Source: an uncultured Chloroflexia bacterium (GTDB taxonomy: Bacteria > Chloroflexota > Limnocylindria > QHBO01). From it: a DNA stretch of 64,000 bases. Where the stretch lies: assembly GCA_963767985.1 (NCBI GenBank), contig CAVYGE010000006.1, forward strand, positions 169 through 64,168, read 5' to 3'. The notes beneath the pieces were generated by a model that was not told the DNA's origin, did no database searches, and saw only the letters and a list, made by a program, of their open reading frames with translations. The translations under genes and the position numbers were made by a program. This document shows positions 1-64,000 of this stretch, one piece after another. Positions within the stretch are counted from its first letter, which is position 1, and the number at the start of each line of letters is the position of its first letter.

Positions 1-986
1 CGACCCGCCGCCCGCCCCCCCCCCCTTGGCGTCGATGGACAGGTCGGGCCCATGGGCCCCGGTGACATAGGTGCGAAAGAGGTGGGCGATGCGGGTGCGG
101 GCGCCGTGATGATCGCGGTCGTCGGTGAGGCGCTGCAGCACCCGCGACGCCACGATGCCGCCGCCACGCAGCAGCACGGTGCCCTCGTGAGTTGCAGCTC
201 GCGGTAGATGTGCTCGTGCGGCTTGTACGGTTGACGCCCGGCCGTAGTCGCGGTGCCGTTCGTCGGTACTCCTGCAGGTCGGGCAGGAACTTCACGCCCG
301 GGTAGCCGACGGCGACGTGGCGACCCGCTGCGGTACGCGTACCCGCCGGGGTGGCAGTGGCCCCCTCCGGTGGGGTGAGGATGGTGGAGTAGCCACCGCC
401 GATCCGGCGGCGCACCATGCGGACCTGCCCGTGCATGCACGGCCCCCGGTAGCCGATGCGGTGGTACGCCTCGGGCCATGGCTCGGAACACGTGCCCGGC
501 CTTTGGCGTGTAGTAGTCGGTCAGGATCGGCTCGGTCAGGACGTTCCAGAGCGGGGCAGGAACTTCGCGACGTTCGTCGTTCTCCGAACGCCTCGCGGCA
601 CGTGCGTAGCTGGGGAAGCCCCAGATGTTGTCCGGGTCGACGCGGAGTCGCTCGCGGCCGTTCGTTGCGCGGGATCTGCGACACGCGAGTCAGGTACTTG
701 TAGCGTGTCCCACGGCTGCTCGAGCTGGGTGAGGGACTCGACGGGACGGGTACGCACCCCGCTAGATCCGGAGGTAGTCGACGGTGACGAACGAGCCGAT
801 GCCGCCGCCGATGGACACGAACGGGACGTCGATCACCGGGATGCCGGCGGCGGCGACGAGCTCGTCGGTCCACACCGACGTCGCCAGCAGCTCGTCGGTG
901 AGGTCGCCATGGCCAGGGCGCGCCACCTCGTCGCCGTCGTTGACCAGCGTCGAGCCTGGTATCCGAATCGTCTCGCCGAAGTCCAT
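1..986 (-). CDS. putative FAD/NAD(P)-binding oxidoreductase, N-terminal part; cut by window edge and frame-broken
   Basis: ATG at 986. N-terminus MDFGETIRIPG...VIDVPFVSIGGGIGSFVTVDYLRI carries a GGGxGS dinucleotide-binding loop. There is a stop at 762, but protein-like coding continues in other minus frames (...DNIWGFPSYA...LTDYYTPKAGHVF). Confidence 0.3.
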
Positions 987-1003
987 GGGTTCCGCCTCGG
1001 TTC

Positions 1004-3140
1004 TCAGTCTCGCATCTTCGGCTCTGCGGGCGCCCCGGTCCGCCGTGCTGCGAGCCCGTCGAGCAGCTGGTCGAGCCGATCGTCGGCGCCAGCCTCGCTG
1101 TCGCGCTCGGCCCGGACGGCGAGCACTGGCGCGTTCGGCACGACCGCACCGGGTCGGCCGAGCGCGTACAACGACGAGGCTCACCGTGGTGGGGATCGGC
1201 TCGCGGCCGCGGACGACCGTCGCCTCGAACCCTGCCTTGGGGGCCCGCTCGGCGAGCCGGCGCACCCGACGCGGCACGCGGCCGGTCGTGACGCACACCA
1301 CGAGGCCCCGCCCGTCGCGAACCGCGAGTCGGGTGGCCAGCTCGAGCGCCGTGGATCCGTCAGCGCTGTCGGCGTGCACGACCAGGACCGGCCCGGCGCC
1401 GGCCGCGCCGCCCGCGGGCGTGAGCAGCGCGACCGTCGCCGGCACGTCAAGTATCAGCCGGTCGTCTCGCCCTCGGGCGCCGACTCGTCGGTCGCGACGA
1501 GCACAACGTCCGGCTCGGTAACGACCGCCTGGTCGATGAGGTCTTGGGTGGTGTCTGCCGCGGAGTGGGTGCGGACGATGCAGGGAGCGCCGTGGCCCGG
1601 TGATGCGCGCCTGCAACCGATCGAGCTCGTCGCTGGTGCGAGCCAGCTCGGCCAGCTCGCTCACCAGGCTGCTGCCCAGCTCGAGCGGCGCCGCAGTCAG
1701 CGTGCGGGTGAGGATGACCTCCGCCGGCTGCTCGCTGGCTCCCAGGTCGCGCGCCAGCGAGACGACGGCTTCGGCGCTCGGAGAGTCATCGACGACGGCC
1801 AGCACCCGGTAGGCGTCGACGGCCGAGCGCGGCCTTGGCCGCTTCGGCGACGTCGTGGCGCAGCAGGCGGTCGGGGTAGACGACGCGCAGCAGCGGCTCG
1901 GTCATGACCGTCGTGACGACCGCCATCACGACGAGCATCGTGAACAGCTGGTCGTCGAGGACGCCGAGCTCGCGGCCGACGTCGAGGATGACGAGCTCGG
2001 TCAGGCCTCGCGTGTTCATCAGCACGCCGATGGCGCCGCCTTGCGGGCGCGTCGATGCCCCGCGCCCGGGCGCCCGCCGGCGGCGCCGACGAACTTGCCC
2101 GCGCAGGCCACCAGCAGGATGAGCGGCGAGCCGCCGAGGCGCGTCGGCGCCGAGCCCCCGAATGTCGACGTCGAGCCCGGTGACGATGAAGAACACCGGC
2201 AGCAGCAGGAGCACGCTGACCTGCTCGAGCCGCTCGAGGATCTCGTGGAACAGCTCGTGGCCGTGTCCTCGCGGGGCATGACGACGCCGAACAGGAAGGC
2301 ACCGAAGATGGAGTGGATGCCGATCTTCGAGTGATGAAGGCCGAGACCAGGAAGCCGACGAGGACGACGGCCAGGATGTCCGGGGTCAGCCGGCCGCCTT
2401 GCGGTAGCGCCGCGGCCAGCGCGCTCGCAGCGGGGCCGCACGACGACGAACATGACGCCGACGAAGACGATCGACTCGACCAGGATCCTCGGCGAAGGGC
2501 CCAGATGCCTGCCGCTCTCGACGACGGCCAGGACGACCGCGAGCAGCGACCAGGCGATGATGTCGTCGACGGCCGCGCAGGCCAGCGTGAGGGCGCCGAG
2601 GGTCGTGCGGTGCATGCCGCGCTCGGTGAGGATGCGGGCCAGCACCGGGAACGCGGTGATCGACATCGACGCCCCGATGAACAGCGCGAACGGGCAGCGC
2701 ACCTCGCCGCGCCTCGGGACCGTGCCGTGGGACCCGTGGAGGACGAAGCGGCAAGCACGATGCCGAGCCCGAACGGGCAGCGACGATCGACGCCAGCGAG
2801 ATCGCGGCGGCGATGCCGCTCGCTTGCCCCGGATGAGCTTGAGGTCGAGCTCCAGGCCCACGATGAACATGAAGATGACCAGGCCGAGCTGGGCCAGCAC
2901 CTTGAGGAACGGGCGCACGTCGCCGGGGAAGAGCGTGTCGGGCAGGTCGCCGCGGAGAGCACCGAGCAGGGTCGGCCCCAGCACGATGCCGGCGATGATC
3001 TCGCCGACGACCGCCGGCTGGCGGATGCGCCGGAACAGCGTCCCGACCAGGCGCGTCGCCACCATGATGATGGCGATGTCGATGAAGACGATCGCCGCGA
3101 TCTCGTCAGGTTTCAGCGCCGCCGTCACGGGTGGGATCAC
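1004..3140 (-). CDS. cation:proton antiporter (CPA2/Kef-like) with C-terminal regulatory extension; several frame breaks
   Basis: GTG start at 3140. MIPPVTAALKPDEIAAIVFIDIAIIMVATRLVGTLFRRIRQPAVVGEIIAGIVLGPTLLG, ...ASMSITAFPVLARILTERG..., ...LLLLPVFFIVTGLDVDI..., ...MNTRGLTELVILDVG... are spread over three minus frames. Stop TGA at 1004-1006 after frame correction (..AEPKMRD*). Confidence 0.75.
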
Positions 3141-3252
3141 CCCCTACCATCGCCCCGCCCGCCGGGGATGGTGAACACTGTCACACGATTGCCGGGTAGG
3201 GCGTCGAGGTCGGATCGACCTCGCCGCGGAACTTGGGGAAGCGAGCGGACGC

Positions 3253-4069
3253 GTGCACACCATCGACCTAACGGGCATCGCTGACTACACGTTCGTCGAG
3301 CGGCTGGGCCAGGGCAATCACGGCTGGTACTTCCGTGCGGCGCGGCCCCCTCGCCCTCGCGCACACGAATGCAGAGCACGTGGCCGTGAAGGTCTTCGGC
3401 CTCCTCAGCACCTCCGGCGCGGTAGACCGGGCCATACGTGGAGCTGGAGCTGTTCGCACGGGTTCCTTCGCCGCACCTTGCGCGGCTCTACGACGCCGGG
3501 CGGGAGGGCGAGCGGTTCTACTACGCCATGGAGCACTTTCCGATTGGCTCGCTCGCCGCGGCCGGGCCCGAGCTCGACCGTGACGGCCGCGTTGCCGCTG
3601 TGCCGCGACGCGGCCAGGGCCGCGCACGACTTGCACGAGAAGGGAATCGTGCACCGCGATATCAAGCCGTCGAACGTGATGCTCACAGACGCCGGCGCCA
3701 AGCTGTCCGACCTCGGGCTGGCCCACCTGCTCGCGCAGGGCCGCGGAGGTCACCAGCATGGCGGCGGAGGTGCAAATCCGGAGTACGTCGATCCGAGGCT
3801 GGTCGACGGGGCCGCGCCGTTCCGCCGGTCGGACATCTGGTCGCTCGGCGTGACCCTGCACTGGGCGCTCACCGGCGACTCGCTCTACGGCGACCTTCCC
3901 GACAACGACCCGCTGTTCGCGGCGCGGGAAGATGCGCTCGACGCCGCCGCAGGTCGCCGAGTCCGTACCGCCCGCGGCACGAGAGTTCGTGCTCGCATGC
4001 GTCGCAGCCGCTGGTGCGGACAGACCGGCGACTGCGGCCGAGGTGGCAATGGCGATCGAGGCGTTGTAG
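3253..4069 (+). CDS. Hanks-type Ser/Thr protein kinase 1 (frame breaks in N-lobe)
   Basis: GTG 3253. G-loop ERLGQGNHGWYF, VAVKVF (alternate frame), catalytic loop HRDIKPSNVML, LSDLGLA, SDIWSLGVTLHWALTG. Corrected C-terminus ..ATAAEVAMAIEAL with TAG at 4067-4069. Confidence 0.8.
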
Positions 4070-4140
4070 CGCCTCGTGGTCAGGTGGAGCGCGGCGGCCG
4101 GCGCAGGGGTGACCGCGGTAGTCTCCGCGAAGGAGGGCCA

Positions 4141-4970
4141 GTGGCCGCGACCACGGCGGAGGGGACGCTGGTGAGGCTTGCGGGGGACATCGGGATCGCC
4201 GGGATCACCAACGCGGCGGAGATCGCCCGAGGTGGGTCGGCCATCGTCTACCGCGCCTTCAGACGCGTTTCGACCGCGACGTCGCGGTCAAGGTCATCGC
4301 GTTCAGTGACGACGTCGTGCAACGCCGGTTTGCCCGGGAATGTCAGGCGATCGGTCGACTTCGGGACTGCGAACATCCTCCCGGTGCACCACTCCGGTCT
4401 CACCGCGAGCGGCAACCCCTACCTGATCATGCCGTTTCTCGCCCAGGGGTCACTGGAGACGCAGCGCCAGCAGCGCGGCCCGCTCGACTGGCGAGAGGTC
4501 GTCCCCATCGGCGTGAAGATCGCCACACCGCTCGAGCGAGCCCATGCGGCGGGCATCCTGCACCGCGACGTGAAGCCGGCGAACATCCTCATCGGCGGCG
4601 ATGGCGAGCCGTTGCTGCGCCTCGACTTCGGCCATCGTGTGCGACATGGATGCCACCCACTCCGTGGTGCGCCGGTCACTCCGTCATACGCGCCGCCTGA
4701 GGCATGGAGCGGCGGCGCGCCCACGCCGGCGCGCGATGTGTACTCGCTCGGCGCAACCTTGCATGCGCTCCTCCTCGGCCATCCGCAGTTCGGCGCGGTC
4801 GACGCCGCGAGCAATGCCGGCGACGTCGCCACGACAGTGGCGCAGGAGACGCCGTGGGACCTTCGCGCCCAGAAGGTGCCCAACGCCGTCGCCGCCGCGG
4901 TCGAGCACGCCATGGCCAAGGATTGGGGGCGCGACCCGCGTCGGCGGCGGCGTTTGCCGACGAGCTCGGT
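4141..4970 (+). CDS. Hanks-type Ser/Thr protein kinase 2 (frame breaks); no stop before the downstream vWA domain
   Basis: RBS GAAGGAGG lies 5 nt before GTG 4141. Motifs RGGSAIVYRAF, DVAVKVIA (shifted), NPYLIMPFLAQGSLE, HRDVKPANILI, LDFG, TPSYAPPE, DVYSLGATLHALL. The tail RPASAAAFADEL is reached after a frame switch at the tggggg run near 4921-4926. Confidence 0.8.
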
Positions 4971-5705
4971 GCGGGCGGCCGAGACGGCGCGGGCGGACAG
5001 GACACGCCGGACGATGAGGACAACCGCACGCTGCCGTCTCGCCCCGGTGGGCAGATCAGCAGCCGGCAGCTGCACTTCATCTGGATCGCCGACTGCTCGG
5101 GCTCGATGTCAGCGGGTGGAAAGATCCAAGCGCTGAACAACGCGATCCGCGAGACGATCCCACACCTGCGTGACATGGCGCGCCAGAACCCGTACGCGCA
5201 GATGTTCGTGCGGGCCATTGCGTTCTCGAGTGGAGTCACCTGGCACATCGCCGATCCCGTCCGCATCGAAGAGCTCAAGTGGCACGACCTCTCGGCCGGC
5301 GGGCACACCGACATGGGTGCGGCCCTGCGCGCGGTCGCCGACGGGCTCAAAGCGCCGCACATGCCCGAGCACGCGCTCCCGCCCGCACTCGTGCTCGTCT
5401 CCGACGGCCAGCCCACCGACGACTTCGCCAGCGGGCTCCAGGCCCTCCTGGCTGAGCCGTACGGAGCGAAGGCCGTGCGCCTGGCGATCGGCATCGGTCG
5501 CGACGCCGATCTCGAAGTCCTCGACCGGTTCATCTCCCATCCGGAGATCCGAGCGACCACCGCCAACAACCCGGAGCAGCTGGTGCGCCTGATCCGGTGG
5601 GCGTCGCGTGCCGTGTCGAGCTTGGCATCCGTCGTGCGCAATGGAGAGAGCGGGGTGAAGGTGCCGCAGCAGCCGACCGATCCGAGCGAGCACGACACGT
5701 GGTGA
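4971..5705 (+). CDS. TerY-like von Willebrand factor A (vWA) domain protein, possibly the C-terminal half of kinase 2
   Basis: MIDAS-type motif LHFIWIADCSGSMSAGGKIQALNNAI, then ..GGHTDMGAAL.., ..LVLVSDGQPTDD... Stop TGA 5703-5705. No ATG/GTG/TTG in this frame between the kinase tail and the MIDAS motif. Confidence 0.8.
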   Translation, partial: AGGRDGAGGQDTPDDEDNRTLPSRPGGQISSRQLHFIWIADCSGSMSAGGKIQALNNAIRETIPHLRDMARQNPYAQMFVRAIAFSSGVTWHIADPVRIEELKWHDLSAGGHTDMGAALRAVADGLKAPHMPEHALPPALVLVSDGQPTDDFASGLQALLAEPYGAKAVRLAIGIGRDADLEVLDRFISHPEIRATTANNPEQLVRLIRWASRAVSSLASVVRNGESGVKVPQQPTDPSEHDTW

Positions 5706-7321
5706 CCGCGACCGGAGCCGACCGCTGGCACGTGCTGGCTGCCACCGCGCTGGGCTCACGCCACGTCGCGACCGGCGCGCCGAACCAAGACGCGTTCTCG
5801 GTGGTACCGGGCGTGGGCGCCCAGGCGCAGTGCGTCGCCGCCATCGCCGACGGCCACGGCGGGGCTCGATACTTCCGCAGCGAAACGGGTGCTCGGTTGG
5901 CGGTCGACATTGCGGTCGACATCGGCGGTTCGCTCCTCGAGGCGCTCGACGCGCCCACCACCAAGAAGTCCGCGCTCGGGCTCGGAGACGCCGCCACTCG
6001 CATCGTCCAGCGATGGAGTGAAGCGGTGCGCGCCGATCTGGCTGCTCATCCCGTCGGCAACGATGAGCTGGCGGCCGCTGGCGTCGCACGCGAGGAGCAC
6101 GACGCCGACGATCTCCGCACCTACGGCGCCACCCTGCTGCTCGCCGTGATGGGTGGCGCCGGGCTTGTCCTGCTCCAGATCGGCGACGGCGACATCGTCG
6201 TCGTCGACCTGACAGGCAGGGTGACCGAGCCGGTGCCGGGCGATCCCGCGCTCGTCGCGGGTGAGACCACGTCGCTCTGCCTGCCCGACGCGGCGAGCAG
6301 CTTTCGGAGCATGGTGCTCGACACCACCGGTGGCCGGGCCCCGGTGCTCGTGCTGTTGTCCACTGACGGCTTCGGCAACTCCTACGCCGACCGGGCGGCG
6401 TTCCACTCGTTCTGCACCGGTGTGCTCGAGCGAGTCGCGGAACGTGGGGTGGCGTCGGTCGAGGCCGATCTGCCCAGCTGGATCGCAGAGAGCGCACGGG
6501 TCGCCGGCGACGACGTCACGGTGGTCGCACTGCTCGATACCGCTTCAGCACCCGCGTCCGCGAAGGCCGCGGCGCGGGCCGCGGCGGACCGCACCGTCGC
6601 GGTGCCGACAACCGCGGCGGCGCCGCCCGCGGGTGCGCCGCCGCCGAGCGCTCCTCCGCGCCAAGCGAGGGCCGCACCGTCACCCAGGGGTTCGGGCGCC
6701 GGCGCCGCACCGCCGTGGACCATCGTCGCGGTCGCCGCGATCGTCCGCGCTCTTGCTCGGGGTCGTCGTTGGGCGAGCGACGAAGAAGACAAACACGGCC
6801 GCCACCACCGCCACCACCACGCCGCCAGCGACCACAACCGCCGGGGCTGGCGCCGGCGCGACGACGGTGTGGCTGCCGACAGCACGAGGCTTGATCCAAG
6901 TCGAGCCCGGCGCCCCTCCCGCGCTCTCGTCCCCGGCTTGGCCAACGCGCCAACTGATGCCGTGACCGTGCGTGGTGCGCTCTGGCTGGCCGCCGGACGG
7001 TTGGTGTTTCCGCAGGGGCAACGGGGCGACGCGCTTGAGTTCCCGGCCACAGTCACGAGCGTCGGCACCGACGGAATCGATGTGTGGGTCGCGCTCGCCG
7101 ACGGTGGCGTCTTTCGCATCGATGCCGCCCAGCGCTGCACCAGCTACGCAGGTGCCGTCGCCGCGACCACGGTCACCACCACGACGAGCCAGCCGCCCGT
7201 GGCAACGGGAGGCCAACCCTCCGGTGGTGCGCCGTCGCAGAGCCCGAGTCCGACGACGGTGGCTCCGGCGGCAGTGGCGCCCAACGAGCAGGTGGCCGAG
7301 AACCCATGTCCGGGCAGCTGA
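5702..7321 (+). CDS. PP2C-family Ser/Thr phosphatase with Pro/Ala linker, probable TM helix and C-terminal ectodomain
   Basis: GTG 5702 overlaps the vWA stop (GTGA). Motifs NQDAF, IADGHGGARY, LLQIGDGDIV, LLSTDGFGNS, DDVTVV. A hydrophobic stretch (WTIVAVAAIV / ALLLGVVVG) is visible only if two compensating frame shifts between about 6745 and 6960 are assumed. Confidence 0.8.
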   Translation: MTATGADRWHVLAATALGSRHVATGAPNQDAFSVVPGVGAQAQCVAAIADGHGGARYFRSETGARLAVDIAVDIGGSLLEALDAPTTKKSALGLGDAATRIVQRWSEAVRADLAAHPVGNDELAAAGVAREEHDADDLRTYGATLLLAVMGGAGLVLLQIGDGDIVVVDLTGRVTEPVPGDPALVAGETTSLCLPDAASSFRSMVLDTTGGRAPVLVLLSTDGFGNSYADRAAFHSFCTGVLERVAERGVASVEADLPSWIAESARVAGDDVTVVALLDTASAPASAKAAARAAADRTVAVPTTAAAPPAGAPPPSAPPRQARAAPSPRGSGAGAAPPWTIVAVAAIVRALARGRRWASDEEDKHGRHHRHHHAASDHNRRGWRRRDDGVAADSTRLDPSRARRPSRALVPGLANAPTDAVTVRGALWLAAGRLVFPQGQRGDALEFPATVTSVGTDGIDVWVALADGGVFRIDAAQRCTSYAGAVAATTVTTTTSQPPVATGGQPSGGAPSQSPSPTTVAPAAVAPNEQVAENPCPGS

Positions 7322-7358
7322 TGCGCGATGGACAACATGAAGGCGAAGGCGAGCATTG

Positions 7359-9221
7359 ATGAGTGAGCTGCGAATCGAGCTCGGCGGCCAGCGGATCACG
7401 GTCGCGCCCGGCGCGGTGGTGACGATTGGACGCGAGCCCGACCGCGACATCCGATCCGACAACCCTGCGGTCTCGCGCCGCCACGGCGAGGTGCAGTACG
7501 ACGGCGTCAGCTGGGTGTACAGCGACGCCAACAGCACCGGTGGCACCTACCAGGGAGGACAGCGCGTCACCCGGGTCGTGCTCACCGGGCCGGCCGAGCT
7601 GTGGCTCGGCGCACCGTCGGAGCCAGGCGACCGGCTGCGCCTCGAGCCGGTAGGCGTAGGCGGCGGCGGGCGGGCCCCGCTCGATCGCACGGTCGGGCCG
7701 ACGCCCGCCGGCGACACTTCGCTGCGTCTGCGCTTCGGTGTGCACGACGGTGTCTACAGCCCGGGCCAGGTCATCACCGTTGGGCGTGCACCCGAGTGCG
7801 ATCTCACCACCGACAACCCGCTCGTATCCGGGCACCACGCTCGCATCCTGTGGTCGGGGGGCCAGTGGACGCTCGAGGATGCGGGGAGCAAGCGCGGCAC
7901 CTACGTCGGTGGGCGCAAGGTCCGCAGCACCCGTCTGGGTGGGGCCATGACCGTGTGGTTCGGGCCACCCGAGGCGGGCGAGAAGCTCACTGTCCTCACC
8001 GGGGGCGAGGCGCCGCGCACACCGGCGTCGGTTCTCCGCCCGTCGGTGGTGGCCGGTGCCGCGCTCGTGCTCGCCGCCGTGGCCGTGCTGGTGGTGGTGT
8101 TCCTCGGAGGCGGAGACGATGACGAGCTCGACGTTGCTGCGCTGCGGCGAGCCACTGTGCTGGTCTCGGAGGAGGCGAGCGACCCGACGAGCTGGGGCAG
8201 CGGCAGCATCGTGTCGGCCGATGGACTCGTGCTCACCAATGCCCACGTTGCCGCGCCGGCGGCGCCCGGCCGCGGCGTCAGCCAGCGCGAACCTGTGTCG
8301 GAGCGGAACCCGGCCCGCCTCTACATCTACGTGGTGGAGGACGAGGACGCACCGGCGCGGCCGGCGTACACGGCCAAGGTGATGGCGGCCGACGGGTACC
8401 TCGACTTCGCGGTCCTGCAGATCGACCGGACCGCGGCCGGAGATCCAGTCGACCGCAAGAAGCTCAAGCTCCCTGCGGTCAAGCTCGGTGATTCGCGCGC
8501 GCTCAAGGTCGACGAGGACCTGCTCGTTCTGGGCTTTCCTGGGATCTCGGAAACACAATCGATCAACGTCTCCCGAGGGGTGGTCTCCAGCTTCCTCGTC
8601 GATGAGCGGGTTGCCGGTCCCCGCTCATGGATCAACACCGACGCCACCATCAGCCCGGGGAACTCAGGGGGTCTGGCCGCCGATCACCGCGGTCGGCTGG
8701 TGGGCGTCCCGACCCTGGTTGTCGCCGAGCGGTCCGGAATCCCGCTGACGATCGGCCGGCTCCGGCCCATCCACCTCGCGCAGCCGGTCATCGACGCGGC
8801 CCGCCGCGGCATCGCGTACGACCAGAACAAGTGGGTCAAGCAGCCGACCGGGGACGAGAGCTTCGACTACGAGGGTGTTCTCGACACCGACGCGGAGCAG
8901 TGCGAAGACCGTGCGTTCGTCGGCTACCGCTCGGGCACGCCGGTCATCAACACCCAGCTGCGGTACTCCGGCATGACTGAGGACCAAGAGGTCTTCTTCG
9001 GATTGCACCAGGTCCGGGGCACGACCCTGGTGCTCGTCGACAGCGTCGCGGCGCGGTGGGAGGACTCTGATGCTGCGGGCTGCCTGTTGGTGGCGTTCCG
9101 CAACATCGGGACGGGCGGTGTGCAACGGCCGTTCCCCGATGGCACGTACAAGGTGCTTGTGCAGGCCGGCCCCAACTACGAGACCCAGCTCGCCGAAGGC
9201 GACGTCGACGTGGGTGGGTGA
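7359..9221 (+). CDS. FHA-FHA-TM-trypsin-like (S1, Trypsin_2-type) serine protease with extra C-terminal domain; intact ORF
   Basis: Two FHA cores (VTIGREPDRDIRSDNPAVSRRHGEV...; ITVGRAPECDLTTDNPLVSGHHARI...). TM helix VVAGAALVLAAVAVLVVVFLGG. Catalytic triad contexts LTNAHV, DFAVLQI, ISPGNSGG. About 150 aa of unassigned C-terminus. Confidence 0.85.
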   Translation: MSELRIELGGQRITVAPGAVVTIGREPDRDIRSDNPAVSRRHGEVQYDGVSWVYSDANSTGGTYQGGQRVTRVVLTGPAELWLGAPSEPGDRLRLEPVGVGGGGRAPLDRTVGPTPAGDTSLRLRFGVHDGVYSPGQVITVGRAPECDLTTDNPLVSGHHARILWSGGQWTLEDAGSKRGTYVGGRKVRSTRLGGAMTVWFGPPEAGEKLTVLTGGEAPRTPASVLRPSVVAGAALVLAAVAVLVVVFLGGGDDDELDVAALRRATVLVSEEASDPTSWGSGSIVSADGLVLTNAHVAAPAAPGRGVSQREPVSERNPARLYIYVVEDEDAPARPAYTAKVMAADGYLDFAVLQIDRTAAGDPVDRKKLKLPAVKLGDSRALKVDEDLLVLGFPGISETQSINVSRGVVSSFLVDERVAGPRSWINTDATISPGNSGGLAADHRGRLVGVPTLVVAERSGIPLTIGRLRPIHLAQPVIDAARRGIAYDQNKWVKQPTGDESFDYEGVLDTDAEQCEDRAFVGYRSGTPVINTQLRYSGMTEDQEVFFGLHQVRGTTLVLVDSVAARWEDSDAAGCLLVAFRNIGTGGVQRPFPDGTYKVLVQAGPNYETQLAEGDVDVGG

Positions 9222-10556
9222 CGAACGCCATGTTGCAGGAGGGTGCCGACGTCCAGCTTCTCGGATGGGGCACGAACGCGTCGATCACGAGGTGGCTGGG
9301 CGAGGGCAGCGAGGGGACTGTCTGGGAGGTCGAGGTGGGCGGCGCCGCCGAACCGCTCGCGCTCAAGTGGTATCACCCCGAGCGGGCTACGCCGCTCAAG
9401 CACCGCACGATTGAGCTGCTCATCGAGCGGGGGAACCCACACGAGCGATTTCTGTGGCCGCTCGATCTCGCGACCAGCCGGTTGAGCCCGGAGTTCGGGT
9501 ATGTCATGCCGCTGCGCGCCCCTCAGTACAAGGGTCTCGTCGAGCTGATGTGGCGCGACCGGGACGAGATCAAGCAGGTGACGTTCGCGTCGCTGGCCAC
9601 CCTTGGGCTCGAGCTGGCGCATGCGTTCCTGCTCCTACACAACCAGGGCCTCTGCTACCGCGACATCAGCTTCGGCAACGTGTTCTTCGACCCCGCCACC
9701 GGGTCGACCCTCGTCTGCGACAACGACAACGTCGGCATCAACGGCAGCAGCGACTCCGACGTGGCCGGCACGTTCCGGTTCATGGCACCGGAGATCGTGC
9801 GTGACCGCAACGTGGTGCCGAGCACCGAGACCGACCTGCACTCGCTCGCGGTGCTGCTGTTCCACGTGTTCATGGTCCACCATCCCTTGGAGGGCAAGCA
9901 GGCGCTGCAGTATCCCGTGCTCGACGAGATCGCCATGGAACAGCTCTTCGGGCGGAAGCCAGTGTTCGTCTGGGATCCCGACGACCGCAGCAACGAGCCG
10001 GTCCCCGGTCTGCACGACAACGCCATTCGGTACTGGGGCATCTACCCGCAGTTCCTGCCGCGATCGGTTCACCGAGGCGTTCACCGTCGGACTGCACGAC
10101 CCGGGGAACGGGCGGGTCCGCGACGGCCAGTGGCGGGCGGAGATGGCCCGCCTGCGCGACGCGATCGTTCGGTGCCAGGCATGCGGCGCCGAGGCGTTCT
10201 ACGACGACGCCTCGGCGAAGCCGCTGACGTGCTGGGTCTGCTTCAAGCCGATCCGCCTGCCCCCATTGCTGCGCATCGGCGATCGGGCGCTCATGCTCAA
10301 CGCGGGCACGCGCGTCTACAGCCACCACCTCAGACTCGACTACGACTTCACCACCGCGATCGCCGATGTGGTCGAGAAGCCCGACGCACCCGGCACCTGG
10401 GGTCTGCGCAACCTCGGACGCGACGCATGGTCGGCGGACGTCGGCGACCGCAAGGCGTTGCCCATCGCCCCAGGCCGGGCCGTGCAGATCGGGCCGCGGA
10501 CTCGCGTGTCGTTCGGGCCCGTGCGGGGCCGCTTCGAGTTCCCCGGCACAAGCTGA
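9218..10556 (+). CDS. atypical protein kinase-like protein with Zn-ribbon and FHA-like C-terminus (one frame break near 10050)
   Basis: GTG 9218 overlaps the protease stop (GTGA). Motifs LGEGSEGTVWEV, ALKWY, YRDISFGNVFF (HRD to YRD), VCDNDNV (DFG to DND), FMAPE. After the frame switch: CQACG..x..CWVC, then LRIGDRALMLNAGTRVYSHH...WGLRNLGRDAW. Confidence 0.7.
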
Positions 10557-10587
10557 CCCGACGCCGCTAGACGTCGGCGGCCGCGGC

Positions 10588-11733
10588 TCACTTTTCGAAG
10601 CCGCCAGACGTGTTCCACAAGTCGAAGACGATGTTCTTGTTGCCGTCTTTGCGGAACGCCACGATCGTGATGTTTGGGTCATCGAGTGTGAACACGAGCC
10701 ACGCGCCGGCGGCGTTGCCGTGCACGAGCCGCCGGCCGATCGGACGCCCGGGGTCGGACGTGAAGATCCAGTCCCGCTCGCACGAGGTCGTGCGGCACGT
10801 GTCGTTCGATCCAGTGTTGAACGGTACGCCGCTCTGTTGGACGCGGGCGGTGTAGTCCGCGGACTGGGCGCCGTCGCTGCCGAACTTGTAGAGCCATGCG
10901 GTGGTGTAGGCCTCGGCGGTGCAGCTGATGGCGCCGTTCGCCCCGGTCGGGAGCGCAGTCTCCTGCATGCACCTGGGGAACCGGGGCGGGTCGCCGACAA
11001 CGTGGTTGAGGAGCTCTTGCTCGACAACGGACGGGTTCCAGCTCGGGCGGGGTGCGGCGGTGGTGCGGGTCGTGGTGGTGGTGCGCGATGTGCTGGTGGT
11101 GTCGACCACGGGGGTGGTCGTGTCCGTCGCGATCTCGGGATCGGGACCGAGGATCGCGTACGCGATCACGCCGATGGCGACCAGACTGAGCACGGCGAGG
11201 GCCGCGAGCAACCCGACGGGGCGGCGAGGCGGGGGCTCGTCTGGTTGGCGTTGCTGGCCCCAGTCGCCACCCCAGTGACCCGGCTGCTCCGGCGGGCGCG
11301 GTTGCTGAGGCGGTGGGACCTGAGTCGAGCCGACCCCGCCGTCCGGCGGTCCCTGCGGTCCTCGCGGCCGTTGCCCCGGCCCCGGGCCCGGTGGCGGCCC
11401 GGGGCGCGGTGGTGAAGCCGCCGCACTGCCAAGGGCGACGGCCCACGTGCGCACGGCCCAGTCGGCCATGTCGGCGCTGAGTCCGCGTTGCTGCACCAGG
11501 CGCGCCGTGAGCTGCTCGATGCGGGGCCCGATCGGTGTCGATGAGCGCATGAGCTCGCCTGGCACCTGCTCTTCGACGGCGCCGAGGAGGACGGCGACGT
11601 GGGGCCCGCCCTCGGGCCACACGTCGCGGAACAGCGCGGCGCAGCGGCGAGGGTCGTCAGCGAGCCCGGCGCCGTACTGGGCGAGCAGCTCGCGTAGCGT
11701 CGCGGCAGCCTGAGCGGGATCGGTCGGCGGCAT
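10588..11733 (-). CDS. membrane protein, paralogue 1: conserved cytoplasmic head, Pro-rich linker, TM, Thr-rich stalk, 4-Cys ectodomain
   Basis: Intact 381-aa ORF. ATLRELLAQYGAGLADDPRRCAALFRDVWPEGGPHVAVLLGAVEE...; TM GLLAALAVLSLVAIGVIAYAIL; ectodomain with 4 Cys. Confidence 0.7.
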   Translation of the reverse strand: MPPTDPAQAAATLRELLAQYGAGLADDPRRCAALFRDVWPEGGPHVAVLLGAVEEQVPGELMRSSTPIGPRIEQLTARLVQQRGLSADMADWAVRTWAVALGSAAASPPRPGPPPGPGPGQRPRGPQGPPDGGVGSTQVPPPQQPRPPEQPGHWGGDWGQQRQPDEPPPRRPVGLLAALAVLSLVAIGVIAYAILGPDPEIATDTTTPVVDTTSTSRTTTTTRTTAAPRPSWNPSVVEQELLNHVVGDPPRFPRCMQETALPTGANGAISCTAEAYTTAWLYKFGSDGAQSADYTARVQQSGVPFNTGSNDTCRTTSCERDWIFTSDPGRPIGRRLVHGNAAGAWLVFTLDDPNITIVAFRKDGNKNIVFDLWNTSGGFEK

Positions 11734-11764
11734 GATCAGCCCGTGTTCGTGCGGGTCGCGATGT

Positions 11765-12898
11765 TCACTTCGTGAACGTTCCGTTCAAGAACCACATGTC
11801 GTAGACGATCTGCTTGTTCCCGTCGTTGCGAAACGCGACGATCGTGATGTTGAGGTTGTCGAGTGTGAGGACCAGCCACGTGCCCGTGGCATCCCCGTGG
11901 ATCAGTCGTCGCCCGATCGTCACCTGCTGGCCGCCGTGGCGCCAAGGCCCTTCGCATCCCGACCGAGTGCATGCCTCGTTGCCGACGCCATAGTCGCGCG
12001 GCAGTCCACTCTGCTCAACGCGCGCCGTGTAGTCGGCCGCGTGGAGATCATCGCCACCGAACTTGTAGAGCCAGGCGCGCGTATAGGTCGGCGAGGTGCA
12101 CGTGATGGCAGCGGTGGCACCAGTTGGCACTCCTGGTGCGCGCTTGCACGCCGGAGACTGAGGTGGATTGCCGACTACGTGGGCCAGCAGCTCGTTCTCG
12201 TCTTGAGTCCACACGGGCGCTGCCGGTGGTTTGACGACGGTGGTGGTCGTACTCGTGCTCGTGGTCGTGGTCGGATCGAACGGCTCAGTGGTCGTGTCGG
12301 TCGCGACCTCTGGATCCTTGCCACCGAACGTCGCGAACGCGATCACGCCGATGGCGATGAGACCGAGCGCAGTGAGGGCCACGATCAAGCCAACGGGGTG
12401 TTTGGGCTGCCGATCGACGGGCCGGCGCTCTGGCGGCCACTCGCCGCCCCAGTGCCCGGGTTGCTGTGGCTGGCGAGGTGCCTGCGGCGGTGGAACCTGC
12501 GTCGACGCGACCCCACCGGCCGGTGGTCCCTGGGGCCCAGGAGGGCGTTGCCCCGGCCCCGGTAGCGGCCCGGGGCGCGGTGGCGCCGGTGCCGCGCGGC
12601 CGAGGGCGACGGCCCACGTGCGCACGGCCCAGTCGGCCATGTCGGTGCTGAGCCCGCGTTGTTGGGCCAGACGCGCCGCCAGCTGCTCGATGCGGGGTCC
12701 GATCGGCGTCGACGAGCGCATGAGGTCGCCGGGGACTTGCTCCTCGACGGCCCCGAGCAGCACGGCCACGTGCGGCCCGCCTTCGGGCCACACGTCGCGG
12801 AACAGCGCGGCGCAACGTCGAGGATCGTCGGCCAGTTCCGCGCCGTACTGCGCGAGCAGCTCGCGCAAAGTCGCGGCGGGATCGGTGGGGGGCGGCAT
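11765..12898 (-). CDS. membrane protein, paralogue 2 (tandem duplicate of 10588-11733)
   Basis: ATG at 12898 chosen by alignment with paralogue 1 (MPPPTDPAATLRELLAQYGAELADDPRRCAALF...). Same domain order and the same 4 Cys positions. Confidence 0.7.
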   Translation of the reverse strand: MPPPTDPAATLRELLAQYGAELADDPRRCAALFRDVWPEGGPHVAVLLGAVEEQVPGDLMRSSTPIGPRIEQLAARLAQQRGLSTDMADWAVRTWAVALGRAAPAPPRPGPLPGPGQRPPGPQGPPAGGVASTQVPPPQAPRQPQQPGHWGGEWPPERRPVDRQPKHPVGLIVALTALGLIAIGVIAFATFGGKDPEVATDTTTEPFDPTTTTSTSTTTTVVKPPAAPVWTQDENELLAHVVGNPPQSPACKRAPGVPTGATAAITCTSPTYTRAWLYKFGGDDLHAADYTARVEQSGLPRDYGVGNEACTRSGCEGPWRHGGQQVTIGRRLIHGDATGTWLVLTLDNLNITIVAFRNDGNKQIVYDMWFLNGTFTK

Positions 12899-13027
12899 CA
12901 ACGCACCGGCCGACGCGACGGCGGCCGTCTCAGGATGCGCGTCAACCCGACCCTCCCATGGTGGTCCGCCTTCCGCCACGCGGATCGATCACCGCCCGGC
13001 GCTTCCCCAATGAAAGACGCTATCGGG

Positions 13028-14017
13028 CTAGGCGTGAACGTGTTGTGTCCAGCAGTGCAGATGCACGAAGCGGCCACAGACGTCGCACCGCTGCACGGTG
13101 GCGAGCATCGGTTCGCGGCAGACCGGGCAACCGGTGTCGACCTCCTCATGGCTGCCGCCGCCACCGAGGGGGATGGTGGGCGCGGCCGCAAGGGTCGCAG
13201 GCTCGTCGAGCGGGCGACCGAGGAGCGGCGCGAGCACCGTCAGGGCGGCGGCGGCGAACGCGTCGAGGTTCGACAGCTCGGGGTGCTGGCCGAAGTTCTC
13301 GTGGAGCCCACTCGGCGCGAAGAGGCAGAAGTAGAGGTCGTCGTGGCTGTCAGGCATGCCCTCGAGCGCGGCGATGGCAACGATCTGCCCTTGGTCGTAT
13401 GCGACGCCAAGCGCGCTGTAGCTGATTGGCCCATCGGCAACGGGAGCGGTCCAGATCTCGACCCACGAACGAGCCGGCAAGGCCGGGGCATCGTCCGCCT
13501 CGATGGTGTCGACGATTCGCCAGCTGCGCAGGCGCGGCGTGGCACCGCTGGTCGCGGCTCTGGTCGCGACGTAGGCCTGGAACGGGCCGTGCTGGGCGGC
13601 CTGCGTGCGGCCCGAGTCGATACCGGCGCGTGCGTCGGCGCGACGGCGCAGGACTGACTCTGTCTGGGCCCGCACGAGCGTGGGCCACCCCTCTGGTCGC
13701 GAAGGCATCGGACCGAACCGGCTGGTTGCGCCATCGTCGGTGTACAGCTCGGTGAAGCTGTCGCGGTCGCGCGTGTTCCGCGATGCACAGCGTCGACCAG
13801 CGGCCATCGGGGTTGACCAGCGCCCACCCGTCGGTGAACCGGCCGGATGGTTCCACGATCTCGCCGAGCACCAGCACGTGCTCCCCTGGATCGGTGAGGC
13901 CGGGGTGCTCGAAGCGCTCGACGACGCGAAGGGCAGACACCCCCACGTCGGCGTTCCGGGCCCGCAACGCCGCGAGCTCCGGCGGAGGTTCGGAGGACTT
14001 GCGGCGGAGAAAGCTCA
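13028..14017 (-). CDS. hypothetical protein with C-terminal Cys/His zinc-finger-like motif (one frame break near 13770)
   Basis: Probable GTG at about 14017 (VSFLRRKSSEPPPELAAL...). C-terminus ..GCPVCREPMLATVQRCDVCGRFVHLHCWTQHVHA. I do not recognise a family. Confidence 0.45.
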
Positions 14018-14029
14018 CTCGGGGGAACG

Positions 14030-14470
14030 CTACGCGTCGCCGCGCTTCCCGGCGAAGAACTCGGTGAGCAGCGCCGCCGCCTCGTCGGCTCGGACGCCGG
14101 CCGTGATCGGCACCTCGTGGTTGAGCCGCGGGTCGGCGCACAGGTTGTAGAGCGAGCCGCACGCCCCGGCCCGGAGGTCGGCGGCGCCGAACACCAGGCG
14201 CCCCACCCGCGCGGCGAGGAGGGCGCCGGCGCACATGGCGCAGGGCTCGAGCGTGACGACCAGGGTTGCCCTGACGAGCCGCCATCCGTCGCCTATGACG
14301 GCCACGGCATCTCGCATGGCCAGGATCTCGGCGTGGGCGGTCGGATCGCCCGTTCGCTCGCGCTCGTTGTGGCGACGGGCGACGACCTGCCCGTCGACCA
14401 GCACCACCGCCCCGATGGGCACGTCGTCGTGGTCGAGGGCGGCGGTGGCTTCCTCGAGTGCTAGCGCCAT
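14030..14470 (-). CDS. tadA: tRNA-specific adenosine deaminase
   Basis: 146 aa from ATG 14470. Deaminase zinc motifs HAEILAM and TLEPCAMCAGAL, with the conserved GAADLRAGACGS. Confidence 0.9.
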   Translation of the reverse strand: MALALEEATAALDHDDVPIGAVVLVDGQVVARRHNERERTGDPTAHAEILAMRDAVAVIGDGWRLVRATLVVTLEPCAMCAGALLAARVGRLVFGAADLRAGACGSLYNLCADPRLNHEVPITAGVRADEAAALLTEFFAGKRGDA

Positions 14471-14715
14471 TGCCTCCGAATCGCCCAGAATGCCCGTCGT
14501 CACCCCGTCGACGGTAACCAACCCAAGCTTCGGTCCAAGACGCGAAACCCGGCAGGACTGAGCGTGAACGTCAGCGAACTCTTGACCCAACAAGTCGCAG
14601 GTAGGCCCATCGGGCGGCGCTGGGGCCGTCCGGTTGGCTGGGCGGCGGCTCGGCCGAAGCTGGCGGCTCAGCACGGTGCAGGCAAGACCGGCTGATGCCG
14701 GAAGGAGGCTGATCG

Positions 14716-15918
14716 GTGGCGCAGATCCGAAGCGGACGACACGTTCGCGTGCGGACCCTGCTCCCAGGGATCGTCGCCGTCGCCACCGTTGTCCTGCTGC
14801 ACGCGGTGGCCCCGCTGTCGAGCCCGACGACCCACCTCGCCGGCGCCGGACCCGCGTTCAGCGCCAGCGACCAGAGCCAATCGGCCCAGGCTGGACGCGA
14901 TCTGGCGGCCGCCGCCGGCCAGGCGGCCGACGGCTCGGCCACCAGCACGCCGGCCACCGCCGCCGGCCCCACGCTGGTCCCGACCCCCGATCCCACGGCG
15001 CCGGCCGCCCTCGCCGCGCCGACGCCACCGCCCGCGGCCAAGGGCGAGCGGTTCGAGGCGCCCCCCACCGACCCGGTCGTCCTCGCCGAGCCCTCCTCGC
15101 CGCCGCCACGGCCGAGCAGTCGAGCGGCGGCCTCGGGTCGTGGCGTGTGGGCGGTCGTGGTCGGCGTGGACGACTACCCGGGAAGCAACGACCTTCAGTC
15201 GGCCGTCAACGACGCCAACGACGTCGACGCCGCGCTCGGGCTCTACCAGGTGCCGGGCACCCAGCGGCTCCTGCTCCGCAACGGCTCAGCCCGATCGGGC
15301 GACATCCTGGCCGCCGTCGACTGGCTGGTGGCCAATGCCGGCCCCGAGGCCACGGCGGTGTTCTTCTACGCGGGCCACGTCCGCCAGGTGTCGCGCGGCG
15401 TCGAAGGGATCGTCGCATCCGACGGGCGCGTCGTCACCGACGCCACGTTGGCGTCGCGGCTGCGCAACCTCGCGGCCCGCCAGACCTGGATCACGATCGC
15501 CGGGTGCTTTGGCGGTGGCTTCACCGAGGTGCTGGCGCCGTCGCGCATCCTCGTTGCCGCCGCGCCGGCCGGCGTCTACGCCTACGAGAACGAAGGCTTC
15601 GGTCGCTCGTACCTCGTCGAGTACATGGTGCGCAGGGCGATGCTCGCCGGCTACGCGCCCGGCTCGGTGCAGGAGGCCTACGCCTGGGCGTACAACCAGC
15701 TCCAGCGCGATTACCCCAACCGCATGCCGGTGGCCTACGACCAGTCGGGCAGTCCGATCCGCCTCGGTCCCTCCGGCCCGCCGAACCCGGCGCCGCCGCC
15801 TCCGGCCCAGCCCGGCCAACCGCAACCGACGTCGCCGCCCCCGCCGACGACAACCCCGCCCACGACGACGCCACCCAGCTGCCGGGGCATCGTGGTCATC
15901 GGTCACGGCTGCTCGTAG
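14716..15918 (+). CDS. exported caspase-fold (clan CD, C14-like) peptidase with Pro/Thr-rich C-terminal tail
   Basis: RBS GGAAGGAGG precedes GTG 14716. N-terminal hydrophobic segment LLPGIVAVATVVLLHAV. VVVGVDDYPGSNDLQSAVNDANDV, His context FFYAGHV, Cys context TIAGCFGGGF. Tail PPPPAQPGQPQPTSPPPPTTTPPTTTPPSCRGIVVIGHGCS. Confidence 0.6.
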   Translation: MAQIRSGRHVRVRTLLPGIVAVATVVLLHAVAPLSSPTTHLAGAGPAFSASDQSQSAQAGRDLAAAAGQAADGSATSTPATAAGPTLVPTPDPTAPAALAAPTPPPAAKGERFEAPPTDPVVLAEPSSPPPRPSSRAAASGRGVWAVVVGVDDYPGSNDLQSAVNDANDVDAALGLYQVPGTQRLLLRNGSARSGDILAAVDWLVANAGPEATAVFFYAGHVRQVSRGVEGIVASDGRVVTDATLASRLRNLAARQTWITIAGCFGGGFTEVLAPSRILVAAAPAGVYAYENEGFGRSYLVEYMVRRAMLAGYAPGSVQEAYAWAYNQLQRDYPNRMPVAYDQSGSPIRLGPSGPPNPAPPPPAQPGQPQPTSPPPPTTTPPTTTPPSCRGIVVIGHGCS

Positions 15919-15970
15919 GCGAGCCAACCCAGGGGTGACGCCGGCGTGGCTCGCCTGTGTCTCGAGTCGA

Positions 15971-16279
15971 TCAGCATCCCATCGCAGCGGCCAGCGTCCG
16001 ACACGCGTCCGCTGCCCTCGCCGGGGAAAGGGCGGTGATGCGCCGCCGGAACGCGTCGCGGGGCAGGGTGTGAAGGTTGTCGAAGTTCACGACGCAGTCG
16101 GTCGGGACCCCATCGGGCTTCGCACGCAGCTCGAGCTCGGACACCAGACCCCGCTGGGTTCGCGTGAGTGCGGCGACGACCACCGATCCGATGCGGTCCG
16201 CCACCGGGTCGCGGGTCAGCACGAGTACCGGCCGGTCGCCGCCAGGTGTGACGGCGAACCAGATCTCACCCCGCTGCAT
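15971..16279 (-). CDS. mazF: type II toxin, MazF/PemK-family endoribonuclease
   Basis: MQRGEIWFAVTPGGDRPVLVLTRDPVADRIGSVVVAALT...NFDNLHTLPR is a typical PemK/MazF fold signature. Overlaps the upstream antitoxin ORF by 14 nt. Confidence 0.85.
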   Translation of the reverse strand: MQRGEIWFAVTPGGDRPVLVLTRDPVADRIGSVVVAALTRTQRGLVSELELRAKPDGVPTDCVVNFDNLHTLPRDAFRRRITALSPARAADACRTLAAAMGC

Positions 16280-16517
16280 CGGCCCACTCCGACCAGTCCT
16301 CTGCGGGCCCCCAGTCGGCGATGTCGGACAAGGCGGTCTCGCTTGTGTCCAGCGGCTGGTCAGCCCAAGTCTGCGCGTCGTTCTCGCTGCGGAGCCGGAT
16401 CAGCTGCCGCCGAAGCGCGTCGCGCAGCAGCTCGGATCGATCGACCCCGAGCCGTTCCGCCCACGCTTGGACGGCCTCGGCGTCGGCGTCCTCGACCCGG
16501 AAGCTCAGCATCGTCAT
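16266..16517 (-). CDS. mazE: type II antitoxin (MazE-like) with acidic C-terminus
   Basis: 83-aa ORF directly upstream of and overlapping mazF. MTMLSFRVEDADAEAVQAWAERLGVDRSELLRDALRRQL followed by an acidic/Trp-rich tail. Confidence 0.75.
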   Translation of the reverse strand: MTMLSFRVEDADAEAVQAWAERLGVDRSELLRDALRRQLIRLRSENDAQTWADQPLDTSETALSDIADWGPAEDWSEWADAAG

Positions 16518-16526
16518 ACGAAGAGC

Positions 16527-17111
16527 CTATCTCGTATGACAACAGGGCGATACATGGGGTGGCCGGGCTGGCCCTACCTCGCGGCGGGGAATCGCGACGC
16601 GGTGAGTGCCGGGAGGGTTGAAGACGCCCGGCTCCGAGTCGGGGTTGGCGACGAGCACTTCGCCCTCGAGTCCGTCCGGGTCGACGAAGAACACCGATAG
16701 GACCGGGCCGAAGTCCGTGACGAAGTCGTCGGCGGCGCCGCTGGTGATGAGGCGACGCCTGATCTCCCCGAACGCCTCGAGCGACGCCGCCTGGAGTCCG
16801 ACGTGGTCGAGTCGGCCGCGCCCGAACATCGGCGCCTGGCGGTTCGCCTCGGCGTTGCCGTCGATCTCGAAGACGTTCAGCTCGCGCCCCTCGCCGATGT
16901 GGATGATCGAGAGCTTGAAGCCGGGCTGCTGCTCGATCGTGTGTGCCGGAGGCGAGTCGAAGACCTCTGCATAGAAGCGCGAGAGGCGATCGGTGTCCTG
17001 GGTGAGCACTGCCACGTGGTTGACGCCGTCGAGCAACACGCAGGCGAATGTAGTTCGAGTCACATTGGCGGAGGCGATGAGATGGCTTTCGAACCCGCCG
17101 GACACCTTCAA
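16527..17111 (-). CDS. VOC/glyoxalase-family protein (start uncertain: 17111 or GTG 17039)
   Basis: VNHVAVLTQDTDRLSRFYAEVF...GRLDHVGLQAASLEAFGEIRRRL...SVFFVDPDGLEGEV is a paired beta-alpha-beta-beta-beta VOC pattern. Confidence 0.7.
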   Translation of the reverse strand: MKVSGGFESHLIASANVTRTTFACVLLDGVNHVAVLTQDTDRLSRFYAEVFDSPPAHTIEQQPGFKLSIIHIGEGRELNVFEIDGNAEANRQAPMFGRGRLDHVGLQAASLEAFGEIRRRLITSGAADDFVTDFGPVLSVFFVDPDGLEGEVLVANPDSEPGVFNPPGTHRVAIPRREVGPARPPHVSPCCHTR

Positions 17112-17158
17112 GCGCCTGACCCGAACCCAGATGTGCTGACTGGGTGGCGGCCCCTGTC

Positions 17159-17815
17159 CTATGCGGGCTCGGTGGCCTCGCAGCCGTCCCCGAACTCGCC
17201 GTTGGCATCACTGAACCCCGGATTGCACATGAGGACCCACACACCGGCCTGGCACGTCGCCCAACCGTTCGGAACAGTCGGAGGAACGAGTTCTTCGTCG
17301 ACCAAGCCGTCGGCGTCGTTGTCGACGTTGTCGCATTCCTCGGGGCCGGTGAAGGGCACGGGACCGTACTCGCATCCGTCGGCGACGATGCCGTTGAGGT
17401 CCCAGTAATTCACGTTGCAGGCCAATAGATGGACCTCGCCGGTGAACAGGTCGCACCCTGCCGTGCCGTTCGGAATCAGCGGAGGCGTCTCGTACAGGCC
17501 ATCGCCGTCGGCGTCCGTGCACTCGAACAGCGCAGCCTCGGAGTCGTCCTCGCGGGACGTGCAATCGGGGTCGCCGCCGCTGCGCTTGTAGTCGACGAGA
17601 CCGTCGCCGTCGTTGTCGATCCGGTCAGCGCATGCCGGCTTCGGCTTCGGCTTCGGCGCCGCGGCAGCCGGCCCTGCAGATGCCACCAGCAGCCCACCGA
17701 GCACCACCGTGACGACCGCCAGACTGCCCAGGACGCGCCCAGCCCGCGTACCGTGGAGCGAGGAGGTTGGCTGCGCGAGGGAACCGCCGAACCGCCGCAA
17801 GTGCAACACCGCCAT
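17159..17815 (-). CDS. secreted Cys-rich protein with repeated Dx[DN]xDG metal-binding-type motifs
   Basis: Signal-like LGSLAVVTVVLGGLLVASAGPAAAAP. Repeats CADRIDNDGDGLVDY, CTDADGDGLYE, CDNVDNDADGLVDE, and NYWDLNG..DGCE / FSDANGEFGDGCE. Confidence 0.6.
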   Translation of the reverse strand: MAVLHLRRFGGSLAQPTSSLHGTRAGRVLGSLAVVTVVLGGLLVASAGPAAAAPKPKPKPACADRIDNDGDGLVDYKRSGGDPDCTSREDDSEAALFECTDADGDGLYETPPLIPNGTAGCDLFTGEVHLLACNVNYWDLNGIVADGCEYGPVPFTGPEECDNVDNDADGLVDEELVPPTVPNGWATCQAGVWVLMCNPGFSDANGEFGDGCEATEPA

Positions 17816-17972
17816 CTCCTTGATCTCAGCTGCCGGCCGTCCCAGGACGCGCCTCGGATTTGGTCCTGATTGTAGGCCAGCCCGCGGGATCGAAGAAGGG
17901 TGTTACCACCCATTTCGAGCGGGGTGCGTCCACCCCAGGCTCGCGACGTGAGGCTCGCTTAGAGCGAGAGAG

Positions 17973-18057
17973 CGGAGGGAGTGGGATTTGAACCCACGGT
18001 GACTTGCGCCACACACGCTCTCCAGTCGTGCCGATTCGGCCGCTCTCGCATCCCTCC
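17973..18057 (-). tRNA. tRNA-Ser (anticodon GGA), long variable arm, CCA not encoded
   Basis: Reverse complement GGAGGGATGCGAGAGCGGCCGAATCGGCACGACTGGAGAGCGTGTGTGGCGCAAGTCACCGTGGGTTCAAATCCCACTCCCTCCG. 7-bp acceptor stem, TTCAAATCC T-loop, anticodon loop CTGGAGA (one A/G mismatch at the stem base). Confidence 0.8.
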
Positions 18058-18104
18058 AACGTGCAGCGGGACACGCTGAGCGTCGAGTTCTTCGCAGTCA
18101 GACC

Positions 18105-18230
18105 GCCGGCTCGTGCGGCGGCCGGGTCCTGCGCAACGGGACGCCGTGAACCGAGTCAGGGCCGGAAGGCAGCAGCTCTCAGCGGATAGTCCTGTGTGCC
18201 GCAGTCAGCCTGGCCGCCGCACCGGCCGGC
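18105..18230 (+). ncRNA. ffs: signal recognition particle RNA (small bacterial SRP / 4.5S-type)
   Basis: Long hairpin: 5' GCCGGCTCGTGCGGCGGCCGGG pairs with 3' CCTGGCCGCCGCACCGGCCGGC. Conserved domain IV string GUCAGGGCCGGAAGGCAGCAGC. Sits between tRNA-Ser and dnaX, the usual position. Ends are approximate. Confidence 0.75.
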
Positions 18231-18254
18231 TCCGCTTCGTACTTGTCGGGGCCC

Positions 18255-19943
18255 GTGCGAGCCTGGCCTACCAGTCGCTCTACCGGCGCTACCGGCCGCA
18301 ACGGTTCGCCGACGTTCGTGGGCCAGGACCACGTCACCGTCCGCCATCCGCAACGCCGTGCGCGACGAGCGGGTCGGCCACGCCTACCTGTTCAGCGGCC
18401 CGCGGGGCACGGGCAAGACGTCGACGGCCCGCATCCTCGCCAAGGCCCTCAACTGCACCGACCCTCGCTGACGGCGAGCCGTGCGGCACGTGCGAGTCGT
18501 GCGTGCAGATCACCGCCGGCGTCGTCGATGGACGTCTTCGAGCTGGATGCCGCGTCGAACAACGGCGTGGGGGAGATGCGCGACGCTGCTCGAAAAGGTT
18601 GTCCTCGGGACACCCGGGCGCGGCGCAAGGTGTACATCGTCGACGAGGTCCACATGCTCAGCCCGGGCGCCGGGAACGCCTTGCTGAAGACCCTCGAGGA
18701 GCCGCCCGACCACGTCGTGTTCGTTCTGGCCACCACCGACCCGCACAAGGTGCCGGCCACGGTCCGCAGCCGCACCCAGCACTACGACTTCCTGCTGGTA
18801 CCGCCCGATGCCTTGCGGACCCACCTCGAGTGGGTGGCGGCCGACGCCAAGCTCGGGCTGGCGCCCGAGGCCGTCGAGCGGGCGGTGGTCAGGGGGAACG
18901 GCTCCGTGCGCGACGCGCTCGTCGGCACTCGACCAGATCGCGGCGGGCAGTGGTGCGGTCGACCTCGAAGACGCCGGCCCCGATGCCGTTGTCGCCGCGC
19001 TGTGCGCGAGCGCGACGCCAACGCGGTCCTCGTCGCAGTGGCCGAGGCGGTCGGACGGGGCACGGATCCCCGGTTGCTCGCCCGCGCCGTCGTGGACGAG
19101 ATGCGATCGCTGTTCCTTGCGCTGCTCGCCCCCGAGCTCGTGGTGGTTGCCGACGCCGAGCGGGCGAAGCTCGCCGAGCAGGCGAAGCGGCTGGGCACCC
19201 CCGCGGCAGTGCGTGCCATCGAGATGCTCGGCACCGCGCTGGTCGACATGCGCGACGCCGTCGACCCGCGCGTCTGCCTCGAGGCCGCGCTCGTGCGCCT
19301 GGCTCGGCCGGAGCTGGATCCGACGCCGGAGGCGCTGCTCGATCGCCTCGAACGTCTCGAGCGTCGGGTGGCCGACGGCGCGCCGGCCGCGAGCACGGCG
19401 TCCCCCGCCGTTCCGGACCCGCCGCGCCGTACGGCCGCACCCGCGCCACCACCGGCGCCGCCGGCACGCAAGGCCGCCCCCGCGCCGCCGCCCAAGCCGC
19501 CCACGAAGGCCGCCGCGAGCAGTGCGGCCGCCACCGAGACCGCATCGACGGCACCGGCGTCCGGGGCATCACTGCCAAGCCGCTGACGAGCTGGCGCTGG
19601 CATGGGGCGACGCCGTGCGCGACAAGCTGCCCGCCGCGCGAGGTCGCGCACCGGCGCGGGGCGGTGGGTCGGCGTGGCCGACGGCGCCGCCATCTTCGGA
19701 CTCCAGAACGCCATCCATCGCGACAAGTGCGAGGAGGTCCGCGCCGACGTCGAGAAGGCGCTTACCGACCACTTCGGCGCACCCATACCGGTGCGCATGG
19801 TGGTCGACAGCGGCGCGGCCGCGTCCGACCCCGACGAGCCCGCCGACGACACCGTCGACCTCACTGAGCTGCGCGATGCGCCAGGGGTAGGCTCGGCCGA
19901 GGCGTACGTGCTGCACACCTTCCCCGGCGCCACCGAGGAGTAG
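18255..19943 (+). CDS. dnaX: DNA polymerase III subunit gamma/tau (at least 6 frame breaks)
   Basis: Fragments across three frames: [123 protein letters not shown]-terminus ..[13 protein letters not shown]. Start is approximate. Confidence 0.85.
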
Positions 19944-19954
19944 GAGCTCACCCC

Positions 19955-20297
19955 GTGTCGAATCAGCCCGATCTGAGCGGCCTCCTGAAGCAGGCGCAGC
20001 AGATGCAGGAGCAGCTGCACGAGCGTGCAGGCCGCGGCCGCGGCGGCCGTCGTCGAGGGGCACTCCGGTGGTGGCGCGGTGCGCGTCGAGGTGTCCGGCA
20101 CGATGGAGTTCCGCGCCGTGCACATCGACCCGAAGGTCGTCGACCCCGACGATGTGGAGATGCTCGAAGACCTCGTCCTCGCCGCGCTGCACGATGCCAC
20201 CGCAAAGGTGCACGAGCTGTCGGCGCAGGCAATGCCCGACCTCGGTGGTCTGGGCGACCTGGGGGGCCTCGGCGGCCTCCTCGGTTCGCCAGGGTGA
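19955..20297 (+). CDS. ybaB: YbaB/EbfC-family nucleoid-associated protein (one frame break)
   Basis: GTG 19955. [21 protein letters not shown], then (shifted) ..[50 protein letters not shown]. Confidence 0.85.
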
Positions 20298-20919
20298 CGG
20301 GCTACGCCGGTCCCGTCCAGGATCTGGTCGACGAGCTCGGGCGGCTCCCCGGCATCGGCCCGAAGTCTGCGCAGCGCATCGCCTTTCACCTGCTGAAGCT
20401 CTCGCGCGACGACGCGCTGCGGCTGGCACACAGCATCACCGAGGCCAAGGACCGCGTGACGTTCTGCACGCGGTGCTTCAACGTGGCCGAGGGTGCCGCG
20501 GGCGAAGCCGAGTGCATGATCTGTCGCGACGACCGGCGCGACGCCACCACCGTCTGCGTCGTCGAGGAGCCGCGCGACATCGTTGCCGTCGAGCGCACCA
20601 ACGAGTTCCGCGGTCGCTACCACGTCCTCCTCGGTGCCATCAGCCCCATCGAGGGCATCGGCCCCGACCAGCTGAAGGTGCGCGAGCTGATCGCCCGGCT
20701 CGAACCCGAGGGCGTGCAAGAGGTGATCCTCTGCACCAACCCCAACATCGAGGGGGAGGCGACGGCGATGTATCTGGCGCGCTTGCTCGACCGCTCGGCC
20801 TCCGGGTCACGCGCATCGCATCCGGACTGCCCGTCGGCGGCGACCTGGAGTACGCCGACGAGCTCACGCTCGGGCGGGCCCTCGAAGGCCGGCGCGACGT
20901 GGAGGCGGGTCAGAGCTAG
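20294..20919 (+). CDS. recR: recombination protein RecR (one frame break near 20790)
   Basis: GTG 20294 overlaps the ybaB stop (GTGA). [20 protein letters not shown], Zn finger [15 protein letters not shown], Toprim [16 protein letters not shown], shifted C-terminus [27 protein letters not shown]. Confidence 0.9.
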
Positions 20920-20920
20920 C

Positions 20921-22231
20921 TCAGCTCGCGCTCCACTTGTTGCACTTGGCCTGGAGCGCCCCGGGGAACACGTCCTTACCCCAGCGCTCGCCGATCTTCT
21001 CGAACGGCGTGAAGTCGTCGTGCAGCACCTTGCCGGTGACCTTGTCCTTGATGACCTGGACCTTCATCCCGCCACCCATCACGTCGCCATGTTCCTCGGG
21101 GGTGTCCCCGTAGCAGATCATGCTGTTCCCGTCGCAGTGCGAGTGATGGACGCCGACGGCGTGCCCAAACTCGTGCGCGGCCGGCGCTTGCTTTGATTCG
21201 AGCGGTATCGGGTTCCCCTTGGCGTCCTTCTGGCGGTTTCCGGCGTACTGCTGCGTCGGGTTGGGCGAGAGGTGCGCTCCATCGGCATCGAGCCTCATCT
21301 GCCGTTCCTTCGTCCGTCTGTCCTCGCTCACTTCGCCGGCGCGATGTTTTCCGCTGTTCAGCATGATCGGCATGTGCTCGCCGCCGTCGACGTAGAGGAC
21401 CGTCACCTTGGTGCGGAACGGCTGCACCTTGAGGCCCGGGCAGGCGGGCTGCACCGTGCCCTTGCCCGACCACGTCGACTCGACGATCTGCTTGAACTCC
21501 GACTTGAACTTCGTGACCTCGTCGGGGGTTGGCAAGTCGTCCTCCTGGAGCGCGATGCGCGTCTTGAAGATCAGCGAGATCAGGCCGGACGTGGGCTCGA
21601 TGAATGCGTCGAAGCGTCCCTCGAACTGATCGCGCTCGTACGTCTTGACGTCCGCCGGCGCGCCAACGAAGCGCATGACATCGCCGATCTGATCGATCGG
21701 CAGGCCGCCGAGCTCGCCGGCGTTGGCCGCGGCAAACCCCTTCCAGTCGCCCTTCATCGCCACCGCGTTCATGGCGACCACCAGGCGGGGCCCGCCGACG
21801 AAGCCCCCGGCTTCGCGATCCGTGCGGGCCGCGGCCGGCTCCAGCGTGGCGAGGGCCGGAAGCAGGGCGTACATCGGGAGACCCTGGATCTCGCCAAGCG
21901 GCTTCTCGTTGTCCTTGTTGCGCTGCAGTGCCGTGCGTTGCGCCACGCCGACTGGCGTCGGTGCCGCCGGGTCGGCTTGCTCACGGGGCTCTCCGCCGCA
22001 GGCGCATGATCCACGGCACGCGCACGTCCGCTGCAACGCCGCGGTCACGGCGGCGTTGCCGGCGAAGCGCTGTAAGACGGCGAGGTGCCCGGCGCGGTTG
22101 GCGATGTTGCCCCGCCCGAGTAGCCCAACCGCGGTTGCCGTGCTCGGCGCCGACGACTCGGTTGTCGCGCTCGGCGTCGATGCCGGCGCCGGCGATTCGC
22201 GCGCCGGGGCCGGGGCCACCGTCTCCGCCAT
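20921..22231 (-). CDS. metzincin-like zinc peptidase with N-terminal LQR/AGNAAV motif region; intact, no signal peptide
   Basis: 436-aa [23 protein letters not shown], Cys cluster [11 protein letters not shown]-terminal [11 protein letters not shown] (fits HExxHxxGxxH) followed by [12 protein letters not shown]. Confidence 0.6.
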
Positions 22232-22326
22232 CGTCCGAATCTACGGACGGGACGAATCAGCGCCCAGGGCCGAGTGGGCGTACGTCAGGGCAGCCGGCGC
22301 TACCCAAAGGGGCGGGGCGCAGTGGT

Positions 22327-23505
22327 CTAGAGGGTGCGCAGGATGATGGCGTCGCCCTGGCCGCCACCGCCGCACAGGGCGGCGGCGCCGGTGCCGCCGC
22401 CGCGGCGGCGCAGCTCGTGGATGAGCGTGAGCGCGACACGGGTGCCCGACATGCCGACCGGGTGGCCAAGGGCGATGGCGCCGCCGTTGACGTTGACGAT
22501 GTCGTCGGTGATGCCGAGGTCGGCCATCGACGCCAGACCCACAGCCGCGAACGCCTCGTTCAGCTCGAACAGGTCGATGTCGCTGACCGCCTTGCTGACC
22601 TTGCCAAGCGCGGCCTTGATGGCGCGCGACGGCTGCGTGAGCAGCGAGGGATCGGGTCCCGCCACCTGGCCGTAGGAGATGATCTCGGCAATCGGCTCGA
22701 GCCCAAGTGCGTCGGCCTTCGTGCGGGAGGTGACGATGACCGCGGCGCCGCCGTCGGAGATCTGGCTGGCGTTGCCTGCGGTGATCGTGCCCTCCTTGTC
22801 GAAGGCCGGGCGCAGCCCGCCGAGGCTCTCAGTGGTCGTGCCAGGACGCACGCCCTCGTCGGTGTCGACGATGAGCGGGTCGCCCTTGCGCTGGGGCACG
22901 TCGACCGCGGCGATCTCGTCGGCGAAGCGGCCCTCCTTGATGGCGGCGGCGGCCCGCTCGTGTGACTTGGCCGCGGCATCGTCCTGGGCGTCGCGGGCGA
23001 TCTTGTGGTCGGCGTAGCGCTCGGTGGCCAGGCCCATCGAGGTCTTGTCGAACGCGCAGGTGAGGCCGTCGTACATCATCGAGTCGACTACCACGCCGTC
23101 GCCGATCTTGAGGCCGGCGCGGGCGTTTGGCAGCAGGTATGGCGCGTTGGTCATCGACTCCATGCCGCCGGCCACGACGACCTCAGCCTCACCCGAGCCG
23201 ATCATCTGGTCGGCCAGGAAGATGCTGTTGAGCCCAGAGAGGCACACCTTGTTGACCGTGGTGGCCGGAACCGACATCGGGATGCCCGCGGCCTTGGCCG
23301 CCTGGCGGGCGGTGATCTGCCCCTGACCGGCCTGCAGCACGTGGCCCATGAACACGTAGTCGACGTCCTCGGGGCTTACGCCCGCTCGCTCGAGCGCAGC
23401 CTTGATCGCGACGCCGCCCAGGTCCATGGCGCTGAACGACGTGAATGCGCCGGAGAGCTTGCCGATCGGGGTGCGAGCACCGGCGACGATGACGGATCCA
23501 GCCAT
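22327..23505 (-). CDS. acetyl-CoA C-acetyltransferase (thiolase II); intact
   Basis: RBS AGGAGG lies 9 nt before ATG 23505. MAGSVIVAGARTPIGKLSG..., active-site contexts VNKVCLSGL, ..NGGAIALGHPVGMSG.., ..ALCGGGGQG... Confidence 0.9.
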   Translation of the reverse strand: MAGSVIVAGARTPIGKLSGAFTSFSAMDLGGVAIKAALERAGVSPEDVDYVFMGHVLQAGQGQITARQAAKAAGIPMSVPATTVNKVCLSGLNSIFLADQMIGSGEAEVVVAGGMESMTNAPYLLPNARAGLKIGDGVVVDSMMYDGLTCAFDKTSMGLATERYADHKIARDAQDDAAAKSHERAAAAIKEGRFADEIAAVDVPQRKGDPLIVDTDEGVRPGTTTESLGGLRPAFDKEGTITAGNASQISDGGAAVIVTSRTKADALGLEPIAEIISYGQVAGPDPSLLTQPSRAIKAALGKVSKAVSDIDLFELNEAFAAVGLASMADLGITDDIVNVNGGAIALGHPVGMSGTRVALTLIHELRRRGGGTGAAALCGGGGQGDAIILRTL

Positions 23506-23591
23506 GCCTGGGCCTCCTGGAGTTGGCAGCGAGCGAGCGCGACCAGTGTACGGCGCGGCTGCGGTGGACTCTCCGGGCGACCCCGTCGGCG

Positions 23592-25745
23592 TCAGCGGCG
23601 GGCGCTGCTGACCACGCGCCGGAGGTTCCCTACCAGGCCCTGCAGGCTGACCGGGCCGACGGCGACCAGGTCGTCGATCTCGATGTGGGTCATCGTCGAG
23701 AGCGCCAGCCGGCCGCCTACGAGCAGCGCCGTGGTGATCGGCGCGGCGTGCAGTTCGAGCCACTGCCGCGTGGCCGGCGTCTCGCCGAGCGAGCGGCGGC
23801 CCGCGAGCAGGAGGGGGTGGCGCAGGCTGCCGGCGACGAGCGCGTCCGGGAACGTCTCGCCCTGCGTGACGGTGATGACGGCGTCGGTGTAGCGACTGCG
23901 GCCGATGCCCCAGTCGGCCACGCGCACCGCGGTCGTAGCGGTCGGCCCCGGCCAGGCGCTCGGCCGCAGGAAGGACGTCGGGGCGCACGGCGACGGGGCC
24001 GCCCACCACGACGGGGGTGGCGGAGCCGATGGCGGCGCGGGTCACCTCGGGCAGGGCCTCGCGGGTGGTGAGCAGCACCGGCAGGCCCAGCGCGCCGGCG
24101 GCCAGCGCGTCGGGGAACGCCTCGCCGGACGCAACCAGCACCGTCCCCGTCCCGTCGCCGCCCGCGACATCGGCGAGCCGGCGGGCGACGCGCGCCGCGG
24201 TGTCGTAGCGGTCGGCACCGGCGATGCGGTCGAGCTGCAGGTTCAGCGCACTGACGGCGTCGGCCACCGCCGGGCCAAGGGCGAGCGTCCCGCCGAGCAG
24301 CACCACCTTGGTGGTGCCAAGCCGAGCCAGCTCGGCGACCACCCGGACATCAAGCGCGTTCGGCCCGGTGAGCAGCACCGGCGCGCCGAGCGATGCGGCC
24401 AGCGGACCTCCCACGAGCGCGTCGGCGAAGCCGGCGCTGGTGGCGAGCACCACGGTGGTGGCGGTGGTGAGCTCGTGGGCCACCGCGATCGCGGTCTCGA
24501 TGCGGTCGATGCCCGCGAGCCGGCGGGTGCCGCGGGGCACGAAGTCGAAGAACACGCCGACGGCGTCGCCCAGCGTGGCCTGCACGCCCGGCACGCGGGC
24601 GGAGTCTTCGCCGCTTGGCACGTTCTCGATGCGGCCGTCGACGGACATCGCGGTAGAGCCGCCGCCGTCGAGGGAGATGGCGTCGGTCGCGCCAAGCTCG
24701 ATCATGAGCGCGGCCAGGCTGGCGAGCGTCGCGCCGTCGACCGACCGGGCTGGCGGCCGTCGATGGTGACCAGCAGGGCCCGGCCGTCACCGGTGAGGCC
24801 GACCGCGGTGCGCGGCGCCTTCATGTCGAGGTGGGTCGGGCTGAACCCCTCGGCCAGCATCGCCTCTCGTCCGACCGGGTTGCTGTCGTGGACCAGCCAG
24901 GGTCCACCGCCTCCCGCCTCGATGGCCGCGGCGAACCCGGCGTCGTCGATGTCGATGTGCATCTGCACGTCGTCGCCAACGGCCAGGCGGCTGCTCAGGT
25001 CGGCGGCGTTGTTCCCGGTAGCCGTGAGCACGGCGCTGCCGACGGGGATCGAACCCGGCCCGGTGCGCACCTCGGTGACCGTGCCGTCGAGCGGTGTATC
25101 GGCGTGGACCTCGTCGATGCCGGCGACCACGACGTCGACGCCGGTGGCCGGGGTGCGGGTGGCCGGCCCGAACTGCGGGGTGACCACCACGGTCTCGTCG
25201 GGGTTTCCGAGGTAGCCCAGCACCCGATCGAGGCCGTTCAGGCCGAACGCGTCGGGGCCCCGCATGAGCGACAGCGTCGACCGGGGGCGGCCGAACGCCA
25301 GCGAGTCGCCGTCGACCCGCCATGCGGCCCGGGGCGTGCCCGCGGCCCCGACCGCGGCCTCTGGCTCGCTGCGGAGCACGCCGTCGCGTACCGCGATGCC
25401 GTGCACATTGCCGCTCGACGCGAAGAAGTTGCCGTTGACTGCGGCGAGCGCGTCCGACCGCAGCACGAGGTCGGTCACGGTGCGACGGCTGGCGCCGTGG
25501 TCGGCGGCGAGGATGGGTCGGAGCGATAGGCGGGGGTCGTCGAGCCGGAAGCGCAGCAGCCGTACCTCTTGGCGGTCGGTGCCGACGGTGCGGGCGAACG
25601 ACACCAGCTCGACGCCCGGCGCGACGAGGCGGCTGGTGGCGCCGGCCGGCTCCGCCCCGGCCGCCGGCGACAGCGCGGCGGAGGACGCGGCCAACGTCAC
25701 GAGGAGGGTGGCGACCGCGATCGTCGGCAGTGTCCGGCGGCGCAC
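23592..25745 (-). CDS. secreted phosphodiester glycosidase (DUF2233/NAGPA-like) fused to three cell-wall-binding-repeat-2-like modules (frame breaks)
   Basis: Signal peptide MRRRTLPTIAVATLLVTLAASSAALSPAAGA. AVNGNFF, ..RTAVGLTGDGRALLVTIDGRQ.., ..AISLDGGGSTAM... Then three repeats of the type RIAGADRYDTA..VA......TVVLASGEAFPDALAGGPLA...PVLLT. Confidence 0.7.
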
Positions 25746-25784
25746 GAAGAGGGAGACGTGAGCGCGGCGGTAGCGTCACGTCCC

Positions 25785-27124
25785 ATGCGTGACTTCCTTG
25801 ACGCCATCCAGAGCGGCGCCTCGGGCGATGACATCGCCAACATCCCCATCCCCGAGGCCTACCGGGCGGCAGTTGTGCTGCGCGACGAGCAGGAGATGTT
25901 CGCCGGCATGCCGTCGGGGGAGAAGGACCCGCGCAAGTCGCTGCACATCCAGGACGTGGCGGTTCCCGAGCTGGCCCCCGACGAGGTGTACGTGGCGGTG
26001 ATGGCGTCGGCCATCAACTTCAACACGGTGTGGACCTCGATCTTCGAGCCGTTGCCGACGTTCGGGTTCCTCGACCGTCTTGGCAAGGAGTCGCGCTGGG
26101 TGCCCGCCACGCGCTGCCGTACCACGTGGTCGGTTCTGATGGATCTGGCGTTGTCGTGCGCACCGGTAGCGCAGTGCGGAACTGGAAGCCCGGCGACCGG
26201 GTCACCATCCACTGCAACCACGTCGACGACCAGGATCCGAGCGCCCACGACGACTCGATGCTGGCGAGCAACCAGCGCATCTGGGGCTTCGAGTCGAACT
26301 TCGGCGGGCTGGCCGATCTCACCGTCGTCAAGGCCAACCAGCTCATGCCCAAGCCCGCGCACCTGTCGTGGGAGGAGGCGGCATGCAACGCGCTGTGCAA
26401 CTCCACCTCGTATCGCATGATCGTGTCGCAGCACGCGGCCGCGATGAAGCAGGGCGACGTCGTGCTCATCTGGGGCGCGAGCGGCGGCATCGGCGGCTAT
26501 GCGGTGCAGTACGTGCTGAACGGCGGGGGGATCCCGGTCGGCGTGGTGTCGTCGCCCGACAAGGTCGGGCTGCTGCACGACATGGGCGTGGAGCACGTGA
26601 TCGATCGCAAGGCCGAGGGCTACAAGTTCTGGAAGGACGAGCACACGCAGGACGAGGGTGAGTGGCGCCGCCTCGGCAAGCAGATCCGCGGCATGGCCGG
26701 CGAGGACCCCCACATCGTGTTCGAGCACCCGGGTCGCTCCACGTTCGGGGCGTCGGTGTTCGTCGCGGCGCGCGGCGGCACGGTCGTCACGTGTGCGGCC
26801 ACCAGCGGGTACATGATCGAGTACGACAACCGCCACCTCTGGATGAAGCTGAAGCGCATCGTCGCCAGCCACTTCGCCAACTACAAGGAGGCGTGGGAGG
26901 CCAACCGGCTCATCCAGCTCGGCAAGATCCAGCCGACGCTGTCGGCGGTGCATCCACTCGAGCAGGTGGGCGAGGCGGCCTACCAGGTGCACCACAACCT
27001 GCACGAGGGCAAGATCGGCGTCCTCGCGCTGGCACCGACAGAGGGCCTCGGCATCGACGACCCCGACCTGCGAGCAAAGGTCGGCGAAGACAAGATCACG
27101 CTCTTCCGGCGTCACGGGGCATAG
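25785..27124 (+). CDS. ccr: crotonyl-CoA carboxylase/reductase (one frame break near 26100)
   Basis: MRDFLDAIQSG...IPEAYRAAVVLRDEQEMFAG..KDPRKSLHIQDVAVPELAPDEVYVAVMASAINFNTVW.., ..IWGFESNFGGLADLTVVKANQLMPKP.., ..IWGASGGIGGYAVQ.., ..HHNLHEGKIGVL... Confidence 0.85.
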
Positions 27125-27126
27125 CG

Positions 27127-27528
27127 ATGCTGCTTACTGAGATCGACCACGTCGCCATTGCCGTCAACGACCTGGAGGCGGCCATCGCCTACTACCAGGA
27201 GACGTTCGGCGCGGAAGTGGAGCACCGCGAGACCATCGAGCGCGATGGGGTTGAGGAAGCGCTGCTGAAGGTGGCCGAGAGCTACATCCAGCTGCTCACG
27301 CCCACCCGGCCCGACTCGCCGGTGGCCAAGGCGCTCGAGAAGCGGGGCGAGGGCCTCCATCACGTGGGCTACCGGGTGCGCGACTGCGCCGCCGCGCTGC
27401 AAGCGGTGAAGGACAGCGGCGGCCGGGTGATCGACGAGGAGCCCCGTCCTGGCTCCCGCGGCACCACCGTGGCGTTCGTGCATCCGAAAGGTGCCTTCGG
27501 GACGCTCATCGAACTCGTACAGGAGTGA
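27127..27528 (+). CDS. mce: methylmalonyl-CoA (ethylmalonyl-CoA) epimerase, VOC fold; intact
   Basis: MLLTEIDHVAIAVNDLEAAIAYYQETFG...GEGLHHVGYRV...TVAFVHPKGAFGTLIELVQE. Confidence 0.85.
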   Translation: MLLTEIDHVAIAVNDLEAAIAYYQETFGAEVEHRETIERDGVEEALLKVAESYIQLLTPTRPDSPVAKALEKRGEGLHHVGYRVRDCAAALQAVKDSGGRVIDEEPRPGSRGTTVAFVHPKGAFGTLIELVQE

Positions 27529-29112
27529 TGCTTCGGAGGCTGGGGGTTCTCGTCGCCATGGGCGCCGCCACCGCGGTGCCGCTCGCGCCAACGAGCCACG
27601 CGGCGGCGCCCGCATGTAGCCCTGGTGGCCCGAAGATCGTGCTGCGCGGCGCCGTCACCTCGTCTGCGGCCAAAACCTACAAGGACCTGCCGTTCCAGGT
27701 GATGGCGGGCACCACGCGGGTGGAGGTGGGCTACTCGTGGGCCGACAAGCTGCCGCTGCCGTCGACGCCCATCACCCAGACGGTGTTCGACCTCGGGTTG
27801 TGGGACGAGGGCGGCGTCAGCACCGCGCAGGGCTTCCGAGGGTGGTCGGGAAGCAGGCAGGGCAAGATCGCCGAGGGCCAGCCCCCGATCTGGGTGCAGG
27901 CCGACACGGCCGACCGCGGCTACAAGCCCGAGCCGGTCAACCCCGGCATCTGGAACGTCGACTTGGGCGTTGCCGCCGTTGGCCCGAGCGGCGCCACGTG
28001 GCAGGTCGAGATCCGCTGCCTCGCCACACCCGTCGGTCCCCCGTTCGTGCCCCAACCCGTCGACGCCACGCACGTCGCCAACCCCAACCCCGGTTGGTAC
28101 TACGGCGACATGCACATGCACGGCTACCACTCCAACCCGTCTGCGCCCGACTGGCAGCGCTGGGTGGAGTACGGCCGTACCGCTGGCCTCAACTTCCTGC
28201 CGGCCACCGACTACGTCACCAATCAGCACCATGGCGAGCTCGGCCCGATCCAGGCCGCCAACCCCGACGTCGTCATCTGGCCGGGCCGCGAGATCATCAC
28301 CTACTTCGGACACGCGAATGCGATCGGCGAGACACCGTCGGTGGCCGACTGGCGGCACGGCGCCCCGGGTGTGACGTTCGCGCGGCATCCAGCGCAAGAC
28401 GGTGGCCGACGGCGCCCTGTTCCAGATGAACCACCCGACGATCTTCCCGGGGCCGGTGTTCCAGAACTTCTGTCGGGGCTGCGCGTTCATGCTCGAGAAG
28501 CAGATCGACCTTGAGCACGTCGACACCCTCGAGATCCTCACCGGTCCTGTGCTGGTCGACAGCAGCCAGCTCGGGCTGCCGACGGTGCCGGTGAAGATCC
28601 AGAACCCGTTCATGCTCACGGCCATCAACCTGTGGGACCGCCTCCTGCGCGAGGGCCACAAGATCACCGCGGTGAGTGGCAGCGACGACAAGGCCGGTCC
28701 CGGGCTCGGCTCGTCCGCCACCGCGGTGTACGCCGACAACCTCTCTCGCGACGCGCTGAAGCGGGCCATCCGCGCTGGGCACGTGTACGTGCGCACGCGC
28801 GGCGTGCATGCCAGCCCGTCGCTGGAGATGCACGCAGTCACCCCCGGCGGACAGCACGGCATCTTCGGCGACACCTTCCGCGCCGCGACCGCGCAGGTCA
28901 CCGTGCGCGTGCGCGGCGCCCGGAACCAGGTGCTGGAAGTGGTGCGCGACGGGCTGCCCGTGCAGTTCGTGGCGGTCACCAGCAACGACTTCACGCACAC
29001 GTTCACCGCCCGCCGGTTCTCGACGTCTGGACCGCTCGGCACCGCGTGGCGGATCCAGACCCACGACCTCAAGTCGTTCACCACCCTGGGCAACCCCATC
29101 TTCCTGAAGTAG
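27525..29112 (+). CDS. secreted PHP-domain (CehA/McbA-like) metallohydrolase (one frame break near 28390)
   Basis: Start overlaps the mce stop. Signal peptide MMLRRLGVLVAMGAATAVPLAPTSHAAAP. GWYYGDMHMHGYHSN, ..FLPATDYVT.., ..FQMNHP.., ..ITAVSGSDDK... Confidence 0.65.
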
Positions 29113-29193
29113 CGCCCCACCCCATCGAGCAAGTCGCGGAAGTGCGTGTCCCAACACGCACGTGCGCGACGTGCTCGTGTACGATCCGAACGC

Positions 29194-31247
29194 ATGTTCG
29201 ACACGCTCACCGACGAGCAGCGGGTGGCCGCGACGTACGACGGCGGGCACCTCCTCGTCGTGGCCGGCGCCGGCACCGGCAAGACCACCGCGCTCGCGGC
29301 CCGGCTGGCCCACCTCGTCGCCAGCGGCGTCGACCCGGGACGCATCCTGCTGCTCACGTTCAGCCGGCGGGCCGCGGCCGAGCTGCTGCGCCGGGCCGAG
29401 CAGACCGCAGCGGCGCGCGACGTCGCCGGCGGGCGTGGGGCGGCACCTTCCACGCCGTCGCCAACCGGCTCCTGCGGCTCCACGGCGCGCGCGCTCGGGC
29501 TCGACCCGTCGTTCACCGTGCTCGACCAGGCCGACGCCGCCGACCTGCTGGCGCTGTGCCGGGCCGAGGTCGGTCGATGGCGCCGCGCCGGGTCGGCCCG
29601 AGCCGCCGGGCCCGCAAGGACACCATGGCCTCGATCCTGTCGCGCGTGCGTCAACACCCGCACGCCGCTGTCGGCCGTGCTCGGCCCGGCACTACCCGTG
29701 GTGCCGCGAGGAGCGCGACGAGCTGCAGCGCCACCTTCGCCGCCTACACCGCCCGCAAGCGGGCGCACCAGGTGCTCGACTACGACGACCTGCTCCTGTG
29801 CTGGGCCGCGCTGCTCGCGCGTGCCCGAGGTCGCCGGCGGCGATCGCCGGCCGCTTCGACCACGTGCTCGTCGACGAGTACCAGGACACCAACGCGCTCC
29901 AGGCCGACATCCTCGAGCGGCATGGCCGGCGCCGGCGCCACGCATCACCGCGGTCGGCGACGACGCCCAGGCCATCTACGGGTTCCGGGCCGCCACGGTC
30001 GCGCAACATCCTCGACTTCCCGGAGCGCTTCGGCGCCGACGTGGTGCTGCTCGAGCGACAACCACCGCTCGACCCGCCGATCCTCGCCACCGCCAACGCC
30101 GTGCTCGCGCGAGCCGCGCGAGCGCCACCCGAAGGAGCTGTGGTCGACCCGGCCCGCCGGCCCCCGGCCCGCGCTGGTCGCCTGCGCCGACGAGGGCGAC
30201 CAGTCCGCCGAGGTGTGCGCCCGCATCCTCGAACGCCACGAAGCGGGGCGTCGCGCTGCGCGACCAGGCGGTGCTGTTCCGCACCGGCCACCACAGCGAC
30301 CTGCTCGAGCTCGAGCTGTCGGCGCCGCCGCATCCCGTTCGTGAAGTACGGCGGCCTGAAGTTCCTCGAGGCCGCCCACGTCAAGGACCTCGTGTCGCTG
30401 CTGCCGGCTCGTCGAGAACCCGCGCGACGAGCTGGCCTGGTTCCGCGTGCTGCAGCTGCTCGACGGCGTCGGCCCGGCCACCGCGCGCCGAGTCATCGAC
30501 GCGCTCGGGCTCGCATCGGCGACGCGCCGCTGCGCCCGTTGCCGCCCTCGACGGCGCTGCCCGGCCTGCCGGCCGGCGCCGCCGATCTCGCCGCCGCGCT
30601 CGCCGACGCCGCCGGCCGTCGTGCCCGGGCGGCCGGAGCGCAGGTCGAGCGCGTGCGCGTCTGGCTCGACCCGCTCGTCGAGCGCCGCTACGGCGACGCC
30701 GCGGCCCGCCTCGCCGACCTCGACGCCCTCGGCAGGCCGCGGCCGCGGCGCCGAGCCTCGAGCGCTTCCTGGTCGAGCTCACCCTCGACCCGCCCGCGTC
30801 CACCGGCGACCTCGCCGGGCCGCCCGCACCTCGACGACGACTACCTCACGCATCTCCACCATCCACTCGGCCAAGGGCGGCGAGTGGGACGGTCGTGCAC
30901 CTGCTCCACGTCGCCGACGGCAACCTCCCGTCCGACCTGGCCACCGGCGACGCCGACGAGCGTCGAGGAGGAGCGCCGGCTGCTCTACGTCGCCGTCACC
31001 CGGGCCCGGGACGAGCTGCACTGCCACGCGCCGCTGCGCTACCACCACCGCCGCCCGCGGCCGCGACGACGCCCACAGCTACGCCCAGCCGAGCCGATTC
31101 CTCACCGAGCCGGTGCTGGCGACGTTCGATCGCGTGCAGCATGGTCGCCCGCTCGCCCCGGCCGACGAACCCGCGCTTTCGGGTGTTTCCGCACGCTCCG
31201 GCATGGCCGCAGTCGATATCGCGCTGAACGCGTTGTGGGAGGGATAG
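29194..31247 (+). CDS. UvrD/Rep-family ATP-dependent DNA helicase (many frame breaks)
   Basis: ATG 29194. Walker A VVAGAGTGKTT, LTFSRRAAAEL, motif II VLVDEYQDTNALQADIL, ..AIYGFRAATV.., ..VLFRTGHHSDLLELEL.., ..TIHSAKGGEWD.., EERRLLYVAVTRARDEL, spread over three frames. Confidence 0.8.
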
Positions 31248-31390
31248 GTCATTCGGCCCATTCGGGTTAGCGCTCGTTGACACTGGCGACGAGCGTCGCC
31301 CACGATGGCGGCACCGGGGCGGAGTTCCGGTGGCGGGCTGGCGTTGCAGTGGTGGGCGCCGGACCGTCGGCGGACGGGGAAGGCGGAGTC

Positions 31391-34300
31391 ATGGGCAAGG
31401 GTTTCCGACGCGCGTCGTGCGTGTCGCGCTCATTGGCGCGATCGTCGCATCGGGCGTGGTCGGTCTTCCGGCCCTGCCGGCGCACGCCGGTCCAGTTCAG
31501 CGTGACGACGGGTCAGACCGCGCACGACGCTGACGACCGCGCTGACGGTGGTGGCGTCACCATCTCCGGCGCGACGTACACCGGCGCGACGATTGCCGCC
31601 GGCCGTTCACCGGCGGCGACACCGTGCCGGGCGGGCAGCTCGGGTTCCCCAGCGGCATCGTCCTTGGCTCGGGTCGGGTCAGCGGTGGGTCCGGCTGTTC
31701 CAAGGGCGTCGAGGGTCCGAACGTGTGCACGCAACAACACCACGGACAACCCGGGCGGTGGCGACGCCAACCTCAACGCGCTCATTGCGCCCCGCAGCAC
31801 GTTCGATGCTGCGGTGCTCCAGTTCAACTTCGTGCCCGAGTTCAACCTCATCCGCTTCGACTACGTCTTCTCCTCCGACGAGTACAACGAGTACGCGAAC
31901 ACGGAGTTCGACGACGTGTTCGGGTTCTTCGTCAACGGCGTCAACTGCGCGACCGTGCCCGGCTCCGTCCGCCCCAGCGGGTGTCGATCAACACGATCAA
32001 CGGCGGCAACATCGGTGGCACCGGTAGCGCCACACCGGTGAACCCGGCGCTCTACCGGAACAACTCCAACGCCGTCGGCGGGCTCATTCAACACGGAGAT
32101 GGACGGCCTCACGGTCGTGCTCACCTGCACGGCCAACGTGAACCCCGGCGTGACGAACACGATGAAGCTGGCGATCGCTGACGCGTCCGACAGCACACTC
32201 GACTCGAACGTGTTCATCAAGGGCGGCAGCTTCCAGAGCGTCTCGTCGGTGTCGACTGCGCTTACGGGCACCGGTGTGTCCACCGCAACGGCGACCGGTC
32301 AGAGCATCACGGTGCCCCTCGGCACGACCGTGACCGACCGCGCCACGATCGGCGGACCTGGTGGCAACACTGCGACCGGAACCGTGACCTTCCGCGTGTA
32401 CGGGGACTCCGCCTGCGCAACGACGGCAACCGTCGTGGGCGCGGCCAAGACCGTGACGGCGGGCGTGTCGGCACCGTCTGACCCGTTCACGCCGCCGAGC
32501 ACCGGCACCTTCTACTGGACGGCGCAGTACAGCGGCGACGGCACGCACCTCGGCTCCGACGAGCGCGTGCGACGAGATCCTCACGGTCGTGAAGCGGCCG
32601 ACGTCGACCACCTATACCGGTCCCAGCTCAGGCGCATTTGGCAGCACGGTGAGCCTGAGTGCCACGCTGCGCGACACCACGGGCGGTGGCACCGCCGCGC
32701 TCGCGGGCAAGCCGCTCACGCTCACAATCGGCTCGCAGTCGTGCACGACCCCCAACACGAACGCCGCGGGCTCGGCCTCGTGCAACATCACGCTGAACCA
32801 GGCCGCAGGCAGCTACACCGTCCTGTCCTCGTTCGCCGGTGACGCCACGTACGCGGGTAGCAGCGACAGCGATCCGTTCACGATCGGCCTCGCCACCACG
32901 ACCATCGTCTACGACGGCGCCACGTCGGGCTTCACGCTCAACCCCGCCAACATGGCGGCCACACTCACGTCCGGCGGCAGCCCGCTGTCAGGCAAGCCAG
33001 TCACGCTGACCTTCGCCGGTGGCACATCGTGCACCGCCACCACTGACGGCTCAGGACACGCTGCCTGCGCGGTCACGCCGGCTCAGCCGGCCGGCACCTA
33101 CTCGGTGAGCGCCTTCTTTCCCGGCGACGGCAGCTACGCGGTTGCGACGTCGGCCCCCGCGACCTACACCCTCATCCGGCGCCCGACCACCACCACCTAC
33201 ACCGGCCCGGCAGCCGGTGACGCCGGGGACTCGGTCACCTTCAGCGCCACACTCAGGGACGTCACCGCCGGCGGACCCGGGGTTGCCCTCGCGGGCAAGG
33301 CGCTGACGTTCACGTTGGGGCTCCAGTCGTGCACGACGGGCCTGACCAACGCGTCCGGCAGCGCCTCGTGCTCGTTCGTGCTCAATCAGTCGGTCGGCTC
33401 GCACGTCGTCGTGTCGAGCTTCGCGGGCGACGGCTTCTACTCCGCGAGCACCCACTCCACCCCGTTCATCGTCACCGCGGACGCCACGGTGATCGTGTAC
33501 GACGGCCAGCTCTCCGGATTCGTGCTCAACCCGTTCACCCTGGCCGCCACCCTGACGGACGCGGACAACAACGCGCCGATCGGCGGTGCGAGCGTCACGC
33601 TCACGTTCAACAGCACGAGCTGCTCCGCGACGACGAACGCGGCCGGGCGGGCCACCTGCACCATCACGCCCGCCGAGACGGCGGGCTCGTACCCGGTGTC
33701 GGCGGCGTTCGCGGGCGACGGCGTCCACGCCCCCGCGACCAGCACCACGACCGCCACGCTCAACGCGCGGCCCACCGCGGTGACCTACAGCGGACCAGCC
33801 TCTGGCGCGGTCGGCGCCTCGGTCACGATGAGCGGTGACCTTGTCGATCTCAGCGGCCTCCCTGTTCCCCTCTCGGGTGAGGCCGTGTCGTTCACCATCG
33901 GCACGCAGTCGTGCTCAGGCACAACCAACGCGGCCGGGCACGCCACCTGCGTGCTGACGCTCACGCAGACCGCAGGCTCGTACTCGGTGGCCACCGCCTT
34001 CGGCGGCGTGCCTGGCGTCTACACCGCGAGCAGCGACTCCGATCCGTTCACGATCGTCAAGGGCACGCCGACGATCACCTACGACGGCGACACCAGCGCG
34101 TACTACGCCGAGGCACCGACCTACGCGGCCACACTCCTCGGTGCCAACGGCACCCCCATCGTCGGTGCGACCGTCCGCTTCGAGTTCGGTGGCTTCCCCG
34201 GAACGGAGCTCTGTACAGCCACCACCACCGCGACGGGCCGCGCGACCTGCGCCGGCAACCCCGCGGTGGAGTTCTATCCGGCGGGCCAAACCGTGTTCGC

Positions 34301-37300
34301 CATGTTCGCGGGCAACGCCTCGTACAACGGGGCGAGCGACACCGAGGCGTTCACGTGGCTGCGGCGCCCGACGGCGCTGACCTACGAGGGAGACCTCGCG
34401 GGCGACTTCGGTGACTCGGCCTCGATGGTGGCTCACCTGGTCGATGTGCGCTCCGGCCACGGCATCCAGTCGTGGACCGTCGAGTTCACACTCGGATCGC
34501 AGGCCTGCGACAGCTCCACCGGCGGCGATGCGCGGGCGCGCTGCGCCATCGTGCTGAACCAGACACCCGGGACCTACCCGCTCGTGGCCAGCTTTGGCGG
34601 GAGCCCCAAGTACGTCGAGAGCAGCGACACCGAGCAGTTCACCATCACGGCCGAGGACGTCGTGCTCACCTACAACGGCGACACCGAGGCGTTCCTGCTC
34701 GACCCGGTGACGCTCGCAGCAACGCTCACCGACTCGGACTCGCCGCAGGGGATTGCCGGCCAGCTCGTGTCGTTCACCTTCGACGGCGCATCGGCCTGCA
34801 CCGACACGACTGACGCGGCGGGGCATGCCTCCTGCGGGTACACGCCGACCGCCGGGGCCGGGAACCACACCGTGCTGGCGTCGTTCGGCGGCAGCCCGGT
34901 CTACAACGCCGACAGCGATTCCGCGGTGCTGCTGCTGAAGAAGCGTCCGACCGCACTCGCCTACAACGGCGCCACGAGCGGCGATTTCTCCGACTCCGTG
35001 ACCTTGTCGGCCACGCTGACCGACGTCCCATCCGGTGGCAGCGCGGTCGCGGGCAAGTCGGTCGTCTTCACGCTTGGAACCCAAGCGTGCGTGGGAACGA
35101 CGAACGGGAGCGGCAAGGCCTCGTGCTCCCTCACGCTGAACCAGTCCGCCGGCTCCAAGTCGCTCACCGCGGCGTTCGCCGGTGACGCGATCTACCTGGC
35201 GAGCAACGCGTCGGGCACCTTCGTCATCAACGTGGAGACCGCGGGCCTCACGTATGACGGCGACGTCTCGGCCTATCTGCTCGAGCCAGTGACCCTCTCG
35301 GGGACGCTGATCGACGGTGACTCCGGCGACCCGATCGTCGGTGAGACGGTGACGTTCAGCATCGCCGCCACGGACACGTGCAGCGGCACGACCAACGCTT
35401 CGGGTCATGCGACGTGCTCGCTCACACCGACCCTCCCGGCCGGTCCGCACACCGTCGCCTCGACGTTTGCGGGGAACGGATCGTTCGCCCCCGCGAGCGA
35501 CAGCGACACCATCACGCTGCTCAAGCGACCGACCGTCATCAACTACGACGGCGACACGTCGGGCGACTTCTCCGATGCGGTGACCCTGTCGGCCACGCTG
35601 GCCGATATCCGAAGCGGGGGCCCGCTCGCCGGCAAGCCGGTGACGCTCACCCTCGGCTCGCAGAGCTGCACGGCCACCACCAACATTGCCAGCCAGGCCA
35701 GCTGCTCGATCACGCTCAACCAGCCCGCAGGCGTGTACACGGTGTCGGCCTCCTTCGCCGGTGACGCGGTGTACGTCGCCTCGACAGACAGCACGCCGTT
35801 CGAGATCCGGCACGAGGCCGCTGTGCTCAGCTACGACGGCGACACCAGTGCCTTCCTGGCGGAGCCCGTGACGCTGTCGGCGACGCTCACCGACTCGGAC
35901 TCTCTCGCACCGGTCGTGGGACGGCCGGTCGTGTTCACGGTCGGCGGCTCGGCGGCGTGCTCGGGCACGACGGACGGCGCAGGCAAGGCCGCGTGTGTCT
36001 ACACGCCGTCCACCGGCCCCGGCGCCGGACCGTGGGCGATCGTCGCCTCGTTCGCCGGCGACGGCTTCTACAGCGCCACCAGCGATAGCGCGACGTTGAA
36101 CCTCGTGCTCCGCCCGACCGACCTCGTCTATGACGGGGACACCGCCACGCAGTTTGGCGACGTGACCGTTCTTGCGGCCACGCTGACCGACCGTCGCACC
36201 GGCTTGCCGCTTTCGGGCCAGCCCGTGTCGTTCGACAGCGCCGGCGGAAGCTGCACCGCGACGACGGATGCAAGCGGACGTGGAGTGTGCGTCGTTGTGT
36301 GGAGCGAGCAGGCCGGCAGCTACGCGGTCGACGCGAACTTCGTGCCGCCCAGCGGCTCGATCCATGCTGCCTCGTCGGCGTCGTCGACGATCGTCGCGAC
36401 CGCCGACGACGTGTCGATCGTCTACGACGGCGACACCAGCGCGTTCCTCCGAGCCCGCGACCCTGTCGGCCACCGTGACCGAGACCGACTCCGGTGATCC
36501 GGTGCCGGGCCGCTCCGTGACGTTCACGTTTGATGGCGCTCCTGCGTGCTCGGCGACGACCGACTTCGACGGCAAGGCATCGTGCGTCACGACGCCCTCG
36601 GCGCCCGCCGGCGTCCACACGGTCGAAGCCACGGCCGCGGCGGACGGGTTCTTCGGCGGCGCGACCGCCAGCGAGTCGTTCACGCTGGTGAAGCGGCCGA
36701 CGACGATCACCTACGACGGCGACACGACCGCCAACACCACCGACTCGGCCACGTTGTCGGCGACGTTGCTCGACGAGCGTCTCAACGCTCCGCTCAGCGG
36801 ACGAACCGTGACCTTCATACTCGGCACTCAGTCGTGCGTTGGAGTCACTGATGCGGTTGGGCACGCATCGTGCACGATCACCATCAACCAGGCTCCGGGG
36901 AACCCGGCGGTGATCGCCGAGTTCGCCGGCGATGCCACCTACGTCGCCAGCAGCGACGCTGACAAGTTCTTCATCACCAAGGAGCAGTCGGCCGTGGACC
37001 TCACCGTCCCGCCCGTGGTGCTCATCGGCGATCCGGTGCCGATGTCGGCCGGGCTGGTCGACGGCGACTCGGGCTCGCCGATCGTCGGCGCGACGCTCGT
37101 GTTCACCCTCGCCGGTGAGACGTGCTCGGGTGTCACGGATGCGCATGGCGTGGCGGCCTGCACCGTGACCCCCCACGAGCCGGTCGGCACGTATCCGGCC
37201 GTCGTCACGTTCGACGGCAACGTGCTGTTCACCGCCACGAGCGACACCGAGCCGGTCGTGATCCGCAAGCGGCCCACCACACTCACCTACGACGGCGCAA

Positions 37301-38686
37301 CCAGCGGCGACTACTCCGACCTGGTGAGCTTGGGTGCGACGCTCATCGACGCCGCGACGGGCACGCCGGTCGCGGGCGCGCCGGTGACGCTCACGCTCGG
37401 GCTGCAGTCGTGCAGCGGTACCACCGACGCGGGCGGTCGGGCGACATGCTCGATCACGCTGAGCCAGCCCCCGGGGTCGTACACCGTCGTCGCCACGTTC
37501 GCGACCAGCCCGGTGTACGAGGGGTCGACGGCGAGCGAGCCGTTCACCATCAACAAGGAGGCAACGTTGCTGACCTACGACGGGCAGGTGCGCTCGTACG
37601 TGGGGCAGCCCGCGGCGTTGTCGGCGACACTCGTGGACAGCGACTCTGGGGCGCCGATCGAGGGACGCTCGGTCACGCTGACGTTCGCCGGCAACGAGTC
37701 GTGCACCGCCGTGACCACCTTCACCGGCCAAGCCTCGTGCTCGGTCGTCCCGTCTGAGCCTGCGGGCACCCACACCGTGACGGCGTCCTTCGCCGGCGAC
37801 GACTTCTATACCGCGTCGTCGGACTCGGAGACCTATGACATCGACAAGTGGCCGACCGCGGTCGACTACAACGGCGACACGTCGGGCTTCCGGGGCCACC
37901 CGGCCACGATGTCCGGCGTGCTCCACGACGTCGTGCCCGGAGTCCCGCTCGCGGGAGCGACGCTCACGTTCACACTCGGCACCCAGTCGTGCAGCGGTAC
38001 GACCAACGCGAGCGGCACGGCCACATGCACCATCTCGCCCAGCGGTGGCCGCGGCGCCACGCCGGTCACGGTCGCCTACGCCGGCTCGCCGCGGTACCTG
38101 CCGTCCAGCGACACGGACAGCTTCTTCGTCCTCGTGCCGACCGAGACCGGTCGGGCGACTGTTGTCGACCTCACTGCACCCATCCTCGGGAACAAGGTCA
38201 TCTCCGATACCGGGGCGGTGCGCACCGATCAGACCGCCGTCAAGCGGGCCAACCTCGTGTCGCTGCCTGGACCGCCGCTGGCGGTCTCAGTGGCCGACGC
38301 CAGGGTCGTCACGCAGTTCGGCACGTCGTACGCAGAGGCGTCGGTGGCGTCGGTCGAGATCGGCCTTGCACTCGTGCCTGCCATCAAGCTCAAGGCCGTG
38401 GCGTCGGCGTCGACTTCGTCGTGCTCGAAGCCGTCGTCTGGCACCTCTTCGATCGGTGAGCTCGACCATCGGCACGATCAAGGTCCCGATCAGGACGGCG
38501 CCGAACGCGACGGTCGATGTCGGGCTGCTCAAGATCGTGTTCAACGAGCAGAAGCCGTTCACCACGGCCGACGGCGGGCGCGGCCTCACCGTCAACGCGG
38601 TGCACATCACCGGGTTGGGCATCGACCTGATCGTGTCGTCGGCTACCAGCGACATCCACGACTGCGTCGCCCCGCCCCGCGTCTGA
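31391..38686 (+). CDS. giant surface protein: signal peptide, choice-of-anchor-L-like head, about 20 Ig-like modules, distinct C-terminal domain (several frame breaks)
   Basis: RBS GGAAGGCGGAG precedes ATG 31391. Signal (shifted) VRVALIGAIVASGVVGLPALPAHA. Head DANLNALI..FDAAVLQFNFVPEFNLIRFDYVFSSDEYNEYANTEFDDVFGFFVNGVNCA. Uninterrupted repeat ORFs 32589-36497 and 36268 onward. C-terminus ..GLTVNAVHITGLGIDLIVSSATSDIHDCVAPPRV*. Confidence 0.8.
32280..38100 (+). repeat. about 20 tandem coding modules of roughly 95 aa (Ig-like), alternating between two subtypes
   Basis: Recurrent pattern GKxVTFTLGxQSCxxTTNxxGxAxCxxTLxQxAGxYxVxAxFAGDxxYxxSxDSxxFTI. Modules starting RPTxxTYxGxxSGDF alternate with modules starting xxxYDGDTSAF/L..EPVTL. 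Divergent at DNA level. Confidence 0.75.
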
Positions 38687-38689
38687 AGC

Positions 38690-39759
38690 CAGACGCCTCG
38701 AGACGCGCAGATTGCCCCTCGGCCTGTCACCAGTGGCAGGTCGAGGGGCGTGAGCAGTCCGGGGGCGGCGGCGCACACCGCGGGGATGGCGTTGAGGATC
38801 CGCATGGCGGTGGCGAGCAGGCCGCCATCGTTGTGGTCGCCGTTCGCCGCCTTCATGGTGAGCTCGAGCGTGTACGACGGGTCGCCCTCGACGGTGATGC
38901 GGTAGCCCTGGCCCTGCGGCCAATGCGGCGCGACGTCGGGGTGCATGCGGGTGACGTGCTCGACGATGAGCCGCGGCTCGCCGCCCACGATGCCCTGGAT
39001 CTCGAAGCGGAGCCCGGCGGTGGTGCCCTTCTCGATCGTGCCGACCGGCGTCGTGAACGTCTCGGCCGCCGGTTCGCGCTCGTGCACCTCGCGGATGCCC
39101 TCGAGCTCGACACCAAGCCCCTCGGCCATCAGGTGGACCACCCCACCCCACGCCGCGGTGAGGACACCAGGCAGCAGGATGAGCGGTGTCTCGTCGAGGG
39201 AGCCGCCGAAGCCCATCGTGTCGAAGATGACCTCGGGCTGCATGTAGGTCGAGTAGTCGAGGATCTCCATCACCCGAGCGCGGTCGACCCGGCTGCAGAA
39301 CCCGAACAGCGTGAGTGGCAGCAGGTCGTTGGCGAAACCCGGATCGATCCCGGACGTGAAGCACGACGTGCTCCCTCGCTCGCACGCGGCCTGCAGCCTT
39401 TCGACGGCCCTGCGGTCCGCCGACCCGGGGTGCACGAGCGACACGACCGAAGTCGACACCACGTTCTTGCCCGCTTCCAGCGCGAGACACATGTCGGCCA
39501 CCGCTTCGTGAGGGCGCAGGTCGCCGGTGGCGGTGTAGGACACGACGTCGGCGTCGAGGGCCAGCGCGGCGGCGACGTCGGTGGTGGCCAGCACGCCGGT
39601 GGAGGCGCCGAGCCCGCACAGCTCGGCCGCGTCCTTCCCCGCCTTCGCGTCACTGCTCACCACCAGACCCACGAGCTGAAGCTCGGGGTGCTCGATGATG
39701 GCCCGCAGCGCGAGCTGCCCCACGTTGCCGGTCGACCACTGGATCACTCGATACGCCAT
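38690..39759 (-). CDS. NAD(P)-binding oxidoreductase of the dihydrodipicolinate-reductase-N-like family; 3' end uncertain
   Basis: ATG 39759. MAYRVIQWSTGNVGQLALRAIIEHPELQLVGLVVSS... The frame stays open down to 38287, overlapping the convergent gene by 400 nt. The end set here comes only from the length I expect for this family (about 350-360 aa, from memory). Confidence 0.55.
38715..38748. terminator. 12-bp-stem hairpin 29 nt after the surface-protein stop (possible terminator for the + gene)
   Basis: CCCCTCGGCCTG-tcaccagtgg-CAGGTCGAGGGG (one mismatch). It lies inside the open frame of the convergent minus-strand gene, so its role is uncertain. Confidence 0.4.
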
Positions 39760-39802
39760 GAGAACACGTTCTAGTCGCGTCGCGAGCCATAGCCTGCACC
39801 CC

Positions 39803-40261
39803 ATGGATGAGGTCTCACTCACGATCGACGCACCGCCCGAACACCTGTGGTCGCTGATCACCGATGTCACCAACATGGGCAAGTGGAGCCCGGAGTGCGT
39901 GCGCTGCTCGTGGATCGGCGGCGCCGTGGAGCCTGCGGTCGGGGCGCAGTTCAAGGGGCACAACCGCCACGGCCTGGCCCGCTGGACGACCCAGTGCACG
40001 GTGACGGCGGCCGAGGAGCCCCGGCACTTCGAGTTCCAGGTGAAGCAGTCGGGCATGCGCTGGGGCTACCGCTTCGAGGCCGAGGGCGAGGGCACCAAGG
40101 TCACCGAGTACCGGGAGAAGACGACACCGGTGCCCTTCTACATCAAGGCGGTCCAGCGCTCTGGCCTCATCGGCCGCAACCGCGACGAGCTGATGATCGA
40201 GGGGATGCGCGCCACCCTGGAGCGGCTGAAGGCCGCGGCTGAGTCCTCGCCGCCCAACTGA
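39803..40261 (+). CDS. SRPBCC-superfamily (polyketide cyclase/START-like) protein; intact
   Basis: MDEVSLTIDAPPEHLWSLITDVTNMGKWSPECVRCSW...RHFEFQVKQSGMRWGYRFEAEGEGTKVTEY. Confidence 0.7.
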   Translation: MDEVSLTIDAPPEHLWSLITDVTNMGKWSPECVRCSWIGGAVEPAVGAQFKGHNRHGLARWTTQCTVTAAEEPRHFEFQVKQSGMRWGYRFEAEGEGTKVTEYREKTTPVPFYIKAVQRSGLIGRNRDELMIEGMRATLERLKAAAESSPPN

Positions 40262-40262
40262 G

Positions 40263-40303
40263 AGATTGGACACCAACCGCTGATGGTGAGCGGTTTGTCC
40301 AAT
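40263..40303 (+). terminator. long imperfect hairpin immediately after the SRPBCC stop
   Basis: GATTGGACAccAACCGCT-gatggtg-AGCGGTTtTGTCCAATC. No U-tract. Confidence 0.45.
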
Positions 40304-40338
40304 CCCTGCGGCGTCGGTAGCCGTGCAACAGTGACGGT

Positions 40339-40807
40339 GTGGACGACGACTGGCGCCGCATCGCACCCGCGGCACGCACCATCTGGGGGCTCACCGGGGC
40401 CGCCGCCGTCACCACCACTGGTCTCGTCCTCGCCGTGCTGGCGGCGGCGAGCGGCGCGGGCGGCGCGGGGATTGCGCTGCTCGTGCTCGCCGCCGCCATC
40501 GCCGGTGTGTGGTGGTGGGCCTCGGGCCGGCGCTGGGCGGCATGGGGCTATGCCGAGCGCGAGCGCGATCTCATGATCCGCAGAGGGGTGCTCGTGCGGC
40601 GGCTCACGATCGTCCCGTATGGCCGCATGCAGTTCGTCGATGTGCGCCAAGGTCCGCTCGCGGCGTGCGCTCGGGCTGTCGTCCGTGAAGCTCCACACGG
40701 CGGCGGCCGCCACCGACGCGGAGATCCCGCTGCTGCCCGACGCCGAAGCGGCGCGGTTGCGCGACCGGCTCACCACACTTGGCGAAACGCACGCCGCCGG
40801 CTTGTGA
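40339..40807 (+). CDS. membrane bPH2 (YdbS-like) PH-domain protein (one frame break)
   Basis: Two TM helices, then YAERERDLMIRRGVLVRRLTIVPYGRMQFVDVRQGPL, shifted tail ..LGLSSVKLHTAAAATDAEIPLLPDAEAARLRDRL. Confidence 0.7.
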
Positions 40808-42125
40808 GCTGGCCCGAGCCTGACTTCGCGCCGGCGCCGGTGGCACCGGGCGGGTGGCGGCGCCTCCATCCGCTGAGCCCGCTGCTGCGGGCCGGTCGGG
40901 CCGTGCTCGTGCTGGCGGCGGTGAGCCTCGACAGCGCCACCGAGCTCGTGCTGGAGAGCAGCGTGGGCACGATCGTGCTCGTGCTCCTCGGCGTCGTCGC
41001 GGTTGCCGCCTTGTACTCCTGGGCGGCGTGGCGCAGCACCGTGTACCGGATCGGACCCGACGAGCTCGAGCTGCGCACCGGCATCGTCTTTCGCTCGCAT
41101 CGCCGGGTGCCGATCGCCCGGGTCGAGTCGGTTGACGTTGCCCGGCCGATCGTCCCGCGGATGCTCGGGCTGGCCCAGGTCAGGGTCGAGTCGGTGTCGC
41201 AGGGCAAGACCGAGGTGCGGCTGTCGTACCTCGAGGAGCAAGGGGCGGCGGCCGTGCGCGACGAGCTCGCCGCCCGCCAACGGCCCGCGGTCGCGACAAC
41301 CGAGGGCGCCGCGCCGGCGCCCGCCACCACGGGTCGCCCGATCGTGCAGATCCCGACCGGCGAGCTGCTGCTGGCCATCGTCGGCGCCCGAGTGGTGCCG
41401 GCCGCCCTGCTGCTGCTCCCGGTGACGCTTGTGGTCGCGGTGTTCGCCGGTGCCGCGGCGCTCGGTGTGTTGGGGGTTGGCGCGGTCATGCTCGTCGTGC
41501 TCGCCGTCACGGCGATCGCGGAGGCCGAGAAGCTCTACGGGTTCACGCTCGGCGAGTCCGACGACGGGATGCACATCAGGCGGGGTCTGCTCAACGAGCT
41601 GCACCAGCGCGTCGCGGCCGGGGCGCATCCAAGCGGTGGCGATCGTGGAGCCCTGGCTCTGGCGCCCGTTTCATCGCGTGCAGGTCGTCGTCGACATCGC
41701 CGGCTATCGCGGTGGTGAGCGCGACCAGCAGCGCGCGACCGCGGTCCTGCTGCCGCTCGCCCCGCCGGAGGTGGCCCGATACGTGCTGGCCCGGCTCGTG
41801 CCGGGGCTGGCGCTCGACGCCGCGCAGTTCGTGTCACCCCCGCGTTCGGCGCGGCTGCGTTCACCGGTGCGCTGGCGCTATTACGGCGTCTCCTGGTCCG
41901 ACCAGCACGCGATGGTGCGGCGAGGGGTGCTGCGCCGTCACACCGAGGTCGTCCCGCATCGCAAGGTGCAGAGCGCGGATCACCGCCGGGCCGTGGCAAC
42001 GTGCGCTCGGGTTGGCAACGCTGCACCTCGACACCGCCGGCACGCACATCAGAGCCAGCGCGCCGCACATGCGCCGGGCCGAGGCCGAGCGGCTGGCGTG
42101 GGCATCGCGCGCCGCCGCCCCGTAG
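40804..42125 (+). CDS. membrane protein with repeated bPH2 domains (YdbT-like) (frame breaks)
   Basis: GTG 40804 overlaps the upstream stop (GTGA). YRIGPDELELRTGIVFRSHRRVPIARVESVDV..LGLAQVRVES, ..GMHIRRGLLN.., ..HAMVRRGVLRRHTEVVPHRKVQSA.., ..LGLATLHLDTAG... Confidence 0.7.
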
Positions 42126-42131
42126 GTTCAG

Positions 42132-43025
42132 CTACGCAACGCGGCTGACGAGCGCCAGGATCTCTGCGTCATCGGGGGAGCCGCAGGGAAGCTCCGCGGC
42201 CGCCCGCACATCGAGCGCGGTGAGATGCATCGGCGCTGGACGACGTGCGTCGTTCACGACGCGGTCCGCGACGTCCGCGATCGCCGCAGCCTTGCCCCTG
42301 TCGTCGCTCATCGCGTCGGCGATCTCACGAAGGACAGCCGCGGCGGCAAACCGGTCGACGTGGAGCAACATGGGCAGCGCGGCGCTCAGCTCGATGAGCC
42401 CTCCCACCGTGTCGCCGTCTTCGATGCACCACCCACCGAGCTCTCGTCGACACGTTGCCGCGTACCGATTGTTTCCCGCTCGCTGAAGGGCATCGATCGC
42501 CGCACGAAGCTGCGTCGGGGCATCAGCGTCGCCATCCGCACCGCGCGTGTCGAGAGCTCGGCACGGATGATCGCATGCACGCCCTGCGCGACACCCCGGT
42601 CCTCGAGCTCGCGGGCGGCGATGAGGTCTGCGAGCCCGAGGTCGCCATGCCCGAGCCCCTTTGCGAGCCCAGCCCGGAGGTAGAGCGTGTGCACCACACT
42701 CGACGGATCGTCGAGCGCCCGGAACTGTCCGATGACGCGGCCGAGACCGCGTGTGGCCTTCCGTCCGGTTCCCGAACATCATCTCGTCGAGTGCCAGCGC
42801 GAAGGTCAGGTACGCATGCAGGCGCTCGTCGCCGCTTTCGGTCAACCGCGACTGGACGAGTCTGCTGTGCAAGAGCGCGCGCCCGCCTGGCACGTCGCCA
42901 CTCATGATCCGCGCCAGCGAGAGGTTCCCGATGGCCACAAGCCAGTGAGACCACTCGCCAGCCGCTTCAAAGGTGTCGGCACTCGCCGACAGAGGCTCGA
43001 GGTCGAGGGCGGTGATGGATGTCAT
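42132..43025 (-). CDS. hypothetical helical-repeat (TPR-like) protein (frame breaks)
   Basis: ORF 42132-43025, plus an alternate frame with ..VVHTLYLRAGLAKGLGHGDLGLADLIAARELEDRG... I do not recognise a family. Confidence 0.35.
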   Translation of the reverse strand: MTSITALDLEPLSASADTFEAAGEWSHWLVAIGNLSLARIMSGDVPGGRALLHSRLVQSRLTESGDERLHAYLTFALALDEMMFGNRTEGHTRSRPRHRTVPGARRSVECGAHALPPGWARKGARAWRPRARRPHRRPRARGPGCRAGRACDHPCRALDTRGADGDADAPTQLRAAIDALQRAGNNRYAATCRRELGGWCIEDGDTVGGLIELSAALPMLLHVDRFAAAAVLREIADAMSDDRGKAAAIADVADRVVNDARRPAPMHLTALDVRAAAELPCGSPDDAEILALVSRVA

Positions 43026-43075
43026 GCCCTTCGCGGTAACTGTCGCGGTGACCGCTCGCGCCGCCAGGAGCGGCG

Positions 43076-43777
43076 GTGTCTGCTCGCCGAGGGCGCTGTG
43101 ACACTCCTCAGGGTCCGACCGGTGCGACGGGAGCGCAAGGTCTGACCGGTTCGACGGGCTCGCAAGGCCTTACCGGTGCGACGGGTCCGACCGGCCCGAC
43201 CAGGGTCCGACCGGTCGCGACGGGTGCGACGGGTGCGACGGGTGCGACGGGTGCGACGGGTGCGACGGGTGCGACGGGTGCGACGGGTGCGACGGGTCTG
43301 ACGGGTGCGACCGGGCCAACCGGACCGCAGGGCATTCAGGGCGTCAAGGGGAACGCCGGCACGGACGGCACGAACGGCGCGACCGGTGCGAAGGGTGCTA
43401 CCGGTGCGACCGGACCGATGGGCATCCACATCGTCGAGGCTGACTCCGACGACGACTGGACTGAGGATGGACACGACTTCGACTCAATCCCCGCCGGTAC
43501 TTCGCAGAGCGGCGGCCGCTGGAACTCCCCCGTGAACGACACGGGTGCCCCCGCCCAGTTCCGCATCCTGAACTGCCCCGAAGGCGAGGTCGCGATCGGC
43601 GCCGGCTGGGTGATCGGCATGACCGACCGGAACATTCGGATCATCCGGAGCCAGCCGCAGCCCGCCCAGGCAGGGAACACGGCCATCGTCCCGAGTCGTA
43701 AGTGGGTCCTGCTCATCAGTGGCGGCCTTGACAACAACGTCGCGGTGACACCTTCGGTGGTCTGCGCTCCGTCCTAA
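43076..43777 (+). CDS. collagen-like (Gly-X-Thr triplet) repeat protein with globular C-terminal domain; N-terminus uncertain
   Basis: [30 protein letters not shown]...(ATG)n...[42 protein letters not shown], then about 120 aa of non-repeat sequence with 2 Cys. GTG 43076 gives no signal peptide. An upstream ATG at 43024 in another frame encodes [14 protein letters not shown]... Confidence 0.7.
43217..43297 (+). repeat. perfect tandem 9-nt repeat GCGACGGGT, about 9 copies, inside the collagen-like gene
   Basis: Direct reading of 43217-43297. In-frame Ala-Thr-Gly units. Confidence 0.9.
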
Positions 43778-43784
43778 GCAGTCA

Positions 43785-43808
43785 GGGGTGCGGCGGTTGC
43801 CGCACCCC
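43785..43808 (+). terminator. strong GC hairpin after the collagen-like gene
   Basis: GGGGTGCGGC-ggtt-GCCGCACCCC: perfect 10-bp stem, 4-nt loop, 8 nt after the stop. No U-tract. Confidence 0.6.
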
Positions 43809-43855
43809 GGACCGCCGGGCCACATCGGCCGCTGTCGCCCCGTAGGGTCCCGAGC

Positions 43856-44736
43856 GTGGAGGTCCATCTGCTCGACGGGACGTACGAGCTGTTTCGTCAC
43901 TTCTTCGCCGTGCCGCCGCACCGCACCGCCGACCACCGTGAGGTGGGTGCGACGAGAGCGGTGCTCGGGTCTGCGCTCGACATGCTCGAGCAAGGGGCCA
44001 CGCACCTCGCCGTGGCCACCGACCACGTCATCGAGTCGTGGCGCAACGACCGGTGGCCCGGCTACAAGACCGGCGCCGGGATCGACCCCCATCTCCTCGA
44101 GCAGTTCGTCCCGCTCGAGGAGGGGCTCGAGGCGATGGGACTCGTCGTCTGGGCCATGGTGGAGAACGAGGCCGATGACGCGCTCGCGGCGGGCGCCCGC
44201 ATCGCCGCCGCGGATCCTCGGGTCAACCGGGTGCTGATCTGCACGCCCGACAAGGACCTCGGGCAGTGCGTCGGCGGCAAGATCGTCCAGTTCGACCGGC
44301 GGCAGCGCAAGCTGCTCGACGTCGCCGGTGTCGTCGAGAAGTTCGGCGTGCCCCCCGAGTCGATCCCCGACTGGTTGGCGCTCGTTGGCGACAGCGCCGA
44401 TGGCTTCCCCGGGTTGCCGGGGCTGGGGCGCGAAGACGGCGGCCGCGGTGCTGGCTCGGTATGGCCACATCGAGGACATCCCCGCGCTTGGCGCCCGCTG
44501 GGAAGGCATCCGCGTGCGCGGTGCCGAGAAGCTGGCGGGCACGCTGGTCGACCGAGCGCGCCAACGCCATGCTGTTCCGGGAGCTCGCGACGCTCGTCGA
44601 CGACTGCATCACCGTCGAGGTCGACGACCTGCGGTGGCGGGGGCCGCGCCCGGAGTTCGCCGACGTGGCCGCCAGCCTCGACATGCCCGAGCTGGCCGAG
44701 CGAGCGACGCGGATCGGCTCAACCAGGGGCGCATGA
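43856..44736 (+). CDS. 5'-3' exonuclease / flap endonuclease (Pol I N-terminal-like) (frame breaks)
   Basis: GTG 43856. LLDGTYELFRHFF, ..ATDHVIESWRNDRWPGYK.., ..ENEADDALA.., ..CTPDKDLGQCV.., H3TH part LVGDSADGFPGLPGWGAKTAAAVLARYGHIEDI (shifted). Confidence 0.75.
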
Positions 44737-44748
44737 GCGCGAAGCGCG

Positions 44749-45668
44749 TCAGCGATAGCCGGTCGTGTCGGCGGGCTTGCCGGCGTCCTGCACCTCGGCC
44801 ACGTAGCGCCAGGCGTCGGGCTGGCTGCCGTCGAGGTCGGTGAAGCCGTAGACCTCGGCCAGCTGCCCGCTCGACAGCGACTGCCCGTTCCAGCGCGCCA
44901 CGTCGGGATCCGCGGCGAGGGCGGCGACGGCCCGGCCGACGAACGCCGGGCTCTCGGAGATGGCGAAGTGCGGCTGATACGCTCGGTCGCGTCCTGCCAG
45001 TTCGCCTCGGTGACGCCGAACGCCTCGAGCATCGCCTCGGATCGCAGCCAGCCCGGGCGTGAGCGCCACCGCGGTGGCGCCGTGCGGCTTCAGCTCGTGG
45101 GCCAGCGCGAAGGCCATGCGGAGGTTGGCGGCCTTGGCCAGGTCGTAGAAGAACGAGACGCGGTAGTTCGTGGCGTTGTACTCGTCGGTGCCGTCGGTCA
45201 CCTCGACGACCAGGCCGCCCGGCGTCTCGATCAGCAGCGGCAGCGCGAAGTGGCTGGTGATGGCGTGGGTGTCGACCGCCAGGCGCAGGGTGCGCAGCCC
45301 GACGTCGAGCGACGACTCCCACACGGTCTTGTTCCACTCCATGGTGGTGGCGCCCCAGATGTCGTTGACGAGCGACGTGCAGCGCGCCCTGCTCGCGCTT
45401 CGATGCGCTGCGACGAGCGCCTGCACCTCGTCGGGCACGAGGTGGTCGACCTGCACGGCGATGCCGCGCCCGCCGGCTTCGTCGACGAGCGCGGCGGTCT
45501 CCTCGATCGTCTCCGGCCGGTTCATCTCCGAGCGCTCGGACGCGGGTCGTGCGCCCGGTGACGTAGACGGTGGCGCCGGCCGCGCCGAGCTCGCACGGCG
45601 ATGCCTCGCCCCGCGGCCCGGGTCGCCCCGGCGACCAGCGCGACCCTGCCTGCAAGCGATGTCGGCAT
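44749..45668 (-). CDS. SDR-family oxidoreductase (frame breaks)
   Basis: ATG 45668. LAGRVALVAGATRAAGRGIAVELGAAGATVYVTGR (shifted frames), ..LVNDIWG.., ..YDLAKAANLRMAFALAHEL... Confidence 0.7.
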
Positions 45669-45682
45669 CGCCCCGAAGGTAG

Positions 45683-46243
45683 TCAGCCGGCGGTCGTCGT
45701 TGTTCGCGTGTCCGCCACCGTTGAGGTGGTGGTCGGGGCTCGCCCGGTGAGGCTCGGGTCGAGCGCGATGGCGGTGCTGATCTCGTCGTCACCCTCAGTG
45801 TCGCGTCCGAGCTTCTTCAGCAGGAAGCCGAGGTTGAGGTGCGTGTTCGCATCGTCGGGCTTCACCGCGATGATGTGGCGATAGAGGTCGATGGCCTCAG
45901 TCGGCGCCGGCTCCGTGCGCAGGATGGCCAGGTTGAAGAGCGCAGGGACGTAGTCAGGGTCGAGGGCCAGGGTCTGGCGGTACTGCGTCTCCGCCGACGC
46001 GTTGCGACCGGCTTGCTGATCGATCAGCCCGAGGTTGTAGTAGGCGAGCTTGTTGTTGGGATCGAGGTCGATGACCTTGCGGTACTCCTCGATCGCGGCA
46101 TCGAGCTTGCCGTCGACATGCAGCGCCAGCGCCTCGTTGAGCACGTCGGCCGCCTTCGTCGCGTCGCCTCCACCGCTGTCGTCGTCGTCACCGCACGCGC
46201 CCAGCATGAGCGCGGCGCACACCGCCACGGCGAGAACCTTCAT
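45683..46243 (-). CDS. TPR-repeat lipoprotein
   Basis: [22 protein letters not shown] (lipobox LGAC), then TPR-like [25 protein letters not shown].., ..[21 protein letters not shown]... Confidence 0.75.
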
Positions 46244-46285
46244 CGACGCCACCGGTACACGCATGCCCCGGAGGATACGGGTCGG

Positions 46286-46480
46286 TCAGCGCGGCACCGG
46301 TGCGACTGCGGTGCTGTCGAGCCAGCGGCGGTAGAGCTGGGCGTAGGTGCGGTCGTGCGCGCGAGCAGGTCGCGGTGCGTGCCGACCTCGACCAGGCGTC
46401 CGCGTTCGAGCACCGCGACCACGTCGGCTCGTTCGGCCGTGGCCAGCCGATGGGCGATCGTGACCGTCGTTCGCCCGGCG
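46286..46480 (-). pseudogene. C-terminal remnant (about 65 aa) of an ABC exporter ATPase
   Basis: [50 protein letters not shown]... Walker A/B and signature motifs are absent, and there is no upstream coding in frame. Confidence 0.65.
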
Positions 46481-46490
46481 CGCACGCCCC

Positions 46491-47048
46491 GGTGTAGAGG
46501 GCCAGCTTGCCGATCGGGATCGCCATCCCGCCGGCGCCCAGGTCGCCGAGCCCCAGGATCCGCTCGTTGTCGGTGACCACGATGAGCCGCACGTCGTCGA
46601 ACGGGCCGTTGCGCAGGATCTCGCCGATGCGGTCGCGGTCGTGCGGCGTGATCCATGCTCCCCGCGTGCGCCTCAGGACGTGGCTGAACTCCTGGCAGGC
46701 GAGGCCGACGGTCGGCGTGTAGACGATCGGGAGGAGCTCCTCCAGGTTCTCGGCCAGCACGCGGTAGAAGAGCGTGGCATTCCGATCCTGGAGGGCCGCC
46801 AGGCCGATGTACTGCTCGAGCGGATCATCCTTGCGTCGCAGGCGCGTGAGCTCGAGCTCGACCTGTTCCTCGATGCTCATGACCCGGTCCGGAAGGAGCC
46901 CCCGGAGGTCGAACGCCTCGCGCTCATCGGCGCTGAAGGCGAAATCCTTGGTGAGGAGGCGATTGCTCAACAGGGTCGTCCCACTCAAGGCGACGTCGGC
47001 CGGACGGCCGGCAACGATGGCATCAAAGGGTGCTGGCAGGGGTCGCAT
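46491..47048 (-). pseudogene. N-terminal remnant (about 186 aa) of an NAD(P)-malic enzyme
   Basis: ..[93 protein letters not shown], then the reading abruptly becomes the ABC fragment. Confidence 0.7.
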
Positions 47049-47100
47049 CGGGTCCGAGGATAGTCACCTCGTGCCGTGTCTCGCGCGGCATACTGGGCCC

Positions 47101-47439
47101 ATGCGAGCGTGGGTCGCCGTCGCGGGAGTGGCGGTGGTGATGGTCATCGTCATCGGCGGCTTCGTGGTGACGCGTCCGACATTGCGGGCAACCTCGAACC
47201 TCGATCCCGACGTGACCATTCGGTGCGAGGCGGCGGCGGGATCGACGGAGGTCTGTCGCGCCTGGGGAGACGAGCTGCTGGCGGCGGGCGCGCCGTCGAC
47301 GACGTTCGAGATGCAGGACGTGGCTCAGCTCGTCATCCGGCGGCCGCTGTTCGGCCTTGCCTCGAACTGCGAGGTCGACTACGTCCTGGGGCGCTACCCG
47401 GACGACCCCGCCTGGATCGAGGAGGCACCCTGCCGATGA
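47101..47439 (+). CDS. small membrane-anchored hypothetical protein
   Basis: ATG 47101. MRAWVAVAGVAVVMVIVIGGFVV TM helix, then a 4-Cys ectodomain. Confidence 0.5.
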   Translation: MRAWVAVAGVAVVMVIVIGGFVVTRPTLRATSNLDPDVTIRCEAAAGSTEVCRAWGDELLAAGAPSTTFEMQDVAQLVIRRPLFGLASNCEVDYVLGRYPDDPAWIEEAPCR

Positions 47440-47463
47440 CGTTCCTGGTGGAGCTTCTGAGCT

Positions 47464-47994
47464 TTGAGCCGGGCGCGGGAGGAAGGTGCATCGGAGCGCG
47501 GTATGGGCACTGATCACCTTGCCTTCTCGCGCGCCTTGTCGGCCAAGCTTGCAAACGTGCAGCCATCGCGCGATGGGATGCTGGAGTATCGACCCTGCGC
47601 GGTACGGCTGGGGGACGGACTGATCGTACCGAGAGTGGTGTTCGCGATGGCGGACCCTTGGTTCACGGCGTGGGGTATCTGGCCCGAGGACGACCCGGGA
47701 AAGGTGGCCATCGCGCCTGCCGACGTGGCCGACCTCTGGGAGAGTCCGGCGAGACTACCGGCTCACCTCGCGGACGAGCTGTACCGACACGGCGAGTCAG
47801 GGATGGGCTTCTATCTCTTCAGACTCTGGCCACGCGACGGCTCGAGTCTTGCGACCCGCACGGGCAACGTGGTCGACTTCCCGTATCTCCCGGCCGGCAC
47901 AGATATGGATGTAGTCGAGCGCGTCGAGCCGGCCGGCCGGTCGGAGGAATCGGTACACGACGCACCACCGTTCGCCTGGTGCCTCCTCCGATGA
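47464..47994 (+). CDS. hypothetical protein
   Basis: 176-aa ORF with non-biased composition (..PWFTAWGIWPEDDPGKVAIAPADVADLWES..). Start uncertain (alternative ATG 47503). Confidence 0.4.
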   Translation: MSRAREEGASERGMGTDHLAFSRALSAKLANVQPSRDGMLEYRPCAVRLGDGLIVPRVVFAMADPWFTAWGIWPEDDPGKVAIAPADVADLWESPARLPAHLADELYRHGESGMGFYLFRLWPRDGSSLATRTGNVVDFPYLPAGTDMDVVERVEPAGRSEESVHDAPPFAWCLLR

Positions 47995-48090
47995 CGTCTG
48001 CTCCCCGATGGCGCCTGCGCCGTCGCGTCGCCCCTACGCGGGCGAGGTAGCGTCGAAGCCGGAGACGGGGTCAGTATCCGCTGGCGACTG

Positions 48091-48666
48091 TCATGGTGAC
48101 CCCATATCAAGGCCGATCCCCGCGACGGCCTCGCTTTCATCGAGATACATCGTTACCGCCCACCACTGCATGCAGGCCGCGATGCTGCCCCTCGCGGGAC
48201 CGACAGTGATCATTCGGTGCGCAGCCAATTCCGCGGGGACCGGTGCTGTCTCGTTGGGGGCTGTGCAGGTGTGCGGAGGGCCCTCGTTGACAGTCACGTC
48301 CACTGAAGATGCGAGGAGCTCGAGCGCGGAAAACGGGCCTGTCCGCTCGCGAAAGCCGTCCGGGCCCGGATCAATAAGCCATTGCTGCTGATCGACGAGA
48401 CCAGCCGCTGGAGTACTCATCACCACCCGATCAGCCAGCGCAAGATCCACCTCGCTGGCGAGGGGTATCCGCGCGAATGTCGCCGCATCTCGGACACGGG
48501 CGTACTCAATGAGCGTCGCCGAAATAGCTTCACCATCCAGTGGGTCTGCCCGCGCATCGCTGGGTGTCGCGGGGACCGGAAGGCGCCCTTCGTCACCGAT
48601 TGAGCTACGCAGGAGGACAACCGAACCCTCGGCCACCAGCGCCCCGACAAGGCCGATGGCAACCAT
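48091..48666 (-). CDS. hypothetical membrane-anchored/secreted protein (islet gene)
   Basis: ATG 48666. MVAIGLVGALVAEGSVVLL hydrophobic N-terminus. The rest is unassigned. Confidence 0.4.
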   Translation of the reverse strand: MVAIGLVGALVAEGSVVLLRSSIGDEGRLPVPATPSDARADPLDGEAISATLIEYARVRDAATFARIPLASEVDLALADRVVMSTPAAGLVDQQQWLIDPGPDGFRERTGPFSALELLASSVDVTVNEGPPHTCTAPNETAPVPAELAAHRMITVGPARGSIAACMQWWAVTMYLDESEAVAGIGLDMGSP

Positions 48667-48973
48667 CGTTCGTCGGTTCGAAGAGTTGTTCACCAGATCA
48701 ACAGTATGGCTGCAGTCGATCCTCGATAGATCGTCAGAGTTCCGGCATCCGTGGCTCCTTTCACGACCATTGAAGGCCAAAATCCTGCGAGATGGTAGGC
48801 ATTCCCCTTGAGTAGCGCGCCATGACGGAACGCATCCTGGGCAGTCGAGGCATGAGAAAGCATGGATTCGAATGACAGCGCTCGAGCGTCTGCCGTCGGG
48901 CAAGCGTGGCGCTCGTGTCCGGTTTTCAGGGTCTCGTGCGTTGATGATGGTGATGGAAGCGCGCGGAGTGGCA

Positions 48974-49555
48974 ATGAATCTCACGGACGCCCTCGCAGCT
49001 GACGGCGATCAGGCCGAAGTCGGTGTCACCGATGATCAGCTTGCTCGGCGCGCCGCAACTGATCCCGACGCCAGGGCAGCGTTCTACCTCCGGTACCGTG
49101 ATCCGGTCTTCCGCTACCTCCGGGCGCGATGCCGCGACGAGGACACCGCTCTCGATCTGACGGCAGCTACATTCGAGAAGGCGCTCCGCGCGATCGGCCG
49201 ATACCGGCCAGGCGAGGGCGGGCTTCGAGCGTGGCTGTTCACCATCGCCCGCAACACCGCGACCGATCATGAGCGACGAAACCAGCCGCTCCTCGGCCAA
49301 TGGGCGATGAACACTGAGCGGCGCAGTGAGGACCGCGGTCCGGAAGATACCGCCGTCGCAAATGATGAGCGACAGCGGCTGCTTCGGCGACTTCGGGACC
49401 TGCCGGAGATCCAGCGTGATGCGCTCGCGATGCGCTACGGATCCGGGATGACCGCGCGCGAGATCGGCGTCGTGATCGGCAAGACCGAGGAGGCGAGCCA
49501 GAAGCTCATCACACGAGCGCTGGCTCGCTTGAAGGAGGCCTATCATGCCGACTGA
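48974..49555 (+). CDS. ECF (group IV) RNA polymerase sigma factor 1
   Basis: Region 2: FYLRYRDPVFRYLRARC..DEDTALDLTAATFEKAL, LRAWLFTIARNTATDHER. Region 4: LPEIQRDALAMRYGSGMTAREIGVVIGKTEEASQKLITRAL. Start could be 48944. Confidence 0.85.
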   Translation: MNLTDALAADGDQAEVGVTDDQLARRAATDPDARAAFYLRYRDPVFRYLRARCRDEDTALDLTAATFEKALRAIGRYRPGEGGLRAWLFTIARNTATDHERRNQPLLGQWAMNTERRSEDRGPEDTAVANDERQRLLRRLRDLPEIQRDALAMRYGSGMTAREIGVVIGKTEEASQKLITRALARLKEAYHAD

Positions 49556-50189
49556 CTTCGAGCGCCAACTGCGCGATGCCCTGACGGCGCCGATGAGCGA
49601 GACACAGCTCGACGCCCTCGATGCGCGAGTCCGCACCGATCTGGACGCGCCTCGCGCGAGAGCCCGGCGACGTCCCCCTGCTCGGCTACTGCTCCTGGCT
49701 GCCGCGATTGCCCTTCTCCTGCCGGTGGGGGCACTTGCGGGCATGTTCAGCTCCGAGAGTCCGCAAGGCTTGGGAGGCGTCGACGAGTTCCAGGCCGAGC
49801 TTGACGCTGCGATGGCCGACGTCCCCATCCCGCCAGGTCAATCGTGGCCTGACTCGTCCGTCCTCGATGCCGGGCAAGACATCGCGCCGGTGGAGTCTGG
49901 ACAGCCGTCGAGTCGGCCACTGTTCAGCCGCGGCGGCGGCCGCGCCACCGTCGAGTACGTGGCAATCTGTCTTTGGCTCGACGAGTGGCTCGCTGCAAAA
50001 CAACTGAATGATCTCGCGCGCACACAGGCGGCGTCGATGGTGCTCTTCGAGTTGCCGTCATGGCCTTCGTGGAACGGCCCATTCTGGGATGAGTCGCTGA
50101 CGGACCTGCTGGAAGTGGTACTTCACGCGATTGCCGCCGAGGACGAGGAGCCGGTGCGCCAATTCGTCGGTCTCAACTGCGCTGACTGA
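49545..50189 (+). CDS. putative anti-sigma factor (single TM), overlaps the sigma gene end
   Basis: ATG 49545 overlaps the sigma stop by 11 nt. Short cytoplasmic N-terminus, TM LLLLAAAIALLLPVGALAGMF, about 140-aa ectodomain. Confidence 0.55.
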   Translation: MPTDFERQLRDALTAPMSETQLDALDARVRTDLDAPRARARRRPPARLLLLAAAIALLLPVGALAGMFSSESPQGLGGVDEFQAELDAAMADVPIPPGQSWPDSSVLDAGQDIAPVESGQPSSRPLFSRGGGRATVEYVAICLWLDEWLAAKQLNDLARTQAASMVLFELPSWPSWNGPFWDESLTDLLEVVLHAIAAEDEEPVRQFVGLNCAD

Positions 50190-50269
50190 TGAGGTGCTCG
50201 GTGGGACAAAGCACCGCGGCCAACCCTGTCTAGCCGTGCTGACGTTGGTCGCGTTCACGACGAGCGCTT

Positions 50270-50560
50270 GTGTCGAATCGGAACGCCGCGCAGGCAGAGG
50301 CGGTCGTGACCGACTATCTGTCGACCGTGAGTGATATCGCTCCACGCGTCATGTCGCAACCATTCGCGACGCCACGAGAGGTTCTTGGACTGATGACACT
50401 GACAGCAATCGGCTATGTCGTAGCCGGCCTTACGGTGGTCGGTGGGCTACTGGCTACTTCCCGCGTCCAGGGCAACCGTCGGTTCGTCGTGTTGGCCGCC
50501 TCCGTTGCTCTGGCAGTCATCATCGCCTGGTTCGCCTGGCTGTTCGGCACCGCGGTGTAA
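50270..50560 (+). CDS. small two-TM membrane protein
   Basis: ..LGLMTLTAIGYVVAGLTVVGGLLA.. and ..FVVLAASVALAVIIAWFAWLFG... Confidence 0.4.
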   Translation: MSNRNAAQAEAVVTDYLSTVSDIAPRVMSQPFATPREVLGLMTLTAIGYVVAGLTVVGGLLATSRVQGNRRFVVLAASVALAVIIAWFAWLFGTAV

Positions 50561-50652
50561 CGCTTGAGCATGCGACCCGGCTCGCGTCACCTGCAACATC
50601 GTGCGTCAGTGGGGCATCTAGCGCCCATCTGAACGAGGGGAGGGAGGAGCCG

Positions 50653-51195
50653 TTGGTTGAGCCCGTTGGCACGGCGGACGCCTTCGAGGCCATCGAGGCC
50701 GACGACGCGACCGATGCTGCGGATCCGAGCGCCGATTTCGACGCGCGATTCACGGCGGCTCGGCAACGGCTCCTCCGCATCTGCGGCTCCCTGGTGGGAG
50801 CGGACGAGGGCGAGGACGTGGTGCACGATACCTATCTGCTCGGGAGACGCCGGTTCGGCCAACTGCGGGACGATGCGGCCTTCGAGGCTTGGATCACCCG
50901 CATCGCCGTGAACCTGTGCTACTCACGCCATCGGCGAGCCAGCCGACTGCGCAGCCTAGTGTCGGGACTGCGCCCCGCGCGTGCGGCTGCGACGGACATC
51001 GGGCTGCGGGAGCTCGTCGAATCGCTGCCCCCGCGAGAGCGGACGGTGCTCGTCCTTCACTACGGGCACGGGTATCGGCTCGAGGAGATCGCGACCCTCC
51101 TCGATCTGACCCACACGAATGTGCGGACCATCATCGCTCGCACCCGGAGTCGCCTGTTCGACGCGTGGCGCCGAGCGGAGGGTATCGACCGATGA
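50653..51195 (+). CDS. ECF RNA polymerase sigma factor 2
   Basis: Strong [15 protein letters not shown] precedes TTG 50653. ..DVVHDTYLL.., FEAWITRIAVNLCYSRHRR, LPPRERTVLVLHYGHGYRLEEIATLLDLTHTNVRTIIARTRSRL. Confidence 0.8.
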   Translation: MVEPVGTADAFEAIEADDATDAADPSADFDARFTAARQRLLRICGSLVGADEGEDVVHDTYLLGRRRFGQLRDDAAFEAWITRIAVNLCYSRHRRASRLRSLVSGLRPARAAATDIGLRELVESLPPRERTVLVLHYGHGYRLEEIATLLDLTHTNVRTIIARTRSRLFDAWRRAEGIDR

Positions 51196-52007
51196 ACCGA
51201 TGCGGAAGGACCGAAGCGATTGTCGACACGTTGTTGGACGGCGCCGCGCTCAGTCGCGATCAGGTGGAGCACGCGACCACGTGCGCCGACTGTGCACGCC
51301 GAGTGGCCCAGGCTCGTCGCTTCGAGGAAGAGCTGCACCGGGTGGGGGATGCTCTGACGCCAGAACCATTGGCGCCGATCCTCGCGACGAGCCATGCGAT
51401 GACCGGGGGAACCGGCCACGCGGTTCTAGGGCGTCAATCTTGGTGGGCCGGGCTCGGCGTTGCGGTCGCCGTCCTCGTCACCATCGTCTGGGCCGGGACG
51501 GCCGTGGAGGCGACGCGTCTCCCTGCGGGCGGCCATCCACAAGATGCCGCGCCAGATCTGAGCCCCTACGTCGCCATCGCCACTGAGCACCAGCTGGCCT
51601 ACTTCGATGACGGATTGATCGAGTACGAAGAATACGAAACCGCCGTCCTCGCGACCGTCGCGTGCGTCAGGGCTGCCGGACATGATGTCGGTGCTGAAAT
51701 GGCGTCGGACGGCATGTTCCAGTACGTTGGTGGAGTCGGGACTGAGCCGAACGAATCGGGCAATCTCGGGGACGCTATCGATGCGTGCCGAGGAGAGTGG
51801 AGCATGGCGGTCGAACTCGCGTACGCGGAGACCATCGGACCATCCCCGGACGAGCTACCAGCGGTGAGGACCGTGATCGATTGCCTCCGACGTGCTGGCC
51901 GTCCGCCGACCGACGGAGTGCGGGTTGACCAGCTGCGGGCATTCATTGCTGAGCTCGGACCACGTGATCTTGCCTCGGCTTGCGCTGCGCTGTTGCCCGG
52001 GCAATAG
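51192..52007 (+). CDS. anti-sigma factor with zf-HC2-like N-terminus, one TM
   Basis: ATG 51192 overlaps the sigma stop (ATGA). HATTCADCARR (H-x3-C-x2-C). TM WWAGLGVAVAVLVTIVWAG. Cys-containing ectodomain. Confidence 0.65.
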   Translation: MNRCGRTEAIVDTLLDGAALSRDQVEHATTCADCARRVAQARRFEEELHRVGDALTPEPLAPILATSHAMTGGTGHAVLGRQSWWAGLGVAVAVLVTIVWAGTAVEATRLPAGGHPQDAAPDLSPYVAIATEHQLAYFDDGLIEYEEYETAVLATVACVRAAGHDVGAEMASDGMFQYVGGVGTEPNESGNLGDAIDACRGEWSMAVELAYAETIGPSPDELPAVRTVIDCLRRAGRPPTDGVRVDQLRAFIAELGPRDLASACAALLPGQ

Positions 52008-52882
52008 ATGGTTCGAGACCGGATACGAAGCGCAGCTGTGGCCGCGGCCGGTTTCACCCTGCTCGTCGCCTGCAGCGGCGACGAGGCCCTGCACATCACG
52101 CTGAACGGGGAACGCTATGCAGGTGCCCTGCTGTCGCTGGACATCTCCGATGCCGACCTGGCCCCGGCGGGGATCGTGACTGATAGCAACGATCCGACGT
52201 ACCGCGGAGCCCAAGTTTTCACCCTTTCGGGGTCGAGTCGCGCGACATCGTCGTCATGCGCAGCAGTTCGGCCGACGGCCAACCGCTCGTGACCTTCCGG
52301 GCAATAGCGCTCGGCGAGGGAAATGTGTACCGCTTGGTGCCGGAGCTTTGCACCTACGCCGTTGAGGGTGAGATCGAGTGCCCTGACGCCTCCAAGAGTT
52401 CGCCGGATATACCCGGCGAGCTCCCAGGTCCGGATACGTCCGTACCTTCCCGAGCGCCTGGCATCGCCAAGGCATCCATTCACAAGATCGCGCGAATCGC
52501 CGATGCGTTCGGCATGTCGTGCGAGTCCTACGCCCAGGATCCTGGTCACGGCGGCGCATATGGCGTCGATTGCCGCAGCGACATCGGTGGCGTTGCGACC
52601 TCCATCGTGGCCGGGTATTGGGATCTGGAGTTCGTTGACGACGCGCACACGGTCGTCCTAGCGGGGGACGGAGCGGCCATTGGAGGCGCACCTGCAGCGC
52701 GGTTGTTCAGCGAGCTTGCGTCGGCCCTGTTTGATGACGACACAGCGGCGTGGGTCGAGAGCCATGTCGACGCGCCAGAGTGTGCAATGCCAGGCTGCAC
52801 GATCCTCCGGGCGGGTTCGCGGTTGACCATGGTGGTTGGCGAGAATGGAGCTCGCCAGTTCGACATAGCGCCGGCCGACTAG
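52008..52882 (+). CDS. lipoprotein, function unknown (one frame break near 52240)
   Basis: MVRDRIRSAAVAAAGFTLLVACSGDE (lipobox LVAC). Continues in ORF 52256-52882. Confidence 0.5.
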
Positions 52883-52947
52883 GTGGCATCCACGCACTGT
52901 TGCCTGATGGATCGGCGCATGTGGCGCGCACACGGGTGAATAGGGGT

Positions 52948-53023
52948 TGGAGCGGGAGACGGGGATCGAACCCGCGACATGCAGCTTGGAAGGCTGCCGC
53001 TCTGCCAGCTGAGCTACTCCCGC
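52948..53023 (-). tRNA. tRNA-Gly (anticodon TCC), CCA encoded
   Basis: Reverse complement GCGGGAGTAGCTCAGCTGGCAGAGCGGCAGCCTTCCAAGCTGCATGTCGCGGGTTCGATCCCCGTCTCCCGCTCCA. Clean cloverleaf, anticodon loop CTTCCAA. Confidence 0.92.
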
Positions 53024-53085
53024 ATCGCAGGAGCTGAACGATACCCGAGTCTGGCCGGCACGCCAATCGAGGGGCCGCGTGCCCC

Positions 53086-54040
53086 TCACGTTCCGGCCAG
53101 GCGCTCCACCACCGGCGCCATCTCGTCAACGCTCCCGACCATGACCGAGGTGATGCCGAGCTCGTCCCGCAGGCGGCGGATCTTCTCTACGAAGCCGTCG
53201 ACGCTGTTGATGAAGATGTGCGGCGAGTCGAGGAGCTCCTCGGCGCTGACCGCGACGCCGCTCCGCTCTTCCAGGCGCGCGGCCAGCTCGCCCGCCTCGC
53301 GCAGCGGGTGATCGGTGACGCTGACGCCGGTCATCGAGGGATAGACGTTGAACTCCAGGTCCGCGAACCGGCCGCCGGCCTCGGCGCGCACCCAGCGCGA
53401 TCTTCTCGGCGCTGGCCTCGACCGTGATCGATCGCGGATCGCCCGCGCCATTGGGCAGGATGCGCGGCGCCAGGCCGACGATGTTCGCCTCGCGCGCGGC
53501 CAGCTCGAGCGTGCGCCGGCCGCCACCGCCGATGAGGAACGGAGGATGCGGTCGCTGGATCGGCTTCGGATAGGCGTCGTGCTCGGTGATCGTGTAGTGG
53601 TCGCCGTCAAAGCTGAAGGCTCCCTCGCCAAAGCAGCCCTTGAGCACCGCGATCGCCTCCCGCAGCCGCGCCTGGCGGATCGGCGCACCGTCGAAGGGCA
53701 GCCCGATGGCGTGGTACTCCGGCTGGTTCCAGCCCGCGCCGATCGCGACATCCAGGCGGCCGTCACTCAGGACGTCGAGGCTGGCCAGGTCCTGGGCAAG
53801 CACGGCGGGATGGCGGAGATCGTTGTTGTGGACGAACGCGCTGATCCGAAGCCGATCCGAAAGTGCCGCGATGGCGGCCATGACCGGGATCGGCGCCATC
53901 TGCTCGATCAGGTGATCGGGGATCACCAGGGTGTCGATCCCGATGGCCTCCGCTCGGCGAATCGTCTCGGTGAGCTCGCTGGACGGAGGCGATATCGCGC
54001 GCCTCGGCGAGGAAGCGGAACGGTCGGGACACTGCGACAT
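53086..54040 (-). CDS. LLM-class (luciferase-like) F420-dependent oxidoreductase (frame breaks)
   Basis: ..AEAIGIDTLVIPDHL.., ..FVHNNDLRHPAVLAQDLASLDVLSDGRLDVAIGAGW.., ..HPPFLIGGGGRRTLELAAREANIVGL.., shifted C-terminus ..SPHIFINSVDGFVEKIRRLRDELGITSVMV... Confidence 0.75.
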
Positions 54041-54156
54041 TGTGGACGATCGAGCGGCTTTGGCGTCCCGCGCCGCGCCGGATGGTGCGGTCTGGTGCAG
54101 TCCGGTGGGGTCGGGGCGGGTTGTTGGACGGGGGACTCCAATGGTCCAATCGGGTC

Positions 54157-54843
54157 ATGCCTGCCCGCGACGGTGCCCCGAGCCGCCGGCCGGAGGGGGG
54201 AGATCGCCTTGGTCCGATGTCCAATGCCGTCGACCTGATCCGCCGTGGAGAGACGGTGCTCACCCTCATCGACCCTGGTGCCCAGGGACGTGACCCCCAT
54301 GCCTTCAGCCAGTGGCTGCGCGCGCGGCTCACGATTGCCGAGCTTCCGCGCCTGATCCTGCCCGCCTGCGATATCCGATGCGCGGGTCTCGACCACGACC
54401 CCGATGACTTCGTGATCCTCAGCGACATCGCGCTCGACCCGGCCGAGCCGCGCCGCCCGTCGTGGTGGGCGGATTGGAACGACTCGCTCGACCACCTCCA
54501 CCAGTCGGGTGCGGTGTGGTACGCCGGGGCCCCGGCCCTGCCGGTGACGCCTCGCAAGCAGCGGCTCGGCATCGGCACCAGGCTGCGGCGCGTCACGAGC
54601 ACGGACCCTGCCTGGGTCGCCTACGACCGCACGCCGCAGGAGACGCTGTTCCACATCGCCGACGGGCCCCTGGTCGGGGGTTCGCTGATTGCCGTGACGT
54701 TCGGTCCGGCGCCGCTGCTGCCCACGTTCGCCGGCACCCTCATCGCCCCGGACCACCCGCCGGTGCGCGATGCGCGGATCGCCGTTCGCCTCATGGCGGC
54801 CGGATGGTCGGCGGTCGAGCGCGGCCTGCCCTACGAGGAGTAG
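54157..54843 (+). CDS. hypothetical protein (start uncertain: 54040, 54157 or 54217)
   Basis: ORF to 54843 with normal composition (..VDLIRRGETVLTLIDPGAQGRDPHAFSQWL..). Confidence 0.4.
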   Translation: MPARDGAPSRRPEGGDRLGPMSNAVDLIRRGETVLTLIDPGAQGRDPHAFSQWLRARLTIAELPRLILPACDIRCAGLDHDPDDFVILSDIALDPAEPRRPSWWADWNDSLDHLHQSGAVWYAGAPALPVTPRKQRLGIGTRLRRVTSTDPAWVAYDRTPQETLFHIADGPLVGGSLIAVTFGPAPLLPTFAGTLIAPDHPPVRDARIAVRLMAAGWSAVERGLPYEE

Positions 54844-54930
54844 TCCGCGCCTCTGTCAGGTCCAGGTTGCCGCGTATATACGGATATACTCCGCGCCACC
54901 CGAGACACCGCACCCGAGACACCCGCCCCG

Positions 54931-56950
54931 CTAGCCGCCTGACGCGGAATCGGCGCGAGCGGGCTGGTCCACCCGGCCCTCACCCTTGCCGTTGCCTGAT
55001 TCCTGTTTGGCGGGCGTCTGTGGCGCCAGCGGCGTGGAGCGCATCGGCGCACTTCCTCGCTCGGCGTGGATCACGTGCATCACCGCGTTGATGAGCGACA
55101 GGTGGGTGAACGCCTGCGGGAAGTTGCCGAGGTGGCGTCCGGTGTCCGGATCGAGCTCCTCGCCATACAGCCCCAGGCTGCTGGCGTAGGACAGGAGCTT
55201 CTCGCACAGTCGGGCGGCGCGCACGACCTCGCCGATCTCGACCAGCGCCGATACCAGCCAGAACGAGCAGATCGTGAAGCTGCCCTCGTCGCCGGACAGG
55301 CCGTCGTCGGTCAGCTCGGTGCGGTAGCGCAGGACCAGGCCGTCGTCGGTCAGCTCGTCCGCGATGGCAAGGACCGTCGCCCGAATTCGCGGATCGTGGG
55401 GTGAGAGGAAGCGGACGAGCGGCATGAGCAGCAGCGAGGCATCAAGCGCATCGGTCTCGTAGTGTTGGGTGAAGACGCCGCGCTTGTCGATGCCGTTGGC
55501 GCAGATGTCGGCGTGGATCTCGTCGGCGGCCGCCTGCCACTTCTCGGCGAGATCGTGCGCCTCGCGGATCCGCGCAAGACGGGCACCGCGGTCGGCGGCG
55601 ACCCAGCACATGACCTTCGAGCTGGTGAAGTGCTTCGGCTCGCCGCGGACTTCCCAGATGCCGCGATCAGGCTCGCGCCAGTGCTCGAGGGCCGCCTCGA
55701 CCTGGCGCACCATGATCGGCCAGATCCGCTCGTCGAGGTGGTCGCGCGACTTCGTGTGGAGATAGACCGAGTCCAGGACCGCGCCCCACATGTCGTGCTG
55801 CCGCTGGCCGTAGGCGCCATTGCCGACCCGCACCGGCCGCGCGCCCTCGTAACCGGAGAGGTGGGGGAGCTCACGCTCCTCGAGCGCCTTCTCGCCGTCG
55901 ACCCCGTACATGATCTGGAGCTCGTCGTCGCGTTCCGCGACATCGGCGATGAAGTGGAGGTAGTCGTTCGCCTCCCAGTCGAAGCCCAGCGTGTAGAGGC
56001 CCCACAGCGCGAAGGTCGAGTCGCGGATCCAGCTGTAGCGATAGTCCCAGTTGCGCTCGCCACCGGGCGTCTCGGGCAGCGAGGTGGTGGCGGCGGCGAC
56101 CACGGCACCGGTTGGCGCGTAGGTCAGGCCCTTGAGGGTCAGCGCCGAGCGCTCCAGGAACGAGCGCCATGGATGATCCGGGAACGTGCCGCGGGCGAGC
56201 CAGTGCTGCCAGTGGTGCGCGGTCCAGACCAGGCGCTCGTAGGCATCCTCGGCGCTGCGAGGCACGGCGGCGCCATTCCATGACAGGGCGCAGAACCGCG
56301 TCTCGCCCTCCTTGATCAGGGTCCGGCCCATGGCGCGCGGACCTTCGAAGCCGATGTTCATGTCGCTCGTCAGCACCAGCTCCACGTCGCTCGCCCTCGG
56401 CGGTGACGGCGCCCTGCCGGTAGCCGCTCTCGGTGTAGCGCCAGGTTCCCGGCGTGCGGCCATAGTCGAAGACCGGCTCGCAATCGAGGGTCAGCTGCAT
56501 CTCGCCGTTCACGCAGCGCACGATGCGCAGCAGGACGTGGCTGGTGTCGTAGTCGGTCGGGGGGCGGCGCTGGATCTTCGAGCGTTCGTCGCCGTGTCGC
56601 CACGGGCCGATGAGCATGACGTCGCGCACGATGATCCAGCCGCTGGGCGAACCCCAGCTCGTCTCGAGGACCATGGTCCCGGGCAGGTAGCGCCGGGCTG
56701 CGGGAACCTGGAGGTCGGACGGCCCGAAGCGGAACCCGCCGGCGTCCCGGTCGAGGATGGCGCCGAAGACGCTCGGCGAGTCGATGCGCGGCAGGCAGAG
56801 CCACTCGACGTTCCCGCTCGGGGCGATCAGGGAGGTGGTCTCGCCGTCGGACAGGAAGCCGTACTCGCCGATGGGCGGGAAGGGCGACGCGCGGAACTGG
56901 GTCCGAGGCGGCACGTGGTCACGCCCCTCAGCGCGTCCGTTCGTCGACAT
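54931..56950 (-). CDS. glycoside hydrolase family 15 (glucoamylase/trehalase-like) (one frame break near 56390)
   Basis: ..IGEYGFLSDGETTSLIAPSGNVEWLCLPRIDSPSVFGAILD.., ..AAATTSLPETPGGERNWDYRYSWIRDSTFAL.., ..WEVRGEPKHFTSSKVMCWVA.., ..LGLYGEELDPDTGRHLGNFPQAFTHLSLINA... Confidence 0.85.
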
Positions 56951-57033
56951 CGGTTACCTCCGACGTGGGTCCGACAGTCTCACACGTTCGCTGCGCGGGG
57001 CCAACCCCCGATGGTCCTGGTCCCGGCGAGCGC

Positions 57034-57903
57034 TCAGATGTCGGCGTCGAAGGTGTTGCAGGCGTTCGGGTCCCGACGCTCGAGGCCGGTGCTGAACCAC
57101 TCCTGGCGTTGCTCCGAGGAGCCATGCGTCCAGGTCTCGCGGTTGACCTGGCCCTGCGTCTCCTGCTGGATCCGGTCGTCGCCGATGACGCTGGCCGCGT
57201 CGAGCGCCTGGTTGATCTGCTCCTGGGTCAGGGGTTCGAGATACCCCGTCTCGACCGCGTTGCCACCCCACGTGCCCGCGAAGCAGTCGGCCTGGAGCTC
57301 GGTGCGCACCGCCCCGCCCTCGGCACCGGCATCGCGGCCGGCGTCCAGGAATCCGAGCAGGTGCTGCATGTGATGGCCGTACTCGTGCGCCACCACGTAT
57401 TCCTCCGCGAACGGGCCGCCCTCGGCCCCGAATTGCGACTCGAGCTGGTCGAAGAAGCCCAGGTCGAGGTAGATCGTCTGGTCGACCGGGCAGTAGAACG
57501 GCCCCACGGCGCTCGTTGCCGAGCCGCAGTCTGTGTTGACATTGTCGTTGAACAGCACGACCTCGGGCTGGGTGAACGCACGATCCGACCCGCGCATCGC
57601 CCCCTCCCAGTACACGTCGAGGCTCTGGACCGTCGCCAGGATGCGGCAGTCACGACGATCGTTGGCATCCGTGCCCGTCTCGCAGGACGAGGCGAGCTCA
57701 CTGGAGAGAGGGGCGTTGCCCTGCCCCGTGCCGCCGCCGAGGCCGCCGATGTCGCCGAGGTTCCCGCCGAGCAGCAGGATGATGCCCAGGATCACGAGGC
57801 TGCCAAGCCCGCCGCCGATGGCGATGCCGCCGCCGCGCACGCGCCGCCCGCGGCGGTCCTGGATGCGGCCCGGGTCGAGGTTGACGTCCCGCCGAAAGGT
57901 CAT
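57034..57903 (-). CDS. YpfJ-like neutral zinc metallopeptidase, N-terminal TM
   Basis: ATG 57903. TM LGSLVILGIILLLGG. ..GPFYCPVDQTIYLDLGFF.., HExxH in VVAHEYGHHMQ, ..ELQADCFAG... Confidence 0.8.
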   Translation of the reverse strand: MTFRRDVNLDPGRIQDRRGRRVRGGGIAIGGGLGSLVILGIILLLGGNLGDIGGLGGGTGQGNAPLSSELASSCETGTDANDRRDCRILATVQSLDVYWEGAMRGSDRAFTQPEVVLFNDNVNTDCGSATSAVGPFYCPVDQTIYLDLGFFDQLESQFGAEGGPFAEEYVVAHEYGHHMQHLLGFLDAGRDAGAEGGAVRTELQADCFAGTWGGNAVETGYLEPLTQEQINQALDAASVIGDDRIQQETQGQVNRETWTHGSSEQRQEWFSTGLERRDPNACNTFDADI

Positions 57904-58036
57904 GCTGGCTCTGCTCCGGTCTTCGTGGCCGGCCGCCGACTGGGCGCCCGCTCGCCGATGGGGAAGCATAGCGTCCAGCGTGCCAGCGGACCCCGGCAGG
58001 ACTTTTCGGGCAATGGTGCCCGGCCAGGATCGCCGC

Positions 58037-59083
58037 CTAGGTGCTCAGCCTCTCCGCGAGCCAGGCGAGCGCATCGGGGTAGCGCCAGTCGATCCCGGAG
58101 TGCGTGCCGTCGAACAGCTCGAAGCGGACTCGCTCGTCGTCGACACCGAGCTTCGCCAGCTCGTTGCGGAAGGCCACGGCTCCGAGGTCGAGATAGAAGT
58201 CGTCGCTGCGTCCGGCGTCGATCCAGATCGCGCGCAGCCCGCGAAGCGCATCGGCGTGGCGTGGTGCCATGCGCACCGGATCCCAGGCCAGCCAGCGCTC
58301 CCAGACCTCGGGAATGGCGCGGCCGGTATCGGGTTCGAACGGCAGATGGACGGTGCCGTCGGCATCGGCGGAGTAGCAGGCGGCCATGCACCACACGTTG
58401 AGGAGGGCGCCATCGGTTCCCTTCGACCGGCCGGGCCGCGACCGGACGTCGGACCAGAACGCGTCGTACGACCCGTCGTAGACGTCGCGCAGCGCGCGAG
58501 CCGCCTCGCGGAAGTCGGGGCCGTAGCAGACCTCGAACAGCGCGTCGCCCGCGTGCGTGACCAGGCCACCGAAGAGGTCGGGGCGGAGCATCGGCGTGAT
58601 CATGGCGCCGTATCCTCCCGAGCTCTTGCCGGCCACGCCGCGATGCCCGGCGCCGTCCAGGGTCCGGTAGCGGGAGTCGACGAACGGGACGACCTCGTCG
58701 CACAGGTACGTGTGATAGCGGCCGGTTGCACCTGAGTCCAGGAACTGCGCACCGCCGAGACTGGTCCACGCGTCGACGAAGACGATGACCGCGGGGACCG
58801 TCCCGTCGACGGCGAAGCGGTCGTCGATGGCCTCGGTCACCGTCGGCGTGAATGCCTTGCGGTTGCTCCACATGTCGAGTTGCCCGGTGAGGCCCTGGAT
58901 GACGTAGATCGTCGGGTAGCGACGCTCATCGGCGTCGTAGCCCGGCGGGGTGTAGACCCACACGGGCCGCCGATGGGGGTCGCCGAGCGGGTTGCCGGTC
59001 AGCGCCTCGGAGTCGATCACGAGCTCATCGAGACGCCCGTGCCAGGTATGCCCCCAGGGCGGAGGGAGCTCGTCGTCCGTCAT
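58037..59083 (-). CDS. putative esterase (alpha/beta hydrolase, esterase D/enterochelin-esterase-like)
   Basis: ATG 59083 overlaps the upstream stop. ..RYPTIYVIQGLTGQ.., nucleophile elbow GVAGKSSGGYGA, ..LFDGTHSG... Confidence 0.75.
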   Translation of the reverse strand: MTDDELPPPWGHTWHGRLDELVIDSEALTGNPLGDPHRRPVWVYTPPGYDADERRYPTIYVIQGLTGQLDMWSNRKAFTPTVTEAIDDRFAVDGTVPAVIVFVDAWTSLGGAQFLDSGATGRYHTYLCDEVVPFVDSRYRTLDGAGHRGVAGKSSGGYGAMITPMLRPDLFGGLVTHAGDALFEVCYGPDFREAARALRDVYDGSYDAFWSDVRSRPGRSKGTDGALLNVWCMAACYSADADGTVHLPFEPDTGRAIPEVWERWLAWDPVRMAPRHADALRGLRAIWIDAGRSDDFYLDLGAVAFRNELAKLGVDDERVRFELFDGTHSGIDWRYPDALAWLAERLST

Positions 59084-59808
59084 CCGGTCTCTCCTCGCAG
59101 CTCGACGGTGGTGAGGCGACGCATGGCGAGGGCCAGCGCCAGCACCACGACCGCGCCCCCGACCAGCAGCGCGATCCCCGGCTCCAGCTCGGCGGCGACC
59201 GCGCCCTCTCCGACCAGGGCATCCCCGACGGACAGCGCGTGCTGGCGGACCGACAGGATCCGGGTGCCGGCGAATAGCCCCGCGACGACGCCCTCCCAGA
59301 TGACGACGTACGCCAGCCCGACCACCAGCGCGCGCGAGGTCACCAGCGACAGTGCCAGGAACACGGCGGTGTACTCGAGCGCCCCCACCGCCGATGCCGC
59401 CGCGTAGCCGATGCCGATCCCGGCGTTGCCACCGGTTCCCACCACCCCGCCGATGAGAATCGGCAGCGCGACGAGCAGTGAGCTCACGAGCCACGCCACC
59501 ACGAACTTGACGAGCACGATGAGCCAGCGCGGCACCGGTTTTGCCAGCAGGTAGACGATCGTGCCGTCATCGAGCTCCGACCCGACGGCCGCGGTGCCCA
59601 CGATGACCGTGACGAGCGGCAGCAGGACCGCCAGCCCGAAGTCGGCCAGCAGCCGCCCGGTGAAGCGCGTGGCCTCGGTCGCATCGGGATCTCCGAGCCG
59701 GAAGACGATGGCAACCAGCACGAGCAGGGCGCCGAGCAACCCGAGCATCAGCGTCCGACGCCGATTGAGGAGAGCGCGGAAGGTGAGCGCGACGAGGGCC
59801 GGGATCAT
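59080..59808 (-). CDS. ABC-2-type transporter permease; intact
   Basis: 242 aa with 6 predicted hydrophobic helices. Start overlaps the ATPase stop (ATGA). Confidence 0.7.
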   Translation of the reverse strand: MIPALVALTFRALLNRRRTLMLGLLGALLVLVAIVFRLGDPDATEATRFTGRLLADFGLAVLLPLVTVIVGTAAVGSELDDGTIVYLLAKPVPRWLIVLVKFVVAWLVSSLLVALPILIGGVVGTGGNAGIGIGYAAASAVGALEYTAVFLALSLVTSRALVVGLAYVVIWEGVVAGLFAGTRILSVRQHALSVGDALVGEGAVAAELEPGIALLVGGAVVVLALALAMRRLTTVELRGETG

Positions 59809-60718
59809 CGGCGCACCAGGTAGCTGAACACCGATTCGAGCGACTCGTCGGCGGGCCGCAGCTCGAACAGCGTGACGCCGGCACGGCGTGCGGCCGGAGC
59901 CACGGCACGGGTCAGCGCCCCGTAGTCGCCGGTGCGGATGGTCAGGCGATCGTCGCGGATCTCGACCGATTCGACCTCCGGCCCATCCAGCAGCTCCCGC
60001 GCCAGCTTTCGGTCGTCGCTCGAGCGGAGGGTGAACTGGTGCGGCCGGTCGGTCATCAGGCGCCGGATGCGCCGAAAGTCGCCGGACGCGGCCAGGCGAC
60101 CGGCAACGACGACCAGGACGCGGTCCGACAGCCGCTCGACCTCCTCGAGGATGTGGCTGCTGAACAGGATCGTGCGACCGTCGGCTGCCATGCGTCGCAG
60201 GAGGTCCATCATCAGCAGGCGCTGGCGTGGGTCCATCCCGTTGAATGGCTCATCCAGGATCAGCGTCTCCGGATCGTGGACGAGGCGCCGCCGCAACCTT
60301 GGCGCGCTGGCGCATGCCCTTCGAGTAGCCGCCCATGCTGCGATCCGCGGCGTCGGCCAGACCGACGAGCTCGATCGCGCGGCGCGTGCTTCCATCAGCG
60401 TCATCGACGCGCGAGAGCCGCGCCGATGCGTTGACGAACTGCCGGGCAGTCAGGAACGGGTAGAACGCCTCGCGCTCCGGGACGAAGCCGACGCGCTCGT
60501 AGATCTCCGGGTGGCGCCAGGTGGCCGTTCCGTCGAGGTCCACCGTTCCGGCAGAGGGCGCCAGGAATCCCGACATCAGGTGGAGCAGCGTCGTCTTCCC
60601 CGCCCCGTTCGGGACCGAGCAGCCCGGTGATGCCGGGACCGACCTCGAAGCTGACGTCGTTGACCGCCACCACGTTGCCGTACCAGCGCGAGACCCCGGC
60701 CAGGGTGAGCAGGCTCAT
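59805..60718 (-). CDS. ABC transporter ATP-binding protein (frame breaks)
   Basis: MSLLTLAGVSRWYGNVVAVNDVSFEVGPGITGLLGP(NGAGKT), signature GGYSKGMRQR, Walker B LILDEPFNGMDP, H-loop FSSHILEE. About 100-aa C-terminal extension. Confidence 0.8.
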
Positions 60719-61600
60719 GTCGTGACTCGGCGGTAGCGGATGGCGAGCATCGCCAGAGATGCCGCCAGCAGCAGCGCCGATGCCAGCCCGTAGACCACGA
60801 GCGGCACTCCTGCACCGGTGACGGGCGACTCCGCCACGCCTCCGCCGAACAGCCACTCCCGCGTGCCGTCGAGGATCGAGAGGGGATTGGTGAAGGGTGC
60901 GTACGACTTCGAGGCCCCCGCCGACCTCTTGCAGCGTGCCGCTGATGACGCCACCGATGAGGAAGACCGCGAGCACCGCCCCGGCCGCGTATGCCCGCCG
61001 CGCGGCCAGCGAGCAGATGGCGAGGCCGAGGCTCGCGAGCACCACGGCGTGGATGATGCCGCTGCCGACGATGGCGGGCAGGGCGCCGAGCTCGTCGCCG
61101 AATGCGGCGATGAGGTCCTCGGCCGCCAGCACGCGTCCCAGGAACAGGACGAGCACCGGCACGAGCGTGAGGCTCAGCAGCGCCAGGCTGAGTGCGACGA
61201 GCTTGGCCGCCACGTAGTCGAAGCGCCCGATCGGGCGACTGAAGTAGAGCGGCAGAACCCGATGCCGGAGGTCGTTGACCACCAGCTCCGGGGCCTGGGC
61301 GGCCATGAAGATCGGGAGGAGCCCGCCGATGCCCCACACGTAGTTCTCGTAGCTGTACAGGTCGACGATGTCGCCGACCAGCACCCGGATGGCGACGGCC
61401 ACGCCGGCCGGCAGCAGGCCGAGGATCACCGCGCCCCACGGGATGATCTTCGAGCGGCCCGATCTCCCCAGACCGAACGACGCGCGCAGGCCGGCGGCAA
61501 CGATCGCTCCGATCGCGCCCCGTCGGCCCAGCCGCGGGCCGTCGTAGCGCCGGTAGCCGATGTCGTAGATCGTGCCGGCCTGCTCAGGCGACGCGGTCAT
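60715..61600 (-). CDS. ABC-2-type transporter permease (one frame break)
   Basis: ATG 61600. ..IYDIGYRRYDGPRLGR.., then multiple TM helices. C-terminus is in ORF 60715-60954. Confidence 0.65.
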
Positions 61601-62524
61601 CGGCCCCTCCGTCGCGGAACAGGTCCTCGAGCTGGTGGCGCCGCTGCCTCGATCCGGACGAGCGCCAGGCCGCCGTCGACGGCCTCGTCGCGCACCGCGT
61701 CGTAGATCCGGCCAGGGCATCGGCCTCTGCGTCCCGCGCAGGTCGACCAGCAGCGTTCGGCCGTCGGCTCGGACGCTGTAGCCGCGCGTCGCGAGGCGCT
61801 GCGCGAGGCCGTCGGCGGGCTCCTCCGTCTCGACCAGCGAGCTGGCCGGTCTGGCCGGTGAACGTCTCCAGTGGCGCGGTGCGCAGCAGGCGGCCCGCGT
61901 CGATCGCCACGAGCCACGTTGCGACACGCTCGATCTCGCCCAGCAGGTGGCTGGCGACGATCACGGCGATCCCGAACTCGCGCCCGATGCGTTCGATGAG
62001 CGCCAGCATCTCGTCCCGCCCGGCGGGGTCGAGGCCGTTGGTCGGCTCGTCAAGGAAGAGGAGGCGCGGGTCGTGGACGAGCGCCTGGGCCAGCTTGACC
62101 CGCTGCTTCATGCCGGTCGAGTAGCCGCCGATCGGCCGGTAGCGCTCCTCGTACAGGCCCACGTGGCGCAGGACATCGGCGGTCCGCTCACGCGCCGCGC
62201 CGGTCGGGCAGGCCGGAGACGCGCGCCATGTGGGAAACGAACTCGGTGGCGGAGACATCCGGCGGCAGGCTGTCGTGCTCCGGCATGTAGCCGACGAGCT
62301 CCCGGATCCGCGCGCCCTGCGTGTGCGGTGTCGAGGTCGAGGACGCGGGCGTCACCCTCGGTCGGGTCGAGCAGGCCGAGGAGGATCTTGATCAGCGTGC
62401 TCTTGCCGGCGCCGTTGGCTCCGACGAGGCCGATGATGCCCGATTCCAGCTCGAGGCTGAGGCCGTCGAGCGCGGTCACGCCGGGATAGCGCTTCGTCAG
62501 CGCTCGGGTGCTGATGAGGGGCAT
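61584..62524 (-). CDS. ABC transporter ATP-binding protein (frame breaks)
   Basis: MPLISTRALTKRYPGVTALDGLSLELESGIIGLVGANGAGKSTL, signature GGYSTGMKQR, Walker B LLFLDEPTNGLDP, ASHLLGE. Confidence 0.8.
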
Positions 62525-62796
62525 GCCGCGCCAGTGTACGGGGATGGTGGCCGGCGCGACGGACCTGTGCGGTTGGCCCGGGCGAGCCGGCAGGCCGCGT
62601 CTCGGTCAACCAGGTGATCTTCGCCAGATTCATGCGAGGTGCACATCTGCACGTCAGGACCGCCGGATTGCCGTCAGATGCGCGTCTCAACCTGCAGGAT
62701 GGCGAGAATTGGCCCGCTTCCCGTCACGCGTGCGCACCGGGCATGAATGTGGCGGGAACCGGCATGCGGGGCGCGCCCGAGCTCGCCGTGCCGAGG

Positions 62797-62991
62797 CTAC
62801 ATGTGCGGTTCGTACGACGGGTCGAAGTACTTCGCCGGGTCCTCGCCGAAGTCGAGCTTGCAGCCCTTGCCGCAGAAGTAGTACGTCTCGCCCTCGTGCT
62901 CGGCGGTCAGGCCCTGGGCCGATGCGATCTCGCGGTTGACATCCATGCCGCAGACCGGGTCCTTGGCCGCAGCCATCTCGAGCTCGTTCAT
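62797..62991 (-). CDS. YHS/TRASH-domain metal-binding protein
   Basis: DPVCGMDV...YYFCGKGCKLDF is the canonical YHS motif. Sits directly downstream of the P-type ATPase. Confidence 0.85.
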   Translation of the reverse strand: MNELEMAAAKDPVCGMDVNREIASAQGLTAEHEGETYYFCGKGCKLDFGEDPAKYFDPSYEPHM

Positions 62992-63018
62992 TGCATGCCT
63001 CTCCGTTCTGGTTGAGGG

Positions 63019-64000
<982 letters not shown>

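What the first reader, a model, noticed from the sequence alone, without database searches (positions are those of the whole stretch)
3253..10556. Co-directional Thr-phosphorylation cassette ending in an FHA-gated membrane protease: best candidate for an undescribed system
The sequence shows a same-strand run of six components:
- Hanks kinase 1 (3253-4069).
- Hanks kinase 2 (4141 onward), preceded by RBS GAAGGAGG.
- A TerY-like vWA domain with an intact MIDAS motif DCSGS.
- A PP2C phosphatase whose GTG overlaps the vWA stop (GTGA at 5702-5705).
- 37 nt later, an intact 620-aa FHA-FHA-TM-trypsin-like protease.
- An atypical kinase whose GTG overlaps the protease stop (GTGA at 9218-9221).

From memory, vWA + PP2C + Ser/Thr kinase triads ('TerY-P triads') have been noted in comparative genomics of Ter systems. 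The Pseudomonas H1-T6SS is switched by PpkA (kinase-vWA), PppA (PP2C) and Fha1 (FHA).

Here the same writer/eraser/reader kit is present, but the only obvious output is a membrane-anchored serine protease carrying the two FHA readers. A third, degenerate kinase is coupled to it.

My inference is a threonine-phosphorylation switch that licenses an extracytoplasmic protease, for envelope stress, conflict or developmental proteolysis. I do not know of a described system with this composition.
Basis: partly seen in the sequence, partly recalled or inferred. Interest (0 to 1): 0.85.

Follow-up and report, generated by a model that had tools for sequence, protein, structure and literature searches.

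The report
Phospho-switch operon with FHA-tagged membrane protease
This gene cluster joins a known three-part phosphorylation switch (kinase, phosphatase, vWA protein) to a membrane protease carrying two phosphothreonine-reading domains; it recurs in many actinobacteria, so bacteria may use it to control proteolysis outside the cell from inside.

Summary
The cassette is real and its coordinates and junctions are correct. It is not a chance adjacency.

- **Conservation:** the vWA protein, PP2C phosphatase, zinc-ribbon kinase and FHA-FHA-TM-trypsin protease lie together in 16 other actinobacterial loci. These show at least three different gene orders.
- **Core identity:** the core is a TerY-P / YegI-PphC-YegL type triad, which is already described. 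Its kinase is the downstream "atypical" one. That kinase is not degenerate: it keeps the catalytic Lys, Asp, Asn and a DND motif, and ends in a zinc ribbon plus an FHA-fold domain.
- **Apparently new parts:** I found no description of two features. One is the conserved coupling of this triad to a membrane HtrA-like protease with two intact FHA readers. In some relatives the companion's cytosolic domain is fused to the protease.
- **Broken frames:** the frame breaks in both Hanks kinases are assembly indels. Essential dnaX in the same window is broken the same way.
- **Mechanism (inferred):** a phosphothreonine switch docks and licenses an extracytoplasmic protease.

Verdict: a new variant of a known kind, of moderate to high interest.

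The parts
52..995 (-). Frame-broken homologue of a 529-559 aa two-Rossmann flavoprotein-like gene. This gene sits divergently upstream of the kinase 1 orthologue in Nocardioides-type loci. Peripheral; membership in the system is uncertain.
   Evidence: tblastn with L024_559 and L082_529 hits three minus-strand frames at 52-995, with 33-54% identity.
3253..4069 (+). Hanks-type kinase 1, a stand-alone kinase domain of about 272 aa. It has four frame breaks as assembled. It is the orthologue of an intact 264-317 aa kinase in type-B loci.
   Evidence: Pfam. Three-frame reading shows GQGNHG, VAVKV, HRDIKPSN and DLG in successive frames. The stitched protein matches Pkinase 1-254/263, E=1.1e-28. Intact orthologues are 35-39% identical over the full length and 46-53% over the C-lobe. 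A C5 run at 3346 coincides with the first break.
4141..5039 (+). Hanks-type kinase 2, with canonical VAVKV, HRDVKPAN, DFG and APPE motifs. It has about five frame breaks. After the G5 run at 4925 is corrected, it reads through into the vWA domain without a stop, giving either a fusion or one more hidden indel.
   Evidence: None of the top 120 homologues is a kinase-vWA fusion.
5040..5705 (+). TerY/YegL-like vWA domain with a complete MIDAS motif (DCSGS, T, D).
   Evidence: Weak Pfam vWA hits. It is 42-56% identical to stand-alone 217-266 aa vWA proteins in all related loci. JGI names the homologues 'YegL'.
5702..7321 (+). PP2C phosphatase (catalytic domain 5702-6541), followed by a Pro/Ala-rich linker, a probable TM helix (frame-broken near 6730 and 6860), a Thr-rich stretch and a small beta-rich domain.
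   Evidence: PF13672 E=1.8e-34. Metal-binding motifs DGHGG, GDGD, TDG and GDD can be read. The tail was read in three frames. Relatives with a C-terminal TM helix on the PP2C: L084 (427 aa, sequence); L087 also has a long PP2C (463 aa).
7359..9221 (+). FHA-FHA-TM-S1C (HtrA-like) protease with a C-terminal Ig-like domain; intact, 620 aa. The FHA domains face the cytoplasm. The protease and Ig-like domains are predicted to be outside the membrane.
   Evidence: Pfam. Invariant in 25 homologues: R25/H42 (with S39 in at least 90%) and R143/S157/H160 in the FHA pockets; H296/D349/S436 as the catalytic triad; the Cys pair C515/C575 in at least 90%. Nearest solved relatives are DegQ, DegP, AlgW, DegS and PepD. 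The C-terminal 151 aa model has pLDDT 93.8 and a generic Ig-like sandwich fold. Arg residues precede the TM helix and acidic residues follow it.
9218..10556 (+). Triad kinase of YegI/TerY-P type: kinase domain, helical linker, CxxC...CxxC Zn ribbon and FHA-fold domain. It has one frame break near 10050. ATG 9230 is the likelier start.
   Evidence: Pfam Pkinase E=2e-13. It is 40-47% identical to intact 433-464 aa orthologues, with invariant K50, YRDISFGN, DxDN and APE. The C-terminal model has pLDDT 90.8. Foldseek finds FHA domains with probability 1.0 and TM 0.6-0.69.
10557..10587 (.). Short gap between convergent genes, holding the inverted repeat CCGACG...CGTCGG. This is the right-hand end of the + strand run.
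   Evidence: Sequence read directly. The terminator scan found no + strand terminator-like site anywhere inside the cassette.
10588..11733 (-). Companion membrane protein, copy 1, intact. It has a cytosolic N-terminal helical domain, a Pro-rich linker, one TM helix, a Thr-rich stretch and a Cys-containing ectodomain.
   Evidence: Translation. Weak tblastn matches of the related-locus companions (L083_439, L082_508, L084_282) to this ORF, E 0.002-0.007. Those companions are present in 11 of 12 triad loci tested, 14 counting L085-L087 by gene position. BLASTP E=1e-6 to the N-terminal extension of the FHA-protease P0017. No Pfam, NCBIfam or PADLOC family.
11765..12898 (-). Companion membrane protein, copy 2, a tandem paralogue; intact.
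   Evidence: Translation. tblastn of the L001 440-aa and L084_282 companions hits 12602-12892.

Best explanation
The locus encodes a membrane-associated threonine-phosphorylation switch of the TerY-P / YegI-PphC-YegL kind. It has been extended with a dedicated output module.

**Core triad**
- A soluble kinase (9218-10556), built as kinase + Zn ribbon + FHA-fold domain.
- A PP2C phosphatase, probably membrane-anchored.
- A MIDAS-bearing vWA protein.

**Proposed sequence of events**
1. The kinase, and in this genome two extra Hanks kinases, place phosphothreonines on one or more cytosolic partners. Candidates are the kinase itself, the vWA protein or the cytosolic domain of the companion. The PP2C removes these marks.
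2. The two N-terminal FHA domains of the single-pass protease read the marks on the cytoplasmic face.
3. This docks or clusters the protease with the complex and licenses its HtrA-like catalytic domain on the outer face.
4. The most likely client is the ectodomain of the co-conserved single-pass companion protein.

**Status of each step**
- Shown: domain content, intact catalytic and phosphopeptide-binding residues, predicted topology, conserved linkage in several gene orders, and a domain fusion between the companion's cytosolic domain and the protease.
- Inferred: who phosphorylates whom, that FHA binding activates the protease, the identity of the substrate, and the physiological role (envelope signalling or conflict).
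For: **1. Conserved linkage**
- Of 13 untruncated actinobacterial loci that encode an FHA-bearing protease, 9 carry vWA, PP2C (not detected in L003) and the Zn-ribbon kinase next to it.
- Of 6 loci fetched through the kinase instead, 5 carry the FHA-protease.
- Two more FHA-protease loci carry vWA and PP2C.

**2. The gene set survives rearrangement**
- Type A: protease > companion > vWA > PP2C > kinase.
- Type B: Hanks kinase > companion | < PP2C < vWA | kinase > protease.
- The window shows a third order.
- FtsK-containing variants also occur.

**3. Fusion evidence**
- 18 of 120 protease homologues carry the companion's N-terminal helical domain fused to their N-terminus.
- L011 is the one triad locus tested without a separate companion gene, and there the domain lies directly upstream of the FHA region.

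**4. All active sites look functional**
- The FHA residues R/S/H of both domains and the protease triad H/D/S are invariant, or conserved in at least 90%, in 25 homologues.
- The PP2C metal-binding motifs and the MIDAS motif are present.
- The kinase residues K, D, N and DxD are invariant.
- E. coli YegI, which has DSD in place of DFG, is an active kinase (bioRxiv 10.1101/819920).

**5. Tight coupling in the window**
- GTGA overlaps at 5702 and 9218, a 37-nt gap at 7321/7359, and no internal + strand terminator-like site.

**6. Protease relatives**
- The protease domain is closest to DegQ, DegP, AlgW, DegS and PepD. This group includes regulated envelope site-1 proteases.

**7. The triad is a published unit**
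- PMC11090510; PMC7159879, section 29.
Against: - No experiment exists on any member of the protease or companion families, and no phosphosite is known.
- Four FHA-protease loci (L005, L006, L023, L025) have no triad within 10 kb. One triad locus (L084) has no protease. The coupling is therefore frequent, not obligatory.
- The companion tracks the triad rather than the protease: it is present in L084. It may be a triad partner and not the protease substrate.
- The sample of loci is biased, because most were fetched with the protease as bait. The unbiased metagenome scan failed.
- In the window, several genes of the cassette are frame-broken as assembled, so expression of intact proteins rests on the argument that these are assembly errors.
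- No sigma factor or other obvious downstream effector lies in the window.
Confidence: 0.5

Rival explanations
1. Conflict or anti-phage defence module. The TerY-P-like triad senses infection or attack, and the protease is an abortive or defensive effector acting on the envelope.
For: TerY-P-like modules work as stand-alone anti-phage systems, and triads are attached to restriction-type systems (PMC11090510). The actinobacterial kinase-ZnR + PP2C + vWA set was described within conflict systems (PMC7159879). A caspase-like gene lies 4 kb away at 14713-15918. L001 carries a WXG100 gene plus an Endonuclease_NS_2 toxin-like gene next door.
Against: No PADLOC model hits the vWA or PP2C (no family at E<=0.01). 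The Zn-ribbon kinase matches only other kinase-containing defence families (PD-T4-6, mad6) and the protease only protease-containing models, none named TerY-P. No integrase or mobile-element gene appeared among the Pfam-annotated genes of the related loci or the window ORFs I scanned. Flanks are housekeeping genes: tadA and dnaX-ybaB in the window, recR-ybaB-dnaX in L089, leuCD in L087. The system is kept across genera at 35-55% identity, like a vertically inherited chromosomal module.
Confidence: 0.2
2. Accessory of a type VII-like (FtsK/EssC-like ATPase + WXG100) secretion apparatus. The membrane protease would play a mycosin-like role, and phosphorylation would gate secretion, as PpkA/PppA/Fha1 gate the H1-T6SS.
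For: In L011, L088 and L089 the protease gene directly follows a 1333-1361 aa FtsK/SpoIIIE-family ATPase gene. That gene is flanked by vWA genes, and WXG100 genes and a PP2C lie upstream. L001 has WXG100 genes and an FHA-FtsK ATPase beside the cassette. The CoCoNuT paper notes FtsK/WXG100 cassettes inserted between TerY-like vWA genes.
Against: The 64-kb window has no FtsK/EssC-like or WXG100 homologue (tblastn). The 12 type-A and type-B loci show none in the same tblastn, within their 8-10 kb flanks. The protease has a trypsin fold, not the subtilisin fold of mycosins.
Confidence: 0.15
3. The cassette in this genome is a decaying relic. The kinases and other genes are true pseudogenes and the system is not functional here.
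For: There are about 9 frame breaks in 1.85 kb of kinase sequence, one in the triad kinase and probably two in the PP2C tail. Only two breaks sit at 5-nt homopolymers.
Against: Essential dnaX (about 18000-18700) has at least four frame breaks of the same kind, with perfectly conserved motifs in each segment. A NAGPA/CWB2 gene and a Na+/H+ exchanger gene are split as well. No stop codons interrupt the stitched segments and all catalytic motifs are kept. Related long contigs carry flye-style names, and one also shows a split protease gene. This fits long-read assemblies with residual indels.
Confidence: 0.07
4. Fortuitous adjacency of unrelated signalling genes.
For: Actinobacterial genomes hold many kinases, FHA proteins and proteases. 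Kinase 2 has no orthologue in related loci.
Against: The same four to five families recur in 16 further loci in at least three gene orders, and a domain fusion links two of them.
Confidence: 0.03

Closest known systems
TerY-P triad: TerY-like vWA + PP2C phosphatase + Ser/Thr kinase with a C-terminal Zn ribbon (Anantharaman, Iyer & Aravind 2012, as summarised in PMC11090510)
   Same: All three proteins are present with the same architectures, including the CxxC...CxxC Zn ribbon after the kinase. They are adjacent and conserved together.
   Different: Here the triad is joined to an FHA-FHA-TM-HtrA-like protease and a single-pass companion protein. The kinase has an additional FHA-fold domain after the Zn ribbon. 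There are no ter genes and no restriction-type partners. I could not read the 2012 paper (not held), so I cannot exclude that it mentions this protease.
E. coli YegI (kinase) - PphC/YegK (PP2C) - YegL (vWA)
   Same: It is the same triad. JGI names the homologues of the vWA protein 'YegL' and those of the kinase 'DNA-binding helix-hairpin-helix protein with protein kinase domain'. Both kinases have a DxD motif in place of DFG (DSD in YegI, DND here), and YegI is an active kinase (bioRxiv 10.1101/819920).
   Different: [quoted passage not shown] The kinase here is soluble, 433-464 aa, with YRDISFGN. The E. coli operon has no FHA-protease.
Actinobacterial kinase (Zn ribbon + beta-strand-rich domain) + PP2C + stand-alone vWA theme in GAP1-N2 GTPase systems (Kaur et al. 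2020, PMC7159879, section 29)
   Same: The description of the three proteins matches exactly. The 'beta-strand-rich domain' is shown here to have an FHA fold.
   Different: Pfam named no GTPase or FNIII domain in the window ORFs I scanned or in the precomputed annotations of the related loci; GAP1 has no model I could test. That paper does not mention the FHA-protease in the passages I read.
Pseudomonas H1-T6SS threonine phosphorylation pathway (PpkA kinase-vWA, PppA PP2C, Fha1) - from general knowledge
   Same: It uses the same writer / eraser / FHA-reader logic with a vWA domain. As assembled and frame-corrected, kinase 2 reads into the vWA domain, which is a PpkA-like order.
   Different: There are no T6SS genes. 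The FHA reader is fused to a protease. The vWA is cytosolic, with no TM helix between kinase and vWA. The fusion itself is uncertain.
DegS/AlgW-RseA/MucA regulated site-1 proteolysis and mycobacterial HtrA/PepD/MarP envelope proteases
   Same: It has an S1C protease domain outside the membrane, held by an N-terminal TM helix. A single-pass partner has a cytosolic N-terminal domain and an ectodomain. These are the closest solved relatives by sequence.
   Different: There is no PDZ domain; an Ig-like sandwich stands in its place. The regulatory input would come from cytosolic FHA domains rather than from periplasmic peptides. No sigma factor gene is adjacent.

Membership tests
TerY-P triad (architecture definition) | TerY-like vWA protein with a MIDAS motif | tested here: met
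   DCSGS, T and D are present. Pfam vWA hits are weak and below the gathering score. It is 42-56% identical to stand-alone vWA proteins, which JGI names YegL.
TerY-P triad (architecture definition) | PP2C-like phosphatase encoded next to the vWA gene | tested here: met
   PF13672 E=1.8e-34. The start overlaps the vWA stop (GTGA at 5702-5705).
TerY-P triad (architecture definition) | Ser/Thr kinase fused at its C-terminus to a zinc ribbon | tested here: met
   Pkinase E=2e-13. Of the four Zn-ribbon cysteines, three (C319, C322, C338) are invariant in the 9-sequence alignment and in 41 sequences. The AF2 model has pLDDT 90.8.
TerY-P anti-phage system (Gao et al. 2020 type, PADLOC models) | Match to PADLOC profile models of the system's proteins | tested here: not met
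   No PADLOC family at E<=0.01 for the vWA or PP2C of the window or of L082. The kinase matches only generic kinase models (PD-T4-6, mad6).
TerY-P anti-phage system (Gao et al. 2020 type, PADLOC models) | Kinase fused to a C-terminal OB fold (as stated in PMC11090510) | tested here: not met
   The C-terminus is a Zn ribbon plus an FHA fold.
TerY-P anti-phage system (Gao et al. 2020 type, PADLOC models) | Confers phage resistance | not testable with these tools
   This needs an experiment.
E. coli YegI-type kinase | DxD in place of DFG, with retained activity | tested here: inconclusive
   The DND motif is invariant in 9 orthologues. YegI has DSD and is active. Activity of this kinase has not been tested, and no direct alignment with YegI was made.
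E. coli YegI-type kinase | Two-pass membrane topology | tested here: not met
   No hydrophobic segment is visible in the 445-aa sequence or in its orthologues.
HtrA/DegP family (S1C) | Trypsin-fold catalytic domain with a His-Asp-Ser triad | tested here: met
   Trypsin_2 E=2.8e-23. H296, D349 and S436 are invariant. The best PDB matches are DegQ, DegP, AlgW and DegS.
HtrA/DegP family (S1C) | One or two C-terminal PDZ domains | tested here: not met
   There is no PDZ hit. The C-terminal 151 aa fold as an Ig-like beta sandwich.
FHA phosphothreonine readers | Conserved Arg, Ser and His of the phosphopeptide pocket | tested here: met
   In the protease: R25/H42 and R143/S157/H160 are invariant in 25 sequences, and S39 is present in at least 90%. 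In the FHA-fold domain of the kinase only His and Asn are invariant, so its phosphopeptide binding is doubtful.
T6SS threonine phosphorylation pathway (PpkA/PppA/Fha1) | Adjacent T6SS structural genes | tested here: not met
   The neighbours I identified are a Na+/H+ exchanger, the companions, tadA, a caspase-like gene and dnaX. No T6SS family appears.
Type VII-like secretion locus (FtsK/EssC-like ATPase + WXG100) | FtsK/SpoIIIE ATPase and WXG100 genes in the locus | tested here: not met
   They are absent from the 64-kb window. They are present in related loci L001, L011, L088 and L089.
DegS/RseA-type regulated intramembrane proteolysis cascade | Single-pass substrate with a cytosolic anti-sigma domain and an adjacent sigma factor gene | tested here: inconclusive
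   A single-pass partner with a cytosolic helical domain exists. That domain has no family assignment, and no sigma factor gene was found nearby.

The most novel reading that the evidence does not exclude
A previously unrecognised kind of inside-out regulated proteolysis in Actinomycetota. A YegI/TerY-P-type kinase-phosphatase pair writes phosphothreonine marks. The tandem FHA domains of a single-pass HtrA-like protease read these marks. This switches on cleavage of a dedicated single-pass partner on the outer face of the membrane. In some lineages the same device is plugged into an FtsK/WXG100 secretion apparatus.
Probability: 0.3. Interest if true: 0.78.

Novelty: new variant of a known kind. 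Interest (0 to 1): 0.6.

Why it matters
The TerY-P / YegI-PphC-YegL triad is widespread, but its output is unknown. Even for E. coli, the YegI study itself notes that the substrates and activating stimuli of such bacterial kinases are largely uncharacterised.

These loci offer a concrete output for one branch of the family: a membrane protease with two intact phosphothreonine readers and a co-evolving membrane partner. That makes the question of what the triad controls directly testable in cultured Nocardioides or Trebonia strains.

If the mechanism holds, it would be a case of Ser/Thr phosphorylation in the cytoplasm gating an extracytoplasmic HtrA-type protease. I know of no described bacterial example. 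This would bear on envelope homeostasis, on secretion control and possibly on defence in actinobacteria.

The case also carries a practical warning. Frame breaks in this assembly mimic pseudogenes.

Tried and rejected
- **Pseudogene reading, rejected.** dnaX in the same window is broken in the same way.
- **Kinase 2-vWA fusion, left open.** As assembled, with the G-run corrected, kinase 2 reads through into vWA. None of the top 120 homologues of the stitched protein spans both domains. An out-of-frame ATGA sits at 5014-5017.
- **PADLOC search for TerY-P or other defence families.** No family at all matched the vWA, PP2C or companion. The kinases, the protease and the caspase-like gene matched only generic kinase, protease and caspase models.
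- **NCBIfam and Pfam on the companion, the flavoprotein-like gene and the 247-aa gene.** No family was found.
- **Metagenome-wide scan with the kinase alignment.** The less biased co-occurrence estimate therefore rests on six look-ups.
- **Anantharaman et al. 2012.** It could not be read.
- **Literature searches for FHA + trypsin + vWA + PP2C, or TerY + FHA.** They found nothing relevant beyond Kaur et al. 2020.
- **Promoter and terminator scan.** Uninformative.
- **Source organism.** Not identified. The exact protein is known from one 931,794-bp contig but has no name or accession. The best kinase 2 hits suggest Acidimicrobiia.
- **T6SS-like and mycosin-like membership.** Considered and not met.

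Full report
**Observation**

The window is about 70% G+C. On the + strand between 3253 and 10556, Pfam finds the following:
- two protein kinase domains in ORF 3253-5136;
- a vWA domain with weak hits, VWA_2 E=2.8e-5;
- a PP2C_2 phosphatase, E=1.8e-34;
- an intact 620-aa protein with two FHA domains and a Trypsin_2 domain;
- a further protein kinase domain, E=2e-13.

- GAAGGAGG lies just before GTG 4141.
- GTGA lies at 5702-5705.
- The stop at 7319-7321 is followed by ATG 7359.
- GTGA lies at 9218-9221, although ATG 9230 aligns better with the N-termini of the orthologues.
- The final stop is at 10554-10556. A short inverted repeat and a convergent gene follow it.

No + strand terminator-like site lies inside the run.

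**Frame breaks**

The GC3 frame plot and three-frame translations show that several genes are broken as assembled.
- Kinase 1 changes frame four times, near 3346, 3436, 3590 and 3930.
- Kinase 2 changes frame about five times.
- The last kinase changes frame once near 10050.
- The tail of the PP2C ORF probably changes twice around a transmembrane helix.

Each segment keeps kinase motifs: VAVKV, HRDIKPSN and DLG in kinase 1, and VAVKV, HRDVKPAN, DFG and APPE in kinase 2. Stitched across the breaks, both give full-length Pkinase matches.

Two breaks coincide with 5-nt homopolymers, C5 at 3346 and G5 at 4925.

The decisive control is dnaX. This essential gene, about 8 kb downstream, has at least four frame breaks in its first 600 bases, and each fragment carries perfectly conserved motifs. 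A NAGPA/CWB2 gene and a Na+/H+ exchanger gene are split as well. The breaks are therefore assembly indels, not gene decay.

One consequence stays open. Once the G-run at 4925 is corrected, kinase 2 reads through into the vWA domain with no stop, and the vWA domain has no start codon of its own. No kinase-vWA fusion appears among the top 120 homologues, and an out-of-frame ATGA lies at 5014-5017. I cannot tell a true fusion from one more hidden indel.

**What the proteins are**

*The protease.* In an alignment of 25 homologues, these residues are invariant or conserved in at least 90%:
- the pocket residues of both FHA domains, R25/S39/H42 and R143/S157/H160 (S39 in at least 90%, the rest invariant);
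- the catalytic triad, H296, D349 and S436;
- a Cys pair in the C-terminal domain, in at least 90%.

Arg residues precede the single hydrophobic helix and acidic residues follow it. The FHA domains should therefore face the cytoplasm and the protease should lie outside. The protease domain is closest to DegQ, DegP, AlgW, DegS and PepD. It has no PDZ domain. Its last 151 residues are modelled with pLDDT 93.8 as a generic Ig-like sandwich.

*The last kinase.* It belongs to a large family, with more than 3000 hits at E<=1e-10. JGI names members [quoted passage not shown]. In nine orthologues K50, the YRDISFGN catalytic loop, a DxDN motif in place of DFG, and APE are invariant. It is unusual but not degenerate. 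E. coli YegI has DSD in place of DFG and is an active kinase (bioRxiv 10.1101/819920).

Its C-terminal 168 residues are modelled with pLDDT 90.8 as helices, a Zn ribbon and a beta domain. Foldseek matches the beta domain to FHA domains with probability 1.0 and target TM-scores of 0.6-0.69. Only the His and Asn of the FHA signature are invariant there.

*The vWA and PP2C.* The vWA protein has a full MIDAS motif. The PP2C has its metal-binding motifs.

**Conservation**

The closest protease homologue is only about 40% identical, so every comparison is between distant relatives.

- *First context seen.* In L001, two vWA genes, a PP2C and the Zn-ribbon kinase lie next to the FHA-protease.
- *Protease as bait.* A scan of one genome per species with the protease alignment, followed by tblastn with the window proteins, gave 13 untruncated actinobacterial loci with an FHA-bearing protease, counting L001. 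Nine of them carry the triad genes next to it.
- *Kinase as bait.* Of six contexts fetched through kinase homologues, five carry the FHA-protease.
- *Helical-domain forms.* Two more protease loci of this type carry vWA and PP2C genes.

The gene order differs between groups:
- type A: protease, companion, vWA, PP2C, kinase, all co-directional;
- type B: Hanks kinase and companion on one strand, PP2C and vWA on the other, then kinase and protease;
- the window, which shows a third order;
- an FtsK type, in which a 1333-1361 aa FtsK/SpoIIIE ATPase and WXG100 genes are inserted.

A gene set that survives this much rearrangement at 35-55% identity is strong evidence of functional linkage.

Kinase 1 has intact 264-317 aa orthologues in the type-B loci. 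Kinase 2 has no orthologue in the related loci.

**A missed component**

Directly downstream, on the minus strand, lie two intact tandem paralogues (10588-11733 and 11765-12898). Each has a cytosolic helical domain, a Pro-rich linker, one TM helix and a Cys-containing ectodomain.

Companion proteins of this architecture sit beside the triad in 11 of the 12 triad loci then tested, including L084, which has no protease. Genes of matching size and position occur in L085-L087 as well. The window copies match them only weakly (tblastn E 0.002-0.007). No Pfam, NCBIfam or PADLOC model matches the family.

Its N-terminal domain is fused to the N-terminus of 18 of 120 protease homologues. L011 is the one triad locus tested without a separate companion gene. 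There the domain lies directly upstream of the FHA region. This fusion links the companion, the protease and the triad.

**Comparison with what is known**

The vWA + PP2C + kinase-Zn-ribbon set is the TerY-P triad. The literature describes it as a probable phosphorylation switch and as a module attached to other systems (PMC11090510). E. coli yegL-pphC-yegI is the same triad.

[quoted passage not shown] That matches these proteins.

PADLOC returned no family for the vWA or PP2C, and only generic kinase models for the kinase. The kinase also lacks the OB fold of the validated anti-phage form. The locus is therefore a TerY-P triad by architecture, but not a member of the tested defence family.

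I found no mention of the FHA-protease or the companion in the papers I could search. The founding 2012 paper was not available.

**Mechanism**

The best-supported reading is a membrane-associated phospho-switch with the FHA-protease as its output.
1. The kinase or kinases write phosphothreonines and the PP2C erases them.
2. The protease's cytosolic FHA pair reads them.
3. The HtrA-like domain outside the membrane is thereby docked and licensed.
4. The companion's ectodomain is the most plausible client.

This resembles DegS/RseA in layout and PpkA/PppA/Fha1 in logic, without being a member of either family.

Rival readings are a defence module, an accessory of an FtsK/WXG100 secretion device, and a decayed relic. 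The secretion reading has support in L001, L011, L088 and L089, but the window has no such genes. The relic reading is contradicted by dnaX.

All steps after domain identification are inference.

**Verdict**

The locus is a new variant of a known kind, worth experimental follow-up in cultured carriers.

Noticed in passing
window 17950-18760 (dnaX N-terminal part) and generally across the window: Essential dnaX has at least four frame breaks within about 600 bases, with perfect motifs in each fragment. Few clean long ORFs exist in the whole 64 kb. The assembly carries many indel errors, unevenly spread, so any pseudogene call in this window is unsafe.
   Followed up: partly
window 22327-25775 (-): A NAGPA (phosphodiester glycosidase) + CWB2 cell-wall-binding gene is split by a frame break near 24700. 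Its downstream part shares an open frame with a thiolase gene, giving a spurious 819-aa ORF.
   Followed up: no
window 14713-15918 (+): A caspase-like (Peptidase_C14) protein with an N-terminal hydrophobic segment and Pro-rich regions. It matches the PADLOC 'caspase' model (E=1.4e-10). It lies 4 kb from the cassette, beyond tadA. Any link to the cassette is unknown.
   Followed up: partly
window 13028-13807 (-): An ORF with no family match that ends in a Cys/His-rich, zinc-finger-like motif (CPVC...CDVCGRFVHLHC). It lies between the companion genes and tadA.
   Followed up: no
C-termini of vWA proteins: window 5688-5702; L003, L062, L083-L085, L087; L001, L011, L088: The triad vWA proteins end in a short conserved motif. 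It is ...DTW, TTW or VTW in the window and L001, ...VVW, LAW or LVW in L011 and L088, ...NQDTII in most type-A loci, and ...DPIWSTLG in most type-B loci. It is a candidate docking or phospho-acceptor tail.
   Followed up: partly
homologues P0245-P0256, P0263, P0275: Relatives of the vWA protein occur as proteins of about twice its length whose doubled scores suggest tandem vWA-vWA, as a vWA-PP2C fusion (763 aa), and as a vWA-CHAT protease fusion. These are further fusion links within such systems.
   Followed up: no
L088 1-12539, L089 1-12491, L011 1-13409, L001 11979-19479: In these loci the FHA-protease follows an FtsK/SpoIIIE (EssC-like) ATPase flanked by vWA genes. WXG100 genes lie upstream. 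An EmbR-like regulator (Trans_reg_C + BTAD + FHA) lies downstream. L001 also has an Endonuclease_NS_2 toxin-like gene.
   Followed up: partly
window 18000-20300 versus L089 18192-20358: The cassette lies within about 10 kb of dnaX-ybaB in the window, and the FHA-protease locus of Nocardioides terrigena lies within about 10 kb of recR-ybaB-dnaX. This may be an old shared chromosomal position.
   Followed up: no
window 52-995 (-) and 2019-3140 (-): A frame-broken homologue of a two-Rossmann flavoprotein-like gene accompanies the kinase 1 orthologue in Nocardioides loci. A Na+/H+ exchanger gene lies between it and kinase 1. An exchanger gene also lies near the cassette in L085.
   Followed up: partly
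L084 1-3524: The one triad + companion locus without the protease lies next to the fhaA-fhaB-pstP-rodA cell-wall signalling cluster.
   Followed up: no

What the first reader, a model, noticed from the sequence alone, without database searches (positions are those of the whole stretch)
7359..9221. Intact FHA-FHA-TM-S1 protease with an unassigned 150-aa C-terminal domain
This is one of the longest uninterrupted ORFs in a window full of frame breaks.

Topology read from the sequence:
- Two cytoplasmic FHA domains.
- One TM helix (VVAGAALVLAAVAVLVVVFLGG).
- An outward-facing trypsin-fold domain with all three catalytic contexts (TNAHV, DFAVL, GNSGG).
- A further domain (..AYDQNKWVKQPTGDESFDYEGVLDTDAEQCEDRAFVGY...GTYKVLVQAGPNYE..) that I cannot assign.

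Phosphothreonine readers on the inside joined to a protease on the outside imply inside-out control of proteolysis. That is unusual compared with PDZ-regulated HtrA-type enzymes.
Basis: partly seen in the sequence, partly recalled or inferred. Interest (0 to 1): 0.7.

Follow-up and report, generated by a model that had tools for sequence, protein, structure and literature searches.

The report
Phosphothreonine-reading membrane protease, outward-facing
This intact gene encodes a membrane-anchored HtrA-like serine protease that faces outward, carries two phosphothreonine-reading FHA domains inside the cell, and sits in a conserved kinase/phosphatase gene cluster; the design is catalogued and widespread in actinobacteria, but nobody has studied what it does.

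Summary
Window 7359-9221 (+) is an intact 620-aa ORF with this layout: FHA, disordered linker, FHA, one TM helix, HtrA-type S1 protease, 136-aa C-terminal domain.

- **Catalysis:** the triad H296/D349/S436 is kept in 133-134 of 135 FHA-bearing relatives.
- **Topology:** charge distribution and a conserved Cys pair put the protease outside the membrane.
- **C-terminal domain:** it is now assigned as an Ig-like beta-sandwich (pLDDT 87). It has no Pfam model and occurs almost only after this protease clade. It replaces the PDZ domain of HtrA enzymes.
- **Spread:** the architecture is not rare. I found over 100 sequence clusters, mainly Nocardioides-like actinobacteria. "FHA-FHA-Tryp" was already listed in a 2008 survey, but no functional study turned up.
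- **New context:** 10 of 14 judgeable FHA-bearing loci, this window included, encode a TerY-P-like triad next to the protease (small vWA, PP2C, Ser/Thr kinase with zinc ribbon). None of 69 FHA-less relatives do. Every triad locus also carries an undescribed ~100-aa helical domain, either fused to the protease or on neighbouring single-pass membrane proteins.

Phosphorylation-gated ("inside-out") control of an ectoprotease is the best-supported reading, but it is inferred. The ORF's intactness among frame breaks is unremarkable.

The parts
7359..9221 (+). Whole gene: FHA-FHA-TM-HtrA-like protease-Ig-like CTD, 620 aa, stop TGA at 9219-9221
   Evidence: ORF. Pfam domains. The exact protein is in NCBI/ENA on a 931,794-bp contig, with no name attached. 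Full-length AF2 model has mean pLDDT 83.6.
7359..7655 (+). FHA domain 1 (residues 1-99), cytoplasmic
   Evidence: Pfam FHA. Motif residues G24, R25, S39, H42, S59 and G62 are kept in 22-24 of 24 homologues; the canonical Asn of the 'NG' motif is not conserved. AF2 shows a beta-sandwich with pLDDT 85-95.
7656..7712 (+). Inter-FHA linker (residues 100-118), predicted disordered, contains Thr residues
   Evidence: pLDDT is below 50. Its length varies widely among homologues. 86 of 121 two-FHA relatives have a T-[VLIMET]-[VLIMT] motif just before FHA2; this is only a weak lead.
7713..8003 (+). FHA domain 2 (residues 119-215), cytoplasmic
   Evidence: Best Pfam FHA stretch is 139-201. G142, R143, S157, H160 and G180 are invariant in 24 homologues. 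It matches an Rv1747 FHA domain in the PDB at E 4.6e-7.
8046..8111 (+). Single transmembrane helix (residues 230-251)
   Evidence: It is the only segment with a 19-mer Kyte-Doolittle mean above 1.6; the maximum is 3.06. AF2 predicts a helix at 235-250. Flanking charges across 24 relatives follow the positive-inside rule for N-in/C-out.
8133..8807 (+). HtrA-type (S1C-like) serine protease domain (residues 259-483). Catalytic codons: H296 at 8244-8246, D349 at 8403-8405, S436 at 8664-8666
   Evidence: Trypsin_2 at E 2.8e-23. Best PDB sequence matches are DegQ/DegP/HtrA at about E 1e-11. All top 50 Foldseek hits are HtrA/Deg proteases, with DegS-deltaPDZ at TM 0.76-0.80. The triad is kept in 133-134 of 135 FHA-bearing relatives.
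8811..9218 (+). C-terminal Ig-like beta-sandwich domain (residues 485-620) with conserved Cys pair: C515 at 8901-8903, C575 at 9081-9083
   Evidence: No Pfam hit at E<=1. AF2 gives a 7-strand sandwich, pLDDT 87.1 and pTM 0.81. Foldseek finds only generic Ig-like matches; the best is 6oe6 at E 3.4e-4. A profile search finds 279 representative clusters among 1.84 billion, almost all following this protease. The Cys pair is present in 200 of 212 sequences.
5031..5705 (+). Stand-alone ~220-aa vWA protein (TerY-like position in the triad)
   Evidence: Weak Pfam VWA_2/VWA hits. It is 54-56% identical to vWA genes beside FHA-proteases in L081, L082, L087 and L088. It is related to the vWA that heads a vWA-PP2C operon on a Deinococcus plasmid.
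5597..7321 (+). PP2C phosphatase ORF. The PP2C_2 domain lies at about 5753-6478. The true start is probably near 5700. The C-terminal half is low-complexity with a weak coding signal
   Evidence: PP2C_2 at E 2e-34. Homologous to the PP2C genes of L081, L082 and L087. The frame HMM calls 6538-7364 ambiguous.
9230..10556 (+). Ser/Thr kinase with C-terminal zinc ribbon and a beta-rich domain. It starts 8 nt after the protease stop. It is split by a 1-nt insertion near 10050-10053
   Evidence: Pkinase at E 2e-13. Aligned with the intact L081, L082 and L087 kinases, it keeps ALK, YRD..N, DND, APE and CxxC...CWxC. Removing one C restores YPQFLRDRF.
3253..5040 (+). Two further Ser/Thr kinase domains upstream of the vWA gene; the first has a frame break near 3928-3932
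   Evidence: Pkinase has two stretches at E 4e-39. Homologues occupy the same position in Nocardioides loci L013, L016 and L020.
10588..11733 (-). NTD-TM protein 1: ~100-aa cytoplasmic helical domain (NTD), Pro-rich linker, TM, Thr-rich stalk, Cys-containing ectodomain
   Evidence: Translation. NTD HMM at E 4e-46. No Pfam, NCBIfam or PADLOC family.
11765..12898 (-). NTD-TM protein 2, a paralogue of the previous gene (NTD 92% identical, ectodomain 53% identical)

Best explanation
The gene encodes a single-pass, N-in/C-out membrane protein. Its extracytoplasmic part is an active HtrA-type serine protease. An Ig-like, probably disulfide-bonded beta-sandwich follows the protease where HtrA enzymes have a PDZ domain. 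The cytoplasmic part is a tandem of phosphothreonine-binding FHA domains joined by a disordered linker.

The protein is one output of a TerY-P-like phospho-switch encoded around it. That switch comprises a small vWA protein, a PP2C phosphatase and a Ser/Thr kinase with a zinc ribbon, plus extra kinases.

Proposed mechanism (inferred, not shown):
1. The kinase writes pThr marks on itself, on the inter-FHA linker, or on partner membrane proteins. The PP2C erases them.
2. The FHA tandem binds these marks. That recruits or clusters the protease at a particular membrane site.
3. Clustering brings the ectodomains into the oligomeric, active state typical of HtrA proteases, so that extracellular substrates are cut only when the cytoplasmic switch is on.

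Likely partners or substrates are the neighbouring single-pass proteins. They share a ~100-aa cytoplasmic helical domain (NTD) that in other species is fused directly to the protease.

What is shown: domain identities, conservation of the catalytic and pThr-binding residues, topology indicators, and the gene linkage. What is inferred: the direction of signalling, the activation mechanism and the substrates.
For: **Domains and catalytic residues**
- Pfam, PDB sequence matches and Foldseek agree on FHA x2 plus an HtrA-type protease.
- The triad is kept in 133-134 of 135 FHA-bearing relatives.
- The FHA GR and SxxH residues are invariant or nearly so in both domains.

**Topology**
- There is one TM segment.
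- Across 24 relatives, K+R is 107 inside against 32 outside, and D+E is 7 against 62.
- The CTD Cys pair is present in 200 of 212 sequences.
- FHA-less relatives have the layout TM-protease-CTD.

**Gene linkage**
- The window order is kinases, vWA, PP2C, protease, kinase-ZnR, all on one strand. Only 8 nt separate the protease stop from the kinase start.
- The same vWA, PP2C and kinase-ZnR genes lie within 10 kb of the protease in L002, L006, L009, L013, L016, L020, L081, L082 and L087. With the window, that is 10 of 14 judgeable FHA-bearing loci.
- None of 69 FHA-less homologue loci have the triad.

**NTD co-occurrence**
- The NTD is present in every triad-bearing locus and is fused N-terminally to 24 FHA-proteases.

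**Other FHA-bearing outputs in the same clusters**
- These include an Rv1747-like FHA-FHA-ABC transporter (L082), FHA-FtsK/SpoIIIE ATPases with WXG100 genes (L081, L087; L009 and L088 also have FtsK/SpoIIIE and WXG100) and EmbR-like FHA regulators (L009, L087, L088).
- This fits a hub in which several FHA proteins read one kinase.

**Precedents**
- Rv1747 is positively regulated by PknF phosphorylation through its FHA domains. Its phospho-acceptor threonines lie in the inter-FHA linker (PMC3138270 and PMC8339232, abstracts).
- Fha binding to pThr on TssL activates type VI secretion (PMC3953482).
Against: - No experiment or co-variation analysis links pThr binding to protease activity.
- The canonical Asn of the FHA 'NG' motif is not conserved in either domain, so ligand specificity may be atypical.
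- Three FHA-protease loci with full flanks (L004, L019, L021) lack the triad, so the link is not obligatory.
- In this window the kinase-ZnR gene and an upstream kinase carry frame breaks. If those are real mutations, the switch may be defective in this organism.
- PADLOC models gave no hit to the vWA or PP2C proteins.
- The foundational 2012 TerY-P paper could not be read.
Confidence: 0.55

Rival explanations
1. It is a housekeeping envelope quality-control protease, like the membrane-anchored HtrA/PepD enzymes of actinobacteria. The FHA domains only tether it to, or make it a substrate of, Ser/Thr kinases. Its proteolytic activity is constitutive and not gated by phosphorylation.
For: - The protease domain is closest to the HtrA/DegS/PepD enzymes.
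- Many relatives work without any FHA domain: 85 proteins have the layout (TM-)protease-CTD.
- Three FHA-bearing loci lack the triad.
Against: - pThr-binding residues are strongly conserved in both FHA domains.
- The triad is found only beside FHA-bearing versions: 10 of 14 loci against 0 of 69. Both points argue that the FHA domains matter for function.
Confidence: 0.18
2. Signalling runs outside-in. The ectodomain (protease plus Ig-like domain) senses unfolded or foreign extracellular proteins. Its oligomeric state is passed through the membrane to the FHA tandem. The tandem then sequesters or releases the phosphorylated kinase or phosphatase and so sets the state of the cytoplasmic switch.
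For: - The kinase-ZnR has no TM segment or obvious sensor domain of its own, so the system needs an input.
- HtrA proteases such as DegS are themselves stress sensors (established knowledge).
Against: - Full conservation of the catalytic triad argues that cleavage, not just binding, is selected.
- The vWA protein and the NTD membrane proteins are alternative candidates for the input.
Confidence: 0.1
3. It is a processing or maturation protease of a WXG100/FtsK-SpoIIIE (type VII-like) secretion apparatus, functionally analogous to the mycosin MycP of ESX systems. The FHA domains dock it to the FHA- or phospho-regulated secretion ATPase.
For: Four of 16 FHA-protease loci (L009, L081, L087, L088) place the gene next to an FtsK/SpoIIIE ATPase and WXG100 genes. 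The ATPase itself carries FHA domains in L081 and L087.
Against: - The window contains no FtsK/SpoIIIE or WXG100 homologue within 64 kb.
- Most triad-linked loci also lack them.
- The protease is S1, not subtilisin-like.
Confidence: 0.1
4. It is the effector of an anti-phage defence system of the TerY-P type. Infection triggers the kinase, and the protease then damages the envelope or processes a toxin (abortive infection).
For: - TerY-P-like triads protect against phages (Gao et al. 2020, as cited in PMC11090510).
- The protease domain weakly matches the PADLOC model 'RT-Protease_XI' at E 1e-12.
- A related vWA-PP2C module sits among mobile and defence-like genes on a Deinococcus plasmid.
Against: - No PADLOC model hit the window's vWA or PP2C proteins.
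- The defence versions carry an OB fold on the kinase rather than a zinc ribbon.
- The window locus lies among ordinary chromosomal genes.
- An outward-facing protease is an odd effector against an intracellular phage.
Confidence: 0.07

Closest known systems
HtrA/Deg family membrane-anchored proteases (E. coli DegS; M. tuberculosis PepD Rv0983 and HtrA)
   Same: - Chymotrypsin-fold protease domain with a His-Asp-Ser triad.
- N-terminal TM anchor with the protease outside the cytoplasm.
- Best sequence and structure matches: DegQ at E 7e-12, DegS-deltaPDZ at TM 0.76-0.80, PepD.
   Different: - No PDZ domain; an Ig-like beta-sandwich with a conserved Cys pair takes its place.
- It carries a 215-residue cytoplasmic FHA tandem that no characterised HtrA has.
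Rv1747 of M. tuberculosis (FHA-FHA-ABC exporter regulated by the kinase PknF)
   Same: - N-terminal cytoplasmic tandem FHA domains with a disordered, Thr-containing linker, fused to a membrane machine.
- Encoded next to a Ser/Thr kinase.
- The window FHA tandem aligns colinearly, at 36% identity over 190 residues, with the FHA tandem of an Rv1747-like transporter. In L082 that transporter is the gene immediately after the protease.
   Different: - The output here is an extracytoplasmic protease, not an ABC exporter.
- The partner kinase is a soluble zinc-ribbon type within a vWA/PP2C triad.
TerY-P triad (TerY-like vWA + PP2C + Ser/Thr kinase with C-terminal zinc ribbon; Anantharaman, Iyer and Aravind 2012, as described in PMC11090510)
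   Same: - The window encodes a ~220-aa stand-alone vWA, a PP2C_2 phosphatase and a kinase with a CxxC...CWxC ribbon, contiguous with the protease.
- A published association of such triads with WXG100/FtsK operons matches L009, L081, L087 and L088.
   Different: - No PADLOC model matched the vWA or PP2C. I did not check that the library contains TerY-P models.
- The experimentally tested defence versions carry an OB fold instead of the ribbon.
- The FHA-protease and NTD components are not part of the published definition, as far as I could read.
Type VI secretion threonine-phosphorylation pathway (PpkA, PppA, Fha; TssL-pThr)
   Same: The logic is the same: kinase and PP2C set a pThr mark, and an FHA protein reads it to switch on an envelope-spanning machine (PMC3953482).
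   Different: There the FHA reader is a soluble adaptor and the output is a secretion apparatus.
'FHA-FHA-Tryp' architecture in the survey of prokaryotic serine proteases (Tripathi and Sowdhamini 2008, PMC2605481)
   Same: The domain order was already catalogued; the example was NP_811686.1 of Bacteroides thetaiotaomicron.
   Different: That survey gave one example with no topology, C-terminal domain, genomic context or function. The window protein is only 39% identical to its nearest relative on record.

Membership tests
HtrA (S1C) protease family | Chymotrypsin-fold protease domain with a His-Asp-Ser catalytic triad | tested here: met
   Trypsin_2 at E 2.8e-23. H296, D349 and S436 are invariant. 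All top 50 Foldseek hits are HtrA/Deg proteases.
HtrA (S1C) protease family | One or more C-terminal PDZ domains | tested here: not met
   No PDZ family appears in Pfam or NCBIfam. The C-terminal domain is modelled as a 7-strand Ig-like sandwich.
HtrA (S1C) protease family | Trimer-based oligomer with activity coupled to oligomeric state | not testable with these tools
   Only monomer models could be made.
FHA phosphothreonine-binding domain | FHA fold with conserved Gly-Arg and Ser-x-x-His pThr-contact motifs | tested here: met
   Pfam FHA at E 2.5e-30, two stretches. G24/R25/S39/H42 and G142/R143/S157/H160 are conserved in 22-24 of 24 homologues. AF2 pLDDT is 85-96.
FHA phosphothreonine-binding domain | Conserved Asn of the 'NG' motif in the beta6-beta7 loop | tested here: not met
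   Position 61 is Q/L/R/S/A/G and position 179 is R/S/A/G/T across homologues. The window has G61 and R179.
TerY-P triad | Adjacent genes for a small TerY-like vWA protein, a PP2C phosphatase and a Ser/Thr kinase | tested here: met
   vWA at 5031-5705, PP2C_2 at 5597-7321, kinase at 9230-10556. The same set recurs in 9 related loci.
TerY-P triad | Kinase fused at its C-terminus to a zinc ribbon | tested here: met
   CQAC...CWVC follows the kinase domain and is conserved in the L081, L082 and L087 homologues. In the window it is reached only after correcting a 1-nt frameshift.
TerY-P triad | Recognition by the defence-system HMMs (PADLOC) or a named TerY match | tested here: not met
   No PADLOC hit for the vWA or PP2C at E<=0.01. 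I did not check that the library contains TerY-P models. NCBIfam gave no TerY name. Plasmid homologues are annotated only as 'VWA domain-containing protein'.
   91 of 254 collected relatives share exactly this order. The window protein aligns end to end with 23 of them at 30-41% identity.

The most novel reading that the evidence does not exclude
The locus is a previously undescribed five-part actinobacterial signalling system. A TerY-P-like vWA/PP2C/kinase switch controls, through the FHA tandem, an HtrA-like 'site-1' ectoprotease. That protease cleaves the ectodomains of neighbouring single-pass proteins carrying the shared NTD. This would be phosphorylation-gated ectodomain shedding, an inside-out counterpart of the DegS-RseA pathway.

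The NTD may be distantly related to the cytoplasmic anti-sigma domain of RskA-type anti-sigma factors. That rests on a marginal PDB profile hit at E 0.029. If it holds, cleavage would release a transcription factor.
Probability: 0.12. Interest if true: 0.75.

Novelty: new member of a known kind. Interest (0 to 1): 0.42.

Why it matters
Bacterial Ser/Thr kinase signalling has few known outputs that act outside the cell. A protease fused across the membrane to pThr readers would let a cytoplasmic phospho-switch decide when extracellular proteins are cut.

The family is widespread in soil actinobacteria and untouched experimentally. This analysis gives it a concrete, testable setting:
- a defined partner kinase and phosphatase;
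- candidate partner membrane proteins that share a new adaptor-like domain;
- links in some species to type VII-like secretion and to Rv1747-like exporters.

For the window protein alone the gain is modest. It is one divergent member of an already catalogued architecture.

Tried and rejected
- **Exact-protein contig look-up** for the window protein found nothing on record. The source organism is therefore unidentified, beyond roughly 70% GC and actinobacterial-type neighbours.
- **PADLOC** gave no TerY-P call. It returned only generic kinase hits and a weak RT-Protease_XI hit to the protease. I reject filing the locus as a recognised defence system.
- **NCBIfam** gave only sub-threshold partial hits (FhaB, DegP/HtrA), all far below curated cut-offs.
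- **The C-terminal domain as a PDZ or CarboxypepD_reg domain** is rejected. There is no Pfam hit at E<=1. In relatives, PF13620 is an additional domain downstream of the CTD.
- **Foldseek on the CTD** gave only generic Ig-like matches with TM scores of about 0.4-0.6, so no specific structural homologue can be named.
- **A word-indexed homologue search with the NTD** found nothing. Pfam found nothing. The RskA hit is marginal and is kept only as a lead.
- **A type VII-like secretion context in the window** was looked for and not found.
- **The 2012 TerY-P paper** (PMC4104200) is not held. I cannot say whether it already notes the FHA-protease link.
- **An over-size Pfam census call** failed. 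I replaced it with custom HMMs in the sandbox.
- **The Thr motif in the inter-FHA linker** (86 of 121) was counted with a loose regular expression that may overlap the first FHA2 strand. I treat it as suggestive only.
Full report
**Observation**

It runs from 7356 (TTG) or 7359 (ATG) to 9221 on the + strand and gives 620 aa from the ATG. A Shine-Dalgarno-like AAGGCGAG lies just upstream. The window has about 70% GC, so long spurious ORFs abound. This one, however, has the right codon-position GC pattern (GC3 0.86, GC2 0.51) and unambiguous domain hits: FHA twice (E 2.5e-30) and Trypsin_2 at residues 280-450 (E 2.8e-23). The exact protein exists in NCBI/ENA on a 931,794-bp contig, but carries no name.

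**Anatomy**

A full-length AlphaFold2 model built on 24 homologues has mean pLDDT 83.6. It resolves these parts:

| Part | Residues | Confidence |
|---|---|---|
| FHA1 | 1-99 | pLDDT 85-95 |
| Linker | 100-118 | low (pLDDT <50) |
| FHA2 | 119-215 | pLDDT 82-96 |
| Juxtamembrane stretch and helix | helix 235-250 | low |
| Protease domain | 259-483 | pLDDT mostly 80-97 (one 10-residue block at 70) |
| All-beta C-terminal domain | 485-620 | pLDDT 76-94 |

- Only one segment is hydrophobic enough for a TM helix: residues 230-251, with a maximum 19-mer Kyte-Doolittle mean of 3.06.
- The protease domain is HtrA-like. The best PDB sequence matches are DegQ, DegP, AlgW, HTRA1/2 and M. tuberculosis PepD, at E 7e-12 and weaker.
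- All 50 top Foldseek hits are HtrA/Deg proteases. DegS-deltaPDZ and HTRA1 protease domains score TM 0.75-0.80.
- There is no PDZ domain.

**Conservation**

A search of 5.8 billion clustered proteins returned 140 relatives. The nearest is only 39% identical. In an alignment of 24 full-length relatives:
- H296, D349 and S436 are invariant.
- The pThr-contact residues of FHA2 (G142, R143, S157, H160) are invariant.
- Those of FHA1 (G24, R25, S39, H42) are nearly invariant.

Over the larger set, the triad is retained in 133-134 of 135 FHA-bearing relatives. The canonical Asn of the FHA 'NG' motif is not conserved in either domain, so peptide specificity may be atypical. These are active proteases under purifying selection, joined to FHA domains that keep the phosphate-binding core.

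**The C-terminal domain**

- It matches no Pfam family even at E<=1.
- Modelled alone with 22 sequences, it folds confidently into a seven-strand beta-sandwich (pLDDT 87.1, pTM 0.81).
- Foldseek against the PDB finds only generic Ig-like sandwiches. The best is an uncharacterised Leptospira protein, 6oe6 (E 3.4e-4, TM 0.52-0.62). RbmA, PA1606 and Ig V domains follow.
- A profile of the domain, searched against 1.84 billion representative proteins, found only 279 hits at E<=1e-3.
- In my architecture census of 254 collected proteins, the domain occurs almost exclusively right after this protease. I counted 91 FHA-FHA-TM-protease-CTD and 85 (TM-)protease-CTD without FHA. Locus titles place the FHA-less forms mainly in Chloroflexota.
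- Two cysteines, C515 and C575, are present in 200 of 212 CTD sequences.

So the domain is a clade-specific Ig-like module, probably disulfide-bonded, that sits where HtrA enzymes carry PDZ domains.

**Topology**

Four independent indicators agree on N-in/C-out:
1. Across 24 relatives, the 15 residues before the TM hold 107 K/R and 7 D/E. The 15 after it hold 32 K/R and 62 D/E.
2. The conserved Cys pair lies on the C-terminal side.
3. FHA-less relatives begin with the TM anchor, like ordinary exported proteases.
4. FHA domains need kinase-generated pThr, which is cytoplasmic (established knowledge).

No dedicated topology predictor was available.

**Genomic context**

The window order, all on the + strand, is:
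- two kinase domains (3253-5040);
- a ~220-aa vWA protein (5031-5705);
- a PP2C_2 phosphatase (5597-7321);
- the protease (7359-9221);
- 8 nt later, a Ser/Thr kinase with a C-terminal CxxC...CWxC zinc ribbon and a beta-rich tail (9230-10556).

This is the composition given for the TerY-P triad: a TerY-like vWA, a PP2C, and a kinase fused to a zinc ribbon (PMC11090510).

The link is conserved. I took 80 homologue loci from species-representative genomes and five more from contig look-ups.
- The vWA, PP2C and kinase-ZnR genes lie within 10 kb of the protease in L002, L006, L009, L013, L016, L020, L081, L082 and L087. With the window, that is 10 of 14 FHA-bearing loci that have enough flank to judge.
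- L088 has the vWA only.
- L004, L019 and L021 have none.
- None of 69 FHA-less loci has the triad.

Some clusters add further FHA-bearing proteins:
- an Rv1747-like FHA-FHA-ABC transporter directly after the protease (L082);
- EmbR-like FHA regulators (L009, L087, L088);
- FtsK/SpoIIIE ATPases with WXG100 genes (L009, L081, L087, L088), FHA-bearing in L081 and L087.

The window itself has no FtsK or WXG100 homologue.

**A further conserved component**

Two paralogous genes lie convergent to the kinase (10588-11733 and 11765-12898, - strand). Each encodes a ~100-aa helical N-terminal domain (NTD), a Pro-rich linker, a TM helix and a Cys-containing ectodomain. An HMM of this NTD gives three results:
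- It hits a neighbouring gene in every triad-bearing locus.
- It hits the N-terminus of 24 FHA-proteases, the 737-807-aa forms such as those of Nocardioides terrigena and N. eburneiflavus.
- L088 has both a fused copy and a separate one.

The same domain is thus fused to a core component and also borne by variable neighbouring proteins. This pattern resembles the effector-associated-domain logic described for other conflict and signalling systems (PMC7159879). It suggests homotypic or shared-partner recruitment. The NTD has no Pfam family. Its only PDB profile hit is marginal: anti-sigma-K factor RskA, E 0.029.

**Mechanism**

*Shown:* an active-looking HtrA-type ectoprotease is tethered to cytoplasmic pThr readers and is genetically coupled to a kinase/phosphatase/vWA module and to NTD proteins.

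*Inferred:*
- The kinase writes pThr marks that the FHA tandem binds, and the PP2C erases them.
- Binding then recruits or clusters the protease and switches on cleavage outside.

The closest worked precedent is Rv1747. PknF phosphorylates threonines in the inter-FHA linker and positively regulates that transporter (PMC3138270 and PMC8339232). The type VI Fha/TssL-pThr switch is a second precedent (PMC3953482). The NTD membrane proteins are the most obvious candidate partners or substrates, by analogy with DegS and RseA. That step is speculative.

Rivals are scored separately in the report. They are a constitutive quality-control protease with scaffold-only FHA domains, outside-in sensing, a type VII-associated maturation protease, and a TerY-P-type defence effector.

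**Comparison and novelty**

- The protein works like a membrane-anchored HtrA but fails the PDZ criterion, so I do not file it as a canonical HtrA.
- The FHA-FHA-Tryp architecture was listed in a 2008 survey (PMC2605481). Relatives are annotated only as 'FHA domain-containing protein' or 'putative serine protease PepD'.
- Two full-text searches found no functional study.
- The window protein is therefore a divergent new member of a catalogued but uncharacterised family.
- I could not read the 2012 TerY-P paper, so part of the context may already be described.

**Caveats**

- The kinase-ZnR gene is split by a single extra C near 10050-10053. Removing it restores YPQFLRDRF, matching YPQFMRDLF in a homologue.
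- An upstream kinase also shifts frame.
- A crude frame HMM suggests many more such breaks across the window. Both halves of the broken kinase are otherwise well conserved. This pattern looks more like assembly indel error than decay, but I cannot tell without the reads.
- Either way, the protease's intactness is not informative.

Noticed in passing
window 9230-10556 (+), break near 10050-10053: The Ser/Thr kinase-zinc ribbon gene directly downstream of the protease is split into two frames by a single extra C in CTGCCGCGAT. Deleting it restores YPQFLRDRF, as in intact homologues. Both halves are otherwise conserved, which suggests an assembly indel or a very recent mutation.
   Followed up: yes
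window 3253-5040 (+), break near 3928-3932: Two further Ser/Thr kinase domains lie upstream of the vWA gene. The first switches frame relative to its Nocardioides homologues.
   Followed up: partly
window 10588-11733 (-) and 11765-12898 (-): These are two paralogous single-pass membrane proteins. Their ~100-aa N-terminal helical domains are 92% identical and their ectodomains 53% identical. This undescribed domain recurs in every triad-bearing FHA-protease locus and is fused to 24 FHA-proteases. A profile hit to the anti-sigma factor RskA is marginal (E 0.029).
   Followed up: partly
whole window: A crude coding-frame HMM finds 45 same-strand frame switches in 64 kb. Many are gene junctions, but several short out-of-frame segments look like true frameshifts, for example 1466-1578, 13777-14034, 19943-20023, 23610-23928 and 60617-60723. 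That is consistent with an error-prone long-read assembly or with widespread pseudogenes.
   Followed up: partly
window 14030-14674 (-) and 14716-15918 (+): A MafB19-like/CMP-type deaminase gene lies divergent from a caspase-like Peptidase_C14 gene.
   Followed up: no
window 17972-18057 (-), 18120-18218 (+), 52948-53023 (-): tRNA-Ser(GGA), bacterial small SRP RNA and tRNA-Gly(UCC).
   Followed up: no
window ~47400-53100: This stretch has lower GC (0.65 against about 0.70) and a weak coding-frame signal, and it ends at tRNA-Gly. It contains an ECF-type sigma factor gene (48872-49555, +). It may be an island or simply a region of different composition.
   Followed up: partly
window 22327-24705 (-): One ORF joins NAGPA and cell-wall-binding (CWB2) domains to a complete thiolase. 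This is probably two genes run together by the absence of an in-frame stop or by a frame error.
   Followed up: no
window 32589-36497 (+): A 1302-aa protein made of about nine Big_3_5 bacterial Ig-like repeats.
   Followed up: no
L082 11921-14461; L081 14794-19479; L087 9872-15681; L088 3913-11491: In relatives, the FHA-protease gene sits next to other FHA-bearing proteins. These are an Rv1747-like FHA-FHA-ABC transporter, FtsK/SpoIIIE (type VII-like) ATPases with WXG100 genes that carry FHA domains in L081 and L087, and EmbR-like FHA transcription regulators. This suggests multi-output FHA hubs around one kinase module.
   Followed up: partly

Follow-up and report, generated by a model that had tools for sequence, protein, structure and literature searches.

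A modular, signal-less, metzincin-like protein as a putative cargo of contractile injection systems

Cargo proteins of the contractile injection systems (CIS) of the eCIS type follow a plan in which a disordered N-terminal loading sequence is followed by an optional DUF4157 domain and a variable C-terminal domain (bioRxiv 10.64898/2026.05.27.728243). Loading of such cargo needs the N-terminal region, DUF4157 being dispensable, and in AlgoCIS an N-terminal region is common to the cargo proteins of one system (bioRxiv 10.64898/2026.05.27.728243). [quoted passage not shown] CIS-type polymorphic cargo is known as a class, and the protein described here, P0001, would add to it uncatalogued modules and an apparently undescribed leader motif. 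Based on its sequence and that of its relatives, we consider P0001 to be a putative effector (cargo) of the CIS/eCIS polymorphic-toxin type that is encoded away from any machine, a reading to which we assign a probability of roughly 60%.

The gene for P0001 lies in the window, by which we mean the whole 64,000-nucleotide stretch of DNA that was analysed (Table 1). The sequence-only reading of this DNA had described an intact ORF of 436 residues without a signal peptide, and both points held, as the frame is open throughout and ends in a stop codon, and residues 1–60, which are rich in Ala, Pro, Ser and Thr, were found by eye to contain neither a hydrophobic h-region nor a twin-arginine motif. 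In GC3 and GC2 (0.885 and 0.495) the gene equals the genes around it, a strong sign of coding that indicates a real, host-adapted coding sequence. Its lower total GC reflects the amino-acid content, and its composition carries no signature of recent transfer, since GC3 equals that of the neighbours. In the spacer upstream of the gene, TAGATT is separated from the ATG by 6 nt and there is no clear Shine-Dalgarno sequence, and promoter (consensus) and terminator scans around the gene gave no match; this spacer may represent the gene's own promoter, producing a leaderless mRNA. At the other end a single nucleotide separates the stop codon of P0001 (20921–20923) from that of recR, which ends at 20919 and whose frameshift consists of GACCG in place of the expected GACCCG. 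No partner or immunity gene adjoins the P0001 gene.

Table 1. Positions in the window of the P0001 gene, its parts and its surroundings.
Feature	Position	Strand	Remarks
recR	20297..20919	plus	Convergent with the P0001 gene; 1-nt frameshift near 20775
P0001 gene	20921..22231	minus	436 aa + stop; modular, signal-less, metzincin-like putative CIS-type cargo
Metzincin-like zinc endopeptidase domain, residues 196–436	20924..21646	minus	Predicted; outside any Pfam/NCBIfam family
DVMGGG, residues 383–388	21068..21085	minus	Candidate Met-turn
HExxHxxGxxH, residues 353–363	21143..21175	minus	Zinc-binding/catalytic motif, by sequence
Module A, residues 105–195	21647..21919	minus	Helical, ~90 aa; IQGxxMxxLLPxL...GGPRL...LPxDQIGD
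CxCxxxCxC cluster, residues 70–78	21998..22024	minus	Optional element; low-confidence model region
LQRFAGNAAV motif, residues 53–62	22046..22075	minus	Core of conserved leader helix (modelled helix 43–70)
Leader, residues 1–45	22097..22231	minus	Ala/Pro/Ser/Thr-rich, predicted disordered
Upstream spacer	22232..22326	minus	95 nt between thiolase stop and P0001 ATG
Acetyl-CoA acetyltransferase (thiolase)	22327..23505	minus	Upstream of the P0001 gene, same strand
Approximate junction	46470..46490		Acidimicrobiia-like to the left (with the P0001 gene), typical of the bin's genus to the right

The leader was modelled with a pLDDT of 35–50 over residues 1–40, and its length and sequence vary among the homologs of P0001. 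A disordered, hydrophilic N-terminal leader such as is expected of eCIS cargo is present in P0001, as judged from pLDDT and composition. The N-terminal LQR/AGNAAV motif to which the sequence-only reading had drawn attention runs from L53 to V62, with a second LQR at residues 66–68, and the cysteine cluster that was said to follow it was confirmed as C70-x-C72-xxx-C76-x-C78. While most homologs keep the LQRxAGNxAV motif, in which G58 and N59 are invariant (alignment A3), only a subset of them keeps the cluster, in the form C-x2-3-G-C-x-C (alignment A1).

When a loose regular expression for the motif was run over all six frames of the 2.7-Mb bin, the P0001 ORF was the sole true LQRxxGNxA match, the one further match being a collagen-like repeat and not the LQR motif; a stricter expression, applied to the loci we had fetched, matched P0001 homologs and DUF4157 proteins only. 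Among 182 collected relatives, LQRxxGNxA was found in 45, the DUF4157 signature in 53 and both in 3, and many of the 182 have DUF4157 fused directly to the HEFGH protease. As the LQR motif and DUF4157 are near-exclusive, we consider them to be largely interchangeable before the same downstream modules. In two Nocardioides eCIS loci, the eCIS_core protein carries LQRAAGNAAT about 30 aa before DUF4157, and its gene lies just upstream of the sheath gene in both genomes. LQQLVGNQAV is found in the eCIS_core protein of another locus described below (L042). The earlier suggestion that the motif is typical of DUF4157-class, CIS-linked proteins is therefore right to the extent that such proteins do carry it, but P0001 itself is not a DUF4157 protein: PF13699 (eCIS_core, formerly DUF4157) did not match it at E ≤ 1, and is present in five of the 27 aligned homologs. 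A literature search for the LQR/GN motif returned no paper that names it. The LQRxxGNxAV leader motif is conserved and apparently undescribed, and it deserves an experimental test.

Relatives of P0001 numbered 38 in a word-based search of 5.8 billion proteins and 149 in an exhaustive search of 1.84 billion representatives. None of the families in Pfam, NCBIfam, PHROGs or PADLOC covers P0001, the sole match being a sub-cut-off one to Peptidase_M10 on the zinc motif. The exhaustive search also revealed the modular nature of the protein, as residues ~100–195 and ~195–435 each recur alone in other proteins. The first of these parts, module A, has a pLDDT of 86–97 in the model and belongs to no Pfam family. 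In a Pfam scan of ten proteins with module A only, nine had PF13699 (eCIS_core) directly upstream of it, and the C-terminal ends of the scanned module-A proteins were RNAse_A_bac (CdiA-type RNase A), HNH, Peptidase_M15_4 and others without a known domain. These module-A proteins match the architecture of the PVC-type polymorphic toxins of Zhang et al. 2012 (PMC3482391). A phage or defence origin of P0001 was also considered and was rejected, based on the lack of PHROGs and PADLOC matches and of any match in a BFVD fold search.

The C-terminal part of P0001 contains the HExxHxxGxxH that had been recognized in it, from H353 to H363, along with the residues that had been noted directly after it (364–375). 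H353, E354, H357, H363, M385 and G386 are invariant in 27–37 homologs, and in the aligned homologs F355, G356 and G388 are also invariant and G360 nearly so. By sequence position, the invariant M385 lies 22 residues past the third His, within D-x-M-G-G-G. The full-length model has a pLDDT above 85 for residues 105–436, and a model of the protease domain only reached a pLDDT of 94.3 and a pTM of 0.91, with an order of secondary-structure elements that fits the metzincin fold. When the full-length and domain models were compared with the PDB by Foldseek, the best 50 matches were all catalytic domains of MMPs or karilysin; the best E-values were 1.4e-3 and 5.4e-4, with probabilities of up to 1.00, yet the TM scores of 0.3–0.43 (no higher than 0.41 for the domain model) and rmsd of ~10 Å make this a distant match. 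Similarly, a search of the PDB with the family profile returned metzincins only, via the zinc motif, which aligned with that of MMP-2. Peptidase_M10 (PF00413) is weakly matched by all 27 aligned members, in every case below the cut-off (for P0001, 16.8 bits versus a cut-off of 24, over residues 351–374 only), and Reprolysin_3, _4 or _5 by 15–18 of the 27. The profile and fold matches support the description of P0001 as metzincin-like in the sequence-only reading. Its proposed resemblance to snapalysin was not upheld, however, as no family member matches M7 (PF02031) at E ≤ 0.1 and the third ligand is His363, not Asp, and we rejected this assignment. Based on sequence and models, the P0001 protease probably represents a divergent, uncatalogued metzincin-like family and is probably active.

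A link between the P0001 family and CIS is provided by the homolog P0016, which is 49% identical to P0001 and is encoded inside the eCIS operon of locus L042. The order in this locus is BTAD regulator, AAA ATPase, cargo genes, DUF922, eCIS_core, PAAR, Pvc16_N, sheath and tube, the locus, and with it the visible part of the operon, ending at the tube gene. Four consecutive cargo-like genes of L042, including that for P0016, share a leader ending in IGRLQGNxHLQR, and another of these four ends in a different HExxH protease. In addition, a Phage_sheath_1 gene is present in all eight species genomes that encode a P0001 homolog (two Nocardioides, Nakamurella, Planotetraspora, two Actinomycetota MAGs, and the cyanobacteria Scytolyngbya and Elainella), as determined with PF04984, a profile which also picks up the sheaths of myovirus prophages. 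As controls, 150 other genomes from the class of the Nocardioides genome were searched, of which 21 have such a gene; the difference between 8/8 and 21/150 has a p-value of 5e-7 in Fisher's exact test, for genomes that are not phylogenetically independent and controls that come from one class. The only genome in which a complete eCIS locus was verified is that of Nocardioides sp. CPCC 206347, whose locus comprises Pvc16_N, eCIS_core, sheath, two tube genes, a VgrG-like spike, Baseplate_J and Tail_P2_I. No CIS structural gene was found near the homolog in 12 of the 13 contexts examined (available flanks, up to 10 kb), indicating that the family is mostly encoded in trans, and our search of the window for CIS genes found none, as the sequence-only reading had stated. 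A location no further than about ten genes from an eCIS operon, as is usual for eCIS toxins, is seen for P0016 and not for P0001 or the 12 other contexts.

The location of the P0001 gene, wedged between recR and the thiolase gene, had been likened to an insertion, and comparison with relatives found through the thiolase supports the existence of a variable slot at this position. In the closest relative contig (thiolase 91% identical) the thiolase gene adjoins recR with a 60-nt gap and no gene between them, and in a more distant relative (thiolase 82% identical) the gap holds an unrelated gene for a predicted membrane protein of 413 aa. In a third genome recR and the thiolase gene are adjacent, and a P0001 homolog is encoded 8 kb away, beside rplM. 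Since the gap is empty or differently filled in these relatives, we regard the P0001 gene as an accessory gene in a variable slot. None of the eight homolog-bearing species genomes shares any flanking gene with the window.

The identity of the host requires care, as the contig on which the gene lies (C6) appears to be mis-joined, a point that the sequence-only reading had missed. The bin holds two dnaX-ybaB-recR loci, one in the window and one on contig C3, and while the RecR of contig C3 is 87–95% identical to those of 13 genomes of the same genus, the RecR of the window is only 55–58% identical. The relatives of the contig C3 RecR come from MAGs with mixed labels, Limnocylindrales included, and none from Actinomycetota. 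The best matches of the window thiolase are 91% and 89% identical, and those that are named (77–81%) are from Acidimicrobiales/Acidimicrobiia MAGs; moreover, the gene order of the window (ADH_zinc, glyoxalase, NAGPA/CW_binding_2, thiolase, recR, ybaB, dnaX) equals that of Acidimicrobiia-type contigs. Between 12 and 32 kb the similarity of the window to genomes of the same genus is weak, with 65–76% nucleotide identity within conserved genes, and starting at 46,481 it shows synteny with these genomes at 77–88% identity. At the junction the gene for a malic enzyme breaks off and runs directly into what is left of an ABC ATPase gene, its last ~45 codons. The segment to the left of the junction is the first ~46 kb of contig C6. 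The most likely interpretation of these sequence comparisons is that positions 1 to ~46,480, which include the P0001 gene, are a fragment of Acidimicrobiia type that was wrongly joined to a bin of Limnocylindria type, the alternative being a real large insertion. Single-base frameshifts are also numerous in the surrounding assembly, affecting dnaX, recR and the NAGPA/CW_binding_2 gene.

The apparent mis-join has consequences for what can be taken from the bin. The sheath, eCIS_core and all of the Nocardioides eCIS proteins are absent from the 2.7-Mb bin, and the P0001 gene is absent from 60 of 60 relatives of the bin at the genus and class levels; with the P0001 segment apparently foreign to the bin, neither absence says anything about the true host. 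We therefore rejected the bin as evidence on the injection system of the host, the ~46-kb segment most likely not being from the bin's organism, and likewise the relatives of the bin as a test for insertion, which was instead based on the relatives identified by their thiolase. With the contig very probably a chimera, genome-level statements about the P0001 gene that are based on the bin would be wrong.

A signal-less zinc protease that has the same N-terminal tag and adaptor as CIS payloads is most likely such a payload. We envisage that P0001 would be synthesized in the cytoplasm, with neither a Sec nor a Tat signal, and that the loading apparatus would recognize its disordered leader, which terminates in the amphipathic LQRxAGNxAV helix, along with module A. 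This apparatus would consist of a Pvc15-like AAA+ ATPase plus the tube or spike, encoded elsewhere, and the role of the leader and module A would be the same as that of the N-terminal region, with or without DUF4157, in characterized cargo. The metzincin-like domain would be the warhead, with His353, His357 and His363 as predicted zinc ligands, Glu354 as the general base and Met385 in the Met-turn. The warhead would cleave proteins in the receiving cell, which under the Streptomyces cytoplasmic-CIS model would be the producer itself. What our analysis shows is the architecture of P0001, the domains and the motif that it has in common with other proteins, one homolog located in an operon, the co-occurrence with sheath genes and the variable slot in the genome, and from these we infer the loading of P0001, its proteolytic activity, its target and a CIS in its true (Acidimicrobiia-type) host.

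P0001 could instead be a stand-alone latent zinc protease that has lost its dependence on an injection machine or never had any, its leader, Cys cluster and module A forming an inhibitory pro-region. A cysteine of the CxCxxxCxC cluster could possibly cap the zinc, with the enzyme working inside the producer or after lysis. MMPs, the nearest structural relatives, use a cysteine switch in their pro-domain, and the cluster in P0001 does lie upstream of the protease domain. It would also be in keeping with such an enzyme that the P0001 gene stands alone among housekeeping genes, as do those in most homolog contexts, and that its codon usage matches that of the host segment, so that it is not a recent arrival. 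However, many homologs lack the Cys cluster and the family co-occurs with sheath genes in 8 of 8 homolog genomes. In addition, module A and the leader are common to proteins with nuclease or other non-protease ends, and their presence on non-protease toxins argues that they are not a protease-specific pro-domain. We therefore think it unlikely that P0001 acts alone in this manner.

It is more doubtful still that P0001 is the substrate of another leaderless export route of the Actinomycetota, such as type VII secretion (ESX). While the lack of a Sec/Tat signal, the helical N-terminal half and the actinobacterial-type host segment are consistent with that route, neither P0001 nor its 27 homologs have a WXG100, LXG or other T7SS-associated Pfam match, and the N-terminal modules are common to DUF4157/eCIS proteins and not to T7SS substrates. 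There are also homologs in the cyanobacteria Scytolyngbya and Elainella, and cyanobacteria are not known to have ESX systems. The least probable explanation in our estimation is that the gene has no present function, being a relic that is decaying or already non-functional, or else a product of the assembly. Although many single-base frameshifts nearby and a contig that looks chimeric would be compatible with this, the reading frame is unbroken for 1311 nt and can be aligned over its full length with homologs of several phyla that are 40–62% identical, none of the catalytic residues varies, and the high GC3 also speaks against decay.

If P0001 is a CIS cargo, as we favor, the payload repertoire of injection systems would gain a metzincin-like warhead and an adaptor module, both of them uncatalogued. 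It would also mean that payloads can be encoded at a distance from the machine, in variable slots flanked by housekeeping genes, and that searches limited to operon neighbourhoods would miss them. The leader motif would then be a testable candidate for the recognition signal of actinobacterial and cyanobacterial CIS cargo. We can go further than this only tentatively, in proposing that the LQ(R)xxGNxA(V) helix, with or without module A, might be a portable address tag for CIS cargo across phyla that is used as an alternative to, or upstream of, DUF4157 and is recognized in trans by the loading machinery. Should this proposal be true, sequence alone could suffice to find, across whole genomes, orphan cargo genes that are scattered between housekeeping genes, and foreign proteins could be given the tag for loading into CIS particles.

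With regard to its enzymatic end, P0001 is comparable to the matrixins and karilysin (M10, PF00413), having a zinc motif that differs little from the MMP one, an invariant Met downstream of it and, in the model, the same order of beta strand, helix A, beta-sheet, active-site helix, Met and C-terminal helix. It differs from them in that only the motif of ~24 residues aligns by sequence, the sheet is larger, and the spacer of 21 residues between the third His and the Met has a conserved C-x6-C-Y-G; in addition, P0001 has neither an MMP-type pro-domain nor a hemopexin domain. Snapalysin is a small actinobacterial metzincin, and its Gly-rich Met-turn is similar to the candidate Met-turn of P0001, but its third zinc ligand is Asp whereas that of P0001 is His.

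As a whole protein, P0001 resembles the eCIS/PVC-type toxins in being signal-less, with a disordered leader and a swappable C-terminal enzymatic domain, in having a peptidase end, which is a known class among them, and in being encoded without an immunity gene, as is often so there (Zhang et al. 2012, PMC3482391; Geller et al. 2021, PMC8213781; Danov et al. 2024, PMC11297309). Further likenesses are that relatives of P0001 carry DUF4157 and share module A, and that one homolog is encoded in an eCIS operon. Unlike these toxins, P0001 has no DUF4157 and is encoded away from CIS genes, and neither its protease domain nor module A falls into a catalogued family. Cgo1 and Cgo2, the AlgoCIS cargo proteins of Algoriphagus machipongonensis (PMC8894135), have the same succession of loading region, middle domain and variable C-terminal domain, a comparison that is one of plan and not of sequence. 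As with the four cargo-like genes of L042, an N-terminal region is shared within that one system; however, loading sequences are reported not to be conserved between systems (bioRxiv 10.64898/2026.05.27.728243), whereas the leader motif of P0001 is conserved across phyla.

Accessory genes land repeatedly in the thiolase-recR gap, which in the window holds the gene for P0001 (the metzincin-like putative CIS-type cargo). In a true relative (GCA_046128665.1), the same gap is filled by a gene (11243-12484 of its contig) for a 413-aa predicted membrane protein, which is unrelated to P0001 and has no Pfam family. Immediately upstream of the P0001 gene (window 22232-22250, minus strand) there is no clear Shine-Dalgarno sequence, and a TAGATT is followed after 6 nt by the ATG. 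The transcript of this gene may be leaderless; such transcripts are common in Actinomycetota.

Several other genes in the window were noted. A collagen-like protein (43076-43777, plus strand) has long Gly-X-Y runs (GATGATGATG...) followed by a globular C-terminal part of ~110 aa. A 218-aa protein (17159-17815, minus strand) has a Lys-Pro repeat, a probable signal or anchor sequence and two Cys-rich repeats holding DNDGDGLVDY-type calcium-binding-like motifs. Two adjacent genes at 10591-13069 are paralogs, with ~65% protein identity and 81% DNA identity over 597 nt.

There is an abrupt junction at window ~46,470-46,490 (~46,650 of contig C6), where a truncated malic-enzyme gene abuts the final ~45 codons of an ABC ATPase. 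To its left lies an Acidimicrobiia-like segment with second copies of dnaX, ybaB and recR, along with an SRP RNA and a tRNA-Ser, and the sequence to its right is syntenic with genomes of the bin's own genus (77-88% nucleotide identity). This junction is probably a chimeric assembly join. In addition, the bin contains near-duplicate stretches with 89-96% nucleotide identity, namely the whole of contig C7 versus C6:338,095-370,164, and C5:430,010-431,890 versus window 46,481-47,437 and 52,942-53,024, which suggests that it is also a mixture of strains or species. Several single-base frameshifts in the window look like long-read indel errors, and such errors may also account for the bin completeness estimate of 84%.

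Genes of the window with single-base frameshifts
Gene	Window position	Observation
dnaX	18113-19600	reading spread over three frames in ~400 nt
recR	~20775	GACCG short of one C
NAGPA/CW_binding_2 gene	23560-25745	continues in frame into thiolase ORF

In the eCIS operon that holds a P0001 homolog (JGI 3300038380 contig), four consecutive cargo-like genes (7302-14140) have in common a leader of ~100 aa that follows the pattern ...LAGLxQLxxGPL...QRxxxxxxIGxLQGNxHLQR. The gene at 10408-12705, one of the four, carries at its end a different zinc-protease motif, AAHEAGHMFGLGDEY. These four genes are a good natural set for defining a loading signal.
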